DNA of 64,000 nt from IMGVR_UViG_3300020473_000010:124001-188000, one strand, 5' to 3'. Positions 1 through 64,000 are shown, numbered from the stretch's first letter. The notes: a model not told the origin generated them from the letters alone. Made by a program: numbers and translations.

Positions 1-159
1 TAAAGGTTTGTTAGAATTTAAAAATGAATTTATTAATTCCTGTAGCTCTAAAGCATATTCGGAATTTAATAAATTCATTTCTTTTGCCATGGATCGAGTA
101 TTTTTCACCATTCTAGCGGAAGAAACTAGTCGTTTTTTTGATACTCGAGATAATCCCAC
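1..159 (-). CDS. hypothetical protein, runs off the window start (not in ORF track)
   Basis: AGGAG SD 7 nt before GTG at 159; frame open to position 1 (VGLSRVSKKRLVSSARM...). Confidence 0.55.
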   Translation of the reverse strand, partial: MGLSRVSKKRLVSSARMVKNTRSMAKEMNLLNSEYALELQELINSFLNSNKPL

Positions 160-169
160 ATTTTATCTC

Positions 170-403
170 CTAATCAAACAACGTTTGTTTTTTAGAAGAT
201 TGTTGTTCTTGAAGCTCTACAAGCATCTTTTGTAAATTAGTCTCAAATTGACTGGAATATTCCGGAGAGATTTCAATATTTCCATCTTGTACAACAAACT
301 GAATTTGCCTAAGATGGTCGACGATATCTGTTCCAGTTAAAATAGCTACCTGAAGACATTTTGCGATTTGGGCGATTGTTTGATCTGTAAATTTTGAATT
401 CAT
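170..403 (-). CDS. hypothetical protein
   Basis: 77-aa ORF tightly packed between neighbours, GGAG SD. Confidence 0.75.
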   Translation of the reverse strand: MNSKFTDQTIAQIAKCLQVAILTGTDIVDHLRQIQFVVQDGNIEISPEYSSQFETNLQKMLVELQEQQSSKKQTLFD

Positions 404-409
404 AATATT

Positions 410-754
410 TTACTCCACTTTTTCTGATTTAGCTAACAAGGGATATCCTTGCGATCTAAAGAACTTTACCACGTTAGATGATTTTGTATCCGCAATTTCT
501 TTAGAATATGGTCCTCCAGCGATTCCTTTTCCTTTTTTGTGTACTGACATCATGATTGTTGTTGCTGATTCTATTGAATGATGAAAAAAATGACACAATG
601 AAATTGTAACTAAATCCATAGGTGTATAATCATCATTATAATAAATAACCTGATATTTAGAAGGTGGCTGTATTTTATTTTTAGACTTTTCTCGATCTAA
701 TAAATCAACACCGGCTCCTGAATTGTTTTTTGTATCTTTCTTTTTTTGAGGCAT
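410..754 (-). CDS. clpS: ClpS N-degron adaptor protein (start probably MPQKK at 754)
   Basis: YQVIYYNDDYTPMDLV and MMSVHKKGKGIAG match the ClpS signature NDDYTPMEFV...VHxxGKA. Confidence 0.9.
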   Translation of the reverse strand: MPQKKKDTKNNSGAGVDLLDREKSKNKIQPPSKYQVIYYNDDYTPMDLVTISLCHFFHHSIESATTIMMSVHKKGKGIAGGPYSKEIADTKSSNVVKFFRSQGYPLLAKSEKVE

Positions 755-759
755 ATATT

Positions 760-969
760 TTAAACGTCTTGATTGAAACAATGCACAACGGCATCTCTAT
801 AGAACAAGACTTTTTCTCCTTCTTTGGGGCTACAAAGGGAAGTTTCTTGTAAAATAATCATTGTTTCGACTGTATTCCCTAAGGTAAATTCAACGATTAT
901 TTTATCACCAACAACATCATCGACTGTTCCTAGCATAAGCAAACCAGCTATCATCATTTCATTAATCAT
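760..969 (-). CDS. small hypothetical protein, possible beta-barrel
   Basis: 69-aa ORF overlapping the fpg stop (TAATG). Confidence 0.6.
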   Translation of the reverse strand: MINEMMIAGLLMLGTVDDVVGDKIIVEFTLGNTVETMIILQETSLCSPKEGEKVLFYRDAVVHCFNQDV

Positions 970-1742
970 TATTTCTGAACCTTTGGTACCCAGTATGTTG
1001 ATCTTTTATCATTTGTTTCTTCTTTTATTACTTCGTTTCCATCCGGATCTTCTTGTTTTCCATATATAAGAAACTTTGAAGGGCTGTCAGCATAAGTTTC
1101 GTTAACTTGATATGATTCTTTCATTACTTGCTTAATTGATCTATTAAGTACTGCTAATTCTCCATCTGATAAATCCCCAACATGGCGGTGAGGTGAAATT
1201 TGGGCTAGCCATAAAGAATCAGCTTTTATATAATTCCCTATTCCAGAAACTATGGATTGATCCATTAAAGCCTTGGTAATACCCCATGAGTCTTTATTTC
1301 GTAATCTTGCTATAAAATCTTTGTCCGATAAATCTTCTGAAAGCATATCAGGACCTAAAGATTTTAGCTTATTTATCATGTTGTGTTTACCGCGGACAAA
1401 TTTCAAAGTACCAAAATTACGTTGGTCATTAAAAAATACTTTGGTTTTATCTGATAAAACAAATTTTATTCTAGAATGGTTCGTTTGAGAGTTTGACCAA
1501 AAACCTGTCATGCCAAACGTAGAATATATAAATGTTTCTTTTTCACAAATCCAGTAACAAAATTTTCCATGGACTCCAGGTCCAATGATTTTTAACGGCA
1601 ATTGTTTAAGAAAATCCTCATATCCTGAAGGGGATTTCTTACTGTATCTTCCAGAAAGTATTTCTATAGAAATTATTGTTTTTCCGGAAATTTGAGAAGC
1701 TAATTGTTCTCCGTTTCTTTTAACCTCTGGTCCTTCTGGCAT
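969..1742 (-). CDS. Fpg/Nei family DNA glycosylase/AP lyase without zinc finger
   Basis: N-terminal MPEGPEV, HGKF, FGMTG, DQRNFG, LGPD, H2TH motif LMDQSIVSGIGNYIKAD; C-terminal RSTYWVPKVQK lacks CxxC. Confidence 0.92.
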   Translation of the reverse strand: MPEGPEVKRNGEQLASQISGKTIISIEILSGRYSKKSPSGYEDFLKQLPLKIIGPGVHGKFCYWICEKETFIYSTFGMTGFWSNSQTNHSRIKFVLSDKTKVFFNDQRNFGTLKFVRGKHNMINKLKSLGPDMLSEDLSDKDFIARLRNKDSWGITKALMDQSIVSGIGNYIKADSLWLAQISPHRHVGDLSDGELAVLNRSIKQVMKESYQVNETYADSPSKFLIYGKQEDPDGNEVIKEETNDKRSTYWVPKVQK

Positions 1743-1768
1743 GATTTCTCCGAGTTGCTATTATTTAA

Positions 1769-1797
1769 ATTATAATGAAAAATATCTAAATTTACAA
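1769..1797 (-). promoter_or_regulatory. sigma70-like promoter for fpg-clpS block
   Basis: TTGTAA-17 nt-TATAAT. Confidence 0.7.
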
Positions 1798-1811
1798 CTA
1801 GTTTTTTCAAA

Positions 1812-1838
1812 TCAAAAGAGGGTTTCTAACCCCTTTTC
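1812..1838 (-). terminator. probable intrinsic terminator
   Basis: AAGGGGTT-AGA-AACCCTCTTTT imperfect hairpin followed by T-rich tail. Confidence 0.55.
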
Positions 1839-1913
1839 ATTTCCACGATATTTGCACCCTTAAAGTGCCCTTCTATAATTATGGAAGTCCAGAGAACCCT
1901 ACAAATTTGAAAT

Positions 1914-2237
1914 TTATATCATTTTTAAAAGACCAAGCGCAATTCCCATTGCGAACTGTACAACCATAAATATGGTAACCGCTTTGGTTTTAAACATTTT
2001 CAGGTGTTCTATGTCGTTTTTCAGTTCTTGCATTTGGACTGGAGATACAACATCATCAATCCTTTCTTTCCATTTTACAAGCTCTTGCACTTTATCTTCT
2101 CTTGCCTGAATTAAAGCAATTTCCTGTTTTAATTCAGTAACCTGCTGTTGCAATTGTTGAATTCCTAATGCGAGAGTTTCTAATTCTTTTAAAACTAATT
2201 TAGAATATTCTCCCCACCCATTTTCGCCAGACGCCAT
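1914..2237 (-). CDS. coiled-coil protein with C-terminal transmembrane helix (possible lysis/membrane protein)
   Basis: heptad-rich core, hydrophobic C-terminus AVTIFMVVQFAMGIALGLL, AAGGAG SD, late-type motif at 2307-2314. Confidence 0.7.
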   Translation of the reverse strand: MASGENGWGEYSKLVLKELETLALGIQQLQQQVTELKQEIALIQAREDKVQELVKWKERIDDVVSPVQMQELKNDIEHLKMFKTKAVTIFMVVQFAMGIALGLLKMI

Positions 2238-2315
2238 CTTAGTCTCCTTTCACTAACTCGTGATCTGAAAAGTTTCAAACTAAAAACAACACTGACAAAC
2301 TTAACCATAAGTATG

Positions 2316-3038
2316 TTAAAGAGACGGAATATTCGGAAGATTTTTAAGCTGACGATAACTGTCAATAGATGAAGGCCATAAAGAATTTGCAATGACGAGG
2401 CAAGCCTCTGCTACTCTTTGGATTTCCCATTGTGCACCACTATGGGTTCTAAGGTTAATAAATTTAATTAAATTATTTAGATTGCAAGTTCCGTAATATT
2501 CGGTATACATATTTTGGGGCAAAACTCCGCGGGCTTGTTCACGGCATACACCAGCTTTCATTAAGTCGTTATACAATTTTACAGACGCTTGATTATGTTG
2601 ACAAACAATTGTTGATGCCTTTAGTCCAAATTCAGTATCTGCAAGATCTGGTACCATAACTGGATCTATTAAGCTCTCCGTGTTTGAGGCTTGACGATTA
2701 CTTTTATGCTGCGTTCTAAAAGACTTTGGTTCATAAAACCTTAGATTTTCAGCAGTGTAGCGACGACTAATTTCATTATAAGACCAAGTACGATGACGAT
2801 GGTGCTGACTCCGAACAAACAAAGGAACAACAAAACGGAATGTAACCACATTATGCTCAAGCGTTGAAGTGTGTTGATGTTTAATAAGATATTTAACCAA
2901 TTTTTCATCTTTCTCATCCATTGATTCTTTTTGTTTTCCAAAAGATACTCTTGCTGCATTAACAATTGTAATATCTTCTCCCATGTGTTGAACATATTCA
3001 ACGCAACCAATTCCATCTTTATATAAATCTATTTTCAC
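2316..3038 (-). CDS. thyX: flavin-dependent thymidylate synthase
   Basis: NAARVSF, HTSTLEH, RHRTWSYNEISRRY (RHRx7SxR), EQARGVLP, AQWEI. Confidence 0.95.
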   Translation of the reverse strand: MKIDLYKDGIGCVEYVQHMGEDITIVNAARVSFGKQKESMDEKDEKLVKYLIKHQHTSTLEHNVVTFRFVVPLFVRSQHHRHRTWSYNEISRRYTAENLRFYEPKSFRTQHKSNRQASNTESLIDPVMVPDLADTEFGLKASTIVCQHNQASVKLYNDLMKAGVCREQARGVLPQNMYTEYYGTCNLNNLIKFINLRTHSGAQWEIQRVAEACLVIANSLWPSSIDSYRQLKNLPNIPSL

Positions 3039-3163
3039 ATTTCCTCCTTTGGGAGAGTTTTATCATGAATCCAAATAGCTAATTTTTTCAAACCAAGCAA
3101 ATTACATACTTCCATCAAAGGGTGTCCAAATATATTATGGATAGTATATTTAAATTTTTTCAT
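3035..3163 (-). CDS. 42-aa hypothetical protein (not in ORF track)
   Basis: MKKFKYTIHNIFGHPLMEVCNLLGLKKLAIWIHDKTLPKEEM; 4-nt overlaps with both neighbours. Confidence 0.65.
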   Translation of the reverse strand: MKKFKYTIHNIFGHPLMEVCNLLGLKKLAIWIHDKTLPKEEM

Positions 3164-4014
3164 TTAGATTTGTCCTCAAAAAATTCTTTATATAAATCTA
3201 TATTTTTGTTTATTTCTTCGTCAGCCCAAGTCTTTATAAAATCGGGAACTCTATTTTCATAATATTCCATATTTTTTCGTTGAGATTTAATAGTTTTATT
3301 GTGAATAAAATCGTAAAGATCAAATGATTGAGCCCTGAAAAAATCTATGTTTTCTATAAATGAATTAACAAGAGACTCTTCTGCATTAACAAATTTGCCT
3401 AAATCGCCAAAGAATTTTTGAGGATTGTTTTTAAGATCTTCAAATCTTAAAATAATTTTTTTTCCTGTATGAGACTTGTAGTATTTTAAATTGCTAAAAT
3501 ATTCCGGAAAGAAATTTTGGAAAACATTTGATTCTCCTCTGAGGGTGCGAACTGTGTATTCTCTATAAAATAATTCTCTTGGATTTCTTAAAATCATGAT
3601 AATATTATCTTTTTCTGGATCGAATGGCCAGTCGCCAATGTTTTTGTCGGATTCTACAATATGCCTTTTGAAAATTGGTTTTCCATAAAAAAACCCTTCC
3701 CGGTCAATCCATGGAAAATTATTGTCCGGAGTTAAAAGCAACAAAGGGCCGTCTAAACCATCTCCTTCAGCAGACAATACTTCATTTGTATAAGGGTCTA
3801 GCTGAACCATAAAATATCCCCATGTTGGCCTACGAGTAACTATCTCTAAAAAATAACGAGTAAACGTATTTCCCGAATGAGGAAATGATAACAATATATC
3901 GTTATTTTCTTTTCGTACTTTTGGATACACAGTTAGATTAAATCTAATCTTTGGTCTAGATTGTGTTGGAGAATCTGTTTTGTATTCAAAATTTAGTGGT
4001 TTAGTTTTAGCCAT
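3160..4014 (-). CDS. sulfotransferase-like protein
   Basis: 5'-PSB loop LLSFPHSGNTFTRYFL, 3'-PB motif ILRNPRE, LRFEDL. Confidence 0.7.
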   Translation of the reverse strand: MAKTKPLNFEYKTDSPTQSRPKIRFNLTVYPKVRKENNDILLSFPHSGNTFTRYFLEIVTRRPTWGYFMVQLDPYTNEVLSAEGDGLDGPLLLLTPDNNFPWIDREGFFYGKPIFKRHIVESDKNIGDWPFDPEKDNIIMILRNPRELFYREYTVRTLRGESNVFQNFFPEYFSNLKYYKSHTGKKIILRFEDLKNNPQKFFGDLGKFVNAEESLVNSFIENIDFFRAQSFDLYDFIHNKTIKSQRKNMEYYENRVPDFIKTWADEEINKNIDLYKEFFEDKSK

Positions 4015-4026
4015 GTATAATCTCCC

Positions 4027-5001
4027 CTAATAATTCTTAATTAAAACTTCAATTGAATTTGCGCCAGTTCCATGGTTGTGCCGGCCGGCAGTATATTTTA
4101 CTTTGTGATATTTGCAACTAAAATCATCATTAAATTTATCAGCAAACCAACCCTGGGTTATTGTACCCTGATCGGCAACCCAGTTATTTGGAAAAACCTC
4201 TCTGTTACTTAGAGCGACAAGACATTCGGCTTTATGCGCGTCGTTTAAAAAATCACACAAACGGATTTGATCGGTATCACTAAAAACTCCTGCAGAATTA
4301 TATTTCGCGAAAGATCGCCTATATGGAGGATCTGCATAAAACCAATTTCCTTTCCCGAAAAAAGCTTGGGTTTTTTCAAAATCTCCAGACATAAGAATAC
4401 ATGTATCAATAAACTCTGCAAACTTTTTTAATTTTGATATATCAAATAATTTCCCCGGGTGTTTCCAGGTCATTAACCCTGCTGGAGAAGCATAGCGAAA
4501 ATTAAAGTTAGATGACGTTTGCCAAATTCCGTTAAACCCTGTCTGTAATAAATAAAACAAAGCTGCAGCTTGTTCTGTTGGGCTCATAGAATATGGATGA
4601 AGAGCATACTGGTTCCTTAAATCGTAATAATATTTTTTCCTATCGGCAGGTGTTGATTGATTTGCATAACCTTTTAAAACATGATCTAGATACTCTTTTT
4701 CAAAAGTATTATAATGAGCCTTTTTCATTCCTTGGTACATTATTATAAGTTCTTCACAACCTTCATTAAGAACAATGTTTGTATTTGGATAATTTTTCTT
4801 TACCCACTGAGCTACGCACCCAGAGCCGGCAAACATATCAATGAATAGATCTGGTTCTTCATTAGGAAAAAAACCGGACAGGTGGTATTTTTTAAACATT
4901 CTGTTTTTACCACCTGCCCATTTAAAAGGCGGTCTATCTGATTTTATAATATTTTTAATCTGAACCGAAGTATTCGTCTTCAGGTAATCCCAAGTCTTCA
5001 T
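4027..5001 (-). CDS. Dam-family (D12 class) DNA N6-adenine methyltransferase
   Basis: PFKWAGGK, DMFAGSG, GFNG, YADPPY; GGAG SD supports a start at 5001 overlapping the glutamine synthetase end. Confidence 0.9.
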   Translation of the reverse strand: MKTWDYLKTNTSVQIKNIIKSDRPPFKWAGGKNRMFKKYHLSGFFPNEEPDLFIDMFAGSGCVAQWVKKNYPNTNIVLNEGCEELIIMYQGMKKAHYNTFEKEYLDHVLKGYANQSTPADRKKYYYDLRNQYALHPYSMSPTEQAAALFYLLQTGFNGIWQTSSNFNFRYASPAGLMTWKHPGKLFDISKLKKFAEFIDTCILMSGDFEKTQAFFGKGNWFYADPPYRRSFAKYNSAGVFSDTDQIRLCDFLNDAHKAECLVALSNREVFPNNWVADQGTITQGWFADKFNDDFSCKYHKVKYTAGRHNHGTGANSIEVLIKNY

Positions 5002-6013
5002 ATGTCGTTGTCTCCGTAATAAGATATGCCACGACATATGGATCTATATTGGATGCCGGGCGTCTATCTTCAATATACCCTTTCCAATCATTTTGTTCAA
5101 CACTATTTGGGATTCTTATTGATGCTCCACGGTCGCCTACACCATATGAAAATTTACTAATATGCTGAGTTTCATGTTGGCCTGTAAGTCTTTTGTGGTT
5201 ATCTTGACCGTACCCTTGGATATGTTCGTTATGGCGCTGGTGAAACTTATCCATTAACTGAAGCATTTTATCCTTTGACCAATTTTTCCTCATATCTTTA
5301 GTACTAAAATTTGTGTGGCAGCCGCTTCCGTTCCAGTCTCCCGTGACAGGTTTTGGAGTAATATCTATGTCCCAACCTTGTTTTTCAGCTAGTCGATATA
5401 AGAGATATCTTGACATCCATAAGTCATCACATGCTTTGAGTGTATCTTTTGCGAAACACTGATATTCCCATTGTCCTACAGCTACCTCTGCATTAATACC
5501 GGTTAACTCTATTCCCATTGTTAGACACCAATGCAGGTGGCTTTGCACAAACTCTCTACCGACGACTTGGTTTCCACCGACTCCACAATAATATAACCCT
5601 TGAGGTCGAGGATATCCACCTGTTGGAAACCCAAGAGGGGCAAAGTCTTTTGTAATAAAATATTCTTGTTCAAATCCCCACCAAAATTTTTGAGATTTTG
5701 TGTTGTTGTAAATATCTTTTAATTTTGCACGAGTATTTGTTTCGTGGGGAGTTCCGTCGGGATTTAATACTTCACAAAAAACATAAACAGTGTTTGTTCC
5801 GTCGTTATAACACCGAACTGGTTTTAAAAGACATTCTGATGAAGATCCTGGAGCTTGTTGGGTTGATGACCCATCAAAATTCCATACCGGCAAATCTTCC
5901 GGTTTTGGAAACGTATCTTCTAATTCCATTACCTTTAGTTTAGACCGAAGATTTGGGGTTTCATACCCGTCTAACCAAATATATTCTAACCAAACTTTAT
6001 CACTCATTTTCAT
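4955..6013 (-). CDS. glutamine synthetase type II
   Basis: EYIWLDG, WNFDGSSTQQAPG, GFEQEY, PQGLYYCGVG, INAEVAVGQWEYQ, DWNGSGCHTNFS, RLTGQHET, RGASIRIP, GYIEDRRPASNIDPY; ~350 aa GSII size. Confidence 0.95.
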   Translation of the reverse strand: MKMSDKVWLEYIWLDGYETPNLRSKLKVMELEDTFPKPEDLPVWNFDGSSTQQAPGSSSECLLKPVRCYNDGTNTVYVFCEVLNPDGTPHETNTRAKLKDIYNNTKSQKFWWGFEQEYFITKDFAPLGFPTGGYPRPQGLYYCGVGGNQVVGREFVQSHLHWCLTMGIELTGINAEVAVGQWEYQCFAKDTLKACDDLWMSRYLLYRLAEKQGWDIDITPKPVTGDWNGSGCHTNFSTKDMRKNWSKDKMLQLMDKFHQRHNEHIQGYGQDNHKRLTGQHETQHISKFSYGVGDRGASIRIPNSVEQNDWKGYIEDRRPASNIDPYVVAYLITETTTYEDLGLPEDEYFGSD

Positions 6014-6419
6014 TCCTTTTTATTTTATTGTGAACGTGAGGTGCTATTGGAACTGGTTCTCCATCTCCATCAATCCTCACAAAAGTCATTATGCAATCGC
6101 AAATTAATTTTTGAGTACCATTATAAACGCTGTGTCTTCTAGCTTCTAGAGCAATTTGTACTGAAGTTTTTCCTATTTTCACAACTTTCCCATACACTTT
6201 AATTATTTGCCCAGGTCTAGAAGGTGCTGTAAATGATATATCAGAGATGTGTCTTGTCACAACCCTTCCTGTGTCTGCTACTTGAGCAGCAAGAGCCGCT
6301 CCAGCTTCATCAAGCCAAGCTAACATTACTCCGCCAAATAAATTTCCATGAGTTCCCACATCTTTTGTTTTGCATATATGTGTAGAAATTAATTGATGTT
6401 CATACCAGTGAAGAGGCAT
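6000..6419 (-). CDS. hotdog-fold acyl-CoA thioesterase (YciA-like)
   Basis: DVGTHGNLFGGVMLAWLDEAG, VVKIGKTS, TFVRIDGDGEPVPI. Confidence 0.85.
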   Translation of the reverse strand: MPLHWYEHQLISTHICKTKDVGTHGNLFGGVMLAWLDEAGAALAAQVADTGRVVTRHISDISFTAPSRPGQIIKVYGKVVKIGKTSVQIALEARRHSVYNGTQKLICDCIMTFVRIDGDGEPVPIAPHVHNKIKRNENE

Positions 6420-6422
6420 TAA

Positions 6423-7322
6423 TTATCCCTTTAATTGCTCGAGCATTTCTGCTATATCTAATCCACCGACGTCGATTTTTCTTTTCGAACAATGATAATG
6501 GCTCATAAACCCTCTAAAAGAACCTTTGGCGCATTCGGGGTCATAAGCCCATTTCGTAGATGGCGCCTCTAGAGGAATTCCGCATCCTTCATGGACTGCT
6601 TTCCATAAGGCTTTTAATGCCTCGAGTTGCTCTGGATAAAACCAAGTAAACGTATCTAATTCTTTATTTTGCGCTAATGCACCGGTCATTAATGGACGCT
6701 TTTTTCCAAGGTTTTTTAAATACCATCCTTGGTATTTTTCATAATATGCATTAGATATTTCTACACCAATAGAATATTTGTTAACATTTCTATTTCCTGC
6801 ATGCCAACAAGAATCATTTAAATCGTGTAACTGAATGATTGATCCATCATTGTCTATACAGAAGTGCACAGAGACCCCACGTTTCGCGAGAACCTTTGCG
6901 CAACTCATACTACTTAGGCAAACATCCCAATGGTTTACAAATGACTTTATGGTGCGTTTACGGCTGTTCTTAGTAACGCCAGTACTGATTGGATAAGGAA
7001 ACCCAGGATCTTTGAAAGTATGGACTTTATCTGAAGGCCAGTCAATTTTAATAGGGGTGTCTCTCCACCAAATTACATCTGAAGAATCTGTAACCCACCC
7101 TGTTTTTTCTAGATCTCTTTTTGCCTCTTGATCTGAGTTTATATGTCTAAATGTTCCTGGCCCACAAAGACCATCTGCTGTCAATTTTCTAGATTTTTGA
7201 TATTTCCTAATTGCAGCTGTAAGCTTGTTGTCAAAAAGTTTGTGGCCGGGAATAAACCAATTAGGTTCCCAGCCAAGTTTTGAAGCCGAAGCTTCATTAT
7301 AAAATTCTCTATCGATAGCCAT
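6423..7322 (-). CDS. endolysin: peptidoglycan-binding domain plus N-acetylmuramoyl-L-alanine amidase (Amidase_2)
   Basis: AAIRKYQ...LTADGLCGPGT; NHWD, SVHFCID, WHAG...NKYSIGVEI, SHYH...KIDVG. Confidence 0.85.
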   Translation of the reverse strand: MAIDREFYNEASASKLGWEPNWFIPGHKLFDNKLTAAIRKYQKSRKLTADGLCGPGTFRHINSDQEAKRDLEKTGWVTDSSDVIWWRDTPIKIDWPSDKVHTFKDPGFPYPISTGVTKNSRKRTIKSFVNHWDVCLSSMSCAKVLAKRGVSVHFCIDNDGSIIQLHDLNDSCWHAGNRNVNKYSIGVEISNAYYEKYQGWYLKNLGKKRPLMTGALAQNKELDTFTWFYPEQLEALKALWKAVHEGCGIPLEAPSTKWAYDPECAKGSFRGFMSHYHCSKRKIDVGGLDIAEMLEQLKG

Positions 7323-7334
7323 TAGTTTTCTCCT

Positions 7335-7952
7335 CTAACTCTCCTCTGGAATTGCTAGATTTATATCAACAGATACATCAACTTGTAAAATTGGCATGCC
7401 TATTTTATCAGCGATTCCGAGTTTTTTAGCTTTCTTTGGTGTGACAAACCAATCTGCTCTGCCTCGTCTTTGGACTTCTTTATAAAAATAATCACGAGGT
7501 TTCTTACAGTTGTCTGATAGAATCTCATAAATCTTTTTATTTAACCTTTTTGTTTCTTTAGCTGAAGCTTGGATTTCTTCATTTTTCCCCCAAGCTCCAC
7601 TAGATACATCATGTATCATCAATGTTGCTTCAGAGGTAATAAACCTTAACCCTTCTGTTCCACAGGAAAAGAGGATTACTCCACAACTCATTGCTTTTCC
7701 TTCTACTATAGTTGCAACCGGTAAGGTGGATGATTTGATAGCAGAAATCATGCTCATCAATGAATATACTTGCCCGCCATAGCTGTCAATAACAACTGGG
7801 ATAACTGACTGCCCTGTATTTTGAGCTAATGCCATTTTTGCAGCGAATTCATCGGCAGATTGTTCATCGAATTTATTAACCCTAATAATAACTGGATTAT
7901 GCCTTAATTCTAGTTCTTTAATCTTGGGATCCATATTTGTTAACCAATGCAT
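7335..7952 (-). CDS. ClpP-like serine protease (S14)
   Basis: IDSYGG, VEGKAMSCG (Ser), LMIHDVS (His), DWFVTPKKAKKLGIADKI (Asp). Confidence 0.85.
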   Translation of the reverse strand: MHWLTNMDPKIKELELRHNPVIIRVNKFDEQSADEFAAKMALAQNTGQSVIPVVIDSYGGQVYSLMSMISAIKSSTLPVATIVEGKAMSCGVILFSCGTEGLRFITSEATLMIHDVSSGAWGKNEEIQASAKETKRLNKKIYEILSDNCKKPRDYFYKEVQRRGRADWFVTPKKAKKLGIADKIGMPILQVDVSVDINLAIPEES

Positions 7953-7961
7953 TTTTTCTCC

Positions 7962-10475
7962 TTATCCGCATGCGCCAAAGCCGCATGCAGTACATGTTTG
8001 ACAACCTTCTTGATAAATGATTGTACCTTCAGCACCACAATTTGTACATGTATTAACTGAAGCTTTTGTTCCATCTGCTATATATTTTTTTAAACATCGA
8101 GCGATTACTTTAGAGAAAGAAAACATATCTGCTTCTTTATCTTTTTGAATTTGTTCCACTAAATACTGGACTGGGGCGCCATGGCGTAATGCCAAACTAA
8201 TTGTTCTCGTATATCCTGCATAATTTGGATTATCGAAAACGCTAACAACATCCTTGATAGCCAATGCGTCGTCGTCTTCTCCAATTCTTAAATCGTATTT
8301 ATTTGCTGTAGTTTTATACGATCTTTTAGTGAGGCTTCCAAATTTGTGTTTGCGAGGTACCTCAATTAGCTCTGCTTTTCCACCTATAACTTCATATGGC
8401 CGGCCGTCTAGCAATCCAACAAGAACAACCCATTTGTCATCTTTGACAGCTGTATGGTATATATCACAATCAAGAGTTTCAGGGCGCTTAGGAGCATGTC
8501 TTATTTTTATTTTTTCAGGCTGAGGCTTTTTGTTGGATTCAACTAAAACTCCAGATCTAGATCCATCTCTATAAATAGTAATTCCTTTACATCCAGATTC
8601 CCACCCTGCTTCATAAACTTTTTTAACTGTTTCAACGTCTATATCTTCTGGAAGATTAGTAGTGTTTGATATTGCATGACATACCCATTTTTGGGCTGCA
8701 GCTTGAATCCAAACCTTATTAACCCAATCAATTTCATTGGCTGTTGCCCCAGAATAAGGGCTAATGTTTACCAAGTGTTCATCATCGTACTCTATTTGCG
8801 TATTCATTTCACCAGCGTTAATCTGTGAATCCATCCATTCTTTAAATCTATGGTGATAAACCGTATACTCTTGCCATTTGTCGCCTAAGTCATCAGTGAA
8901 ATCTACTCTAACATCACCATCTTGTGGGTTTATTTTCCTTCGTCGTGTGTAATGCAACATAAATGCTGGTTCAATCCCGGAAGTTGTTTGTGTTAAACAA
9001 GAAACAGATCCAGCTGGAGCAGTTGTCGTGTTGGCAATATTTCTTCGTCCATAAATTTTATAATTGTTATATGTTTCTTCATCTAATTCGTTAAGAATTC
9101 TTTGTAAAAACGGGTGCTCTTTTTCTTTAGATGGATCACAGATTGGAAAACATCCTCTTTCTTTTGCTAGGTTTATTGATTCCGTATAAGATCCTATAGC
9201 TAAATTTTTATAAAAATGTTCAACTATAGAAATACTTTTTTCTGACCCATAAGTTACTCCTAACATAGCAATTGCGTCGCCGACTCCGGTAACACCTAAT
9301 CCCGTTCTTCTTCCTTGGATCGCTCTATCTCGAATAAAAAGCCACAAATCTTTTTCTATTTTCTTTATGTTTTCAGATTCCGGATCTGAATCTAGTTTTT
9401 CTAGAATTTTATCGATCTGCTCTAATTCTAAATCTATCATATCGTCCATTAAGCGTTGACCTTTTTTGACGATGTTTAAATATTTTTTGGTATTAAATTT
9501 GGCTTTATTTGTCCATGGGTGATCAATAAACGCAGTAAGATTTATTAACATTAATCGACAAGAATCGCCTGGGGATAATATTATTTCTCCACAAGGGTTG
9601 GTTGATGTAGAGCCAAAACCTTCATCTGAATAAATGTCTGATGGGGTATTTTTAATTGCAGTATCCCAAAAAAGAATTCCTGGCTCTGCACTTTTGTGTG
9701 CAGATTCTATAATTTCGTTCCATACCTCTTTGGCATTTACCATTGATGTAATTTTTGGTGATTCCGATTCAACAGGCCAGCGGAGCTGATATTCCTCTCC
9801 TGTTTTGACGGCTTTCATAAATTCGTCACTTACCCTAACCGAAATATTAGCACCTGTTACTTTTTTTAGATCTCGTTTAATTTTAACAAAATCTAAAACT
9901 TGTGGATGGTGTACCGAAATTGAAAGCATTAGGGCACCGCGGCGGCCGCCTTGTGCAACTTCTCGACAGGAATTCGAAAATCTTTCCATGAATAACTCTA
10001 TTCCATCGGTAGTTCTAGCAGCGTTTTTGCATGTTACTCCGCGGGGGCGGATATTTGATATATCAAACCCAACACCTCCTCTTCTTTTCATAATCTGAAC
10101 TTGTTGTTGGTCTGTATAAAGGATTCCGCCATAAGAATCTTGTGGAGAATCTATTACAAAACAATTTGATAATGATTGGACCTGGAATGGATTTCCAATT
10201 CCAGACATAGGTGAACCTTGTGGGACAATTTGCTTAAAACCAGAAAACAAATCATAGATTTCTTGGCGAGATAAAGGGTTTGGATATTTTTCTTCAATTC
10301 TAGCGAATTCTGTTGCTAATCTTTTATGCATATCATCCGGATTTAATTCATAATAATTATCATCCAGGTCTCTTAAGGCATATTTGGTAACCCACACGTT
10401 TGTGGCTAATTCATCTCCTCCAAAATATTCTAGCGTGAAATTTTTCACCTCTTCCTTTGTGTAAGTTTTTGGCAT
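7962..10475 (-). CDS. nrdJ: class II (adenosylcobalamin-dependent) ribonucleotide reductase
   Basis: KYALRD, LSNCFV, GGVGFD, QGGRRGA, TNPCGEI, RRTGLG, TTAPAG, SGIEP, CKGITIYRDGSR; C-terminal TSCPD-like region with CxxC...EGCxxCxxCG; no R2 gene adjacent. Confidence 0.88.
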   Translation of the reverse strand: MPKTYTKEEVKNFTLEYFGGDELATNVWVTKYALRDLDDNYYELNPDDMHKRLATEFARIEEKYPNPLSRQEIYDLFSGFKQIVPQGSPMSGIGNPFQVQSLSNCFVIDSPQDSYGGILYTDQQQVQIMKRRGGVGFDISNIRPRGVTCKNAARTTDGIELFMERFSNSCREVAQGGRRGALMLSISVHHPQVLDFVKIKRDLKKVTGANISVRVSDEFMKAVKTGEEYQLRWPVESESPKITSMVNAKEVWNEIIESAHKSAEPGILFWDTAIKNTPSDIYSDEGFGSTSTNPCGEIILSPGDSCRLMLINLTAFIDHPWTNKAKFNTKKYLNIVKKGQRLMDDMIDLELEQIDKILEKLDSDPESENIKKIEKDLWLFIRDRAIQGRRTGLGVTGVGDAIAMLGVTYGSEKSISIVEHFYKNLAIGSYTESINLAKERGCFPICDPSKEKEHPFLQRILNELDEETYNNYKIYGRRNIANTTTAPAGSVSCLTQTTSGIEPAFMLHYTRRRKINPQDGDVRVDFTDDLGDKWQEYTVYHHRFKEWMDSQINAGEMNTQIEYDDEHLVNISPYSGATANEIDWVNKVWIQAAAQKWVCHAISNTTNLPEDIDVETVKKVYEAGWESGCKGITIYRDGSRSGVLVESNKKPQPEKIKIRHAPKRPETLDCDIYHTAVKDDKWVVLVGLLDGRPYEVIGGKAELIEVPRKHKFGSLTKRSYKTTANKYDLRIGEDDDALAIKDVVSVFDNPNYAGYTRTISLALRHGAPVQYLVEQIQKDKEADMFSFSKVIARCLKKYIADGTKASVNTCTNCGAEGTIIYQEGCQTCTACGFGACG

Positions 10476-11878
10476 TAAATATCCTCCTTGGCTGCTTTAA
10501 CTCTCTCCCAAACTTCATTAAGTTTCTTTTTAGGGTTTGTTACGGTTTCGAAATGATCTAGTTCTTCATCTTTTAAGATTTTAAATTTTGATTGGGCTGT
10601 ATTAATTTTAACCGCCCATCGTAGGCCGTCCATACCTGCTCGATTCTTTGCTAAGAACAACCTTCCAAATCCTGTTGCTTTTTCTTCTGGCTTTCTGCTA
10701 AGGCCAACAACAACATCGGAAACTTGGGCCTTTCCATAAGCTTCACCCATGTTTTCTAGCCCAATGATTTCTTCTTTTGCCCCGGCTCGGTTAGACTGAC
10801 TGGCAGTCCAGATTGGAACGTTAAAATCCGCTGCTAGTTGTCTTAGTTCTTCATAAATAAGCTGCAGCTCTAATCTTAACGCGTCATATTGCCGTGTAGA
10901 CTTCATTACATCCGCGTAATCAATTATAACAACTGATGGCCAATAATTTCTTAATTTTAATTTTTCTAAATGGTTTCTAATAGTGTTGACGCTTGCTGTT
11001 CTTGTCGGATAATATTTAATAATTAATTTTCCGTATTCACCATTTTCATATGTAGAAATTACTTTTTCTTTATTATCCATTAAGTCAGAACAATCAATAT
11101 CACAGATATTCGCATCATATCTTTTTCCAGTAAGTGTTTCAGAAAGCTCAAAAGTATAGTGGACAACTGTTTTACCTCTTTTGAGTGCTTCACACCCCAT
11201 TGCAACTAGCCAATGGGATTTTCCAACGCCGGTTGGGGCAACGACAACACCTAATTCTCCTCTTCCTAGCCCACCATCTAAAACTTCTTTTGCATCTAAA
11301 TCTGATATTCCTGTTGGAGTTGTAATTCTTTGGATATCTTGAAATCTTGCTTCAACATCTTCAAAAAACTCATGGCCAATGGAAGAGGGCATTCCTACGG
11401 AAACAGCTTTCCTCATGAGATCAACAACCGGATCAAATTGGTCTCCCTGGACTAATTCAACAGCTTGAGTTAAAGCCTCTTTAAACGCTTGTCTTTTACA
11501 AAAATCTAAAGCTTTATCTTTTACATATGGCAAATCTTGAGGGTTTTTGTTTGCTCTCATCCTTTGAATAAATTGGACAATTTGATCCTTTAAGATTTTT
11601 TCAGAATGTTCTCCTTTTAAATCTTCTCTAATGATTTGGATAAGGAGTTGCATTGTTGGAAAACATCTATATTCTTCAAAATAGCCAAAATATTTTGTAC
11701 AGATATATTGTAAATATTTCAAATCAAAGAATAACGGATTCATTACTTCAATCATTTGTTGAGCCCATTCTTTATCTGTGGCTAAACCTTGAAAGATCTT
11801 TTCTTGAAAACTTTTTCCATATTGACTAAAATTAGTAGTACTGCCAGTTGGTGGCTGGATTCTTAAAGCAGCTGACAT
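10475..11878 (-). CDS. replicative DnaB-like helicase (T4 gp41-like)
   Basis: GGLGRGELGVVVAPTGVGKS, TFELSE, IIDYAD, WTASQSNR, AKNRAG. Confidence 0.92.
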   Translation of the reverse strand: MSAALRIQPPTGSTTNFSQYGKSFQEKIFQGLATDKEWAQQMIEVMNPLFFDLKYLQYICTKYFGYFEEYRCFPTMQLLIQIIREDLKGEHSEKILKDQIVQFIQRMRANKNPQDLPYVKDKALDFCKRQAFKEALTQAVELVQGDQFDPVVDLMRKAVSVGMPSSIGHEFFEDVEARFQDIQRITTPTGISDLDAKEVLDGGLGRGELGVVVAPTGVGKSHWLVAMGCEALKRGKTVVHYTFELSETLTGKRYDANICDIDCSDLMDNKEKVISTYENGEYGKLIIKYYPTRTASVNTIRNHLEKLKLRNYWPSVVIIDYADVMKSTRQYDALRLELQLIYEELRQLAADFNVPIWTASQSNRAGAKEEIIGLENMGEAYGKAQVSDVVVGLSRKPEEKATGFGRLFLAKNRAGMDGLRWAVKINTAQSKFKILKDEELDHFETVTNPKKKLNEVWERVKAAKEDI

Positions 11879-11891
11879 TTTGACTCCGTTT

Positions 11892-12866
11892 TTATTTTGC
11901 TATTGAAGAATTTAGGTTCATAAAAAATACATCGGCATTGAAAGCCCGGGGCATGTCGACACCCTCTGCAACTAAGGCTTTTACTAATCCAAATTTATCT
12001 CTTTTTGTATCTGCGGTATCTATAGAATACTCGAGTCTTTGAATGTGATCTGCGGATAAATTACTAATATCTAATTGCATAATTTTCCAATTTCTTCTGG
12101 CAACATCTGAATTCTCTAACATATTCTTGTACATCTTTAACTGTTTTTGCTTATAACGCTCTTTACATAAACTAAGTATGTCATCCACACTTACAAATTC
12201 TTCAGAGCCTAATTCCGGAAATCGTTTAACTAATGATTTAAAACCACATCCTTTTATACCAGGTATGCCATCAGATGTATCACCAATAAATGTCCGAGCG
12301 GTAATAAAATTTTGAACACTTACTCCATATCTTTCTAGGACATAATTCGAGTCCAATATTTTTTTGCTAGCAGGACTATATTGAACACAATTTTCTGATA
12401 AACATTGGTGCAAATCTTGGTCCATTGAGCAAATAATTTTTTTGTGATTTGGATATTTGTATCTTGCTATATATGCAATGATATCATCAGCTTCACATTG
12501 TTCTACGTACATCTGTTCAACCGGGATGTGCTTTAATAGATTCGTTGTTAAAGCCACCTGGTATAGGAAATTTTCTTCCGTATCAGGGATATCCTCATAG
12601 ATATCGGATCTATTTAGTTTAATTGGTTTTCTATTTAGTTTATACTCAGGAAGGATTGCGCGGCGGCGGGCGGAACCTCCGCCTTCCCAACAAACAATAA
12701 TTTTTGATGGCCTGAATTTTTTTGTAAGCATTCCTAAAGATTTCATGAACCCAACAGCGCCTCCAAGCTGATGACCATGAGATGACATAATTGGAACAAC
12801 GCAATATGCTCTGGCAAAAATATTATATGCGTCGATAAGTAAAATAGGTTTTTCTTCTGTTAGCAT
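11892..12866 (-). CDS. 5'-3' exonuclease / flap endonuclease (T4 RNase H-like)
   Basis: LLIDAYN, YKLNR, EADDIIA, SMDQDLHQ, GDTSDGIPGIKGCG. Confidence 0.9.
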   Translation of the reverse strand: MLTEEKPILLIDAYNIFARAYCVVPIMSSHGHQLGGAVGFMKSLGMLTKKFRPSKIIVCWEGGGSARRRAILPEYKLNRKPIKLNRSDIYEDIPDTEENFLYQVALTTNLLKHIPVEQMYVEQCEADDIIAYIARYKYPNHKKIICSMDQDLHQCLSENCVQYSPASKKILDSNYVLERYGVSVQNFITARTFIGDTSDGIPGIKGCGFKSLVKRFPELGSEEFVSVDDILSLCKERYKQKQLKMYKNMLENSDVARRNWKIMQLDISNLSADHIQRLEYSIDTADTKRDKFGLVKALVAEGVDMPRAFNADVFFMNLNSSIAK

Positions 12867-12875
12867 GGTACTCCT

Positions 12876-14072
12876 TTATGCTTCTGGATCAAAATAATCA
12901 TCATCTAAATTCATTGCGACTTGTCTTACTTCTTCGTAGCTTTCCGGATTTATATCAACCTGATCTGTTTTTCCCATCAAATTTGCAAAAGCAGCATTAA
13001 AAACTACCTCAACATATGGCCCATATTGAGGGCTGTTCCAAACTTCTCCAAAATCAGCTTTATAGAATTTTTTTTCTTCAATTAATTCCCCTGTTTTGCT
13101 ATTACAGACATTAAGTGTTTTCCAGGCGCCGGTGCCCTCAATGGAAATTGCATTATCTTCCCAAATTGTTGGACCGTTATCTTTTGAATATCTTCGAAGA
13201 ACATCGAATGCTTGCTCGTGTTCAATAATTCCTTTTCCAAAATGAATTTCAAAAAGACAAGTTCTAAACGGAGGAGCAACTTTGTTTTTTATTGTTTTCG
13301 CCGAAACATTAATCCCGATAATATTCCCTTTCTTGTCTTTGATTTGTTGTCCTGCACCCAATTTGATTCGTACAGATGAGTGAAAAGGGATTGCCTTACC
13401 CCCGGGTGTAGTAGTAGGATCTCCATACAGAACTCCAACTTTAGTTCTTATTTGGTTTAGGCATACTAGCAAAACATTTTCATTTGCAATAACACCAGTG
13501 ATTTTTCTCATTCCTTTAGATATTACCCGGGCATTTAAACCTATAGTTTCTTTATCATAATCTCCGATTAATTCTGCTTTAGGAGATGTAGCTGCTACAG
13601 AGTCCCAAATAATTGTAATAGGAACATCTTTTTTAAGGGCTTTTGCTTTCAAAATAGTTTTTTCAGCAATTGAAAGAACTTCTTCTGTGCAATGTGTATC
13701 GACATAGACGAAACGATGTTCAATATCAACCCCTAGAGCGTCTAGGTTCTCTACAGAGGTAGCATTTTCAGTATCGATATATACAACTATGCCTCCAGCT
13801 TCTTGCGTGCTCTTCGCGATCTGGATGGCTATATGAGACTTTCCTATCGAAGGTGGACCAAATATTTCAACAATTCTTCCTTCAGGTAAACCGCCTTTTG
13901 TTTTTCCCGATACTATATAATCTAACTGTCTTGAACCAGTTCGAATCCATCTTTTTACATGAGTTGGGGAATCATCAACAGATAGGTTGTATGCAACACG
14001 AGCACCATGATCTTTGTTGAGAGATTTAATTAGGTCCGCGGTGAAATCATCATCTTTTTTCTTTTTAGCCAT
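12876..14072 (-). CDS. RecA/UvsX recombinase
   Basis: GGLPEGRIVEIFGPPSIGKS, YIDTENA, WDSVAA, LNQIRTKVG, TTPGGKAIPFHSSVRI, KNKVAPPF. Confidence 0.95.
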   Translation of the reverse strand: MAKKKKDDDFTADLIKSLNKDHGARVAYNLSVDDSPTHVKRWIRTGSRQLDYIVSGKTKGGLPEGRIVEIFGPPSIGKSHIAIQIAKSTQEAGGIVVYIDTENATSVENLDALGVDIEHRFVYVDTHCTEEVLSIAEKTILKAKALKKDVPITIIWDSVAATSPKAELIGDYDKETIGLNARVISKGMRKITGVIANENVLLVCLNQIRTKVGVLYGDPTTTPGGKAIPFHSSVRIKLGAGQQIKDKKGNIIGINVSAKTIKNKVAPPFRTCLFEIHFGKGIIEHEQAFDVLRRYSKDNGPTIWEDNAISIEGTGAWKTLNVCNSKTGELIEEKKFYKADFGEVWNSPQYGPYVEVVFNAAFANLMGKTDQVDINPESYEEVRQVAMNLDDDYFDPEA

Positions 14073-14104
14073 TTAAACTTACCTCTTAGTTTATCTTCAT
14101 AGTA

Positions 14105-14133
14105 AAATTACGCAATTTTTTTCATTTTTACAA
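14105..14133 (-). promoter_or_regulatory. sigma70-like promoter for recA operon
   Basis: TTGTAA-17 nt-TAATTT directly after a terminator. Confidence 0.55.
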
Positions 14134-14134
14134 T

Positions 14135-14166
14135 AAAAAATGGGGGGGGATTTTCGTCCCCCCCCT
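14135..14166 (-). terminator. intrinsic terminator after SSB gene
   Basis: G8A-CGAAAA-TC8 hairpin followed by ATTTTTT. Confidence 0.85.
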
Positions 14167-14190
14167 GCGCATGCTAAGTTCTACATAGGC

Positions 14191-15003
14191 CTAAAATCCA
14201 ATGTCGCCCTCGAGATCTGCAAACGCATCATCAATATCATCGAAAGACTTTTTAGTATCACCTGATTTTTTTGTTTGAGTCTTTTTCGGAACCTCTGTAT
14301 TTCGAGTGGTGTATGAGGAATTTGTTTCTGATGTATCATTTTCCTCTCCGTCGTCTCCTGTTAGCCAATTATTAACAATTGTCTCAAGCTGCTCATAACT
14401 CTTCATTGTATAAAGATCATCCAAATTAGGAATATTGTTTGTCCATTCTTTGATTTGAGTTTTTGTACCAAGTTCAGTTGTTTTTGGGCGAGGCATTACC
14501 TCGGTCATCGCAAACATTTTGCCTGGAGGCTTTGAACATGTAACTTTTACATCGTGCCCTTCATATACATCGGTGATATCACCATAGTCCGGATCTAGCA
14601 TAATATTAAGCAGAGACTGATAAACAGTTTTGCCAAAAGCCCAAAGTTTTACACCTTCCGACTCTTCACCGCGGACGACTACAGCAGCATATGTTCTCAT
14701 CTTTGGATAAAGCTTTTTAGCCATTTCATAAGATTCTTTGGTTCCTTCATCTTTTAGTTTTTGAATCAGTTCATTAATAGGATCTGGTTTTCCAAATTGA
14801 TAAGGAGCCAAAAGACCCGGGTTATTTCCAATGTTATAATAAAACCAACGTTCCTTAAATGGATTTCCATCGTTGTCAGTAAAACCCAGAATTCTTACTG
14901 TTGCAGTTTCTCCTTCTGGTGGGCGCCACATAGTTCTACGTTTTGAATTTGCTCCTGAAAGCTGGTTTAGTTTTTTGCGAATTGCATCAAAATCAATAGC
15001 CAT
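14191..15003 (-). CDS. single-stranded DNA-binding protein (T4 gp32-like)
   Basis: WRP...VRIL, NPFKERWFYY, GVKLWAFGKTVY, YGDITD..EGHD, acidic C-terminus DDIDDAFADL. Confidence 0.88.
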   Translation of the reverse strand: MAIDFDAIRKKLNQLSGANSKRRTMWRPPEGETATVRILGFTDNDGNPFKERWFYYNIGNNPGLLAPYQFGKPDPINELIQKLKDEGTKESYEMAKKLYPKMRTYAAVVVRGEESEGVKLWAFGKTVYQSLLNIMLDPDYGDITDVYEGHDVKVTCSKPPGKMFAMTEVMPRPKTTELGTKTQIKEWTNNIPNLDDLYTMKSYEQLETIVNNWLTGDDGEENDTSETNSSYTTRNTEVPKKTQTKKSGDTKKSFDDIDDAFADLEGDIGF

Positions 15004-15098
15004 TTTTTTCTCCTAAATGTTTAAATTTTTAATTGTTTTAATGATGTTTGTTACCGAAGTAACATTAATAATATACTGGTTTTTATTTAAATTTATAA
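15004..15098 (-). promoter_or_regulatory. SSB promoter and candidate translational operator
   Basis: TTATAA-17-TATATT (15098-15070); 5' hairpin TGTTAC-TTCG-GTAACA (15049-15064); A/U-rich TTAAA repeats before AGGAG. Confidence 0.55.
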
Positions 15099-15100
15099 AT

Positions 15101-15469
15101 TTATTTTTTTGATTTTTTCTTTTTCTTTGATGATTTTTTATATGATGGTCTTTCCGGATCATAAGGATTAGGCGAACCTTTTCCGCCATCTGAACCAGTA
15201 CCAAGAGGTGTCATTGGACCAGAAACTCCGCCGGCTGCTAAGGCATTCATTTCGTCTAATTCTTTACATGCATTCTTGGGTTTTGGTGGAGGCGGTTTTG
15301 GAGCAAATGATAGAAATTCATCTTGAGATCTACTTTTTTCATTAGTTTGATCAGGCTCTCCTAAGAGATCATCGTTGTCATCTTTCTTTTTTCCTTCACA
15401 GCCTTCTACTTCTAATATTAAGTTGCTAATATATTTTCTCAACATTGCTTCATATAAAGCTTTTGACAT
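15101..15469 (-). CDS. hypothetical, probable late/virion-internal protein
   Basis: AGGAG SD; late motif 15496-15510; N-terminal LRKYISNLILE segment. Confidence 0.7.
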   Translation of the reverse strand: MSKALYEAMLRKYISNLILEVEGCEGKKKDDNDDLLGEPDQTNEKSRSQDEFLSFAPKPPPPKPKNACKELDEMNALAAGGVSGPMTPLGTGSDGGKGSPNPYDPERPSYKKSSKKKKKSKK

Positions 15470-15534
15470 TATAATCTCCTCTTTTAAGTCTTAGTATAAC
15501 TATTAATTATCTTCAAAGTAGGGGATTTTCATAT

Positions 15535-16068
15535 CTAATTTGACAAAAGTCTAGAAGCTAACAAAAGTTTTCCCATATGGTTTAACGGCTTATTTAAATA
15601 AACACTTTGAATTGCGTTGTATTCTTCCTCTGTTAATTTAACTCCAAATGCTGTTAACAATTGAAATGTAAATTGAATTGAGTTAAATTCATATAAGCTT
15701 TGATTTTTTTTGTAATGCATTCCTAATTTTTCATAGTGCCAATCGCTGTCTTGGGGTAAGCATAAATCTTCTGATAGTGTACCAACTCTTCCAATGTCAT
15801 GCAATAAAGCAACCTTAAACAAACTTTTTGGTTCGCACTGTTTTCCTGTTGCTGCATTAAGTTTTCTCATCATCGTAAGAGTGTTCAAGATAGATACCAA
15901 TAATCCACCATCCTCGCATCCATACTCATCCTTCTGCGGGTTTGCGGGAGCTATGGCTAGTCTCTCACCAATTCCCTCGAGGAGATCCTTTAGATTGTCA
16001 TCTTCAAACCTTTCAATAATCTCCGTATATTGTTCGAAGTTCTGTTTTATATTTTCAAACTCAGCCAT
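15535..16068 (-). CDS. HD-domain-like protein, degenerate active site
   Basis: APA...GGL...ALLHDIGRVG...LPQDSDWH; GGAG SD before ATG 16068; promoter TTATAA-17-TAGAAT at 16137-16109. Confidence 0.7.
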   Translation of the reverse strand: MAEFENIKQNFEQYTEIIERFEDDNLKDLLEGIGERLAIAPANPQKDEYGCEDGGLLVSILNTLTMMRKLNAATGKQCEPKSLFKVALLHDIGRVGTLSEDLCLPQDSDWHYEKLGMHYKKNQSLYEFNSIQFTFQLLTAFGVKLTEEEYNAIQSVYLNKPLNHMGKLLLASRLLSN

Positions 16069-16141
16069 TTGCTTCTCCACTAGTAGTATTGTTTAATAAT
16101 CTTATAATATTCTACTAGGGAAAAGATTGGTTTATAAATGT

Positions 16142-16708
16142 TTATAAATTCCAAGTACCTGATCTACCATTCTTTGAGAAATATACTAATATACTATCTC
16201 CGGAGACTTCTACCTCTAAAGCTGAATTAATATCTGATTTTGTTACTTGGGCTGCTTGTCCAGAAATAACAGCTGCTATACATAAATTTTTTATCCAAAA
16301 ACAACATATTCGCTTTGATTGTTGTGGTAAAGGTTGACCTTTTTTGTTGAGTACCCCTTGCTGCCAAAGAGGAGTACATTGTATTAAAACCCCTTTATTG
16401 CTTCCAGCATTGTTTGATACTAAAGTTGCTGAGTCAAATACTTTTGATGGATTATCTGAACCTATGAATTGCTGGCAAATTTTACTTAAATCGGTGATGC
16501 AATTATCTTTTCCTTTTCCCGATGGAGTGCCGGCTATTCCAAATGAGGCCATAATTTTTTGGGCACCGTCTACTGTTACGGCTAAAGATTTGTATTCTTT
16601 TTGTTCGTCAGAATATCTAATTCCTCTAAATATTGATTGGGTTTCTAAATCAATACGAGGCAAGTCTTTAGATTCAGATAGTAAGATATGTTCCCATAAA
16701 GATTTCAT
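16142..16708 (-). CDS. hypothetical protein
   Basis: 188-aa ORF abutting the polymerase stop codon. Confidence 0.7.
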   Translation of the reverse strand: MKSLWEHILLSESKDLPRIDLETQSIFRGIRYSDEQKEYKSLAVTVDGAQKIMASFGIAGTPSGKGKDNCITDLSKICQQFIGSDNPSKVFDSATLVSNNAGSNKGVLIQCTPLWQQGVLNKKGQPLPQQSKRICCFWIKNLCIAAVISGQAAQVTKSDINSALEVEVSGDSILVYFSKNGRSGTWNL

Positions 16709-17752
16709 TTATAACTCCGATACCGTAACTGGTAATTCAATTCCTTCAATTATTTGCAGCTTGTCTGGAATTTTGCCGCTACCACTAATTATGAGGCCAT
16801 CATGAATAACCCAGTGAGGAATTATATCATTTGATGATTCAACAAGATTTGCGAACCCTAAAAGAGAGGCGTCGACGGCTGTACTTTGTAGCCACAAAGC
16901 TAATAATTTCCGACCTATAGTTTTTTTTACCTCAATTGGTCTCCCAAAATAATTTTCTATCCAACCATCACTTACTTCAGATTCAAGTTGCGAAACCCAT
17001 TCATCTAAAGCAAAAAGCCTAGAAATTTCCGGAACAACTCTACTTCCATACATACTAGAAATTATTGAAACTTTTATATATGACCTGTCACCATTAATGT
17101 TTAATTCTTTAGCAGCCCAATCATAGAGATCACCATCAACCGTTTTTCCTATAAGGGCTAATAGCAATCTAGGTTCCATCGAAGAAAAATCTATAGACTT
17201 TCCTTTAATTACATTTCTGTGTTCTGATTTCATTGTTAAACAATTTGGGCCTGAGGCTACAGTTAATCTTCCGGTTTTTGTATGTGCACGATTATATTTT
17301 ACTTTAGGGAATTTTCCATTTTTTAAAATAAAACCTGGATAATTTATATTCATTGCCTCTAGAGATCGAAACCTTGTAATGTTTGCTATTGCTGGCTGCA
17401 GGGAGTATAAAAAGTCTTGAGTTTTTTTATAGGTAGGAATATATTTGTGGTTTTCTATTTTTTTATAAAAGTCAAATATGTTTGGGATTATTTCTTTTAG
17501 CCTTTTTTTATATGGTAATCCTATTAAGCCAAAATAATATGGATTGTTCAAGCCTAAAACATTGGCCATTTTTTGATATTTTTCTTCGACAAGAAAAGGA
17601 GGTTGTTCTCCAAACATTTTCATTAATGGATCGATAGAATATTTATGATCACCAAAAACTAAATCATCTTCTTGTATTTCTTTCCAAGAAAATGTTCCAT
17701 CATACCCTAGATGGTTTTCGGAACCAAGATATTTTCCATTTACAACTAACAT
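16709..17752 (-). CDS. minimal family A DNA polymerase (polymerase domain only)
   Basis: TKTGRL...GPN, motif A DFSSMEPRLL, motif B RSYIKVSIISSMYG, NYFGR, LQSTAVD, motif C IHDG. Confidence 0.8.
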   Translation of the reverse strand: MLVVNGKYLGSENHLGYDGTFSWKEIQEDDLVFGDHKYSIDPLMKMFGEQPPFLVEEKYQKMANVLGLNNPYYFGLIGLPYKKRLKEIIPNIFDFYKKIENHKYIPTYKKTQDFLYSLQPAIANITRFRSLEAMNINYPGFILKNGKFPKVKYNRAHTKTGRLTVASGPNCLTMKSEHRNVIKGKSIDFSSMEPRLLLALIGKTVDGDLYDWAAKELNINGDRSYIKVSIISSMYGSRVVPEISRLFALDEWVSQLESEVSDGWIENYFGRPIEVKKTIGRKLLALWLQSTAVDASLLGFANLVESSNDIIPHWVIHDGLIISGSGKIPDKLQIIEGIELPVTVSEL

Positions 17753-17758
17753 AAATAA

Positions 17759-17787
17759 ATTATAGGTTTAAAATTGTAATTTTACAT
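17759..17787 (-). promoter_or_regulatory. sigma70-like promoter, predicted leaderless transcript
   Basis: ATGTAA-17-TATAAT-6 nt-ATG, no SD. Confidence 0.65.
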
Positions 17788-20700
17788 TAAAATTGTTTAC
17801 CTAATTTTGTAGAGAGATCGGAAGATGCTTGGATACCTTTTGTAAGGTTTTCAACCAGAGAATTAAATTGACCTGACTTATTAAGCGGAACTAATTCAAA
17901 GCTTGTTTTGAATTCTCCCGGACTTAATTTATGACTAACAGATGACACTAAATAAACATCATCGATTGTGGTACCTGTTTGAAAATCAACAAAAAACTGT
18001 TGACCAAAATTTAACATAGGACACCCGAAGGAATCCATTGAAAGTTTCACAGGGAAAACTCTGAGTGGTAAACCATCATCATGATCGTTTACTGGTGCTT
18101 CTGATGATCTGTTTTTTTGGCGCTTCATATGAATGACTTGCATTTGAGGATTTGAATTGGTTGCTAATGAAGCGTTTAAGATTGCCGAGTATTCTGTACC
18201 AAATTTAATTGTTGGCATGTATTTTGTAAACATATACCGCAGACCGTTTGGGCCGCCTTTTATCCGAAAATATTTCTTTTGAAGATTTGTGTTAATTTCT
18301 TCGTTTGTACTAACAGAAGGTTTTGATTCAACCATTTCTACAATATTTAAGGCCTCTAGTACCTCTAGTTGTTTTGAAAATAATTCTGCATATTGAGAAT
18401 CAGAGTCTCTTTGGGGATCTGTGTTTGTTTTATCTTTGGTAGAAGAAGAACCCATAATTTCTTTATTTATTAATCCAAATGAATCATTTTTAATAGAATT
18501 CCACATTTCTGCAAATCCTGGATATGCCGTTGCTGATTTATCGAAAAAATGGACTCTGCAAATTGTTTTTGCAGGATCTTTGGTTGCTGGTACACACTCA
18601 ATATAAATTGAAATAGATGGTTTTTTAAATCTATATTCTGCATTAGGGTTTTTATATGCTTTTTTGAGAACACCCTCTTTTACAGATGGCAATGTTAGTT
18701 TAAAAGCGGCATCCTTTTTTTCATTTTTGTGTTTAATTAATGTTGCTTTCCCTGTCTTTTCATCCCGGGAATATATGGATCCAAAGCCGTATGCATGCGC
18801 CGCCGTATTACTAAAAAATTCTCTGTTCATAAACCCTATAAATTGTCCAATAGTAAACGTTTTGGAAGATTTCATTTTTTTCAAAATAGCGGATTTAAAA
18901 TACTTTAATTCTATTGGAAAGGATCCAACATCGTCGTCACGAGCAAATGATGCAAACTCATTCATTGGATAGAAAATCATTTGTACTTCATCAAAATTAT
19001 GGGTTGCTGCTAATGGGGAGCCAATAAAATTACACGCTATTTTCGCAAATGACGCATATTTTGCAGGACTGTCATCTGGATCAATTTTCTGTTCGGAATT
19101 TTTTTTGAGGAAAGGATCATTTCCATCTGTACATCTTTTGATTTTTTCTCGTGATATTTTTTCTATTCTTGCACGGTAACTTTTTAATCCACCATTTGCA
19201 GTTGATGACCCAGAACCTTTTGACCCATTAACAGCCGAAAGTAATGCATCTGATAATTCAGACATTGCATCGCCGTCAGCTTTTGAGGCTTTATGGATTT
19301 TTTTCTGAATTTCCATTAATTTTTTAATATCTTCATCCGACATTGACAACATAGAAGATACACTATTAACTTTTCCTAAAACTTCTCCACCAGAAACAAT
19401 GTCAGAAAGACTTTTAAATCCAAGTGATTTTAGTTTTTTTCGAACAGAATTAATGGTTTTTACACATTCTTGAATATGGTCTAGAGCATTTCCAGCATCG
19501 TCATCCGTAATTAATTTATATGCTGTTTCTCTAGATCCTTTTGAATATAGTTTTAGATTAACTTTTACTTCCCCATTTGGATCAAAAGAATAAGAACTGT
19601 TCATTACACCGAATTTTTCCTTGCTTCTCATTGAGTTTAATAACATTCCATACGGAGATTCTTTGTTTGGGTGAGACCATCCAAATTCTACTAATATTTC
19701 AATATCCCCTAAGCCTCCCGGGGTAACAAGCTGTGTAATTTCATGTAATCTGCTTCTGTCGTGTAGTATAAAAGACATTTCAGCTGTCTTAGTTGACAAG
19801 GTACCGACTGAAGGCAAAACTTTTATATTAAATGATTGCAGTGTCATAAACGGTCTAAATTTATCAATGACTGATGTTCCGCGATTAGGGATTATTGTTC
19901 CTGCCGTTGTTGAAATTGGGGGGCCAATATCTTGATATGGCTCATTTCCATTAACTAGCGTTTGGGGTGCTGTAAAGACTTCCATTCCAGCAAGCGTTTT
20001 TTCACTTTCGTCGTCTTGGGTTGCTAATAAGCTAGCCGATTCTTTTTTTACTGGCTTTCCGGAAAGAAAATCAGCTATATTTTTATCTACTTTAGAATTT
20101 CCATCTAAAAACCTAAATAAAGAAATTCCTTGGCCAATTATATCATCATCTAAAACCGGGGTATTTGTAATTAATTGTACATCCAAATATGGAACACATT
20201 GGCTGATTTCTATAGATGGGAGAGCACTCATAAATATTGATACAGCGCCTGTATATCTGTTTGCAAAATTTAATGCAGCTGAATGGAATTGAACTATAGC
20301 CAAAGATGGTAATTCTTTAGACGGATCTGCCGTATGACTATTGAGTGTGGATTCTGGTGAAATTAAATCTGTAATACTTATGTCTTTACAAACGTGTGGG
20401 GCTGTTATTGGATTATAGGCGGACTTGTCCGCTGTTACTGTGAATAACCGATTATTCCCTGTTGTCTTGCTGCCTGCGATCGCAGTTGCAACGGCAGTAC
20501 CTTGGGCTTTCGTCATAAAAGAAGAAACTCGATTATTAAATTCTGAAATGAACAATCCTCCATCTGTTAATCCTAATATTCCGCTAGTAAGAAAGTTAAT
20601 AGGATCTTCAGCATCTGTTGAGGCTTTTTTTACAATATCCGCTGAAGGATTTGCTTTAATCGTAGATTTTCCATTAAGCATGTCTGCTTCAACTTGCTGT

Positions 20701-20831
20701 GTTGTAGCGGCAAACCCTAAAAGTTTTGCCATAAACTCACTTGAGCTTGTAATACCATACATTCTCCCTAATTGGGCTATAGCCTCTTCGAGCTCTGTTG
20801 CTGTTGGAGCATTTGAATCTGTTGATATCAT
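17787..20831 (-). CDS. baseplate hub-like tail protein
   Basis: 1014 aa after LysM-like gene; ILVEFGWS, C-terminal FGCPMLNFGQQFFVDF...YLVSSVSHKLSPGEFKT resembles hub (gp27/gpD-like) ends. Confidence 0.55.
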   Translation of the reverse strand: MISTDSNAPTATELEEAIAQLGRMYGITSSSEFMAKLLGFAATTQQVEADMLNGKSTIKANPSADIVKKASTDAEDPINFLTSGILGLTDGGLFISEFNNRVSSFMTKAQGTAVATAIAGSKTTGNNRLFTVTADKSAYNPITAPHVCKDISITDLISPESTLNSHTADPSKELPSLAIVQFHSAALNFANRYTGAVSIFMSALPSIEISQCVPYLDVQLITNTPVLDDDIIGQGISLFRFLDGNSKVDKNIADFLSGKPVKKESASLLATQDDESEKTLAGMEVFTAPQTLVNGNEPYQDIGPPISTTAGTIIPNRGTSVIDKFRPFMTLQSFNIKVLPSVGTLSTKTAEMSFILHDRSRLHEITQLVTPGGLGDIEILVEFGWSHPNKESPYGMLLNSMRSKEKFGVMNSSYSFDPNGEVKVNLKLYSKGSRETAYKLITDDDAGNALDHIQECVKTINSVRKKLKSLGFKSLSDIVSGGEVLGKVNSVSSMLSMSDEDIKKLMEIQKKIHKASKADGDAMSELSDALLSAVNGSKGSGSSTANGGLKSYRARIEKISREKIKRCTDGNDPFLKKNSEQKIDPDDSPAKYASFAKIACNFIGSPLAATHNFDEVQMIFYPMNEFASFARDDDVGSFPIELKYFKSAILKKMKSSKTFTIGQFIGFMNREFFSNTAAHAYGFGSIYSRDEKTGKATLIKHKNEKKDAAFKLTLPSVKEGVLKKAYKNPNAEYRFKKPSISIYIECVPATKDPAKTICRVHFFDKSATAYPGFAEMWNSIKNDSFGLINKEIMGSSSTKDKTNTDPQRDSDSQYAELFSKQLEVLEALNIVEMVESKPSVSTNEEINTNLQKKYFRIKGGPNGLRYMFTKYMPTIKFGTEYSAILNASLATNSNPQMQVIHMKRQKNRSSEAPVNDHDDGLPLRVFPVKLSMDSFGCPMLNFGQQFFVDFQTGTTIDDVYLVSSVSHKLSPGEFKTSFELVPLNKSGQFNSLVENLTKGIQASSDLSTKLGKQF

Positions 20832-21121
20832 CCGACATAACCTTTAATTTGTTGCATATCTAACGGTATAATTAATCTTGTTCCGGGTGGAACCTGTAAA
20901 CTCCAGCCTATTCCAGACAATGCAGCGATCACCCACCACTTAGAAGCGTCACCATAATATCTTCCGGCTAAAATATCTAAACGGTCACCATCTCTTGAAA
21001 CTTCAGTTCGGGTTTTAATTTTTCCTTGTTCGTAAGCTAGCCTTAATTGCGGAAGGGTTTTAGAAGTAGATAAACCTTTCCCACCTGCGATTAAAAAATT
21101 TCTCCCATATCTTCTAGCCAT
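20828..21121 (-). CDS. LysM-like baseplate wedge protein (gp53/P2 gpX-like)
   Basis: GDRLDILAGRYYGDASKWWVIAALSGI...VPPGTRLIIP. Confidence 0.8.
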   Translation of the reverse strand: MARRYGRNFLIAGGKGLSTSKTLPQLRLAYEQGKIKTRTEVSRDGDRLDILAGRYYGDASKWWVIAALSGIGWSLQVPPGTRLIIPLDMQQIKGYVG

Positions 21122-21133
21122 CTGTTTTTTCCT

Positions 21134-24100
21134 TTAGTCTTTGCCTGGAATACCGGCTTTCGTTGTAGGTGTTACATCACCTTTTGCCTTTTCGCCATTG
21201 ATTGTTTTTAGATGCTCATTATAATCTTTGGTTGCCATCCAAAAATCACCTTGTAATTGCCGGTTTATATCACCAATTCCGTATACTGGGGCCCTGTTAA
21301 ATCCGTCTGCGTCAAGGCCTGGAGTGATATCGTGGATTGGAACACAACTAATGGATATTTCACACCCTGTAGGCCCGCGTTTTCCCGGGGTGGTTTCCCA
21401 TAATGTGCTATTAAGCTTCCAATCAATTCCTAATCCAGAGATTGCACATGCTAAACCTCTACCTCCGGAAGATCTAAAACTTCTGATTATTGGATTTCCT
21501 TTATCAGTTCCGTCAAAAAGAAATGATCTCCCGGGCGAGCCAAAACTTGGGAGGAAAACATCAGCAAACGCTGTAATTGACCCGGCTGGATCTATGTTTG
21601 TAATATTTTTCTGTTTAATTTTTACTAATGATGGTTCTCCAGCTTCGGTATTTGCATCATTTATAAACATCCAGTATTGGCCGTCCTGCAGGTCGCTTGG
21701 TTTTAGACCTTTATATCTACTAGCTAAATCTCCTGCTTCTGCAAAACCGTTTTTAGTAATAAAAACATAGCCAGTTAACTTCATTCTTCTTTTCATTTTT
21801 CCACCTTTGATACCAAAGAATGCGTCAGAACCCCGGGGTGCTACAAAATCTGCTTTACCAAAAAACGGAAGAATTCCTTTGTTTTTTGCAAGCTCTTTGT
21901 TCCATGCATTTACTGCTTCAACAGTAGCTTCTGTTACTAGGTTATCCAATAAATCTCCCCCGCCTTTTCCATCATAAACGAATTCAGGATCTCCAGCTCC
22001 CATCATTCTTCCTAAAGTTTGGTCTGAATAATTACTTCTGAATAAATCTCCTATTCTGATTCTTACCAAAGGAGATGCTGTAGGAACCTGAGAAAAAGGA
22101 ATAACAAATTTATTCGAATCTGTTTCCATCATGGTCCCTCGAGAATATTGAGGATATACTAATGTTGTTAATTTGTTAATTTTATAATACATCTCATCCA
22201 TATCAGCTGGAGACATTGCTTGAAGAATAAAATTAAACGAAATTGATCTTGAGGCGCCGCCATATATTTGGGCAGCTTCTATTCTTCCGAACCCTTTTTG
22301 CGCGCTCCATTCTGCACTGAAACCATCCGAAAGGGAAGAAAGAAAAGCATTAAAAGAAATAATTTCATTTGTTCTTAAATCATGGAAGTAGAATGGCATA
22401 TATTCTGCCTCTAGCATATCTTCCATTGCTTTTACTTCTTCTTCTGAAAATCTATTATTTGTAGCCTCGTTTGGGTGGCCGAGCTTGGAGCGTATTGCAC
22501 CGTTTAATTTTTTTGCTACTGGATCATTTTTTAAGAAATTCTCTACAAATTCATTGTTTGCGGTATTTGGAGTTAAACCTATTTTGTGGAGACCATTATC
22601 TAGCCCTAAATTTTCCATTGTAATTGCGGCGCGCTGCAGAGATCTAGGAAGTAGCATCATCGATGGAGTTGATGAAACACTAACTATAGATTTTCCGGAA
22701 AAGTCTCTATGTTTTGCAACTCTGTTAACACCGGTATCAGGAAGTAAATCGATTGGTACATCGTTTTCTGAATATAGATATTTTCCAAAAAACCCTGCTG
22801 CTACAGATATCTCACCAAGGGTTGAAAGGATTTGGACAAATCTCATGAGTTTGTTTTCTTTCATTTTGCGAAAATACGCAATTAGATCGACTTGGTCTCC
22901 GCTAGAAGAGTATGTGTCTAGATAAACCCTATTCCTTTGAAGGCTTCTCAAAATGCTAGCATAGTATCCTGAACTTGCTCCTAAATCTGCTAGCTGGCCT
23001 ACAACTAGAGTAATCCACCCATAAGCTATAGACTGTGTGAACGGGATTATGAGAGCGCGAGCAACTGATTTATCTTCTGCTAAAGCCTGCATAACAAAAG
23101 CCGGCTTTCTAACCTCCAAGAAATCTAAGAAATCTTCTAGAAGATTAACAACTCTTGCTCCAACCTGACCGGTAATTCCCGGGGCGCCTCCAATTGCGAA
23201 TTCTGGCAATTGGTATTTTTGTCTAGTTCGGGATTGTCCTTTGTTTAGCCTTACTGTACTAGCTGCTGGGCCAGCAAAAATAGCATCGTTTGGAGTTTTC
23301 TTTCCGGTGAGAGAAACTAACATATTTACGCCGTTGGTTGCCAACAAGAGAGCTTCGGCAATTAACCAATATTGAATAGCCATCCCCAAAGATGAAAACA
23401 TACCTGCGATAGCTTGGTCAAACATTGCTCGACTGGAGAAATCTTCCATATAGGAATTTAATTGCCCATAAGATTCTGAAGTATAATCTGAAAATTTTAT
23501 ATCATCATCTGAAAAATCTTCATCGGTTTTATCTTGATTAAAAGAGTGGAGATCTTCAACAGGGATTCTTTTTGTTCCCAAAGGCACAGCGCCTAATCCA
23601 TCTCCAAACGTTACGGAGCCCAATGCTGCTTTGGCTACAATTCCATTGAATCCTCCAAACCCTTGGTTTGATGACACTGTATCTTCAGCGTCTTCTACTT
23701 TTGTACCGGGTTTTCGGTCTCCAGTAGCTGATAGCATTAATGATCTTCCAATTCTGGCTAATCTTTTAAATTCATCTGGGGACGTTGTGTTATATGAACC
23801 ATCAGGTCTAGCACTGATATCTTGGAAATCTCCAAATTGACTTTGAGAAAATCTAGTGCGCACTGTTCCAGAATCATCTTTTGTAAACCTGTTGTGTTTT
23901 AAGATACTAGAGATTGGATTTTCTTCTTTTAAATTTCTTAATAAATGATGACCACTAACTTGATCATTTTTGTTAATAATGCTGTCAACATCTTCGAATG
24001 TCCCTGAAATATTTTCTGGACCTGGAGTACCACCATTGGATAAATTATTAAAAATATTAACAGCTTCTGATTCTAGGTTTTGAACTTCTTTTAAATAATG

Positions 24101-24388
24101 GTTCTGTGAACTATTAGGGGTTGTTAATTCAGAAGGGAGCCCTGAAATCCTGTCATATAATTCGATTTCTTGCGATCCTGCAACATACGATACAGGGTAA
24201 GGATTATTTGAAGCCTCTATGCCCTGCTCATTTCTTCCATAGTCATAATTTGTAGCATTTCCTCGAGTAAGTTCAGATAAATAACCTCCCAAAGTTTCTT
24301 TTCTCTCTTGCGAAAGATCGGCATTATCTATGATTATAGGGTGCGGTACCGGAGATACGTTTTCGTTAGGATCGTTTGCCATTTTCAA
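21134..24388 (-). CDS. baseplate/tube-initiator-like structural protein
   Basis: FYFHDLRT...FNAFLSSLSDGFSAEW...GRIEAAQIYGGASRSISFNF...PLVRIRIGD; lies between tape measure and LysM gene. Confidence 0.55.
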   Translation of the reverse strand: MKMANDPNENVSPVPHPIIIDNADLSQERKETLGGYLSELTRGNATNYDYGRNEQGIEASNNPYPVSYVAGSQEIELYDRISGLPSELTTPNSSQNHYLKEVQNLESEAVNIFNNLSNGGTPGPENISGTFEDVDSIINKNDQVSGHHLLRNLKEENPISSILKHNRFTKDDSGTVRTRFSQSQFGDFQDISARPDGSYNTTSPDEFKRLARIGRSLMLSATGDRKPGTKVEDAEDTVSSNQGFGGFNGIVAKAALGSVTFGDGLGAVPLGTKRIPVEDLHSFNQDKTDEDFSDDDIKFSDYTSESYGQLNSYMEDFSSRAMFDQAIAGMFSSLGMAIQYWLIAEALLLATNGVNMLVSLTGKKTPNDAIFAGPAASTVRLNKGQSRTRQKYQLPEFAIGGAPGITGQVGARVVNLLEDFLDFLEVRKPAFVMQALAEDKSVARALIIPFTQSIAYGWITLVVGQLADLGASSGYYASILRSLQRNRVYLDTYSSSGDQVDLIAYFRKMKENKLMRFVQILSTLGEISVAAGFFGKYLYSENDVPIDLLPDTGVNRVAKHRDFSGKSIVSVSSTPSMMLLPRSLQRAAITMENLGLDNGLHKIGLTPNTANNEFVENFLKNDPVAKKLNGAIRSKLGHPNEATNNRFSEEEVKAMEDMLEAEYMPFYFHDLRTNEIISFNAFLSSLSDGFSAEWSAQKGFGRIEAAQIYGGASRSISFNFILQAMSPADMDEMYYKINKLTTLVYPQYSRGTMMETDSNKFVIPFSQVPTASPLVRIRIGDLFRSNYSDQTLGRMMGAGDPEFVYDGKGGGDLLDNLVTEATVEAVNAWNKELAKNKGILPFFGKADFVAPRGSDAFFGIKGGKMKRRMKLTGYVFITKNGFAEAGDLASRYKGLKPSDLQDGQYWMFINDANTEAGEPSLVKIKQKNITNIDPAGSITAFADVFLPSFGSPGRSFLFDGTDKGNPIIRSFRSSGGRGLACAISGLGIDWKLNSTLWETTPGKRGPTGCEISISCVPIHDITPGLDADGFNRAPVYGIGDINRQLQGDFWMATKDYNEHLKTINGEKAKGDVTPTTKAGIPGKD

Positions 24389-24620
24389 CTAATTCCTTAA
24401 TGATATTTTGGGCTTTTTCTTGTGTAAGATTCTTTTTAAAGTTATTTACATCTTTTTGTAGCTCGTTAGAAAGCCCCAAAATATAAGAAAGCATTTCTTC
24501 TCTTTTGTTTTCCTCTAGTTTCGAAAGTGCTAAATGAGTCTCTGGTAAAGACATAATAATATTATAAATACTGAAGTGCTCTTTTTCTTCTGGGATATTT
24601 TTTACTGTTTTTTCAGCCAT
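24366..24620 (-). CDS. hypothetical tail-region protein
   Basis: 84 aa, AGGAG SD, packed after tape measure. Confidence 0.7.
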   Translation of the reverse strand: MAEKTVKNIPEEKEHFSIYNIIMSLPETHLALSKLEENKREEMLSYILGLSNELQKDVNNFKKNLTQEKAQNIIKELVENGKRS

Positions 24621-24630
24621 TTATTTACTC

Positions 24631-27600
24631 CTAGTGATTTTCCATATAAGACCATACTCTTTCGTCTGGATTCATTTCGAAATATGAATCTCCATTGAAG
24701 CCTTTGGAGAGAATGGATGCAACATCTCGTGAGTCCATACTAACATTTAGGCTTAGTTTAACATTAACTCCTTTGGCAGTTACTGTAACCTCATTTCCAT
24801 CTTTGTTATTGACCCCTAAAATATTTCCGTATTTTTTAATTAAGTGCGTGCTCGTTTCTCCCAGGTCAACGTCACCCATTAATCTAGCAACCTCAGATGC
24901 CTCGTAAAGAATCTCTTCCGCGATATAAGAAGGAGTGGAAAAGGTATCCCATGCTTTATTATACTGTTTTACAAAGGCTGCTGTACCTTCAAAAAGAGCA
25001 TTAATTTTACCAACTTTAAAGATTTTAGTAAATGTTTCAGTTGCTTTGTCGATGAATTCTAATCCTCTCATACCGCCTTCAAATAATGTTTGGTTTGTTT
25101 GAACATCTTGAAATACTTTTGCCATTTCGCAGATATATGCTGATACTACCATAAAGGCATAGCGTATTTTAGTTAAGCTTGGGAGTTCTGCTTTTGCTAC
25201 ACCTTGAATACCTGCCGTGATTCCAGGAATCATTCCGACGGCATCAAGAGCGGCGCCGACACCTTCTTTTTTAACAGTAATAGAATTTGCAATTGTTTCC
25301 ATTCCTTTAAAAATTGTTTTCATTTGGCGGAGAAATGATCCTTGGAAAAGAGTAGACATTAATGCCAAAGCGTCTTTAAGTTTTTGCCCACCTTTGTCAA
25401 ACGTTTCTACTTCGACCTGTTCATATGTGTATGCATCATTGATCATTCCTTCTTCGTATCCGGAAATCCTAGATTCTAATTTCTTACCAGTCATCATTGC
25501 CATCACTTGCCCAATTCCGCTAAATAGCTGAGCTAGTGCACTCATTGCAGCGACAACCATATCCATTTTTGGCTTTAATTCTTTTGGATTTTTAATTCCT
25601 TTAGCAATATTAATAACTTTGTTAATAATATCTTTCATATTATCGCCAACAGAGTCTAGTATCATTTTAACTGCATCACCCATGGCTCGAGCAATTTCAG
25701 CAACATCTGCTCCTCCTTCAAAAGCTTCTTTTGGTAGCTTAGAGATAGATGCCATTGGTCCAATCATCCCTGCAGCTAATTTAGAAACGGCACCGAGAAT
25801 ATCAGCAACAACAGACATTTTTTCCATTTGTTCAGGGGTCATTCCAGCGAATACAGTGATTAAATCTTTAATAGAGTCAATAACCCCTTTTACAGATTTT
25901 AGTACTCCTGTTGTAAAGTCCTGAATTTTATCCATGATTTTACCCATCTTTTTAGTATCGGTTTTTTTCCATGGACCCCACCCAGTAGATGCGTTTCTTT
26001 CTGCAAACTCTGCTGCTCTCATTCCAACATCGACCATTGGCATCATTGCTTTCATAATTTTTTCTAGAACAGTGACTTTTGTTTCAAGCGATTTTGGATC
26101 TGCTACTTTAATATCATTTATTTTCTTTAAAACGTCTAATAACATAGGAAATGCTTTCTTGAAGAAAAGATGAAGCATTGCATATCCTGCGATTGCGGTA
26201 GCGCCAAATGCAACTGCAGATAATGGATTAGTAAAAAATGCGCCAACTTTTACAGAAGCCCATAACATCCCAACCATTACTAATAAAACCTGACCTACAA
26301 GGGGCAACAGTTTTTCAAGCAGATCAAAATTTAAGTCTGCTTTTTCTGCTGCTTTCTGTACAACCCATAAACCGCCCACCATTACTGGCATTCCGAGAAC
26401 TAATGCAGCAGCAAGAGCAACAAAGCCGGCGCCTATAACTGCTAATTGAGGGCCCATTACCAAAGCACCTACGCCAAGTGATGCAAGAATTAATCCACCA
26501 GCTGCCGTAACAGCGACTCCCAATCCAGCCATGGCTTCACCTATTTGGGCCCAATCTAGATTCATTTTTGATACTGCTATTCCAAATAACTTGAGGGCTA
26601 ACACTAGTGCCGAAGCGCCGATTGCTATTGCAACTGCAAGGCCGGCAAGGCCGGCAAGAATGATTGCCAGTTGAGGACCTGAAACTAATGGCCCTACTAA
26701 AGCTGCGGCCCCGATCATTAAGCCGCCGGCGATAACCGCAATGATTAGTCCAGCCATGGCTTCACCTATTTGGAGCCAATCAAGGTTTAATTTTGAGACG
26801 GCATAACCAAATACAGCTAATGCAGCAACAAATACAGGGGCTGCTAAGGCAATCACACCCGCCGCGGCGGCAAGGCCAATTGCCGCTTGGCCATAAGCAG
26901 ATTTAGGGATCTCTCCAATCTTTTCACCACCTTTGATCATTGCATAAGCGCCCACCATTGCTGCAGCGATTTGAATCATTACTAACCCCATTAGCAACCA
27001 TTCTGCTGGACCTAAGCCGGTTGCTGCGATTGCACCGAAGAAAACCGTACCCATAACTAGTACAACTGCGGCGGCGGCAGTAACAAAACCAGCCCCCATT
27101 AATGCTAAGTTAACAGTTGCTTTCATAATATCTTTAGGGTTAATGTCTGCAAGGGCCGTAATAAAACTTCCTTGTCCTTCTGCTGCTGCGCCCAGGTTTC
27201 CAGTACCGGCAGGGGGTTTTGGAGGTGCTCCTACTTGAGCAACTTGACCAGAAAATTTCTTAGCTAGCAATTCAATACCAGCCTTGACACCAGCAGAAGC
27301 CAGTGATGCAGCCATTGCTGTTACCATACCTTTAGTAATCATGAATAGGAACATTTTTGTAACAATAGGCATTACAATCGGTTTTGCTAAGTCCCATAAT
27401 ACTCCAAAAAGTGAACCAATTGCAGGAAGGAGCTGCTCAACAACTACTGGCTTGATTTTATTGAAAGCTTCAACTAGGGCACCGCCGATTCCTTCTCCGG
27501 CTGCATTAACAGCACCGCCTTCCTGGAAGGCTCCTCCTAAAGCATCGGCAAATTGCTGGATATATTTTGCGGCGCCGGAGAGAATTTTTGGTGCCAAGTC

Positions 27601-29481
27601 GCCAACAATTTTAATTGCAGCAATTAGACCATTTTTTAATCCTTCCACTAATTCTCCACCGGGGCCTCCCATTCCTCCCATCCATTCTGTAAATGCTTCT
27701 TTAATTTTGTTAAGAAAATTTTCTACTGCCTTTCCAGGATCGGTTTTTAATTCTTCGACCAGCGTACTAAATGCTCCCTCGACTTTTGATAGAAATGCAC
27801 CTATCTTTTCTAGGGAAAGCAATTCTTTAAAGGCTTTAACCATGTTTCCAAAAGGGCCTGACTCTTCAAATAATTTCCCTAATATCTTTCCAACTCTTCG
27901 ACCTGATTTGTAAAAAGCCTTCATGGCCTTTCCAACAGTTTTTAGAATATCTCTAAACCCTTTTGATTTCGAAAGACCATCTCCTACACCTTTTTTCCAA
28001 TTAGCCCAGAAGCCGCCGTCAGATAACTGAGACATGGCCTTGGTTAACTTTTTAATATTATCACCAAGAGACTTCATGGCTTCTTCTGGTGAAATCTGTT
28101 CTTGAGCCGCTTCAGCTTCAGCAGCAATTTCATCAAAGTTCATATCGTCTGTTGGCATTGCCAATGCGTTTTTAAGTTGATCTACTGGCATGCCGCCTAG
28201 AGAATCCGACATAGCTTTTAATTCATGACGATTTAAATCTCCAACTGATTTTCCTGTTTCTTCAAATGCTTTCCGGATCATATCCATTCTTTCGGCTGGA
28301 TTGTCGGCATGCATCATTTCCATGGTATCGATATTCATGCCTAACATTTCGTTTAATTTTCCAGCGGCTTCAGCGGCACCTTCAAACGTGTCAAATTTAT
28401 CCATCAATCCAGTTAACGCTTTGACTTCGACACCTAATTTGGCTGCATAAGTCGAAACAGAAAGAAGAGTTTTAGGAGCAAGATGGCCAAAATTCTCTGT
28501 ATCTTTAGTCATCTCATCGAAGCCTTTGCCAATTGTTTTTGCTGAAACGTCAAACTTCTTTGAGAGACCAACGGTTACTGAGGCAACAGTACCTAATTCT
28601 TTACCCATGTCTTTACCGGTTCTTTTTGCTTCGGCTGCCATTTTTGTCATTGCTTCTGCTGAAATGCCTGTAGCTTTTTGCATATAAGCCATTTCCATTC
28701 CGTTCTCAGCAATTATGTCTTTTAGTAACGTAAATTCGTGTCCAGCACCTTTCGCTATTTCGGCGGCGGCTTTTAATCTATCTGCTAAATTGCCAAAAGT
28801 ACCGTAGACACTTCTCCCGGATTTGGCTAATAACCCTCCAGATTTTGCCATTCCTTTTTGGATATCGAGAACAGCTTTACCTTCGTTGCTAGCCAAAGAA
28901 CCAAATTCTTCTCTAATTCCTTCATATGCTTCTCTTATTTGGGAGCTGCCTTGGTATAATTTATTTGCTGCTTTTGTTAGACCACCCCAAATACCCAAAA
29001 CAGCACCGACAGCCGCTTTCGAAATATCCCATACAGATGTGATTGCGGATGAAACCATATTAAACGATGATTTCATTCCTGCCAAAGCTCCGTTAAGCCC
29101 TGCATAGGCCGCTGAAGCAGCAGCGGCCGCGCCGGCAGACTTCTTAAGCCCTTTGTTCATTGAATTTGTAGATTTACCGGCTGCGGTTGCATTTCCCTGT
29201 AAGGCTTTTATTGCATCATTTAATTCTTGAGTTTTGTCTTTTGATTTACCGGCTTGGTCAGCGGCTTCTTCTAAAGATCCGGCGAAATTCTTAGCACTAC
29301 CGGTACTGGATTCAAACAAGCCTGCTAAGGCTTGGTTTAAAGCATTTGCATTTTGAGATTGACGGCCCATGGCATCCGCGGCGCGGTTACCACTACTGGC
29401 AGAACTTTCCAACAATTTATTAATTGCTGCTAGAAGCTCTGCTTGTTTACCTAGTTCTTCACTATTTTGATTATTAGCCAC
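24631..29481 (-). CDS. tail tape measure protein
   Basis: 1616 aa, Ala/Gly/Lys-rich helical, long hydrophobic central region, FDTFEGAAEAAGKLN, position between tube/chaperones and baseplate. Confidence 0.85.
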   Translation of the reverse strand: MANNQNSEELGKQAELLAAINKLLESSASSGNRAADAMGRQSQNANALNQALAGLFESSTGSAKNFAGSLEEAADQAGKSKDKTQELNDAIKALQGNATAAGKSTNSMNKGLKKSAGAAAAASAAYAGLNGALAGMKSSFNMVSSAITSVWDISKAAVGAVLGIWGGLTKAANKLYQGSSQIREAYEGIREEFGSLASNEGKAVLDIQKGMAKSGGLLAKSGRSVYGTFGNLADRLKAAAEIAKGAGHEFTLLKDIIAENGMEMAYMQKATGISAEAMTKMAAEAKRTGKDMGKELGTVASVTVGLSKKFDVSAKTIGKGFDEMTKDTENFGHLAPKTLLSVSTYAAKLGVEVKALTGLMDKFDTFEGAAEAAGKLNEMLGMNIDTMEMMHADNPAERMDMIRKAFEETGKSVGDLNRHELKAMSDSLGGMPVDQLKNALAMPTDDMNFDEIAAEAEAAQEQISPEEAMKSLGDNIKKLTKAMSQLSDGGFWANWKKGVGDGLSKSKGFRDILKTVGKAMKAFYKSGRRVGKILGKLFEESGPFGNMVKAFKELLSLEKIGAFLSKVEGAFSTLVEELKTDPGKAVENFLNKIKEAFTEWMGGMGGPGGELVEGLKNGLIAAIKIVGDLAPKILSGAAKYIQQFADALGGAFQEGGAVNAAGEGIGGALVEAFNKIKPVVVEQLLPAIGSLFGVLWDLAKPIVMPIVTKMFLFMITKGMVTAMAASLASAGVKAGIELLAKKFSGQVAQVGAPPKPPAGTGNLGAAAEGQGSFITALADINPKDIMKATVNLALMGAGFVTAAAAVVLVMGTVFFGAIAATGLGPAEWLLMGLVMIQIAAAMVGAYAMIKGGEKIGEIPKSAYGQAAIGLAAAAGVIALAAPVFVAALAVFGYAVSKLNLDWLQIGEAMAGLIIAVIAGGLMIGAAALVGPLVSGPQLAIILAGLAGLAVAIAIGASALVLALKLFGIAVSKMNLDWAQIGEAMAGLGVAVTAAGGLILASLGVGALVMGPQLAVIGAGFVALAAALVLGMPVMVGGLWVVQKAAEKADLNFDLLEKLLPLVGQVLLVMVGMLWASVKVGAFFTNPLSAVAFGATAIAGYAMLHLFFKKAFPMLLDVLKKINDIKVADPKSLETKVTVLEKIMKAMMPMVDVGMRAAEFAERNASTGWGPWKKTDTKKMGKIMDKIQDFTTGVLKSVKGVIDSIKDLITVFAGMTPEQMEKMSVVADILGAVSKLAAGMIGPMASISKLPKEAFEGGADVAEIARAMGDAVKMILDSVGDNMKDIINKVINIAKGIKNPKELKPKMDMVVAAMSALAQLFSGIGQVMAMMTGKKLESRISGYEEGMINDAYTYEQVEVETFDKGGQKLKDALALMSTLFQGSFLRQMKTIFKGMETIANSITVKKEGVGAALDAVGMIPGITAGIQGVAKAELPSLTKIRYAFMVVSAYICEMAKVFQDVQTNQTLFEGGMRGLEFIDKATETFTKIFKVGKINALFEGTAAFVKQYNKAWDTFSTPSYIAEEILYEASEVARLMGDVDLGETSTHLIKKYGNILGVNNKDGNEVTVTAKGVNVKLSLNVSMDSRDVASILSKGFNGDSYFEMNPDERVWSYMENH
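26524..26773. repeat. 25-bp direct repeat (26524-26548 and 26749-26773) marking a 75-aa internal repeat in the tape measure
   Basis: tccagccatggcttcacctatttgg twice, 225 bp apart; protein NLDWxQIGEAMAGL twice. Confidence 0.85.
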
Positions 29482-29556
29482 TTAACGATCCCAAATACAA
29501 AAAAGACTCACTAGATAAATATCTGTGAGCAGAAAATTCCTTAATATTAGTTAATA

Positions 29557-29799
29557 TTATAGCGGCCAGGTTTTACCTGTTTCTTCCTTGTATTTTTTTG
29601 CGGAGAAGTTTTTTGCTTCTACTAATCTTTCGATTTCAACTAGTTTTATTTTTGGATCGTTTAGTCCTTCGTAAAGTTTTTTGCTTGCTACTAGTACCTT
29701 TACGAATGATTCTGCTAGTTTTTTTGGACCGTTGAGAGTTAGTTTTTCTCTTCTTCCTGTGATGAACATCACACTTTCTTTCATCAGGCTTTTTTTCAT
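29557..29799 (-). CDS. hypothetical protein
   Basis: GGAGG SD inside upstream ORF; ends GKTWPL. Confidence 0.7.
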   Translation of the reverse strand: MKKSLMKESVMFITGRREKLTLNGPKKLAESFVKVLVASKKLYEGLNDPKIKLVEIERLVEAKNFSAKKYKEETGKTWPL

Positions 29800-30046
29800 T
29801 TGGATCCTCCGGAATATCTCGATGATAATTATGCGGTTTCTCCCATTTTTGCCCTTTTAATTCTTTTTCTTCCCAAGCAGCGTTGTTTTCCCAGACAATA
29901 TAAAATTTTGAATCAGCTGATTCCATTACTTGAACCGCTGATTCTCTAGGGTGGACTGCAGTAATTGTGCCATATTTTGGCTTAGATTCTCCACGGAGAA
30001 GAAAATAACAACAATCTCCAATATCTGCTTCTAAACTATTAATCAT
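29636..30046 (-). CDS. SH3/KOW-like small protein, predicted leaderless
   Basis: ADIGDCCYF...KYGTITAV; ATGAAC-17-TATAAT-6 nt-ATG. Confidence 0.6.
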   Translation of the reverse strand: MINSLEADIGDCCYFLLRGESKPKYGTITAVHPRESAVQVMESADSKFYIVWENNAAWEEKELKGQKWEKPHNYHRDIPEDPNEKKPDERKCDVHHRKKRKTNSQRSKKTSRIIRKGTSSKQKTLRRTKRSKNKTS

Positions 30047-30077
30047 GTATATATTATACTAGCACTTATTTGAATGT

Positions 30078-30335
30078 TCATGCTGATTTTTTATTAGAAC
30101 AATTTGAGTCTGTAATAACTTCATGGTTTCTTCTGAAATCAGATTGTTTATATGTTCTTTCCGTGCCATCATCATGCCAACATACACGAATAGCTGTGGC
30201 AGCAGTAGCATAATCTCCACCACCATATCTCATTGCTTCCCAGTCTGAAGCATCTCTGAACAACTTTGTAAAGATGTTCATGATTGTTCCGGTTTTTCCG
30301 GAATGTTTATGTTTTACTAAATCACCGATTTTCAT
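30078..30335 (-). CDS. SH3/KOW-like small protein
   Basis: MKIGDLVKHKHSGKTGTI...IRVCWHDDG; AGGAG SD. Confidence 0.7.
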   Translation of the reverse strand: MKIGDLVKHKHSGKTGTIMNIFTKLFRDASDWEAMRYGGGDYATAATAIRVCWHDDGTERTYKQSDFRRNHEVITDSNCSNKKSA

Positions 30336-30349
30336 TTTTTACTCCTAAA

Positions 30350-30427
30350 TTATTTTGTAGTTGATGAGTCTTCTAGTTTTCCAAAGAACCAATAGAAAAA
30401 GACAAAGAGAAGAAACCAAAGTATCAT
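30350..30427 (-). CDS. 25-aa membrane micropeptide (not in ORF track)
   Basis: MILWFLLFVFFYWFFGKLEDSSTTK; ATGA overlap with upstream gene, fills the gap exactly. Confidence 0.5.
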   Translation of the reverse strand: MILWFLLFVFFYWFFGKLEDSSTTK

Positions 30428-30579
30428 TTTCTATTCCTGGTTGCAAGTTTTTTCTTATCTTGGTATGTTTCGTAAATACAGAATATCCCTAGCATAAGAA
30501 AAGCCGGCCAAAAATTATAGGCTATTAAAGCCAAAGCCTTAAGAACAATTATAAGATTTTCTATTGTCATATTTTCCAT
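30424..30579 (-). CDS. small membrane protein
   Basis: MENMTIENLIIVLKALALIAYNFWPAFLMLGIFCIY; TAATG coupling, GAGG SD. Confidence 0.6.
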   Translation of the reverse strand: MENMTIENLIIVLKALALIAYNFWPAFLMLGIFCIYETYQDKKKLATRNRK

Positions 30580-31052
30580 TAAGATACCCTCATTGTGTTG
30601 GTCCAGATGCATTCTCTTCGGCCATATCTGTCAGGCTCTCCAAGAGTATAAGCAACTCCATGCCAAAGACCATCTCGGCAGTATCCGGGCCAGCCAGAGC
30701 CATCTGGAGCCATCATAAAATCTGAGTTAGCTTCCATAATACCATATCCATGCCGGTTTCCACAGCGAACTCTGGTACCATCGGGATTAGTATAATCCAG
30801 AAACTCAAAGTCAATATAAACATCACCTCGGCCTTCATGATCATAACTGGCATTCAAGGTTGTCTCCTTCACAGAAAGAAGCCGAACTCTTGCGCCTGCA
30901 GGAATAGTCATCTCTTCATAGCCGCAATATCCATAACGATTAGCTATAACCTCTCTGGCGGTATGGACAATATCCCCCACCTTAAATCCGTACTTATTAT
31001 CGTCGTTGACGCCGTGATTGTAGAGGGAAAGATATTTTTTTGTATTAAACAC
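30579..31052 (-). CDS. hypothetical protein with SH3-like segment (start probably GTG 31052)
   Basis: FKVGDIVHT; GGAG SD; ORF-track start overlaps the promoter at 31073-31111. Confidence 0.65.
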   Translation of the reverse strand: MFNTKKYLSLYNHGVNDDNKYGFKVGDIVHTAREVIANRYGYCGYEEMTIPAGARVRLLSVKETTLNASYDHEGRGDVYIDFEFLDYTNPDGTRVRCGNRHGYGIMEANSDFMMAPDGSGWPGYCRDGLWHGVAYTLGEPDRYGRRECIWTNTMRVS

Positions 31053-31072
31053 ATATGCTCCGTGGTTGGTAG

Positions 31073-31113
31073 TTACATATATAATGTATCCCATTAATGG
31101 GTTGACTACACAG
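31073..31113 (-). promoter_or_regulatory. repeated early promoter, copy 2
   Basis: TGTGTAG-17-TACATTATATATGTAA, same elements as 32044-32083. Confidence 0.7.
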
Positions 31114-31127
31114 GTTTTAAGATTTTA

Positions 31128-31337
31128 TTATTCAATAATTTCGTACTGCTGGAGTAACGCTTTTCCTTTTCCTGTAATATAAATTCGATTATCTTTTTCT
31201 TCATCAACTAAAAATTCTGCCAATTTAATATCGATGAGATATTCAACAATTTCAATAGAATATTTTTCTTCGATATCTTCAATGTAAGGTAGTTCTTCAA
31301 TATAAATTTCCTCTAGAGCGTTGAGAGCTTGTTTCAT
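31128..31337 (-). CDS. small hypothetical, possible winged helix
   Basis: IYITGKGKALL. Confidence 0.6.
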   Translation of the reverse strand: MKQALNALEEIYIEELPYIEDIEEKYSIEIVEYLIDIKLAEFLVDEEKDNRIYITGKGKALLQQYEIIE

Positions 31338-31509
31338 TTTTTTCCTTTCGTTTAATAGTTTCTATGAGGTTTGATTGAATTGTTGAAATTTTATTTTCTG
31401 GATACCACATCACTTCAGAGCATGTGTATTTTTTATCGAATGTTCTGTATCCAATAAACATTCCATATTTTTGGGTTGTTTTGTTTTTAATTAGATCACC
31501 TGGCTTCAT
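31297..31509 (-). CDS. SH3/KOW-like small protein
   Basis: MKPGDLIKNK...YGMFIG...EVMWY. Confidence 0.65.
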   Translation of the reverse strand: MKPGDLIKNKTTQKYGMFIGYRTFDKKYTCSEVMWYPENKISTIQSNLIETIKRKEKNETSSQRSRGNLY

Positions 31510-31684
31510 TAATTATCTCTAAGCTTCTTGCCATTTTAGTTCTTATCTTGCCATCGCTGAAAAGTATTCTAAATGCTTTCCCTTTATTATGTGTTGTTCT
31601 CGAGAAGTCTTCTAGCACAACTCCAATCATTCCTGGGTGAGAATGATGCTCATTTTTAACTTTTACAATATCACCGACTTTCAT
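31496..31684 (-). CDS. SH3/KOW-like small protein
   Basis: MKVGDIVKVK...GMIGVVLE...FRILFSDG...SLEII. Confidence 0.7.
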   Translation of the reverse strand: MKVGDIVKVKNEHHSHPGMIGVVLEDFSRTTHNKGKAFRILFSDGKIRTKMARSLEIINEAR

Positions 31685-31799
31685 CTTTTCTTTCCAAATT
31701 GATTATTAGGTGTCTATTTTTTTTAGTAATCCGGATGGCATTTTTGTTTATTGACTCTTGGATATCCCAAAGAATCATCAATTTTTCAAATTTACTCAT
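31671..31799 (-). CDS. 42-aa hypothetical protein (not in ORF track)
   Basis: MSKFEKLMILWDIQESINKNAIRITKKNRHLIINLERKDESR; TAATG coupling to upstream gene. Confidence 0.45.
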   Translation of the reverse strand: MSKFEKLMILWDIQESINKNAIRITKKNRHLIINLERKDESR

Positions 31800-32023
31800 T
31801 ATTCTAAAAGTCCTTCTTTGCGGGCCCATTTTACAAAGCGTTTCTTGCCAGCTGTTGTTATTATAAGGCCCCTGTTTTTATTTTCGTTATTTGTCCTCTT
31901 GATAGCTCCAACTTGCGTCAAGGCAACCAAATCAAAAGGGTCCATTTCTCTCTTGAGGAGTTTTTCGTTGTTAATTAACTTGACAAGGATGATTGCATGT
32001 TGGTGAGTCATTGGGAATCGCAT
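31799..32023 (-). CDS. small hypothetical, possible winged helix
   Basis: LIITTAGKKRF; directly downstream of repeated promoter. Confidence 0.6.
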   Translation of the reverse strand: MRFPMTHQHAIILVKLINNEKLLKREMDPFDLVALTQVGAIKRTNNENKNRGLIITTAGKKRFVKWARKEGLLE

Positions 32024-32043
32024 AATAGTTCCTTTGTTTTTTC

Positions 32044-32083
32044 TTACATATATAATGTAACCCTCTAGAGTGTTTTCTACACA
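32044..32083 (-). promoter_or_regulatory. repeated early promoter, copy 1
   Basis: TGTGTAG-17-TACATTATATATGTAA. Confidence 0.7.
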
Positions 32084-32096
32084 TATTTTTAGAATT

Positions 32097-32123
32097 AAAA
32101 AACGCGGGCAGAGCCCGCGTTTT
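32097..32123. terminator. intrinsic terminator (potentially bidirectional)
   Basis: AAAACGCGGGC-AGA-GCCCGCGTTTT. Confidence 0.9.
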
Positions 32124-32145
32124 AAAATAGAACTATCTTATTTTT

Positions 32146-32388
32146 TTAAGAATTAAGAGTTTTTCCTAGGAAGGCATAAAGAGCTTTGGCTTCCTTTACA
32201 GTCATAGTAACTGTTCCTGGAACTTCATTTGCTTGAAAGCTATAGCCACGACCAGATGTGTCATAATCCTTAGATCGGATTGTTACAGTATTGGCGGCAG
32301 CTTGATGTGAACGAGGGTTACGGTTAACGTGGAAATCGAAACGCTTAGTGGACTTCTTACGATTGATAGTTTTTGCTGGTGTACTCAT
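32146..32388 (-). CDS. stand-alone small basic protein, possible nucleic-acid binder
   Basis: own promoter TTGTAA-17-TAATAT (32462-32434), AGGAG SD, own terminator. Confidence 0.75.
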   Translation of the reverse strand: MSTPAKTINRKKSTKRFDFHVNRNPRSHQAAANTVTIRSKDYDTSGRGYSFQANEVPGTVTMTVKEAKALYAFLGKTLNS

Positions 32389-32480
32389 TTGTTCTCCTAA
32401 ATAAACATGAATAGTCCGTCGTTGGACATTAATATATTACATAGATTAGCTGGTGTTTACAAATGTTTTTTAAAATATTT

Positions 32481-32687
32481 TTAATTATTATCTATTATTT
32501 TTTCTAGCTTGTCTAGAGCGCGCTGAACGCTTTGTAGCGAGAGACATATATCATTGTGTATGGATTCTCCTAAAGTGTTGAGGCGTTGGCGGAGGAGTGT
32601 TCTTTCAACGCCTTTTAATGCTAAGAAGGACTTACTTGCTTCTTCTTTGGTCATATGCCACCTTATCTCTAATATAACGCCAGACAA
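32481..32687 (-). CDS. hypothetical protein
   Basis: helical ORF; start probably internal MTKEE. Confidence 0.55.
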   Translation of the reverse strand: MSGVILEIRWHMTKEEASKSFLALKGVERTLLRQRLNTLGESIHNDICLSLQSVQRALDKLEKIIDNN

Positions 32688-33003
32688 TCCATTTTCTATT
32701 TTTCATTTGAATTGGAGATGGGTTTGCGTTTTTGGCGCCATAAAGATTGTTAAAGTTCTTTTTTGGTATATGGGAACAATATTTTTTTGATGCCTTTCGC
32801 CATTGTTTACGAAACTTTCTCTTTGTATTTCGATCTTCTTTGTGAATCACTTCATTTAAAGGTTGGGTTTTTTTATTAGGAAAAAAAGGAACCAATCCTA
32901 GTCTAAGGTATTCTAGAACAACTAATCCGTCTAATGTTCTTTGATCCATGATTCCGCCGGGAAAGTTACTTAATTGGCCCTTCGAACCCAGCCAATTGTT
33001 CAC
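32632..33003 (-). CDS. basic hypothetical protein
   Basis: K/R-rich, KRKFRKQWRK. Confidence 0.6.
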   Translation of the reverse strand: MNNWLGSKGQLSNFPGGIMDQRTLDGLVVLEYLRLGLVPFFPNKKTQPLNEVIHKEDRNTKRKFRKQWRKASKKYCSHIPKKNFNNLYGAKNANPSPIQMKNRKWIVWRYIRDKVAYDQRRSK

Positions 33004-33114
33004 CTATGTAGTTTTATTAATAATAATGTTATCTATTTATTTTTTTAACTGATGTTAAAAAGAAATATTCGAAGTAATTTAAATTTATCCTTTTAAATAA
33101 ATATGTACAAATTA

Positions 33115-33333
33115 TTACGTAAACCTTCTCAATTTAGCCGGTACTTGCGACCTATGTCTCCCCATCATTTCTCTAGCGGATGATTGATTGTGATGAGCTG
33201 CCCTTGATGGTGCTTCATGACCTTTATCTTGCGATCTTTTAATTTCGTCATTTAAACGTGTAATAAACCATTTTCTTTGCCAGATAGGAATATTATATGC
33301 TTCTTTATAGGTAAAGCCCATATAGTACATCAT
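33115..33333 (-). CDS. tail/baseplate assembly chaperone, second ORF (probably reached by frameshift)
   Basis: GFTYKEAYNIPIWQRKWFI; frame open upstream through the U7 run at 33382-33388; no good SD. Confidence 0.75.
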   Translation of the reverse strand: MMYYMGFTYKEAYNIPIWQRKWFITRLNDEIKRSQDKGHEAPSRAAHHNQSSAREMMGRHRSQVPAKLRRFT

Positions 33334-33364
33334 TAAGAAAATATGCTCTAGATAAATTTCTTTA

Positions 33365-34225
33365 TCAGTCGGCCTCAGGCCAAAAAAACGATGCCCCTAG
33401 CGGCATGCCCACCTCCGATTCCTCGAAACAGTGAGGGCATTGCATGCGGGCTTTCATCTCAATACCTGGTTCATTATCGTCCATATGTTTTCTAAGTGCT
33501 CTAGAGATTCTAGTTGGCATTTTTTGTACAAACATAGAGATTTTTGTTCGATCTGTGATATCATTAACAGCTACTACTTGGTTTAAATACCTTGTAGTAA
33601 TTAAATTATCTGACTGAAAACCTTGTTTCTTTTTTCTTTCAGTTGCTTGCGTAATTGCGGCCTCGTCAGCACCGGTTAGATATCGATATCGAATAGTAAT
33701 TTTATCATCGATCTTGCATTCGAATACATTTGCTCCATCAGCAATCGGTGGAGATTTTAATCTATTAATTGGTAATTCTGACAGATTAAAATCTTGTTTT
33801 GATTTTTCTCCGCAAGAAGGGCAACCTACTTCAACCTGATAAGAAGCACCATAGCCAGTAATTCTCAATGCTGTCATAATTGCATTTCGATCACCAATAA
33901 GCAAATCTTGAGGATTTACTCTTTTATCAACAATGCATGACCTTAAAAGTTCAGTAATAACTGTACCTTTTTTAATTAAAGCCTTACTGGTAAGAATATC
34001 TTCTTCTCGAGCAGTCATTGCTCTGATTTCAACTGTTTCCTGATTATAAAGAGGATGGTCAGCTTGATAGACTGCTCCTTTACTTGGTAAAGGTACAGAC
34101 TCTGTAGGTATATCAAGACCGAATTCGTCTTTCATTATATTTCCGACTGGTCCTGCCCAGCCTTGGGCTTGAGATTCCCCCGAGGAACCTTGGAAAACGT
34201 CATTTCCTTTTCGTTTCTTGGCCAT
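33365..34225 (-). CDS. tail assembly chaperone / T4 gp26-like hub assembly protein
   Basis: VPLPSKG, MTAREEDILTS, DLLIGDRNAI, two CxxC motifs, ends SFFWP; follows tail tube. Confidence 0.8.
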   Translation of the reverse strand: MAKKRKGNDVFQGSSGESQAQGWAGPVGNIMKDEFGLDIPTESVPLPSKGAVYQADHPLYNQETVEIRAMTAREEDILTSKALIKKGTVITELLRSCIVDKRVNPQDLLIGDRNAIMTALRITGYGASYQVEVGCPSCGEKSKQDFNLSELPINRLKSPPIADGANVFECKIDDKITIRYRYLTGADEAAITQATERKKKQGFQSDNLITTRYLNQVVAVNDITDRTKISMFVQKMPTRISRALRKHMDDNEPGIEMKARMQCPHCFEESEVGMPLGASFFWPEAD

Positions 34226-34302
34226 TATTTCTCCATAACTTTTTTTTAACGAAATTAATTTTTTTAACTAAACTGAACTGATACTAATAAGTATGCATGA
34301 AT

Positions 34303-34333
34303 AAAAAATCCCTATAGTCAATCTATAGGGATA
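34303..34333 (-). terminator. intrinsic terminator after tail tube
   Basis: ATCCCTATAG-ATTGA-CTATAGGGAT-TTTTT. Confidence 0.85.
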
Positions 34334-34430
34334 ATTCATATTTGTATACAAATGATTGGAAAAAATTGAAATATGTACAGCAGTGGTATTAAACCAACTG
34401 CTGAACTTGTTTTTTATTATTTCAATTTTA

Positions 34431-34919
34431 TTAGTATTGAAGGACGCAATTATCGAATCTAATAGACAAACTAATTTCCATAGGTGCGCCATCCTCATAG
34501 GAAAGATCACCGAAAGAAGCGTTTGTCAAGAAACAACCTTTGATGTCCCAAAGTTCAATTACTGTTCCAATAGGATCAACTAATTTAAGTTGGCAGTCTC
34601 TTTTGTAAAAGTCTGCATAACCAGCTCGACCTGATACAGATTCGTAATGAGTACGAACCCACTCCATCACCTGTTGAGCTCCAGATGGAGCAATAGGATC
34701 GTGAAGAGTCACACTCAAGGCATCAAAGTTAGCCTTTCCTGCGACATATCGTCTACTGTTCATAAATTGAATTTCTTGTTCTTCAATTGTAATATTAGGA
34801 CGTGCAGCAGTTTTGATCAAGAAAGAATCCAGACCTTCGATGGCGAAGATCCACCTATTCTTTCTTTTAGGTTCAAATTTGTTGGGTAGCATGTCCTGTA
34901 CGGATAAAGTTTCAGCCAT
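34431..34919 (-). CDS. tail tube protein (gp19-like)
   Basis: FEPKRKNRW, ARPNI, LHDPIAPSGAQQVMEW, GYADFYKRD, WDIKGCF; follows sheaths. Confidence 0.88.
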   Translation of the reverse strand: MAETLSVQDMLPNKFEPKRKNRWIFAIEGLDSFLIKTAARPNITIEEQEIQFMNSRRYVAGKANFDALSVTLHDPIAPSGAQQVMEWVRTHYESVSGRAGYADFYKRDCQLKLVDPIGTVIELWDIKGCFLTNASFGDLSYEDGAPMEISLSIRFDNCVLQY

Positions 34920-34963
34920 TTTTTAACTCCTGTCAATATGCTTTATAATAACTATTACGTTCC

Positions 34964-37900
34964 TTAAATCTCTGTACCGGCATTTGTAACAACAAAGTCG
35001 AGTGAGATGAATTCTACCGCGCGAGTCGGTTGTAGAAAGATTTTTCCACGTACTGTATTGTTTTCCACGTCCTGTTGAGAAGTAGTTGTTGTATCGATAA
35101 CAACTTTAAATCTATCTAATCCTTGCTGAGCTTGGATCGTTGTAAGGATCGGCTGTACAGCTGCAGAAAATCTAGCTAAGGTTGATTCACGATTTGGTTC
35201 AAAAAGGATAGTGTTTGCAACCTTTTTAACTTTTCTTCGAATGTCAATAAGAAGTCTTCTTACATTAACCCGATCAAGCGAAGATTGCGCCTGAAGAAGG
35301 GTTTTTTGTCCAAACACGACAACACCTTCGGAAGTTGGGAACGATGTAATTGGATTAATGTCAACTTCATAAAGTGCATCCATATTAACTCTGCTTAATT
35401 TAACCTGAGATTCAACAGCGTTAGCTAAAGCACCTCGAGAGAAACCTGCAGGAGCGAACCATGGATGTGCCACTGAATCATTTAGTGAAAAGGCGCCTAA
35501 AACCGCAACGGAAGGAGGTACCTGAACATTTGAGCCAGTATCCTGATCAGTCATAACGACATCTGGGAAATAAGAGGCGGCGAAAGAAGTATCTAAGTTT
35601 CTATCTTGCAATACTCCAACAGTATTTGTAACACTGATTTCTTGAAGGGAACCAGTAAGAATATTTGAAGCTAATTGACCCGCATGTTCACATTCTTCAA
35701 TGTCCATAATATAGAGGGCATCAAAACGTTCTTCTGTCTTATCGATTGCATAATCAGTAACACCTGGCTCTCTAATTCCTGGGATAGCTAATAATTGGAT
35801 ATCAACATCAGATTTTTCTGCCATGATATCTAAGGCTTTCCTATAAGCGGCAACTGTTGAAGCTGCTGCACCCAATTGGGTTGTTGCATACCTCATTTCT
35901 CTGTGGGCTGCTGCGCCATTCATTTCAGATATATCTTTACTAAGAATATTTAATCCATCATAACCACCTTGCATAAAGAAGGTGTATTTATAATATCTTC
36001 GAGAAGCTTGTTGAGCAAAGTCTTTTGCAACGTTTAAGAAACGATATCCAGTAGTAGATAATTTCTTAGTTTCTCCATCATTTTCGAGATAGTCTCCATC
36101 TTTTGGAGCAGAGCCAGATCTAATATAAACTGCTTCATCCCATTCTCTGGGGTCTACAGCAGATGCTAAATTTGCGTCTTTACATTTAACCAAAACTCTC
36201 TCGAGAGAAAATAAGTTTTGATTGTATCTATCAGCATCAAGCACTGAACTGTTAGAATCAGCTGTTCCTGTATTATCTCCGACATAAGCTGGGAAAGATC
36301 CAAATGATGGGAAATATTTTGTGAAGTTTGCAATAAGGGAATCATGCTCTGTTGACTTATTTCTTTCTGTAGCATCCGTTTGTTTTTCAAACTGGACTCC
36401 CCAGAAATATCTAGAATCTACTTTTGCAGTATTTCCTGATCCTTGTGTTAAATTCTTTCGGAATGGTACCGGTGGTTCATAAATCTTAGAAGCCAAAGTA
36501 TGTTCCGCAATTCCAGTACCAGTATTGTTATCCAGTGGAGATAGAGGCTTTGTTCCATCTAGAACAAGATGCTTTTTACCTCTAAACCCGAGTGGTAGTG
36601 CTGTTGGTTCCATTACTGCATTTTCGATATCATCAACGACTTCGACTCTAACATAAAGGGACCGGTTTGGATACAATCCGTCGATTACTAATTTCTGATT
36701 TGCAGTTTGTTTTTCGAAGTCAAAATATACATTTTGTGTTCCAATAATTCTTCCGATATAACGATCCGAAGCTGGGTTTAAATCAATTCCGATATATTTT
36801 TCTAAAATCTGCATATCTTCATCTGAGTCTTTAAACTTACGGATATACACATCAAATGTACCGTAATCAGAAACAGGGTCTGTAGATTTTTTAATATTTG
36901 CAATAGAAATCTTATACTGAGTATTTCCAGCAACACCAGCATCCAAAGCATGGAAACGGAAAAGATTTTTGACAGCCGTACCCAATGTTTGAGAAATCAC
37001 ATATGGGGAAACAGCGTGAGCAAATCGATCTTGGAAACCTTCAAAGTTTGGAAGATAATCTGTTCCGGAAGTTGTAAAAGTATTTCTTGCTGCAGACCCT
37101 GAAAGAAGCAAAAGACGATGGTAGACATCAGACGCTTTATCATCGGCATGATCAGTGATTCCACTATTTGTTTTTTGGGCATCTTCTGGTGCAATTTGTG
37201 CAATTTGAGGATGTATATCATAATACGTGTATAGATAATGTCCTTGTTCTTCGATTTTTGTTGGATCGGTGTTAAACACTTTTGGGAAGTAATTCGGGCT
37301 TAATGGACTCATCGACGCAGTTAAAATAGCCGAGTAATCTGTAGTATTGGAAAAACCATTTAAAAACATTACAAAGTTTTCATCACCATTAGCTCTTAAG
37401 TCAACTGTTCCAACTTGGGATCCAGCATCTAGAGTGGCGCCAAAGTCATCAAAGGCATAATCGGATACGCTTGCAAGCCTAGATCCACCCCAGCCTGATA
37501 AGGCAGGAACGACTCCAGAAGGAATCATTAAACAACCTCTTAAGATAGCATTGGCTCCTGGTGTTCCAAGACCAGCATCAAAAAGATAACCAGATTCGTT
37601 AGAATCTTCCATAACCGCGGCCAAGAAATATGTTCTTCCTAAAGCTGCAGCGAATGAAGTAGCATCTGCCTCAGACAATGTAAGGGCTGTGGATCCGGCT
37701 GTTTGTTGTTCAATGTTAACAACTCCGGCAACCCATTCGGCTGTATAGGTTGAGGCGCCTGAACTCCATGCAGATTGATATGTGGTTCCATTTGCTCGAG
37801 CAAGAGCCGCTGTTGAGTATCCTAATCTTAAAGTCGTATTTGCGACGGCCGTTGGGGTACTTTCATTAACGCTGGCATTTGCAAGATGATCTACAACTGC

Positions 37901-39565
37901 TTTTGCTACATGAGCGACGGTTGTTGCACCAGAAATATCAATCATTCCGGAATCAGTTCCAAAACAATAAAAGTGATCCGTTGTTCCATCTGTGATTTGA
38001 AGTGTATCTCCCTCTAGAGGAACTGAAGTAAATGTCCACTTAGATTTTCTTTTTATAGCATCAGCGCCACCTTCTAAAGGATAATTTTGTGCAGCAGTAG
38101 GATTAGAGTGGGAACCTCCATCATTAAGTGATAACCAGGTATTATTGTTTACTTGGACCTTATGAGTACTGTTTGCTGCGACTCCAGCGGTTGTAGCTTT
38201 AATATCGACATCAGGGGTTGAGGCGGTTACAGTAAACGCTCCGTGGTCATTTAAAGAGGCGGCAATGTTTGCAGCATTAGTCGCTATACTACCAACAATC
38301 CAGCCTTTGTTAGCAACTGTGTCATTTGCTTTATATGTTGTTGTTGTAGAGCCATCCGTAATCGTGATTGATGTAGCATCAGTAGTTGTACCGGCTGTAT
38401 GAGCGTCTGCAGTTGCCGTAGTATGGCAAGCAGTATTTGCTGAACCGTCTGTAGCGATGGACATAATACTGTCAGCGACTGCAGTACATCGAGGACCACC
38501 ATAAATCCCATGGTTTTGGAGATAATTTGCAGTATCATCTCCTTGAGATCCACGGAAAGTTAATTTAACACCTTGGTTATCGCCTCCAGCTCCGTCAGTT
38601 GCAATAAATACACTGGCTATATCACCGCTGGCGGTGGAAGAGGATAATTGCCAACCGCTACCCCATTTGATAGATTGGTTTTCGGCTCTTCCAGAATATG
38701 AAGTACCAAAAGTATAATCAAAGCCAGAATCTCGTTTAAAAGCCTGGATTATTGTTTGGGCAATATGAACAGCTGTCATATTGCCACCAGTATGGTTTGC
38801 GGAGTTGATAATACACTCTGTGGCCCCTGGGGTACGGCCGGCATCTCTGAAGGTTCCACCAGTTTGACTCGAGAATGTAATTGTATGGTTTGCTAAAGGA
38901 GTAACTCCATCAGACGCCAGAAATCCCGTAGCGGCAAGCGCTAATGTAATTGTTACTTTCGTGGTGGCTCCTGATGCATAATCTCCGTGAGAAGCCGTTT
39001 TCATATAAAGACCACCTGGAGCGTCATTCACTCCATTTGAAACAACTCCACCAGCACCAGTTTTAAGGTTTGTCCCTGTGACACCTGATTCTAAAACCCT
39101 TAATTCTAGATCGGCTGTTACAGCGGCGGAATACGTAGCAAGTTCTGCAGCTGCAATATCACTAGCGGAGCCAGCTTTTGTTGCGGTTGCATTAGGATTG
39201 TGCCCTAAGTCACCATCAGCCTGTACTAACTGTTGACCAACTGCAAAACCAGCGTTTGTAACTGATGAATTTGTTGTATTTCTTCTTTTTCCATCACCAA
39301 TACCAAGAACCCTTAAGTAGGTTCCGGCCCTTGCGTTGGACATCCACTCCGAAACAGCCATTGGACCGAACAGCTTACCGTCCGTTCCTCCGAATTTTGT
39401 TACGAAGTCCTTGTATGTCGCAAATGTCACTGGGACAAAGGCAGGGCCCTTTTGGGCCGTTCCAATAACACCTGCAGGGATTCCCTGAGGTGATACTGTG
39501 CCAGGCCCTGTGAGGTCAATTTCTCTGGTAGTAACACCTGGACTTTTAAAAACTTGTTCAGCCAT
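34964..39565 (-). CDS. tail sheath protein 2 with large insertion
   Basis: SPGVTTREID, GTAQKGPAFVP, PWFAPAGFSRG, INPI, FGQKTL, LDRVNVRRLL, PTRAVEFISLDF. Confidence 0.92.
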   Translation of the reverse strand: MAEQVFKSPGVTTREIDLTGPGTVSPQGIPAGVIGTAQKGPAFVPVTFATYKDFVTKFGGTDGKLFGPMAVSEWMSNARAGTYLRVLGIGDGKRRNTTNSSVTNAGFAVGQQLVQADGDLGHNPNATATKAGSASDIAAAELATYSAAVTADLELRVLESGVTGTNLKTGAGGVVSNGVNDAPGGLYMKTASHGDYASGATTKVTITLALAATGFLASDGVTPLANHTITFSSQTGGTFRDAGRTPGATECIINSANHTGGNMTAVHIAQTIIQAFKRDSGFDYTFGTSYSGRAENQSIKWGSGWQLSSSTASGDIASVFIATDGAGGDNQGVKLTFRGSQGDDTANYLQNHGIYGGPRCTAVADSIMSIATDGSANTACHTTATADAHTAGTTTDATSITITDGSTTTTYKANDTVANKGWIVGSIATNAANIAASLNDHGAFTVTASTPDVDIKATTAGVAANSTHKVQVNNNTWLSLNDGGSHSNPTAAQNYPLEGGADAIKRKSKWTFTSVPLEGDTLQITDGTTDHFYCFGTDSGMIDISGATTVAHVAKAVVDHLANASVNESTPTAVANTTLRLGYSTAALARANGTTYQSAWSSGASTYTAEWVAGVVNIEQQTAGSTALTLSEADATSFAAALGRTYFLAAVMEDSNESGYLFDAGLGTPGANAILRGCLMIPSGVVPALSGWGGSRLASVSDYAFDDFGATLDAGSQVGTVDLRANGDENFVMFLNGFSNTTDYSAILTASMSPLSPNYFPKVFNTDPTKIEEQGHYLYTYYDIHPQIAQIAPEDAQKTNSGITDHADDKASDVYHRLLLLSGSAARNTFTTSGTDYLPNFEGFQDRFAHAVSPYVISQTLGTAVKNLFRFHALDAGVAGNTQYKISIANIKKSTDPVSDYGTFDVYIRKFKDSDEDMQILEKYIGIDLNPASDRYIGRIIGTQNVYFDFEKQTANQKLVIDGLYPNRSLYVRVEVVDDIENAVMEPTALPLGFRGKKHLVLDGTKPLSPLDNNTGTGIAEHTLASKIYEPPVPFRKNLTQGSGNTAKVDSRYFWGVQFEKQTDATERNKSTEHDSLIANFTKYFPSFGSFPAYVGDNTGTADSNSSVLDADRYNQNLFSLERVLVKCKDANLASAVDPREWDEAVYIRSGSAPKDGDYLENDGETKKLSTTGYRFLNVAKDFAQQASRRYYKYTFFMQGGYDGLNILSKDISEMNGAAAHREMRYATTQLGAAASTVAAYRKALDIMAEKSDVDIQLLAIPGIREPGVTDYAIDKTEERFDALYIMDIEECEHAGQLASNILTGSLQEISVTNTVGVLQDRNLDTSFAASYFPDVVMTDQDTGSNVQVPPSVAVLGAFSLNDSVAHPWFAPAGFSRGALANAVESQVKLSRVNMDALYEVDINPITSFPTSEGVVVFGQKTLLQAQSSLDRVNVRRLLIDIRRKVKKVANTILFEPNRESTLARFSAAVQPILTTIQAQQGLDRFKVVIDTTTTSQQDVENNTVRGKIFLQPTRAVEFISLDFVVTNAGTEI

Positions 39566-39596
39566 AATTTAAGCTCCTATATCTGTTTCATAAGTA

Positions 39597-42500
39597 TTAT
39601 TCAAAAGCAACACCCGCATTAGTAATGATGAAATCTATTGAAATAAATTCAATTGCTCTTGTCGGGACAACAACGATTTTACCATTTAAACGGTTTTCTT
39701 CTCTATCTTGTTCTGTATTATTTGTATCATCCATGATTACCTTGAATGATTCTATTCCAGCCTGAGCTTGAATAAGCGCAAGTCTTGGGGCGGCGAGATT
39801 AATAAATCTTTGCCTTGTTTCGGGGGTGTTTTGCTCAAAAAGCACGAGATTAGCAATCTCAATAATTTGTCTTTTAACTTCAAGCAATAATCTTCTCACA
39901 TTTACACGATCGAGCGCGGATTTTGTCATTTGAAGTGTTTTTTGTCCAAAGATTACAAATCCACCATCTGGGAATGTAGCAATTGGATTAATTCTAGATT
40001 CATAAAGTGTATCTCTATCAGCCGATGACAATCTTACCTTGACATTTTCAACAAACTCAAGTCCGCCGCGGTTGAATCCTGCAGGAGCAAACCATGGATA
40101 TGACACAGAGTCGTTGTATCCTAAGGCTCCTAATGCAGCAATCGATGGAGGCACTAGGACGCGACGATTGTTGACTGGATCAGTAATATAGACATCAGGG
40201 AAATAAGTCGCTGTATAATTGTTGTCAAAGACTCTTCCTTCCAGAGATTCTGCAGTTTGATCAACATCAGGGACAGCAGAGGAAGCATCAATAAATAATC
40301 GATTACCATCTTCATCATAAGATGGAACATCCATAAGATACATTGCCATAGAATAATCTCTTGTTCTATTCGAAGCATGGTTCGTAATATAAGGATCTCT
40401 AATATTTGGAACCGCTAATAGATTTGTATTCACTGTCATAGGATCTGTCATGATTTCGATTGCTTTTCGATATGATGCAACGATGTTATTATGTTTTCCA
40501 GCGCCGCTTAAGAGAGCGTCATGAGAACCAGAAACTCCTAATCCGCCAGTTATATCATTTCCAGCTTTTCCACCGGATGCATTTTCTGTTGATGCAGATT
40601 GGTCATTTAATCTCGAGATGTCTCCATCAAGAATATTAAGACCATCAAAGCCACCATGGAAAATATTATTAAACTTTGCAAACTGTGTAAATCTATTAAA
40701 CACAACTGAAGAAGAGTTTAACAATGTCGCCAAAGTAATTCTATCAGCATCCGATACTGGATCTTTAACCGTATACGTTTTTGCGTCAACAACACCGTTT
40801 CTCAAATAGGCGGATTCTAACATATGCTCAGCAGCTGAACCGGTAATCTGAGTTATATGACCGGTTGTTGTTAACTCGTTATATAAAGCAACTTTTGCTA
40901 ACGAGAACTTATTGTTGTTGAATGTGTCTGCTTCTGCTTCATCATGAAGAGTGTCTAGCTTTGCAATTCCATGGAATTTTGTATATGCTTTTACTAAAGG
41001 ATTAGGTTTTTGAGTTACATTTGCGTTAAGAACATCTGTTCCAACTTTTTCAAACATTACTCCCCAATAAAGCCGTGAATCAATTCTTTCCTTGGATCCT
41101 TTAGCACCAACGTATGTTGGTGTTGAAGAAATAGCACTCTTAGATGTTTTAAACCTCATTGGAAGAGGAGGAAGGATTGCACCTTTATGTTCGTCTGTAA
41201 TGCTAGCTCCAGCTAATCTCTCGCTTGATATTCCGGAAGAAGCATAGATTCCTGTAGGGTTAGTTTTGAGTACCGGAACACCTTTGAACCCAAAAGGCAG
41301 AGCTTCATGGGGGACTTCATCGCGATAAACAGCATCGTTGATTACAACCCTTATTCTTAAAGACCGGTTGGGATATTTCCCAGAGATGACTAATCTCCTT
41401 TCATCTTCATCGGCAGCATCAAAATTGTATCGTACTTTCTTATCTCCAATTACTCTTCCAATAAATCTATCATCGTTTGGATCAAGGGTTAAAAGAGGGT
41501 ATCTTTCTAAGATTTCTGGATTTTGGTCGGTATCTGACCAGTTTCTCAATTGTACCTCGAAAGAACCATACTTGTTATTTGGATCAGTTGACGCTCTAAG
41601 GTTTGCAATAGAGATTTTGAATTTTGAATTTGCGTATTCACCATCACTTAAACATTCAAAATGGAACAAATTAAATTCAGTTTTACCAAAAGGTTGTGAA
41701 ATGAATTTTGAAGTTTTTGGTGCTTGATATCTTGTATCAAATCTTCCAAAAAGTTCTCTAAAATTATCTCCATTTGCTCCGTTGTTTAATGATCCGGATA
41801 CAATAGCAACTTTGTCTACAGTTGTTTTGACTGTAGCTACGCTATCTTCAACAGGAAGATCTAAATAAAGTAAATGTTGCTCTCTTTGAAACAATTTAGG
41901 ATCTGTATTTAATACTTTTCCAATATAGTGTACGTCTTCAGGGTCCAAACTAGCTGAAAAGACTTTTGATTTAGCTAGTTCTTCAGAGCTTCCACCAAAC
42001 CCAGTATCTTTTGAGCATAGGATTAATTTAAATGCCTTTGACATATGACCAGTGGCTGTATCTAAATTATAACGTGCTGTGCAATTTGCTGGATGGTTTG
42101 CAGTTCCGGAAAGATCTACATTATAATCTTCAGCGTAGAAGACGCTTCCGGTAGTTGTAAAAAGTACAGCTCTAATAAGGCCGATATCGTCTGTTGTGGG
42201 GGTGCTACTATTTTCTCTTACATCTGGAAAAGAATCATTATCAGTAAAGATTGGGAACCCGGCGTCAGCGTTAGCCGGAACTGTATGGATTGCTGTAATA
42301 AATTGTACATTTCCACCGCACTCTTTGTTTGTAACACCTAATAAGTGACCTACGTTAATATTGTTGTTGGCGCCATTTGTTCCAGTGCTCATTCCAATCT
42401 TGAAACCAGCATTTTTTACAAACCCATATTCAATTGTATTTGTAATATCTGATTCTGTGGCATTAGCTCCTGCGCCGAGGACGCGCATAAAAGTTACTGC

Positions 42501-42734
42501 ATCTTTGTTTTTCAAAAACTCTCTTACCGCGTAAGGACCAAATAAATCTGGATCTAATGTCCCAAAACGGTTTTCGAAATCCCTAAAGGATCCGATTGTA
42601 ACCGGGACAAAGGCAGGGCCATATTGTGACGATCCTACAATTCCAGCAGGGGTGCCAGTTGGCGATTGCTGTTGTACAGCTAGATCGATTTCCTGCTCGA
42701 AAAATCCCGGTGATTTAAATGTTTGTTCAGCCAT
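39597..42734 (-). CDS. tail sheath protein 1
   Basis: SPGFFEQEID, GPAFVP, PWFAPAGFNRG, FGQKTL, LDRVNVRRLL, PTRAIEFISIDF. Confidence 0.92.
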   Translation of the reverse strand: MAEQTFKSPGFFEQEIDLAVQQQSPTGTPAGIVGSSQYGPAFVPVTIGSFRDFENRFGTLDPDLFGPYAVREFLKNKDAVTFMRVLGAGANATESDITNTIEYGFVKNAGFKIGMSTGTNGANNNINVGHLLGVTNKECGGNVQFITAIHTVPANADAGFPIFTDNDSFPDVRENSSTPTTDDIGLIRAVLFTTTGSVFYAEDYNVDLSGTANHPANCTARYNLDTATGHMSKAFKLILCSKDTGFGGSSEELAKSKVFSASLDPEDVHYIGKVLNTDPKLFQREQHLLYLDLPVEDSVATVKTTVDKVAIVSGSLNNGANGDNFRELFGRFDTRYQAPKTSKFISQPFGKTEFNLFHFECLSDGEYANSKFKISIANLRASTDPNNKYGSFEVQLRNWSDTDQNPEILERYPLLTLDPNDDRFIGRVIGDKKVRYNFDAADEDERRLVISGKYPNRSLRIRVVINDAVYRDEVPHEALPFGFKGVPVLKTNPTGIYASSGISSERLAGASITDEHKGAILPPLPMRFKTSKSAISSTPTYVGAKGSKERIDSRLYWGVMFEKVGTDVLNANVTQKPNPLVKAYTKFHGIAKLDTLHDEAEADTFNNNKFSLAKVALYNELTTTGHITQITGSAAEHMLESAYLRNGVVDAKTYTVKDPVSDADRITLATLLNSSSVVFNRFTQFAKFNNIFHGGFDGLNILDGDISRLNDQSASTENASGGKAGNDITGGLGVSGSHDALLSGAGKHNNIVASYRKAIEIMTDPMTVNTNLLAVPNIRDPYITNHASNRTRDYSMAMYLMDVPSYDEDGNRLFIDASSAVPDVDQTAESLEGRVFDNNYTATYFPDVYITDPVNNRRVLVPPSIAALGALGYNDSVSYPWFAPAGFNRGGLEFVENVKVRLSSADRDTLYESRINPIATFPDGGFVIFGQKTLQMTKSALDRVNVRRLLLEVKRQIIEIANLVLFEQNTPETRQRFINLAAPRLALIQAQAGIESFKVIMDDTNNTEQDREENRLNGKIVVVPTRAIEFISIDFIITNAGVAFE

Positions 42735-42773
42735 AATGCTTCTCCTAATATTCTCATATTAAATATGTTGTTC

Positions 42774-43961
42774 TTAGCCCAAAGTCCAAAGTCTAGTATA
42801 AACGGTTTCGCCTTTTCTTTTGTTTTTGGTCTTCACAGCTACCTTTACTTTCTTGGTTTTGTCTGTAAAGGGGTCTTTAATTGTCCTTATTAAATGTTGA
42901 TCTCGATCCGTGGATTTACCTCCAATATTACTATCTGCACTATTTCCATTGTTGTGTTGAAAACCACTTGCGCTCCCTGGATATGGATCTTTTTCTGATG
43001 ATAAATCTTCTAAAACGTATTTGTTTGGATCCGAAGAAGGTATTGGAGTTGTAGGGGGAGTATAAATTTCCTCGAACGGCATTTCGAAACTTACTTTGGG
43101 AGCTGAGATATAACGCCTAATTGAAGATTGAGCGCCTGGAAATTGCGGATTAATAATATATCCCGTAACACTTAGCGTGAAAGTTGATTTAACGATACGT
43201 TCATTATCTTCGAACCCATCGAAGTTAGCACCGCTAGATAAACTAGACTCAACATGCGCAACAAACCAGTACCCTTTGTCGCTTTCTATTCTAAAAGTTT
43301 TTGCAGGGTTTAAATTGTAGCTTGACATTAATGCTTCTTGCATGTTGTTCATCTGTTGTAAATATTGACTCCAAAACGTAACTTCATAAGTTGCCGTAAA
43401 AAATCTAGGAGATGGGATTGTAATAATCTCATAAATATTTTTTGTTTGTATTTCCAAATTTATGTCAGAAGTGTTTCCGCGGAAAGATCTTGTGCTTGGA
43501 CCTTTATGTTTATCAACTGTTCCAACACCTTCTTGATTTTCTAAACCTTCTAAATTATTTAATCTTCTATAGGCGTCGTTGTCTTTTGAAAGTCGCTTTT
43601 TAATGACTAATTCCCCAGAACCCGGGCCGACACCTTGGCCATCTTTTGGGTCTTGTTCAATACCGCTTCTTAAAATTGATACCATGGGCAAAATTAAGGC
43701 GCCTTGACGATCTCGTAGAGGTTCTTTTCTTCTTAAAATAAATGCTCTTTCACCAGTTGCAAAAATAACTGGGATTCTTTTTGTTTCACCTTCAGATTCA
43801 TACACTATTGGTAATTCTTCATCAAATAATTTAAATAAAGCCCTGTCGACGTCTTCAATTCCGCAAGACGGTAATTTAAAGTCATCAGGTATGTCCATAT
43901 TGTCATACGAGGTACCCCAGTTTGCTCCTCTAACGCCTTTTGTGTTGTATCTAGTAGACAT
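42774..43961 (-). CDS. tail terminator/sheath stabiliser (gp15-like)
   Basis: IPVIFATGER, LILPMVSI, YEVTFW, ERIVKSTFTL; lies between neck and sheath. Confidence 0.65.
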   Translation of the reverse strand: MSTRYNTKGVRGANWGTSYDNMDIPDDFKLPSCGIEDVDRALFKLFDEELPIVYESEGETKRIPVIFATGERAFILRRKEPLRDRQGALILPMVSILRSGIEQDPKDGQGVGPGSGELVIKKRLSKDNDAYRRLNNLEGLENQEGVGTVDKHKGPSTRSFRGNTSDINLEIQTKNIYEIITIPSPRFFTATYEVTFWSQYLQQMNNMQEALMSSYNLNPAKTFRIESDKGYWFVAHVESSLSSGANFDGFEDNERIVKSTFTLSVTGYIINPQFPGAQSSIRRYISAPKVSFEMPFEEIYTPPTTPIPSSDPNKYVLEDLSSEKDPYPGSASGFQHNNGNSADSNIGGKSTDRDQHLIRTIKDPFTDKTKKVKVAVKTKNKRKGETVYTRLWTLG

Positions 43962-44617
43962 TAGCAGTCATCTCCATAAAATGAAGAATCCGGGTTATTC
44001 TGGATCTTTCTTGGTTGGGAAATTGGGGCATCTAATTTGCCGTTTTCTTGTAATTCGCGTTTGTCGTTTGTTTCACCTTGCGAATTTTTTGCGAAACCTC
44101 TTTGTTGTTCCCATTCTTCTTGAACGGCATCCGGATCTGTATATTGTTTTCCAGTAGGCCCAAGCGGTTTGGAGGTATTGATCTGACCTTTTCTTGCTTG
44201 TTTGCCTGTGCATATATATCCGGAAACATGCTCTACTTGACCAAACATAATTTTGTCAAATTTGAGAGATGTGATTTCAAAATAGTGGGTACCAAAAGAA
44301 AAATAATCTCCTTCTTGCAATACAATATTTTTATCAATAATATCCCTAAAATGGAAATAAACTTCCATTGTTGATATTCCTTCATATCCGAATCTATCTG
44401 TCTTGATTTCTCTTGGATTCCATTGGACCCTTGCATCTATTTCAACCGGAGGGTCAAAGACTTTTTCTAAGGCTTCTTCATAAATTTCGTGTACTTCTGA
44501 GACATCTTCCCTAACTTTGTAATAATACACCTTTTGGCCAATTACATCTTTTGTGATTTCTTTTGTGATATCACTGATATAATCCATTTCTCTTGGTGTT
44601 ATAAATAATCTAGCCAC
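43961..44617 (-). CDS. neck/head-closure protein (gp14-like)
   Basis: VIGQKVYYY, IYEEA..KVF, EGDYF..YFEI; synteny. Confidence 0.7.
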   Translation of the reverse strand: MARLFITPREMDYISDITKEITKDVIGQKVYYYKVREDVSEVHEIYEEALEKVFDPPVEIDARVQWNPREIKTDRFGYEGISTMEVYFHFRDIIDKNIVLQEGDYFSFGTHYFEITSLKFDKIMFGQVEHVSGYICTGKQARKGQINTSKPLGPTGKQYTDPDAVQEEWEQQRGFAKNSQGETNDKRELQENGKLDAPISQPRKIQNNPDSSFYGDDC

Positions 44618-44630
44618 ATTATTTCTCCAT

Positions 44631-45809
44631 TCATCCTATTAATATTGCTTTACCTAATGGAATTGGGATTGTCTTTAAAACTCTTTGAACGTTTTCAGAC
44701 TCGGTGGCTTGAGTCTCTATTAACTTGTCATATGTTAAGGATTCTAACATCTCTTTTAATTCTGTTCTTAACTTGTCTTTTTCATCTTTTCCAGCACTAA
44801 CTAAATCAGTACCGTTTAATTGTAGATCGCCATTGGGGATAGGAACACTTCCAAATTTTGACCTAATAAGACCTAAAACTTCTTTTGATCCTGCTAACGT
44901 ATACTGTCTAATCCATTGACGCCCCATGGAATTAATTGTACTATATTCAAGATTGTCATAGGGAATATTATTAAGCCCTGATACACCATAAATAGAATCA
45001 TCTGCTACTGCAGGGTTCATTGCATCCATTGGGAGGCCATAATTTATCCATAAACTGCCTGAAACTGAGGGTTTAGGATATAGACGGATTTTTGTTCCTT
45101 GGATTTGATAAGAATAATTTGATCTTCTTACTCTGTTTGAAATATCCATCTGGCCGGCTCTTAATACATCTTCAAAAACTGGCAATACATAAAAAACAGT
45201 TTCTGGAGTAAACGATTCAAATGAAAATTCATTATTTAAATAATTTATAGCCGAAGTTGTATCAAAAAAGCGATATGCGGCTTGTGGAGAAAAATGATAT
45301 ACATCAAAGATTCGAATTTTACCACGAGATCCTTCAGGTAGATTAGCATATGCAATCGTATCAGTTGAGGAGCTCATTTCAGTATAGATATCATAATCTT
45401 GGCGGCCGACTTCAAGAGATATAGACCCTGAATGGTTATTCCATAATCCTCCTAATCCAGCATGAGCAGCATAAGGTTCAGCTTTCCTAGTTAGAAATTC
45501 TAAAGTTTCTCTTGGAAGTTTTCCTTCAACACCTTTTGGGCCCGTTGTTTCATTTGACCCTGTTTGGGAACCTAAAAGGTTTCCTAATTGGCTTTTTGCT
45601 TGATATTCGTTTATAAATTTACTATATTCAAATACACTTTCTTCAAAACAAGCCCAAATTTGTTTTTTCGTTAATTCAACTGAAAGTATATCATCACCGA
45701 GCTTGCGCTTAACAAATGTAACCATCCTATCAGCCTCAGCAATAAACTGAGTATCTGAATCGAAAATACTAAAAGGTGTAGGGTTTGTTGTTGTTGAGAA
45801 AGTGGCCAT
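44631..45809 (-). CDS. neck/adaptor protein (gp13-like)
   Basis: RKLGDDILSVELT, WIRQYTLA..KEVLGLIRSKF..VPIP..LQLNG; GGAG SD before ATG 45809. Confidence 0.8.
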   Translation of the reverse strand: MATFSTTTNPTPFSIFDSDTQFIAEADRMVTFVKRKLGDDILSVELTKKQIWACFEESVFEYSKFINEYQAKSQLGNLLGSQTGSNETTGPKGVEGKLPRETLEFLTRKAEPYAAHAGLGGLWNNHSGSISLEVGRQDYDIYTEMSSSTDTIAYANLPEGSRGKIRIFDVYHFSPQAAYRFFDTTSAINYLNNEFSFESFTPETVFYVLPVFEDVLRAGQMDISNRVRRSNYSYQIQGTKIRLYPKPSVSGSLWINYGLPMDAMNPAVADDSIYGVSGLNNIPYDNLEYSTINSMGRQWIRQYTLAGSKEVLGLIRSKFGSVPIPNGDLQLNGTDLVSAGKDEKDKLRTELKEMLESLTYDKLIETQATESENVQRVLKTIPIPLGKAILIG

Positions 45810-45877
45810 CAAAATTCTCCGAGCATCCACTTATAAATATGGAGGAGAAAGGCATAAGTCCTTTACCAGCTTTGGAA

Positions 45878-45911
45878 TAAAAAAACGCCCGGACATATAT
45901 AATACGGGCGA
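45878..45911 (-). terminator. intrinsic terminator
   Basis: CGCCCG...CGGGCG stem followed by a T run. Confidence 0.65.
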
Positions 45912-45980
45912 TTAACTATTGTCATAGATAGATTATTTTAATTTTTTTATTTTAATACTCTGGATTATTGCGTGTAACGT

Positions 45981-46301
45981 TTACACATCATCGAAAGTAG
46001 GCCAAGACATTCTTCCGCCAGCATTCGAAGTATTTAACTTACAAATTGTGTTGATTGCACTTTTAATCTCGCGGATGTCGTTGTCATTATTCGAAGAATT
46101 TGTAGAATTTGAGTCCCGGAAAAGTTGATCAAGCTTCTGATTGACTGTTGTTAATTGAGTTGTCAGGGTATTCACAGTATTCTGTAATGTAGTAACTGTG
46201 TTTTTTAAATTGTTGTGTTCTTCAACTGTTACCGTTGGAGTCGTTGTTGCTTTTTTGGAAGAAGTGCTAGTAGTCTTCTTTGTAGTAGATGTTGTAGCCA
46301 T
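45981..46301 (-). CDS. Thr/Ser-rich coiled-coil late protein
   Basis: own late motif, SD and terminator. Confidence 0.75.
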   Translation of the reverse strand: MATTSTTKKTTSTSSKKATTTPTVTVEEHNNLKNTVTTLQNTVNTLTTQLTTVNQKLDQLFRDSNSTNSSNNDNDIREIKSAINTICKLNTSNAGGRMSWPTFDDV

Positions 46302-46362
46302 AATTATTTCTCCTATATGTTCATCTATTTAATAATAAGTATGCTGCTGATGAAAGTAAAAC

Positions 46363-46393
46363 AAAAAATGTCGCCAGAATAAACTGGCGACAT
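46363..46393 (-). terminator. intrinsic terminator after decoration genes
   Basis: ATGTCGCCAG-TTTATT-CTGGCGACAT-TTTTT. Confidence 0.9.
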
Positions 46394-46425
46394 ATTAATT
46401 AAAAATTAAGAGGCTGAAGGATTTT

Positions 46426-47304
46426 TTAAGTATTTACTGTAAATCCACCGGTGTGTGCAAACCACCATTTTCCTTCACCAACCCATATAAGGTGGGCAAG
46501 GTGAACTGCGGTATTATCTGAGGTGGTTGCGTTTGTTCCTGCTGAGGCGTCTGCTTTATAGAACGTACCGGTTAAGGTAAGAGGAACACTCGCACCTAGC
46601 GCTGCTGCTGTAATAAATTTTTCTTGACCAATAGCAGTACCATCAGGGATTGCAATTTGAGAATCTACTGTTGCAACCTTTAGACTCTGCACAATCGTTG
46701 TATGGGTTGATCCAGCATTTATTGTACCGCTACCAACACCATCACTGGTTAATACAAACGTACAGTCTGTAATACCACCAGCCGCGGCTTGAACATCTCC
46801 GCCTGTTGTATTATCGGTTGTATTGGTTTCAGGGTAATTTGCTAAATACCCAGTTGCAAGAACATAAATATCAACAACACCGGCTGTTGCAATTGCGAAG
46901 AATTTTTTCGCTGACTTTGTTCCACTATTGACTGCAAGGGCCAGTGCAGTTGCTATATCTGCTTCACCTTTATCCGCATTGTTGCCCAAAATGACGGGAG
47001 AAACTTCTTCTGCGCTCAGATCCGTCACTACAGTGGGAGTTGAATCAGATGTTGCTTTTCTAAACCAGAAAGCATAAACTTTTCCATCTCTATCTTCAAT
47101 TGTTAAATATTTATTATCGTAGGCTTCAGCTGGTGCGCCGGCGCCGCCGCCGTTATGATCGACGACGAAAGTTGCTTTATATACAGCACTGGCGTGAGTT
47201 GAATCTCCATCAGCCGAGGGAATAATGGGAGCATCATTAACCTGGAATGCTTGTCCAGAATCTTGAAACAGCCCTTTTGTTTCATTATAAGTTACTTTTG
47301 GCAT
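46426..47304 (-). CDS. head decoration/fibre-like protein B
   Basis: N-terminus paralogous to 47319-47726; Ala/Thr/Gly-rich beta protein; follows major capsid. Confidence 0.6.
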   Translation of the reverse strand: MPKVTYNETKGLFQDSGQAFQVNDAPIIPSADGDSTHASAVYKATFVVDHNGGGAGAPAEAYDNKYLTIEDRDGKVYAFWFRKATSDSTPTVVTDLSAEEVSPVILGNNADKGEADIATALALAVNSGTKSAKKFFAIATAGVVDIYVLATGYLANYPETNTTDNTTGGDVQAAAGGITDCTFVLTSDGVGSGTINAGSTHTTIVQSLKVATVDSQIAIPDGTAIGQEKFITAAALGASVPLTLTGTFYKADASAGTNATTSDNTAVHLAHLIWVGEGKWWFAHTGGFTVNT

Positions 47305-47318
47305 AATCTACCCTCCTA

Positions 47319-47726
47319 TTATCCTTCTGTCGATTCTAATTTAGCAACGTGACACCATTTGTCGCCATTTGAAATTAAGACAGAAGTTTCGCCAGCTGCA
47401 TCGAATGTCAAAGTGGCCAAACCAGTCCCATTTAACCTAATACCGCCGCCTGTTAAGGTAATTGCACAGGAGCCGCCACTTCGAGACGCACACGTAATTA
47501 CTTTTTTTGTTCCAGCAGGCTCTGAAGAAGTTGGTGCGGCAAGTGTCGCAGTGGGTGTTCCGGATGTAAGCGCAAGTGTTGTAACACCGTATGGATTGAG
47601 GGCTCCCAAGGCGCCAGTTCCTGAAAGTTCTTGGATTTCCTCTAAGATGGGGACATCATTAACTTGAAAACCCGATCCTGATTCTTGGTAAAGGCCCTTT
47701 GCGGCCGAATAGATTACTTTAGGCAT
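47319..47726 (-). CDS. head decoration/fibre-like protein A
   Basis: MPKVIYSAAKGLYQESGSGFQVND; C-terminal TLTFDAAGETSVLISNGDKW. Confidence 0.6.
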   Translation of the reverse strand: MPKVIYSAAKGLYQESGSGFQVNDVPILEEIQELSGTGALGALNPYGVTTLALTSGTPTATLAAPTSSEPAGTKKVITCASRSGGSCAITLTGGGIRLNGTGLATLTFDAAGETSVLISNGDKWCHVAKLESTEG

Positions 47727-47759
47727 AATTTTTCTCCTTAAAATTTATATGTTAGAGTT

Positions 47760-47822
47760 ACTTGTCCACATGATTCCGGTGCGGGCGTGTGGGGTCCGCT
47801 ATTATGCATGCACCGGGCTTGA
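47760..47822 (-). ncRNA. candidate structured cis-regulatory leader RNA
   Basis: ~60% GC island between late motif and SD; CCGGTGC/GCACCGG stem plus CCACA/TGTGG pseudoknot pairing. Confidence 0.5.
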
Positions 47823-47879
47823 CTATAAGTATGCAGTATTATATCCAATTTATAAAGATTGTAACGTTTTTTCCGGAAA

Positions 47880-47910
47880 TTAAAATGGGCGGCCACTTGG
47901 ACCGCCCATG
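47880..47910 (-). terminator. intrinsic terminator after major capsid gene
   Basis: ATGGGCGGTC-CAAGT-GGCCGCCCAT-TTT. Confidence 0.85.
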
Positions 47911-47933
47911 ACATCGTAAGGATGAAACCTTTA

Positions 47934-49898
47934 TTAGATGATGTTCAGATCGAGAACTGTAACAGTACCGTAGAAGTCAGAGCGAACCATCTTCTTACCA
48001 TATCGGGTCATGACACCCTTACGAGGAGTGAAGTCCTCAGGAGCAAAGATAGTAGGAGTAACAATCAGAGGCACATAAGGTGCATACACGTATCCTGTTT
48101 CAAGATAGCTTCCGCCCTTGTAACCGATAAGAATCTTGTTACGTGGGAAGTAAGGATCTTTGTAAACCGTGAAACGATTACTAAGAGAACCAACTTTTTC
48201 AGCACCGATTGTCATCGGGTTACCAACCTGTCCGTCACCGTCAAGGCTATAAACTGGCTTGTACATTACAGAAGATTCTAAGATCGTAGCAACATCAGGT
48301 CCGACAACGACGAAGTTGGCAGAACCACGAAGGGTTTTACGATGGATTGTATTAGCAGCATCGATGATGGTCTCTGCAAGAGTCTCATACCACTCGCGAA
48401 CTGTACCTGTGAAAGCAGGACCAGGGCGAAGGGAAGAACCACGTGCGATTGCAACACCGGTTTCCTTATTAACAAACTGACCTGGACTACGTGACCAATA
48501 AAGATTAGCACCGTTAGCTTGGGTCAAGAGATCATTCAAGATTTCACGATCAAGCTCTAGAGCGATTTGCTCAGAAAGGATTTGAGTAAGCTCAACTTCA
48601 GCATCTAAACTGTGATAAGCGTTCAAGTCCTGAGCAAGTTCTGGGGTCCAGCGAGCACGAAGCTTTCTGGTAGCCGCAGTAACACTGATTGACTCAATCT
48701 TAATATCAATCTCTGGAATAACAGGCTTGTTGCTAGCGCCAGCCAAAAGATTTGATTCAAACGAAGGAACTACAACAGAATCGCCGGAATCTCCTCCAAC
48801 ACGATCTGGACCAATTGCAAAACTAAGGTCAAGAATTGTGGCGCCAGTTGCGTCATTCATATTAGAAATATCAACGCTAGCGTTACCTCGGCAAACCGTA
48901 AGTACATAAGCATTTGTATCACCAATAGCAGCCAAAGGTGCTGCAGTCGGAAGACCAGAACCATCCCAAGTAACCAATTGGTTTAATCGACGAAGATTGA
49001 AAATGTTTAATCCACCTTGGAAATCTTCTCCCCAATCGACGAAATCATCATGCTCACCAGCGGCGCCGGTGGATGCATCAGGTGTAATAGCAATATCTTT
49101 AATCAGTGTTAAATCAGCGGCTCGAGACTGAGCATCGTTGAAATACGTAGTATTGGCTGGAATCATAGCAAAGAAAAGTTGCTTAAGAACAGCATCTTCA
49201 AGCCCTTTCTTAACTTGTGGATCAAATTGCATCCATTTTGCGTTAGAACCAGTAAACTGTGCTACAGCTGTGATGTGCGCATCGTCAGTAGCTTTCCAAG
49301 CGTTGGAATCATCCCAACATCCATATGCAATACCAGCTGTTTCGCCAGAAGTCAGTGCATTGAATGAGTGTCTTCTAGAAAATCCAGCACCAGCCAAGTC
49401 ATATTGACCACCAGTTGCTAAAGAACCAGATCGAACACCAGCACCACTTGGGTTATTATAAATAGATTGTCCACCATCATAAACTGCAGAAGCGGCGCCG
49501 GAACCAGCTTCTTGACCACCAACGTCATTGCCATATGTGTAATCAAGGTAGAAAAGCAATCCAGCAGGAAGGCTCATGGGTTGAATAGAAACAAGATCAT
49601 TTGCAACTAATCCACCGAATACACGACGAACGATTGGAAATGCAATGTTTTGGAAACCTCTGATATCACCGCTGGCTGATGGGCCAGTTCCGGTAGTACC
49701 TGAAGCACCTAAAGTATTTGCTTCGCGAAGAAGCTGAGCAGCCTGATTCTCTAAGAGAACAGACATATTTTCACGAGATTGACCTTCAAGACCACGAAGT
49801 AAACCAGTTCGGTTCCACTTCTCTGTAAGTCTTTGATGTTGAGCACCCATATTGCGTTGGCGAATGCCCTCGGTCAACTTATCTAAAGTAAATGACAT
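47934..49898 (-). CDS. major capsid protein (T4 gp23-like)
   Basis: LLENQ, FPIVRRVF, VSIQPM..PAGLLFYL, RKLRARWTPELAQDLNAYH, DAEVELT, EIDRE-like ELDREI, YAPYVPL, FTPRKGVMTRY. Confidence 0.95.
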   Translation of the reverse strand: MSFTLDKLTEGIRQRNMGAQHQRLTEKWNRTGLLRGLEGQSRENMSVLLENQAAQLLREANTLGASGTTGTGPSASGDIRGFQNIAFPIVRRVFGGLVANDLVSIQPMSLPAGLLFYLDYTYGNDVGGQEAGSGAASAVYDGGQSIYNNPSGAGVRSGSLATGGQYDLAGAGFSRRHSFNALTSGETAGIAYGCWDDSNAWKATDDAHITAVAQFTGSNAKWMQFDPQVKKGLEDAVLKQLFFAMIPANTTYFNDAQSRAADLTLIKDIAITPDASTGAAGEHDDFVDWGEDFQGGLNIFNLRRLNQLVTWDGSGLPTAAPLAAIGDTNAYVLTVCRGNASVDISNMNDATGATILDLSFAIGPDRVGGDSGDSVVVPSFESNLLAGASNKPVIPEIDIKIESISVTAATRKLRARWTPELAQDLNAYHSLDAEVELTQILSEQIALELDREILNDLLTQANGANLYWSRSPGQFVNKETGVAIARGSSLRPGPAFTGTVREWYETLAETIIDAANTIHRKTLRGSANFVVVGPDVATILESSVMYKPVYSLDGDGQVGNPMTIGAEKVGSLSNRFTVYKDPYFPRNKILIGYKGGSYLETGYVYAPYVPLIVTPTIFAPEDFTPRKGVMTRYGKKMVRSDFYGTVTVLDLNII

Positions 49899-49941
49899 TT
49901 TTATGTCTCCTTATAAAGTTTTTTAAGTTAAAAATTCGGGC

Positions 49942-51672
49942 TTACTTCTTATTAAGACCAGCCAACTTTGCCCATCGATTAAGCTCAACATTAGTTTTGG
50001 CAGGAGCACTGCTTCTTGTTGATGTGCTGGATCGACCAGACAAGACTCTGCTTTCGTTAAGCTTTCCGCTGCCCGAAGTGGAGCGGCGCTTACGAAGAGA
50101 ATCAGTAAGGCTCGTATATAGAAGTTTTGCTTCGCGTAACGTCTTGGCATTATCAAGGGCCTCAACAATGGCACGCTGTTGCTTTGTGTTTAAGTCATGC
50201 TGTTGCATCAATTTGTTTACATACAACAATTTAGCATTAAATAAATTTGATTCTTTCAATTCTTTTTGTGCAGAAGCAGCTTTTCTTTCAGCTAACTGAA
50301 TACGCTTTTGAATAGCGTTTCGTTTTTTAGATTCTGCAAGACGAAGTTGTTTTCTTCGGTTGGCTACATATCTTGCTCGACGGCGTCTTTCTTGGACGGC
50401 GCCTTTTTGAACTGAACCACCACCGAAGTTATCGGCAGATTTTAAAGCGTTTCCGCCTTTTTCAGCATTTGCATCAGAGCCAAGTTCTTCAGCCAAAGCG
50501 TTGATGAGAGTTTCTTCATCAACTTCAATCACTGATCCGCCATGATTTAAAGATGGATCAGCAGCTTTTGCTTCACTTTCAAACATTCTGCGTCTTCTAG
50601 AAGTAGGTCGACGGCTTCTGCGTCTTTTCGATTCACGGACTGGGCGTCGACGGTTACGACGCATTTTCATTAACTCTCTACGTAACGCAGCTTCGTTAAT
50701 TTCAACAACTTCACCTTCATCAGCGTCGTCGGCTTCATCAGCATCGCCTTCGTACATTTCATCGAGTTCAAGAGCTAATTCATCATCAGCTTCTTCATCT
50801 TCAAGTCCTTCTTCATCTTCAAGCCCTTCAAGATCTTCTTCTCCTTCTTCTTCTTCACCGCCAACTTGAACATCTAATCCAAGGGCAGCTCCCAAATCTT
50901 CAAGAGCAGAAGAAGCAGCGTCAACATCGACGTCGCCTTCTTCTTCTAGGCCTTCTTCTTCTTCACCTTCAAGACCTTCGTCTTCTAGGCCAAGATCATC
51001 GTCGCCGGCTTCCTCTTCGCCTTCGAAGAGCCACCAGGCATTTTCATTTAGCCGGCGGGTGGACCGGCGCGTTCTTCTTGACATATTATTCTCCTTAAGT
51101 ACGCTTAAAATTTTGCGGCCTAATTTAACTTCGGCCTTATTATTACTAGTTATGCATTCTTTTTGTAATTTTACCATTTCAGATAAAATTTTCTTTCGCT
51201 TTGCAACAGAGCGACATTCTCTTAATTGAGAAATCAATTGAGCAAAGCGGTTTTTCTTTTGGGTAAAACGTCTTGCGTTTAATCTTTTATGAGCTGTTTT
51301 GGTAGCAGACTCAACAGTAACGTTAATTGTAACATTTTTATCGTCATCTTCTGAATCTTCATCATCTGGTACGACTAACTCATCTTCAACAGGTAGAGCA
51401 TCAACAGATGGCGGAGGTAATGGAGATGGAATTTCTTCAGAATCTGGAAGTCCTTCTAATTCATCTTCAAGTGGGATAATTTCTTCACCTGAATCTCCTG
51501 GCTCATCCAGCATAGCGGCTTCCAATTCATCGTCGCCTGCTAATTCTGCTTCAATTAACCTTCGAATCCGAGGGGTAACTGCCTCAATGATTTTGTTTTT
51601 GGCGTTTTGCTCTGCAACTTCACGAAGTTTTTTTGCTTCAGCAATAGCCTCTTGATAAATATTTGAACCCAT
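49942..51672 (-). CDS. prohead core/scaffold protein
   Basis: very acidic; C-terminal LKESNLFNAKLLYVNKL...REAKLLY...RWAKLAG; immediately upstream of capsid. Confidence 0.8.
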   Translation of the reverse strand: MGSNIYQEAIAEAKKLREVAEQNAKNKIIEAVTPRIRRLIEAELAGDDELEAAMLDEPGDSGEEIIPLEDELEGLPDSEEIPSPLPPPSVDALPVEDELVVPDDEDSEDDDKNVTINVTVESATKTAHKRLNARRFTQKKNRFAQLISQLRECRSVAKRKKILSEMVKLQKECITSNNKAEVKLGRKILSVLKENNMSRRTRRSTRRLNENAWWLFEGEEEAGDDDLGLEDEGLEGEEEEGLEEEGDVDVDAASSALEDLGAALGLDVQVGGEEEEGEEDLEGLEDEEGLEDEEADDELALELDEMYEGDADEADDADEGEVVEINEAALRRELMKMRRNRRRPVRESKRRRSRRPTSRRRRMFESEAKAADPSLNHGGSVIEVDEETLINALAEELGSDANAEKGGNALKSADNFGGGSVQKGAVQERRRRARYVANRRKQLRLAESKKRNAIQKRIQLAERKAASAQKELKESNLFNAKLLYVNKLMQQHDLNTKQQRAIVEALDNAKTLREAKLLYTSLTDSLRKRRSTSGSGKLNESRVLSGRSSTSTRSSAPAKTNVELNRWAKLAGLNKK

Positions 51673-51727
51673 ATTTTAAACTCCTAAATCAACACTGATA
51701 AGTATTCACCATCTTAGCAAAAATCCT

Positions 51728-51955
51728 TTATGATCTCTTTCTTTGGGCGCGCCGTTTTCCTAAATGGCGTTTTTTTCTTTCTTTCATCCCTTTTGTTCTG
51801 GGATATTCTTTTTCTTTTAATTCTTTTAGAATACCACTTTTTTTCCATTTTCGCATGAATTTTTTTACAAGAATATTGTTATTTTCTTCAATTGATCTTT
51901 TATTCTGTTGTTTTGGATTTAATTTAACTCCAAAATTGTACTTGCCGGAACTCAT
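51728..51955 (-). CDS. rpsU: ribosomal protein bS21-like protein
   Basis: ILVKKFMRKWKKSGILKELKEKEY aligns with bS21 ALRRFKRxxxKxGxLxExRxREF; basic C-terminal helix. Confidence 0.7.
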   Translation of the reverse strand: MSSGKYNFGVKLNPKQQNKRSIEENNNILVKKFMRKWKKSGILKELKEKEYPRTKGMKERKKRHLGKRRAQRKRS

Positions 51956-52497
51956 AGTATCCTCTTAAGTGTTAGTCTGATCCATTCTCGCAAATCTTCC
52001 TCGGATTGCTTTTTTGCAAGATCGCTTAAATTAAATATGCGGCTTTCGTCTTCTTCTCCAGTTTCTGGTAAATAAGACCAACCTTTTTTATCTCCTGGGC
52101 TAAAACGTTTCCACCCATGGTGGTTTCGGGTTGTTCTGGCGCCTGTGGGAGGCTTATCTAATTCCCCTGAAGATATTTTGTGTAAACCCGGGATAGCTCC
52201 AATGCTTTTCGAAACACGTTCAGATAATTTTGTATTACCGGCGACATAATAAAAAGGATCATAATGATCTCCTTTATCGTAATCAAACATTTGAGGAGTT
52301 TTTTTCATTACAGCTTCGACAGACTCATCTGAGACTTCAACATCCGATATATCCTCATCCTCTTCTTCATATGGATATGTAGAAGCACCTAAAGTTTTAT
52401 GTACATGGAATTTAGGATCGGAACGACCATATCCCAGGTCGTTCCGTCCATCTAAGTGAGACTTAGGAAAATTACCACCGGCAAATTTGCTTGGCAT
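51952..52497 (-). CDS. hypothetical head-region protein
   Basis: 181 aa; ends LREWIRLTL. Confidence 0.7.
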   Translation of the reverse strand: MPSKFAGGNFPKSHLDGRNDLGYGRSDPKFHVHKTLGASTYPYEEEDEDISDVEVSDESVEAVMKKTPQMFDYDKGDHYDPFYYVAGNTKLSERVSKSIGAIPGLHKISSGELDKPPTGARTTRNHHGWKRFSPGDKKGWSYLPETGEEDESRIFNLSDLAKKQSEEDLREWIRLTLKRIL

Positions 52498-52499
52498 TA

Positions 52500-52970
52500 T
52501 TAACTAGTAGTCCCGGGACCCTTACCAAGAGCGTAATCTCCGGCTTTCATCGTAGAATGGACTGCCGAAGCTTGTTTTGGTTGTAATTTACTTCCTACTC
52601 CAGTTCCCCAATTATCTGCTCTGTTTTGACCAAATCCATCGGGTGGAGCGGGAACATCAGCTGGATTGAGGGATCCGGCGCCGGGAGATGAAGGATTAGG
52701 AACATACCCTGAAGGTAAATTGTGTTTGCCAGTATCGACAGCATCGATATCTGGTGCGTTAGAATAATCCCGATCGACGGAATCGAAACAAAATCCATTC
52801 TTCACAGTCCCATCCATTACTTTTTCCTGAAATAATTTTACTAAATCAGCATCTGTAATTTTGGGAGTACCCGGATAAGCAGCCGAAATTCTTGCAGAGT
52901 CACTGGAACCTAAAGCATAGGTTGTAGTAGAATCTGCTCTATTAATAGTACCGTATTTATGAGTTGGCAT
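52500..52970 (-). CDS. hypothetical Pro/Gly-rich head-region protein
   Basis: 156 aa, GGAG SD. Confidence 0.7.
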   Translation of the reverse strand: MPTHKYGTINRADSTTTYALGSSDSARISAAYPGTPKITDADLVKLFQEKVMDGTVKNGFCFDSVDRDYSNAPDIDAVDTGKHNLPSGYVPNPSSPGAGSLNPADVPAPPDGFGQNRADNWGTGVGSKLQPKQASAVHSTMKAGDYALGKGPGTTS

Positions 52971-52984
52971 ATTATATTCTCCAA

Positions 52985-53302
52985 TTAAATGTTTTTAATG
53001 ATTCTTTTACGTAACTTAGCTTTTCTTTCCTGTAACTTTTTCATTTTTTTAACTAAATTCTTGTGTTGTTTGGTTAATTTATTCTCTTGAATTTTTAACG
53101 CTTTAATAAAATCTATATCTTGCTCTAGAGCGTCTCCGTTAGCCCATCCTTCTTCTTTTGCTTTTACATCTTCAACAGAAGCGATTTTTCCAGATAAACT
53201 TTCTTTTTGCAGTTTTTTGGCTTCCGCCAAAACTAAAGCACGAAGCGCTGAGCTACTAATTTTTCTTGTAGATCTACGTCTAGTATTTGCTCTTTTTTTC
53301 AT
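52985..53302 (-). CDS. hypothetical basic coiled-coil head-region protein (start 53302)
   Basis: AAGGAG SD and late motif 53334-53341 lie within the ORF-track 5' extension. Confidence 0.7.
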   Translation of the reverse strand: MKKRANTRRRSTRKISSSALRALVLAEAKKLQKESLSGKIASVEDVKAKEEGWANGDALEQDIDFIKALKIQENKLTKQHKNLVKKMKKLQERKAKLRKRIIKNI

Positions 53303-53363
53303 AACTGAAATCTCCTTAATTTGCACTACATTATTAAGTATGCAGTACCTCATTAGTAATTAT

Positions 53364-53771
53364 TCAGTTGTTTGGCTTTCCGGAAGAAAATGCTAATTGA
53401 GCCCAATTATTTGACCCTTCAAATAAGTCGGTTAGTTCCGAATCTTGAACTAAACGAGCAGCGGAATCTGCTGGAACATATGCACCTCGAGCATCATTTT
53501 TCATTCCTTGATTAGCCAGTGTCGTAGCAGCTGTATCAGCAAATATATCTGACATAATCGAATCTCCTCCAGAAACTTCATGAATTGCTGCTTCAGATAC
53601 TATTTTGCGAGGAGGAGATTTGGATAAAGTCTTTTTTGTTTTTGGTTTTGGGGCGATGCTTTCAAATAAGTGATCTTCATCTTCTTCGGAATTAAGCCCT
53701 TCTACAAGAATCTCGACAAGACATTCTTTAACAATTTCTTTTAATAATGAACGTGTAACTTTTTTTGGCAT
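53364..53771 (-). CDS. hypothetical head-region protein
   Basis: LLKEIVKECLVEILVEG. Confidence 0.7.
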   Translation of the reverse strand: MPKKVTRSLLKEIVKECLVEILVEGLNSEEDEDHLFESIAPKPKTKKTLSKSPPRKIVSEAAIHEVSGGDSIMSDIFADTAATTLANQGMKNDARGAYVPADSAARLVQDSELTDLFEGSNNWAQLAFSSGKPNN

Positions 53772-53774
53772 GAT

Positions 53775-54317
53775 TTATCCTACGTCTGAGCCGGACAATA
53801 CAGGCATGGCATTGCGATGAATATTTGTTAATCCAACCATTAACGTACAGCCGGCTCTGTTGTTGTTGTCAATATATATTTCTGAACACTTTATTGGAAT
53901 TGCTTGAGTATAGGCGCCATTTTTAATATTCATTCTACTAGTCATGGTCGTAAGTCGGGTGGGAGTATGTATCCCGGGATCGCCGTCGGTGAAATTCGAA
54001 GAGATAGATGCCAAGGAAAAATCTGTGGCGGCGGTTTGCTTAGGTTTTGAAGCTGCTCCACTCGGAGTGAAAGAAATAAAGACATCCTGGGAGTGGGTAC
54101 AGGCGTTGGTTATCATAATCCATTGAGTTACATATGGAAACTGAATCCTTACTGGGTTAGAAGATGCTGGTATTTCATAAACAGCGGGATAACCTGCTAC
54201 TTGATACTCTGGTGCAAAATTTATATGAGGGGCAGGGTGGTTCATTGCTGCAGCGGTGGACGCGTTTGAGGTCGCCTGGTTCTTTTTGTCATAGTCTCTA
54301 TAATAATTATTACCCAT
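53775..54317 (-). CDS. hypothetical structural protein
   Basis: EYQVAGYP, IQFPYVTQWIMITN; coupled to protease stop. Confidence 0.7.
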   Translation of the reverse strand: MGNNYYRDYDKKNQATSNASTAAAMNHPAPHINFAPEYQVAGYPAVYEIPASSNPVRIQFPYVTQWIMITNACTHSQDVFISFTPSGAASKPKQTAATDFSLASISSNFTDGDPGIHTPTRLTTMTSRMNIKNGAYTQAIPIKCSEIYIDNNNRAGCTLMVGLTNIHRNAMPVLSGSDVG

Positions 54318-54931
54318 TATTCATTACTCCAATCTAGTATGTCATTAAATATTCTATCAACTCTATCTGATTTATTAAACACTTCTTTTAATTCTTTTTC
54401 AGAAATTTCTCTTCCTTCTTTCATCATAAATGCGCCTGGTGTTGAAGGTTCAGATACAAAGTCCCAACAAATTAGCTGAAAATCATCCTGCACTACTTGA
54501 TGATCACCTTCTCGTCTAGTTGAACCAACACCTCTAGAAGAAATGCCTAAAGTAACGCCAGAATCAACGAGAGACTTAAGTATTTTACCGCTAGGGGTAT
54601 CTAAAATCTCAACTGTACCGTAACATATATCTCCATCCATATAGGCCTCACGGACAATATGGGATGAATTTTTAAGTTCTACTACAGATGAATCCGGATG
54701 ATCTAATTCTCCAAGTGCCCTATTTTCGGCAATAAATTTTTGATAGTTTCGGACTTCTCTTTCTAAAATTTCTATAGGATATATTCTTCCATTCTGATTT
54801 AAAGTATTTGCTTTTTGGAGAATACCTTTCATTGTATATCTCCCTCCGGAAGAATCTCTTTCCTGAAGCATTTTTTCTCTATCAAATTCCCATGCGCTGA
54901 ATTCAGTTAATAATTTCATAGTCTTTTTCAT
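54317..54931 (-). CDS. prohead core protease (T4 gp21-like)
   Basis: NQNGRIYP, RALGELDHP, SHIV, LGISSRGVGS, WDFVSEPSTPGA. Confidence 0.95.
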   Translation of the reverse strand: MKKTMKLLTEFSAWEFDREKMLQERDSSGGRYTMKGILQKANTLNQNGRIYPIEILEREVRNYQKFIAENRALGELDHPDSSVVELKNSSHIVREAYMDGDICYGTVEILDTPSGKILKSLVDSGVTLGISSRGVGSTRREGDHQVVQDDFQLICWDFVSEPSTPGAFMMKEGREISEKELKEVFNKSDRVDRIFNDILDWSNE

Positions 54932-55779
54932 CGGTCGTCTCCCATAAGTTCGCGCTGAAGCTGGCAGACAGTTAAAAACTTTGATATGGTTTCATCGTTA
55001 ATTTCAGTAATGTTTAGGTCTGAAACTTCTTTTAGAACCGGTTCTATTTTACTTTTTACAAAATCATTATCACATGCTGCTTGAAATCTTGTTAATTCAT
55101 TGATGGTTTTGTCTTTAATAGATTTTAACGTTGATTCAAATCTGCTGGGGTTTTTATCCATGGAAAAAATATATTCTTTAATTAAAGTCTGTTGTTGATC
55201 ATTAAACCTAGTACCATATTTTTTATTGAACTTTTCTGTCATAATTTTAAGTACTAGTTTATCAATGGTTCCATCATGTTGTTCTTCTAAATTAATTAAG
55301 TTCTCTTCTCTCAAAAGCATTTCATGGACCTTGGTTTCGTATTCTACTATTCTACCAAAATCCCCTCGTTGGCGCCAGTCGTTTAACAAAGTTTGGACAG
55401 TGGCGAAATCTTTATATTCTGAAATGTGTCTTTTATAAAAATTTGGATCCTTAAGTTTATAATTTATTTCTTTGATAAGTTTAGATTTTTCTCTTTCCAA
55501 ACGGCGAGTATTGTGACTTCTCGCACCATATTTTGCCTCTTCGATTATCTTTGTTGCTAAAGATCCATCTTTGATTCTTGTTGTTACTAGTGCGTTGAAA
55601 AGTCTGTGCTCTTTATAAAGCTCTGTTCCTTGTTGGAAATATTTTTTTATTATCATTTTTGCAGTTGCAGCAGTTTGTTCATCATTGTTAACTAACGATT
55701 CCGAAATAACTCTTAACAATTGCTCATAGATAATCCCGACATTTCGTTTTTTATTGTGGGATCTTTTAGTCATTGTCAT
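54928..55779 (-). CDS. hypothetical protein between portal and protease
   Basis: HNKKRNVGIIYEQL; helical 283 aa. Confidence 0.75.
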   Translation of the reverse strand: MTMTKRSHNKKRNVGIIYEQLLRVISESLVNNDEQTAATAKMIIKKYFQQGTELYKEHRLFNALVTTRIKDGSLATKIIEEAKYGARSHNTRRLEREKSKLIKEINYKLKDPNFYKRHISEYKDFATVQTLLNDWRQRGDFGRIVEYETKVHEMLLREENLINLEEQHDGTIDKLVLKIMTEKFNKKYGTRFNDQQQTLIKEYIFSMDKNPSRFESTLKSIKDKTINELTRFQAACDNDFVKSKIEPVLKEVSDLNITEINDETISKFLTVCQLQRELMGDDR

Positions 55780-57793
55780 CCTCCAAATCTAGATCAAATT
55801 CCTCGTCTAAATCATAGTTTTCATTAATTATCTTTTTAATACCTAATTTTCCTTGCATTTTCTCTAACATGCCTTTCATTTCAAAGGACATAGCGGGGCG
55901 ATACCCAGAATATTCCTGTGTTTCTTCTTCTAGTCCTATAATATAATCAGCCAAAGATTGTTTTTTACCTTCTCCGAAAGAATTTCCGAATGGGTTTGAT
56001 AAGAAATCTTCATCATAAGGTTTTCGTAAAGTATCTTGAGAACGTCCAGCTTTTCCAGTTAATACCATTTTCTTAAGGTCTGGCATATGAGTAGAACCAG
56101 GTCCTGATCTCACTTTTCTATCACGCTTCTTACGAAGCGGGGTACCCCAAACATTCTTTTTAGATGGGGATGATGAAGGTTTTATACCATCTCCAAGTTC
56201 TCCTTGGATTTTTTCTAAATCTATTTCATCCAAATCTTCTTCATCAAAAGATTGTTCTTCATCTAATTCTAATAGTCCATCTGATTCTGTGGCCTGTATG
56301 GGATTTCCATCTAGAATTTGATCGTTTGAAGGAAGATCACCTGCGAATAATCCTCCGCCTTCATCTCCTCCAGCCTCATCCCCGCCACCTTCTTCTTCAG
56401 CTCCGGCAGCTTCTAGTTCTGTATCATTAAGTTTATCTTCTATTTTTTCTCTTTGCAATCTAAGAATTTCGTCTCTACTGAACCCAAAAATATTTTTATA
56501 AATCCAATTTCTACTAACCATTCCTTCGGGGGCGCCTCCTGCAATCTCAAATCTAGTCCGAATTAGTTCTAGTTTTTGTTGTTGCGCTAAACTAGAAGGG
56601 TTTGAAAGCTGTAATCCAAAATCTAGTAAATCTTCACTTTCAAATCCATGGGCAAAAAGGTGGATCATTGCAATCTTGTTTAATTCTGCTACAATTGTTT
56701 TTTGGATCCTAGATATTGTTCTAGAAAACCTAATATCTTCTTGTGCAAGAGTCGCTTTTGCACCGATATCTTCATCGTATCCTAAATACGCTTTTGGAAT
56801 TTTGAGAGCAGCAAATAATTTTTTCTGGACATATTCAACATCTTCAATAGCTGATGTGTTTTGTCCACCCGCTAGATTTTCTATTCTTGTCCCAGAATCT
56901 CCACCTCTAACCGGTATAAAATAATCTTCGTCGACCGATAAGGGATTATACCTTAAATCGACGTTTCCGGTACCCTTTTGTACGACCATGTTTTTCTTGA
57001 GGCTAGTTTTTGCTTGTTCTAAATAGTTTGCTACATCTTCCGGGGGCACGTTCCCCACATCAATATAGAATACACGCCGCTCAGGACTACGAATGACACG
57101 ATATACAAGCATTGCATCTTCAATAAGAATAAGTTGCCGCCAAATGCGTCGTGCAGACTCAAGTACAGAAGAACCGTAAGGAAGGAAAGCATCATTGCCA
57201 AGCAAACGAAAATGAGTAATTTGCCAATTTTCGAGAACTTGGTTTCCTTGGGTGATCCACCTAAAACGAACTGCAGAAGGGTCACTAGAATCATATCCTT
57301 CTTCTCTTTCCATTTCTGTAATTGGGATGGGGTAGGCATTAATTACTCCAAATTCAGGGTGAACATCGTTAAATAAGAAGAAATCACCGTATTTACACAA
57401 ATTTCTTATCCACATTACTAAATTAAAATTAATATTTAATGTATCATAAAAAAGAGTTTCTAAAAGTTCTCTTATTTTTCGATTATCGGAAGTTATATGA
57501 AGGCACCTACCTTCTACATCGGGGCTAACACACTCTTCGGCATATATGTCTAATGCAGAAGCAATTTCAGGAGTTGATTCCATTTCGCTAAAATCAGAAT
57601 ATCTAGCCATCCTATCAAAAGTTCCGTACGCAGACAAGGTCGAATTATATACATCACTATGGTGCTTCTTAAACAGTTCAACTGCAGAAGATGCATTTTT
57701 ATCTGATTTTGTGTAATTTCTGACCTTCCTTTTTATAGTTGGGCCGGACCTAAACAATTTTGTTAAGCGCCTAAATAGTGACTCATCAGCCAT
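55766..57793 (-). CDS. portal protein (T4 gp20-like)
   Basis: PEIASALDI, CKYGDFF, LIEDAMLVYRVIRSPERRVFYIDVGN, EDYFIPVRG, LFAALKIP, EDIRF. Confidence 0.95.
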   Translation of the reverse strand: MADESLFRRLTKLFRSGPTIKRKVRNYTKSDKNASSAVELFKKHHSDVYNSTLSAYGTFDRMARYSDFSEMESTPEIASALDIYAEECVSPDVEGRCLHITSDNRKIRELLETLFYDTLNINFNLVMWIRNLCKYGDFFLFNDVHPEFGVINAYPIPITEMEREEGYDSSDPSAVRFRWITQGNQVLENWQITHFRLLGNDAFLPYGSSVLESARRIWRQLILIEDAMLVYRVIRSPERRVFYIDVGNVPPEDVANYLEQAKTSLKKNMVVQKGTGNVDLRYNPLSVDEDYFIPVRGGDSGTRIENLAGGQNTSAIEDVEYVQKKLFAALKIPKAYLGYDEDIGAKATLAQEDIRFSRTISRIQKTIVAELNKIAMIHLFAHGFESEDLLDFGLQLSNPSSLAQQQKLELIRTRFEIAGGAPEGMVSRNWIYKNIFGFSRDEILRLQREKIEDKLNDTELEAAGAEEEGGGDEAGGDEGGGLFAGDLPSNDQILDGNPIQATESDGLLELDEEQSFDEEDLDEIDLEKIQGELGDGIKPSSSPSKKNVWGTPLRKKRDRKVRSGPGSTHMPDLKKMVLTGKAGRSQDTLRKPYDEDFLSNPFGNSFGEGKKQSLADYIIGLEEETQEYSGYRPAMSFEMKGMLEKMQGKLGIKKIINENYDLDEEFDLDLEDDND

Positions 57794-57832
57794 AGATTTT
57801 CACCTCGTAAACATATATTAAGTATGTTGAAA

Positions 57833-59416
57833 CTATTTTACTAACCAAGTAAAATCTGTATATGGGTTATTGCTGCCTGGCCAAGATTTTTTCTTGCCTT
57901 TAGTTGGTTCATTTGTTTGAATCGTTGCATCGGGGATTACGGTATCCTCTATTTTTGTTGAATTTACTGCAAATGCTGCAAGCATTGCCGCATTTAAATC
58001 AGTAGAGTGCTTATTAAGTTGGGGGGATGTGTCGTATAACCAAACCCCGATAGCTAAAGCCATAATTAGATCATCATTTTGACCTTTTTGGGCTTGGGCT
58101 TTACCGTTTTTCCATACAAACGTCTTTAATTCTTCGTATAAACGACTAGATTTTACCATCACTTGTTTTGTTCGTAAAACTTCTTCTAATTTTGTTAAAA
58201 TCTGGTTTCTTGTTTTTGCATTAGTTTGAAAACCTATCTTCCCTATGTCACCATTCCCATATAAGAAAGCAAATCGGTCTTTTTCTGATTGAAAATAGAG
58301 GTTTCTATAATCCATTTCATTTAATTTCATAACAACTGCATATCCATAAGAATTATTTTCAGGACAAATCAGAGCGTCATTATACCTTCGCCCAGCTTCA
58401 GCCAAAATTTGGGCAAATTTATCCGGGGGGAGTTTTCCTCTATATTCTGCTACAACTGCTGATGCGTCTGTGTCAATAATATGAAAAGTTGAATAATCTG
58501 AAGCATCTCCTCGTGAAACATCGGCTGAAATTATATATTTCTTGCCAGAATGCGGATAATCCCAAACCCAAACGCCCATATCTGGGCCCCATTTATCAAT
58601 AGGGTTGCGAATCCAGCCTCTTAAATATTCAATGTCTTCAACCTGCAGGAAAGTGTCGCCAGAAGCCGCAAAATCGCAGAGTAATTCTTGGGCAATCTGT
58701 TTTTGAGACATATTTTTAGTTTCTTCTTTAAACCACTGATCGTCCCTTTCTGGGTGGACATCCCATGGGAGCTTAATAGCATTAAAGATGTTTTCTCCAT
58801 CTTCAGCTTGTTTCCAGATATCGTAATATTGACCACCAACACCATTTGGAGTAGATAATACAATCGCTCTTCCCCCAGTTGATAGAGTGGGATACAAACC
58901 AGTCCATAAAGTATCAAAATTTCTTACAAACGCTGCTTCGTCTACAATTAACAATGTTAATGCTTCGGATCGACCAGCATCTTCAGAAGTTGGGATAGCC
59001 TTTATTGTTGACCCATTAGAAAATTCAAGAGCTTGCTTATTATTGTTGATAATTGCCGGCAATAATAGCCATTTTGGCATAGATTGAATAACAAATTTTA
59101 CTTTTCTAATAAAATTTTGTGCTACTGATAATTTTGTAGCAATAACTAGAATATTTTTATCTTTGTGGAATATACCAAGCCAGGCAGCGTATGCAGCTGT
59201 AATTGTCGATAAACCTAATTGTCTAGATTTTAATATTACATTAAACCTGTGTTCTACGAAAGCATCAACACAATCATTTTGAAACCCATATGTCTTAAAT
59301 GGAATGGCGCCTTTAATTGGATGTTGGATTTTAACATATCGATTAAAGAAATATTGTGGATTTTTACCACATTTTACTATTTCTTTTACTTGGCGCTGCT
59401 TTTGAGTTACTGACAT
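57833..59416 (-). CDS. terminase large subunit (gp17-like)
   Basis: KSRQLGLST, LIVDEAAF, LSTPNG, ADVSRG..DYS, ENNSYG, DDLIMA. Confidence 0.95.
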   Translation of the reverse strand: MSVTQKQRQVKEIVKCGKNPQYFFNRYVKIQHPIKGAIPFKTYGFQNDCVDAFVEHRFNVILKSRQLGLSTITAAYAAWLGIFHKDKNILVIATKLSVAQNFIRKVKFVIQSMPKWLLLPAIINNNKQALEFSNGSTIKAIPTSEDAGRSEALTLLIVDEAAFVRNFDTLWTGLYPTLSTGGRAIVLSTPNGVGGQYYDIWKQAEDGENIFNAIKLPWDVHPERDDQWFKEETKNMSQKQIAQELLCDFAASGDTFLQVEDIEYLRGWIRNPIDKWGPDMGVWVWDYPHSGKKYIISADVSRGDASDYSTFHIIDTDASAVVAEYRGKLPPDKFAQILAEAGRRYNDALICPENNSYGYAVVMKLNEMDYRNLYFQSEKDRFAFLYGNGDIGKIGFQTNAKTRNQILTKLEEVLRTKQVMVKSSRLYEELKTFVWKNGKAQAQKGQNDDLIMALAIGVWLYDTSPQLNKHSTDLNAAMLAAFAVNSTKIEDTVIPDATIQTNEPTKGKKKSWPGSNNPYTDFTWLVK

Positions 59417-59820
59417 TATACATAGAACTCATAATTGATTATACGTGAGTATCTAGCACGGACAAGAGAAACATTGTGGCTTATATGGTCTACAGTGGGC
59501 TCAGCTGCCGGCAGTTCTTTACACTTTAAAGACTGGCCTGATAAGATTTTAAACTCTTTTTTTATTTCGTTAATTTTATCCCCAATCATTTTTATACTTG
59601 TTTTATCAAGGTCTTTTCTTTGGTCTTTCATTCCATGGCGTGGGTTGAAATTAACAATAGTTTCAAATTTAATTTCTAATACGGGATTTAATTCTTCTTC
59701 TGACCCAGTTGTTCCAGCTAAAAAGGCTTTGACTCCGTATCCGGAATCCCTAATTGAAGAACGACCGAAAGTTGAATCAATTAATGATCCTAAAATATTT
59801 ATATGCTCTGAATTAATCAT
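59416..59820 (-). CDS. hypothetical protein upstream of terminase
   Basis: AGGAG SD, late motif 59843-59850, coupled to terL. Confidence 0.7.
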   Translation of the reverse strand: MINSEHINILGSLIDSTFGRSSIRDSGYGVKAFLAGTTGSEEELNPVLEIKFETIVNFNPRHGMKDQRKDLDKTSIKMIGDKINEIKKEFKILSGQSLKCKELPAAEPTVDHISHNVSLVRARYSRIINYEFYV

Positions 59821-60094
59821 TATTACTCTCCTGAGATTTAATATAATTATGTTGTTTAGAGGTGTTTTTCTCTGAATTATCGGGGCGCCATCCAGTGGCC
59901 CACTTTTCTTTGTTTGGTATTCGATACGTATCGTTACAGTCTAGACAACATCCAAAAGATTTAAAATTTGATATATCAGACATATCTCTAAAAGAAAACC
60001 CGCAAATTGGGCAATCTAACGGAGTTGGTGACCAATCTTTTGGGATAATTATATTAATATTGTCTATAGATTTGTATGTTTTTAGATCATCCAT
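59813..60094 (-). CDS. small zinc-finger protein
   Basis: CPICG...CCLDC...GWRP. Confidence 0.65.
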   Translation of the reverse strand: MDDLKTYKSIDNINIIIPKDWSPTPLDCPICGFSFRDMSDISNFKSFGCCLDCNDTYRIPNKEKWATGWRPDNSEKNTSKQHNYIKSQESNND

Positions 60095-63000
60095 ATACCA
60101 CCAAGCTGTCTGGGCCTTTTTTAGTTATTTCTATAACTTCATCGACAACATCTTTTACTACATCTACATGAGAAATAATTAGAATTTGTTTATAGAATTT
60201 CTTTAATCGGTGAAGGAGGCTAGTTACTGCTTCAACATTTTGAGGATCTAAAGTTCCAAATCCTTCATCGACTATAAACATGTCTGATTTATTAAGATGA
60301 GAAACATTGCTTAAAGCTACTCTCAAAGCTAATGATGAAACCATTTTTTCCATACCGCTAGCACACTCTATTGGGCGTCGAGAGTCTCCATAATTTAAAA
60401 ATACATCCGTGTTTCTTTCATCTACTTCCAATTCTATAGTAAATCCTGTAGTGTCTTGTAGAATAGTAGATAATTCAGCGTTAATAACCGGGATTTGTTT
60501 ACTCATAATGTATGTTGGAATCCCACGCCAGGAAGTTGCCTTAATTAAGAAATCATAAACCTTCCATTCAACTTGCAGTCTATCATATTCTGTTTGTTCC
60601 CGCCTTAATTGGGATATCATACTTCTAGAACGACCGGTTTGCTCGGCATTCGAGACAATTTCAGTGTTTATTTCGTTAATTTTCTCTGTAATTAACTTCA
60701 TTTGTCGGCGGATGTTCAACAATTCTTCATTTTCGTTGTTAGAGGCTCTTAATTTAAGTTCACTTAGTTCTTTTTTGTTGGATGCAATTTCTTGCTCCAA
60801 TATAGTCATCCTAGTATTTTTATCTGTAAGATCAGATTCAAGTCTAACCAAAGATAATCGATCTGAAGATTCTTTATTGAGCATAGAAGCATATTTGTCT
60901 ATTTTGTTTCTTAATCCTTCTGATTCTAATTCTTCTACATTAGATTCAGATGATAAGACTGACTCATTTAGGTCGTTAACTAGGTTTCTTTGATCCTCAA
61001 TTAGTGATTTGTTTTTATGAGAATCTTTAATAAATTTGCATGTTGGGAAATTATCTCCGCAGGGTACCTCAGCTAACAAGCGAACAGATTTTGTTTGCGA
61101 TGAGAGCAACCTTTTTTCTGAATTTAATCTTGCTTTCATTGTAGAGAGACTTAATTTTAACTCATCTAGATTTTTTAGCCTTCTTTTTAGTCCCTCAATT
61201 GGAAATTGTTGCTTTATGATTTCATATTTTTCGATCCTTTCTTCAATTAATTCTATAGATTCTTCAATTGTTAATACAGAATCACCTAAATCAGAATATT
61301 GACGTTGTTTAGTAATCAACGTTCTTTCTTTTGAGGAAATTAATCTAGGATCAACAAAAGAATCTGTATAATCTCTTTCAGCAATATCTTTTAACTCATT
61401 ATAATTGGATTTTTGTTGCTCGAGTTCAGCTTGGAGTTCTTCTCGGCGGTCAGCTTGGGATTTTATCTCTATTCTTTTATTCCTAATTTCTTGTACCCAG
61501 TCTTTAACCTGTAGTCTCTTAAGCATTACCTTAATTCCGGTCGCTTCTTCCTTTACTAAGGAATGAAGACTGTCGAAAACATCTAATCCTAAAAAATTAC
61601 TTAATATTCTTTTTCTTTCAGTTGATCCCTTTGAAATAAAAGCGTTCATATTTCCTTGGGCTGCAAACGACGTCATCATAAATTCATCTGAAGTACCTAT
61701 TAATTTTCGGATCGATTCTTCTGTTTCTCGGCGTTGTTCACCAGAAAGATCTTTTAAAATAGAGCCATCTTCATCGACTTCATAAAGGTTTAAATGTGTT
61801 ACAGTAGTTTCTGCTCTTTTTTTTGCTTTATGGCGGACAGTTTGCCTTTCTAATCTGTATAGTTTTCCATTGACTGAAAAGGTAACCTCGGCGGCGCAAA
61901 AAGGTTTTCTTGTATTAACTACATGAAGAAGAGAAGAAATACCTCTATCATTTGTGTTATATAGGCCATACATTAAAGTACCCGGAATACTTGATTTTCC
62001 GCAGCGGTTTTTACCAAATATTCCAATAATTCCGTTTAATTTTGTAAAATCGACAGAATTATCTGATCCATAACCAAATGTATTGTCAAAAGTCATACGC
62101 TGAACGGACCATGAATTTCCTTTTATTTCTGTACCGGAAGCTTTTGGCACAATATCATCCAATATTTTATCAACTTCTTCCCAAAATTCGTTAGATTCTG
62201 TTTCTTCGCCGTAATATTCTCGCAAAAGATTCTTATGGGTTTCAGATTTAGATAAATTTTCTATTCTTACCTTGTTTGCAGTGGCTTCGTCTATTCCAAG
62301 GTCATTAGAAGATTTTGGATCGATTTTAAAAACTACTTCATCTGCAGATTTTACTCTTCTTAATACTGTCGACAATTTTCTTTGTGTTTTTGGATCCAGT
62401 TGTTTATAAGACCGGATCCGGAAACGGGATCCATCCGGCCATTTGTCACATTCCTTTACTGTCGCTTGGATATTTTCTAGAAAGTCAACAGTAACAAAGG
62501 GATTATGATGTGTAACAGGGTAAAAATCAACAGACCAATCATTAACCCCACTAATATCCCAAAGTAAAAAGCCTTTTTCTCCAGATTCGCCATAATTTTG
62601 CTGAATCGTCGATCCACAATACCAAATCCTCCCATCTGCATCAATCTGCTGTCTTTTGTGGATATCACCTAACATTGTAAAGTCAAATGTTTTAAATAAA
62701 TCCATCTTACAATCACCGTCGAGCATCCAGTCAGTATCAGTATGAGAACCCCAGACAGCTCCGTGATAAAGGGCAATATTAATTTTTCCGGGAGTGGGCT
62801 TAATTGATGACCACCCATCTAGATCAAACGGGCTGAAAACACACCAATTAATATTTTCTCCTTCTGGATCCGGATAAACGGCGGATTTTCTATAGAGGTG
62901 TACATTTCTTAAATTTAATGCGCGCAAAATCGGTGAAATTGCGTCCTGGCGATCTGTATTAAGCACTAATCCATCATGATTTCCTAACATAACATGGACC

Positions 63001-63218
63001 GGTGCTATGGAAGACATTTCAGTAAACCACCAATTAAGACAGTCAATAAGTTCTGGGGATATCCCTTGAGTTTTTGAATGTACAATATCACCTGCGATGA
63101 CGAAACAATCTGGGTTTATATCTCGACACTGTTCGAACATGTCGGTAAATGAGCGTCTGTATTCTGCATGTCGAGTTAATCCTCTCCAATGCACGTCCGC
63201 AATGTGTACTATTTTCAT
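60087..63218 (-). CDS. fused Mre11/SbcD nuclease-Rad50/SbcC ATPase (gp47-gp46 fusion)
   Basis: ADVH, AGDIVH, GNHD, GDIH; Walker A GKNRCGKS, Q-loop AQG, coiled coil, signature SGMEK, IVDEGFGTLD, ISH. Confidence 0.92.
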   Translation of the reverse strand: MKIVHIADVHWRGLTRHAEYRRSFTDMFEQCRDINPDCFVIAGDIVHSKTQGISPELIDCLNWWFTEMSSIAPVHVMLGNHDGLVLNTDRQDAISPILRALNLRNVHLYRKSAVYPDPEGENINWCVFSPFDLDGWSSIKPTPGKINIALYHGAVWGSHTDTDWMLDGDCKMDLFKTFDFTMLGDIHKRQQIDADGRIWYCGSTIQQNYGESGEKGFLLWDISGVNDWSVDFYPVTHHNPFVTVDFLENIQATVKECDKWPDGSRFRIRSYKQLDPKTQRKLSTVLRRVKSADEVVFKIDPKSSNDLGIDEATANKVRIENLSKSETHKNLLREYYGEETESNEFWEEVDKILDDIVPKASGTEIKGNSWSVQRMTFDNTFGYGSDNSVDFTKLNGIIGIFGKNRCGKSSIPGTLMYGLYNTNDRGISSLLHVVNTRKPFCAAEVTFSVNGKLYRLERQTVRHKAKKRAETTVTHLNLYEVDEDGSILKDLSGEQRRETEESIRKLIGTSDEFMMTSFAAQGNMNAFISKGSTERKRILSNFLGLDVFDSLHSLVKEEATGIKVMLKRLQVKDWVQEIRNKRIEIKSQADRREELQAELEQQKSNYNELKDIAERDYTDSFVDPRLISSKERTLITKQRQYSDLGDSVLTIEESIELIEERIEKYEIIKQQFPIEGLKRRLKNLDELKLSLSTMKARLNSEKRLLSSQTKSVRLLAEVPCGDNFPTCKFIKDSHKNKSLIEDQRNLVNDLNESVLSSESNVEELESEGLRNKIDKYASMLNKESSDRLSLVRLESDLTDKNTRMTILEQEIASNKKELSELKLRASNNENEELLNIRRQMKLITEKINEINTEIVSNAEQTGRSRSMISQLRREQTEYDRLQVEWKVYDFLIKATSWRGIPTYIMSKQIPVINAELSTILQDTTGFTIELEVDERNTDVFLNYGDSRRPIECASGMEKMVSSLALRVALSNVSHLNKSDMFIVDEGFGTLDPQNVEAVTSLLHRLKKFYKQILIISHVDVVKDVVDEVIEITKKGPDSLVVYG

Positions 63219-64000
63219 AGTTCTTGTATCCTGTTTAATAGGTTGGAATTCTCATTCCATTTTACTGGCTTTGAGACCAAATGTACAACTTCTTTTGGGC
63301 TTAGGTCACCAACGTCACCTTCCGTTAAATTTAAATAAGAAACTTCTAGATTATAACTAGCCAAAAGATCAGCAATATTGTCTTGTTTTTTCTTGGCGTC
63401 CGGATCTAAACATAAAATAACCGGAGTATTATTGGCGGCTAATTCATAAAACAATAAAGAGTTTTCAGACAAAGAAGATCCAAGTAAACATGTTGAATTA
63501 AGATTGATACACTTGACTAAATCTAGGGGACCTTCAACAAGATATACCGGTTGAGTAAAATCTAGATCGATTTCGTTAAATATGATAGCGACCTTAGGGG
63601 CCTTTGCGTTAACGTATTTAATATAAGCGTCGGAATCGATAGCCCGGGCGACCCAATAATTAATATCTCCGGAAGAGTCAAAAGAAGGAATGATTAATCG
63701 GCGCCGGAGTTTCCAATCATCAGAATATCCGATACGGTATCTCCAAAGCATTTGATCTGTAATTCCCCGAGAGTGGGCGTATTTGCGGATCGCAATTGCG
63801 TCTGGATCATGGAGAGATTCCATGATAAGATTAAATCCTTCAGGTAATACGATAGGATCGAATTCGGGTATAGAAAGGGAATTGTTGTAGGTGAAGCCGG
63901 CTGGTTTGAAACGCTGCATGTATTCAGAAACCAAATTTGGTTTCTTCATCTGAATTAGCTTTGCGACATTTCTTCCTCTGATGTTGCATACCCAGCAGTG
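63215..64000 (-). CDS. DNA primase (gp61/DnaG-like), N-terminus beyond the window
   Basis: frame open to 64000 and reads HCWVCNIRG (zinc ribbon) into MKKP; SRGI, RLIIP, YWVAR, KY.N, TOPRIM VEGPLD, CLDPDA. Confidence 0.9.
   Translation of the reverse strand, partial: HCWVCNIRGRNVAKLIQMKKPNLVSEYMQRFKPAGFTYNNSLSIPEFDPIVLPEGFNLIMESLHDPDAIAIRKYAHSRGITDQMLWRYRIGYSDDWKLRRRLIIPSFDSSGDINYWVARAIDSDAYIKYVNAKAPKVAIIFNEIDLDFTQPVYLVEGPLDLVKCINLNSTCLLGSSLSENSLLFYELAANNTPVILCLDPDAKKKQDNIADLLASYNLEVSYLNLTEGDVGDLSPKEVVHLVSKPVKWNENSNLLNRIQEL

What the first reader, a model, noticed from the sequence alone, without database searches (positions are those of the whole stretch)
51728..51955. Divergent bS21 in the head operon of a phage that uses strong SD sequences
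Seen: a bS21-like ORF co-oriented and coupled with head genes just upstream of scaffold/capsid. It has an N-terminal insertion (PKQQNKRSIEE) and the usual Y-E-K-P-S/T motif replaced by YPRTKG. Most genes here carry AGGAG/GGAG SDs, and early promoters are TATAAT-type. Established: bS21 contacts the anti-SD platform; phage bS21 genes near capsid genes are described mainly from Bacteroidota phages, whose hosts largely lack SD use and have different promoters. Inference: either a non-Bacteroidota host, or a bS21 swap that retunes initiation toward SD-led late mRNAs.
Basis: partly seen in the sequence, partly recalled or inferred. Interest (0 to 1): 0.6.

Follow-up and report, generated by a model that had tools for sequence, protein, structure and literature searches.

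The report
Divergent phage bS21 in head operon
A marine 289-kb T4-like phage carries a real but strongly diverged copy of ribosomal protein bS21 inside its capsid-gene operon. Phage-borne bS21 is already well documented, so this is a new member of a known kind rather than a new phenomenon.

Summary
The 75-aa ORF at 51728-51955 (minus strand) is a genuine, selected gene and a diverged bS21 homologue.

**Homology.** Alone it misses the curated cut-offs (Pfam E=2.1; TIGR00030 20.7 bits against a 28.95 cut-off). Its orthologues reach the S21 models, and a family profile finds only bS21 chains in the PDB. The fold model's four best matches among 48,161 chains are bS21. A more distant phage carries a Pfam-positive bS21 at exactly the same slot, between the last small head gene and the scaffold and gp23 genes.

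**Context.** Fourteen related contigs keep the gene in this slot. Eleven of the 12 starts printed, the window's included, read ATGA, the site of the upstream gene's TGA stop where this was checked. dN/dS is about 0.08. One strong terminator follows the capsid gene.

There is an 8-residue N-terminal insertion, and YPRTKG replaces FYEKPT. GGAG-type SDs precede 55-59% of genes genome-wide, against 1 of 26 in the nearest cultured relative, a Flavobacterium phage.

**Host.** It is unidentified but probably SD-using and not Bacteroidota. The protein lacks the Bacteroidia Tyr54 signature.

**Function.** Ribosome incorporation and any retuning of initiation are inferred, not shown.

**Novelty.** Phage bS21, including copies next to capsid genes and in phages of SD-using hosts, is already published.

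The parts
51728..51955 (-). bS21-like CDS, 75 aa. It has a long N-terminus with an 8-residue insertion, the loop YPRTKG, and a very basic C-terminal helix.
   Evidence: ORF. Homology. Fold. dN/dS about 0.08.
51952..51955 (-). ATGA start/stop overlap with the upstream gene, indicating translational coupling.
   Evidence: Read from the sequence. An ATGA start was printed in L001-L010 and L054, but not in L019 (ATGG) or L055 (TTG start). The upstream gene's end at that site was checked only in the window.
51960..51966 (-). SD-like AAGAGGA, 5 nt upstream of the ATG and lying inside the upstream gene.
   Evidence: GAGGA, GGGGA, GGAG, AGGAG or GGAAG at the same place in the relatives.
51952..52497 (-). 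Upstream 181-aa head-module ORF of unknown function. Its stop overlaps the bS21 start.
   Evidence: No Pfam or PHROG match. Conserved position in 8 of the 10 IMG/VR loci (no match in L008 and L010; 36-40% identity) and at 31-32% in L054 and L055; a gene of matching size sits there in L019.
49942..51672 (-). Scaffold-like 576-aa protein with highly charged blocks. It starts 55 nt downstream of the bS21 stop and has an AGGAG SD.
   Evidence: Syntenic in all relatives.
47934..49898 (-). Major capsid protein, gp23 family, 654 aa.
   Evidence: PF07068, E=6e-76.
47885..47909 (-). Strong intrinsic terminator-like hairpin (10 pairs, 7 G-C, T-run) directly after the capsid gene. It is the first strong one downstream of the head genes.
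   Evidence: Only weak 5-8-bp intragenic matches lie between 59400 and 47934 on this strand.
54317..54931 (-). Prohead core serine protease, gp21 family.
   Evidence: PF03420, E=1.4e-25.
55766..57793 (-). Portal protein, gp20 family.
   Evidence: PF07230, E=2e-76.
57833..59416 (-). Large terminase.
   Evidence: PF03237, E=1.4e-19.

Best explanation
The ORF encodes a phage-lineage orthologue of bacterial small-subunit ribosomal protein bS21.

**Origin.** An ancestor of a clade of marine T4-like large phages captured the gene. It has been kept at one fixed slot of the head operon, between the last small head gene and the scaffold gene.

**Expression.** It is transcribed with the late head genes as one unit that ends at the terminator after gp23. 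It is translated by coupling to the upstream gene (ATGA overlap plus an internal SD). This gives bS21 output that scales with capsid-protein synthesis.

**Proposed action (inferred).** bS21 is known to be loosely bound, exchangeable and among the last proteins to assemble. The small, very basic phage protein is therefore expected to enter the bS21 site on the host 30S platform beside the 3' end of 16S rRNA. There it would fill vacant sites or displace the host copy. It would sustain or bias SD-dependent initiation at the time when the phage's GGAG-led late mRNAs must be translated in bulk.

**What has changed.** The conserved core and the basic C-terminal anchoring helix are kept. The N-terminal segment and the loop between helices 2 and 3 are remodelled. 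According to published structures, the N-terminal helix sits over the anti-SD where mRNA binds.

**Host.** It is most likely an SD-using marine bacterium outside Bacteroidota.

**Shown versus inferred.** Shown here: homology, fold, synteny, purifying selection, operon structure and SD use. Inferred: late timing, ribosome incorporation and the effect on initiation.
For: **Homology**
- TIGR00030 E=2.8e-4.
- 12-13 of 18 orthologues hit the S21 HMMs.
- The family profile finds 31 proteins at E<=1e-3 among 1.84 billion. In an alignment of the window protein with 23 of them, 21 of the 24 members are PF01165-positive, best 1.3e-14.
- That wider profile hits 28 distinct PDB sequences, all bS21, best 2.5e-13.
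- Relatives at 53-60% identity to the window protein carry precomputed PF01165.
- The nearest ESM-Atlas clusters after its own are viral S21 clusters.

**Fold**
- The AF2 model has pLDDT 84.
- The top four of 48,161 chains are bS21: Borrelia, E. coli (two) and F. johnsoniae, with Z 5.1-4.6, rmsd 2.8-3.1 A and 55-61 residues aligned.

**Orthology by synteny**
- The same slot is occupied in 10 IMG/VR loci, the TMED69 contig, L054 and L055.
- The L055 copy carries an unmarked precomputed PF01165 hit and has a canonical-length N-terminus.

**Selection**
- Median dN/dS is 0.075. The cleanest pair gives dN 0.031 and dS 0.44.
- The gene is 50-67% identical across the IMG/VR loci, where neighbouring small head genes are mostly about 25-50%.

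**Operon**
- ATGA coupling.
- A strong terminator only after gp23.

**SD use**
- 59% against 6-10% in controls, in all genome bins.
- Flavobacterium phage control: 1 of 26.

**Precedent**
- HTVC008M bS21 enters E. coli ribosomes (PMC6375957).
- Phage bS21 is co-transcribed with capsid genes late in infection (PMC9723584).
- bS21 is exchangeable and assembles late (PMC6375957, PMC7797042).
Against: - No direct evidence of expression. Metatranscriptome contigs from the source sample did not cover the gene.
- No evidence of ribosome binding.
- The single sequence is below every curated HMM cut-off.
- A thin profile-profile comparison with four gammaproteobacterial bS21 sequences gave only 26% probability, E=7e-4.
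- Foldseek against the PDB gave a single weak hit, E=4.1.
- The fixed position among prohead-core genes would also suit a virion-internal basic protein.
- HTVC008M bS21 made E. coli ribosomes nearly inactive in vitro, so the effect could be inhibitory rather than supportive.
- The host is unknown.
Confidence: 0.62

Rival explanations
1. **Exapted structural protein.** The bS21 homologue has been recruited as a small basic prohead-core or DNA-associated internal protein. It might be packaged and even injected, and would no longer work on ribosomes during assembly.
For: - It sits in a fixed slot between the prohead protease and the scaffold, after five small uncharacterised head-module ORFs. In T4 this region encodes core and internal proteins (the T4 gene order is from general knowledge).
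- It is extremely basic: 12 K/R among the last 21 residues.
- It is translationally coupled to a head-module gene.
- It carries an I-E-E tripeptide at residues 22-24 that fits the (L/I)xE protease consensus.
Against: - The (L/I)xE site is not conserved. Relatives read TDEE, SEEE or SNEE there.
- It lacks the MKxLRxYIRxxLLE leader shared by 12 other ORFs of this genome.
- The bS21 core positions F33, G41, K62 and R69 are invariant and E45 is nearly so.
- The whole bS21 fold is retained.
- Published phage bS21 genes also sit beside capsid genes without being virion proteins, as far as is known.
Confidence: 0.12
2. **Bacteroidota host with anti-SD unlocking.** The host is a Bacteroidota bacterium whose own bS21, bS18 and bS6 sequester the anti-SD. 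The phage bS21 lacks the sequestering Tyr54 and displaces the host copy. This frees the anti-SD so that SD-led phage mRNAs out-compete SD-less host mRNAs.
For: - The closest cultured capsid relatives include phages of Flavobacterium and Rhodothermus.
- The position equivalent to Tyr54 is Arg68, and the C-terminus is strongly basic, unlike the Bacteroidia type.
- Published work shows that bS21-less Flavobacterium ribosomes gain SD recognition (PMC9976891 abstract).
- The published head-region bS21 phages infect Bacteroidetes.
Against: - SDs are present in every genome bin, including regions of small non-structural genes. Those genes must be translated before a late-operon product exists.
- The related Flavobacterium phage has essentially no SDs: 1 of 26.
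- The Bacteroidota promoter motif TTG...TAnnTTTG is not enriched (0 observed against 1.3 expected), while a TTGTAAA-N16-TAtAAT class is.
- The phage tmRNA tag starts with Ala-Asn-Asn rather than the Gly-Glu typical of Bacteroidota. The comparison is from memory and is weak.
- The Bacteroidetes phages of Chen et al. keep Tyr54 or another aromatic residue.
Confidence: 0.06
3. **Translation-shutoff decoy.** The protein occupies the bS21 site but yields poorly active ribosomes for host mRNAs. It would act mainly as an inhibitor of host translation, or as a defence evader, rather than as a booster.
For: - E. coli ribosomes carrying HTVC008M bS21 had about 5% activity in vitro (PMC6375957).
- The parts of the protein that sit over the anti-SD are the remodelled ones.
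Against: - It is made from the late head operon, when host shutoff is normally already complete and maximal translation capacity is needed.
- The in vitro result may reflect heterologous incompatibility, as its authors state.
Confidence: 0.12
4. **Spurious ORF.** This is a chance lysine- and arginine-rich reading frame with no function.
For: The sequence is short and of low complexity, and single-sequence HMM scores are sub-threshold.
Against: - It is conserved at the same slot in at least 14 contigs.
- dN/dS is about 0.08.
- The retrieved subfamily includes at least 68 proteins, most of them representatives of 90%-identity clusters.
- The syntenic orthologue is Pfam-positive.
Confidence: 0.01

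Closest known systems
bS21 of freshwater large phages predicted to infect Bacteroidetes (Chen et al. 2022, PMC9723584)
   Same: - Genomes of up to 331 kb.
- The bS21 gene lies inside the conserved TerL, portal, prohead-protease and capsid region.
- Late co-transcription with structural genes was observed.
- The N-terminal part is diverged and the C-terminal part conserved.
   Different: - There the gene is on the opposite strand from the head genes. Here it is co-oriented and ATGA-coupled.
- Those proteins keep Tyr54 or another aromatic residue and resemble Bacteroidetes bS21. This one has Arg at that position, an 8-residue insertion and a PxT(K/R)G loop.
- Those phages have Bacteroidetes hosts. 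This phage is SD-rich.
bS21 of Pelagibacter phage HTVC008M and the roughly 1,300 aquatic viral bS21 genes (Mizuno et al. 2019, PMC6375957)
   Same: - A marine T4-like myovirus with a lytic lifestyle.
- The viral gene is under purifying selection.
- Ribosome incorporation was shown experimentally for that homologue.
   Different: - HTVC008M bS21 is 54% identical to its host's protein and scores as a clear S21 (HHpred 99.8%).
- The present protein is far from any cellular bS21: 23% identity over 39 residues to a gammaproteobacterial one.
- tblastn against the phage collection found no HTVC008M match at E<=1.
RpsU3 of Vibrio phage 2.275.O (349 kb, MG592671.1)
   Same: - A cultured large marine phage of an SD-using host that carries a bS21.
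- It is the only tblastn hit of the window protein among 50,697 phage records: E=0.1, 28% identity.
   Different: It is encoded next to IF-3 and an L7/L12-like gene in a non-structural region, not in the head operon.
Cellular bS21 (RpsU; PF01165, TIGR00030)
   Same: - Similar size, about 70 aa.
- An N-terminal strand followed by helices.
- The conserved F, G, L, E core and a basic C-terminal helix.
- The fold model superposes on bS21 chains at 2.8-3.1 A.
   Different: - The N-terminus is extended by about 5 residues.
- There is an 8-residue insertion before helix 1.
- The loop FYEKP(S/T) is replaced by YPRTKG.
- The sequence scores below the curated HMM cut-offs.
bS21 paralogues of Francisella tularensis (PMC9578407, PMC13374519; abstracts only)
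   Same: This is a working example of the idea that swapping the bS21 variant on the ribosome changes which mRNAs are translated (abstracts).
   Different: Those are cellular paralogues, not phage-encoded. No sequence relationship was tested here.

Membership tests
bS21 (Ribosomal_S21: PF01165, TIGR00030) | Sequence homology to the family, demonstrable by profile methods | tested here: met
   - The family profile retrieves PF01165-positive proteins at library-wide E<=1e-3.
- The wider profile hits 28 PDB bS21 sequences and nothing else, best 2.5e-13.
- Relatives at 53-60% identity carry PF01165.
- The syntenic orthologue in L055 carries an unmarked PF01165 hit, which the tool defines as E<=1e-5.
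bS21 (Ribosomal_S21: PF01165, TIGR00030) | The protein on its own scores above the curated HMM cut-off. This is an operational annotation criterion, not a biological one. | tested here: not met
   - PF01165: 8.6 bits against a cut-off of 27.
- TIGR00030: 20.7 bits against 28.95.
- A six-frame family scan of the genome reports nothing at E<=10.
- This is why it is filed as a divergent homologue, not as an equivalog.
bS21 (Ribosomal_S21: PF01165, TIGR00030) | bS21 fold: an N-terminal extended segment plus helices, ending in a long basic C-terminal helix | tested here: met
   - AF2 model with pLDDT 84 and helices at 22-40, 42-50 and 55-74.
- The four best of 48,161 chains are bS21, with Z 5.1-4.6 and rmsd 2.8-3.1 A.
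- The absolute Z is modest, as expected for a 75-residue helical protein.
bS21 (Ribosomal_S21: PF01165, TIGR00030) | Conserved core residues: Phe of the RRF motif, Gly-(I/V)-L-x-E, and Lys/Arg of the C-terminal helix | tested here: met
   F33, G41, K62 and R69 are invariant and E45 is nearly invariant, in an alignment with Ignavibacteria/Bacteroidota-type and gammaproteobacterial bS21.
bS21 (Ribosomal_S21: PF01165, TIGR00030) | Canonical loop (F/Y)(F/Y)EKP(S/T) | tested here: not met
   The loop is replaced by YPRTKG. Of 142 retrieved relatives, 68 combine the long N-terminus with the (S/T)(K/R)G-type loop. Intermediates reading ESKG or ETKG exist.
bS21 (Ribosomal_S21: PF01165, TIGR00030) | Stoichiometric component of the 30S platform next to the 16S rRNA 3' end | not testable with these tools
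   This needs ribosome fractionation with mass spectrometry, or cryo-EM. It has been shown only for the HTVC008M homologue in E. coli.
Bacteroidia-type anti-SD-sequestering bS21 | Signature Tyr54 (F. johnsoniae numbering) stacking on A1534 | tested here: not met
   The gapless register (offset 14) places Arg68 at that position. The structural alignment ranges 7-73 against 1-59 are consistent with this. The nearest aromatic or His residue is at position 64. The definition comes from PMC7797042.
Bacteroidia-type anti-SD-sequestering bS21 | C-terminal portion markedly less basic than in SD-using lineages | tested here: not met
   The last 21 residues hold 12 K/R and 1 acidic residue. The 64-aa Ignavibacteria/Bacteroidota-type proteins end in an acidic LLEEM-like tail.
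Head-region bS21 phages of Chen et al. 2022 | bS21 gene embedded in the TerL, portal, protease and capsid region | tested here: met
Head-region bS21 phages of Chen et al. 2022 | bS21 on the strand opposite to the structural genes | tested here: not met
   It is co-oriented and ATGA-coupled.
Head-region bS21 phages of Chen et al. 2022 | Bacteroidetes host | tested here: inconclusive
   The host was not identified. SD use and promoter motifs argue against Bacteroidota. Capsid relatives are mixed: Flavobacterium, Microcystis and Rhodothermus phages.
T4-type packaged internal proteins (capsid-targeting-sequence bearing) | Conserved N-terminal targeting leader ending in an (L/I)xE protease site | tested here: not met
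   I-E-E is present in the window protein but is not conserved in relatives. The protein has no similarity to the MKxLRxYIRxxLLE leader family of this genome.

The most novel reading that the evidence does not exclude
The bS21 homologue may not be merely a late-made ribosome supplement. One possibility is that it is a head-packaged protein delivered with the DNA. The other is that it is the key that unlocks the sequestered anti-SD of a Bacteroidota host. In either case a phage whose genes are almost all SD-led could reprogram start-site selection on host ribosomes from the first minutes of infection.
Probability: 0.07. Interest if true: 0.8.

Novelty: new member of a known kind. Interest (0 to 1): 0.3.

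Why it matters
Phage-encoded bS21 is the commonest viral ribosomal protein, yet its function is still unproven.

This clade offers a clean natural series at a single locus. The series runs from a canonical, Pfam-positive copy to a strongly remodelled one with an N-terminal insertion and a new loop. All copies sit in SD-rich phages and all are hard-wired into the capsid operon.

That makes it a useful comparative set for asking which parts of bS21 a phage changes, and whether those changes alter SD-dependent initiation.

It also shows that annotation thresholds miss a populous viral bS21 subfamily. In addition, a GTDB species representative ('Methylococcaceae bacterium TMED69') contains a 306-kb phage contig.

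Tried and rejected
**Searches that gave little or nothing**
- Single-sequence searches were weak. Pfam gave E=2.1, with a spurious phycobilisome-linker hit at 0.048.
- tblastn against 50,697 phage records gave one hit at E=0.1.
- The intermediate P0033 gave no phage hit at 1e-3.
- Foldseek against the PDB gave one hit at E=4.1. Against BFVD it gave E 0.29-1.2; both named hits among the top four are viral S21.
- hhalign of the 18-member family against four gammaproteobacterial bS21 sequences gave only 26% probability. Both profiles are too thin.

**Expression**
- Three metatranscriptome runs from the probable source sample gave only tiny low-complexity matches in the scaffold gene and none on bS21. 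This is no verdict either way.

**Host inference failed**
- GroEL relatives are unnamed metagenomic proteins, or phage contigs binned as bacteria.
- The AdoHcy-hydrolase scan of species genomes found only the sister phage (74%) and a 55% Malonomonas hit.
- Genomes reached through loci carry no taxonomy.
- The other TMED69 contigs have 37-40% GC and crude SD rates of 12-47%, which decides nothing.
- The named cellular bS21 proteins nearest to the profile are of the Ignavibacteria/Bacteroidota type. I reject this as evidence of origin, because that search only sees proteins sharing exact 5-residue words such as SGILK.

**Other items**
- The 75-aa ORF in the equivalent region of Flavobacterium phage immuto is acidic and unrelated.
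- No T4-type TATAAATA late-promoter enrichment was found.
- No other ribosomal S1 or RF-1-type gene is present in the genome.
- No phylogeny was built, because the retrieved relatives carry no taxon labels.
- Complex prediction was not used. bS21 binds mainly rRNA, which that tool cannot model.

Full report
**What is there.**
- The window is bases 124001-188000 of a 288,697-bp IMG/VR virus record. It is estimated 96% complete and has 36% GC.
- The genome is a distant T4-like myovirus. Its gp23 capsid, gp20 portal, gp21 prohead protease and T4-type terminase are recognised by Pfam.
- The finding is a 75-aa ORF at 51728-51955 on the minus strand, the strand of 327 of the 349 ORFs called.
- Its ATG overlaps the TGA of the preceding 181-aa ORF, reading ATGA. 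A GAGG lies five bases upstream.
- The scaffold-like 576-aa gene starts 55 nt downstream, and the capsid gene follows.
- On this strand, the only strong terminator-like hairpins in the scanned stretch come after the capsid gene, the first directly after it at 47909-47885.
- The ORF therefore lies inside the head transcription unit.

**Is it bS21? Sequence evidence.**
- Alone, the sequence is sub-threshold: PF01165 E=2.1, TIGR00030 E=2.8e-4 (20.7 bits, cut-off 28.95), PHROG 'ribosomal protein S21' E=0.029.
- Eighteen close homologues exist (51-77% identity), all metagenomic. Two are already named S21 by JGI.
- Scanned one by one, 12 of 18 hit PF01165 at E<=1 (best 4.4e-6) and 13 of 18 hit TIGR00030 at E<=0.01 (best 2.3e-7).
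- A profile of the 18, run against 1.84 billion representatives, found 31 proteins at E<=1e-3.
- In an alignment of the window protein with 23 of these, 21 of the 24 members are PF01165-positive, best 1.3e-14.
- That wider profile hits 28 distinct PDB sequences, every one a bS21, best 2.5e-13.
- A further word-indexed search found relatives at 53-60% identity to the window protein that carry precomputed PF01165.

**Is it bS21? Fold and synteny.**
- An AlphaFold model (pLDDT 84) was compared with 48,161 representative chains. Its four best matches are bS21 of Borrelia, E. coli (two) and Flavobacterium johnsoniae, with Z 5.1-4.6 and rmsd 2.8-3.1 A. Unrelated helical proteins follow at rmsd 7-14 A.
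- The strongest argument is synteny. On a 139-kb contig, the capsid is 58%, the portal 62% and the protease 75% identical to the window's.
- On that contig the gene in the same slot is a 74-aa protein with an unmarked precomputed PF01165 hit and a canonical-length N-terminus.
- The window protein is thus the diverged orthologue of a recognisable bS21.

**Reality and conservation.**
- Ten IMG/VR contigs, three contigs carrying the TMED69-type protein, and two further metagenomic contigs were examined. One of the three is the 305.8-kb contig deposited as 'Methylococcaceae bacterium TMED69'.
- Fourteen of the 15 contigs keep the slot: the bS21-like gene between the last small head gene and the scaffold gene. 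Most show the full order of portal, 283-aa ORF, protease, five small ORFs, bS21, scaffold and gp23. L008 and L010 keep bS21 before the scaffold but gave no match to the two preceding small ORFs. L021 is cut before the portal.
- An ATGA start was printed in 11 of the 13 contigs whose start was examined.
- Pairwise dN/dS has a median of 0.075. The least saturated pair gives dN 0.031 and dS 0.44.
- The protein is 50-67% identical across the IMG/VR loci, where the flanking small head proteins are mostly about 25-50%.

- The window protein was aligned with canonical bS21 from gammaproteobacterial genomes and with 64-aa Ignavibacteria/Bacteroidota-type proteins.
- It has about five extra N-terminal residues and an 8-residue insertion between the N-terminal strand and helix 1.
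- From F33 onward it runs without gaps at an offset of 14.
- YPRTKG falls on canonical FYEKPT or YFTKPS.
- Of 142 retrieved relatives, 68 combine the long N-terminus with a P-x-T-(K/R)-G loop, and 41 are canonical KP(S/T) with a short N-terminus. Seven are intermediates, with an ESKG- or ETKG-type loop and a short N-terminus.
- The position equivalent to Tyr54 of F. johnsoniae is Arg68. Tyr54 is the residue that stacks on A1534 and helps sequester the anti-SD in Bacteroidia (PMC7797042).
- The C-terminal 21 residues hold 12 Lys/Arg. This is the pattern of SD-using lineages, not of Bacteroidia.

**SD and promoters.**
- Gene starts were called crudely, using the first ATG of non-overlapping ORFs. 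On that basis 59% of 295 ORFs have GGAG, GAGG or AGGA at -18..-4, against 6-10% in four control windows. GGAG alone is 40% against 4%.
- The signal is present in every 20-kb bin (30-92%), not only in the structural half. It is also present in sister phages: 13 of 18 and 15 of 20 genes.
- The nearest cultured capsid relative is Flavobacterium phage immuto, at 43.5% identity. Using its deposited gene starts in the homologous region, it has 1 SD-like site in 26 genes.
- TATAAT alone and the Bacteroidota motif TAnnTTTG are at chance level.
- A bipartite TTG-N-TAnAAT pattern is enriched in intergenic DNA: 12 sites against 3.4 +/- 1.9. Nine of the 12 share TTGTAAA at -35.
- The phage also encodes a sigma-70-family protein with regions 1.2, 2 and 3. 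These promoters therefore need not report the host's sigma factor.

**Host.**
- It was not identified; the routes tried are listed under Tried and rejected.
- SD use in all gene classes, the promoter type and the non-Bacteroidia bS21 features make an SD-reading, non-Bacteroidota host the most economical reading. I hold it at roughly 85-90%.

**How it most likely works.**
- Shown here: a selected bS21 orthologue, hard-wired by coupling into the head operon of an SD-rich phage.
- Established elsewhere: bS21 lies on the 30S platform against the SD-anti-SD helix. Its C-terminal helix anchors it to 16S rRNA, and its N-terminal helix lies over the anti-SD.
- Also established: bS21 assembles late and is exchangeable; a pelagiphage bS21 enters E. 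coli ribosomes; and other phage bS21 genes are co-transcribed with capsid genes late in infection (PMC9723584, PMC6375957, PMC7797042).
- Inferred: the protein loads onto host 30S subunits during the burst of capsid synthesis. It either tops up a substoichiometric protein or replaces the host copy. It thereby sustains or biases SD-dependent initiation on phage messages.
- The remodelled N-terminal region and loop are the candidate specificity determinants.
- The genome also carries a tmRNA, a peptide deformylase, GroEL and three tRNAs. This suggests a broader investment in translation and proteostasis.

**Rivals.**
- *A virion-internal basic protein.* The gene's address favours it. The lack of a conserved protease site or targeting leader, and the retained bS21 core, argue against it.
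- *Anti-SD unlocking in a Bacteroidota host.* It is attractive because of the Arg-for-Tyr54 change. It is contradicted by SDs on non-late genes, by the SD-less Flavobacterium relative and by the promoter motifs.
- *An inhibitory decoy.* It rests on the 5% activity of HTVC008M-bS21 ribosomes in vitro.

**Comparison and novelty.**
- Phage bS21 is the commonest virus-encoded ribosomal protein, found on about 1,310 viral genomes and contigs, mostly aquatic.
- Its placement in the head-gene region of large phages is published.
- A cultured 349-kb Vibrio phage has one beside IF-3.
- New here: a populous marine subfamily diverged past the curated thresholds, its co-oriented and translationally coupled placement, and its occurrence in a clearly SD-using phage clade.
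- A canonical-to-remodelled series at one locus is also new.
- This is a new member of a known kind, and the interest is modest.

Noticed in passing
L023:3-355 (genome 3-355, minus strand; outside the window): The phage encodes a full-length one-piece tmRNA (Rfam RF00023, 102 bits, E=3.7e-40). ARAGORN predicts the tag ANNNYFYDSERLAA. It lies at the very end of the contig.
   Followed up: partly
L024 and L025 (genome 31.9-45.3 kb), plus L023:6721-8562 and L023:18096-18497: Twelve ORFs begin with a shared leader of about 14 aa, MKxLR(K/Q/R)YIRxxLLE. It ends in an (L/I)xE motif that fits the T4 prohead-protease cleavage consensus. They may be a family of capsid-targeted (packaged or injected) proteins. 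The scaffold-like protein at window 49942-51672 starts with a YQEAIAE motif that I recall as resembling the T4 targeting sequence.
   Followed up: partly
L019 and L036 (NHDW01000006.1, 305,838 bp): The GTDB/NCBI MAG 'Methylococcaceae bacterium TMED69' contains a 306-kb contig that is a sister phage of this genome. It has the same head operon, a bS21 at 77% identity, GroEL at 75% and AdoHcy hydrolase at 74%. This is either bin contamination or a host link.
   Followed up: partly
L027 and L045 (genome 92.6-96.8 kb): A cluster holds a peptide deformylase (132 bits), a sigma-70-family protein with regions 1.2, 2 and 3 but no detected region 4, and a GroEL. Elsewhere the genome encodes AdoHcy hydrolase, a short adenylosuccinate synthetase and an IMPDH/GMP-reductase-family protein.
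   Followed up: partly
window 1759-1805, and about 11 other intergenic sites genome-wide: A promoter-like class TTGTAAA-N15-17-TA(T/A)AAT lies 10-50 nt upstream of minus-strand genes. It is enriched over shuffles: 12 against 3.4.
   Followed up: partly
window 60087-63218 (minus strand): A single 1043-aa ORF combines a calcineurin-like phosphoesterase (Mre11/gp47-like) N-terminus with an SMC/Rad50 (gp46-like) ATPase. It is a fused gp47-gp46, and the sister phages have the same fusion.
   Followed up: no
window 34964-39565 and 39597-42734 (minus strand): Two adjacent, very large sheath-like proteins of 1533 and 1045 aa both end in a phage sheath C-terminal domain.
   Followed up: no
L008:2161-2843 and L010:1847-2967: In two related contigs the portal gene match is split by an insert of about 0.7-1.1 kb, with a short duplicated overlap (residues 286-308). 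This suggests an intein, an intron or a homing-endonuclease insertion.
   Followed up: no
L053:6445-7676 (Vibrio phage 2.275.O, MG592671.1): A cultured 349-kb Vibrio phage carries consecutive genes annotated IF-3, RpsU3 (bS21) and L7/L12/ClpS-like. This forms a small translation-factor cluster.
   Followed up: no
window 47934-49898 (minus strand): The gp23-family capsid protein is 654 aa. It matches the Pfam model and cultured relatives only in two pieces, covering 38-69% of its length. This implies a large lineage-specific insertion domain.
   Followed up: no
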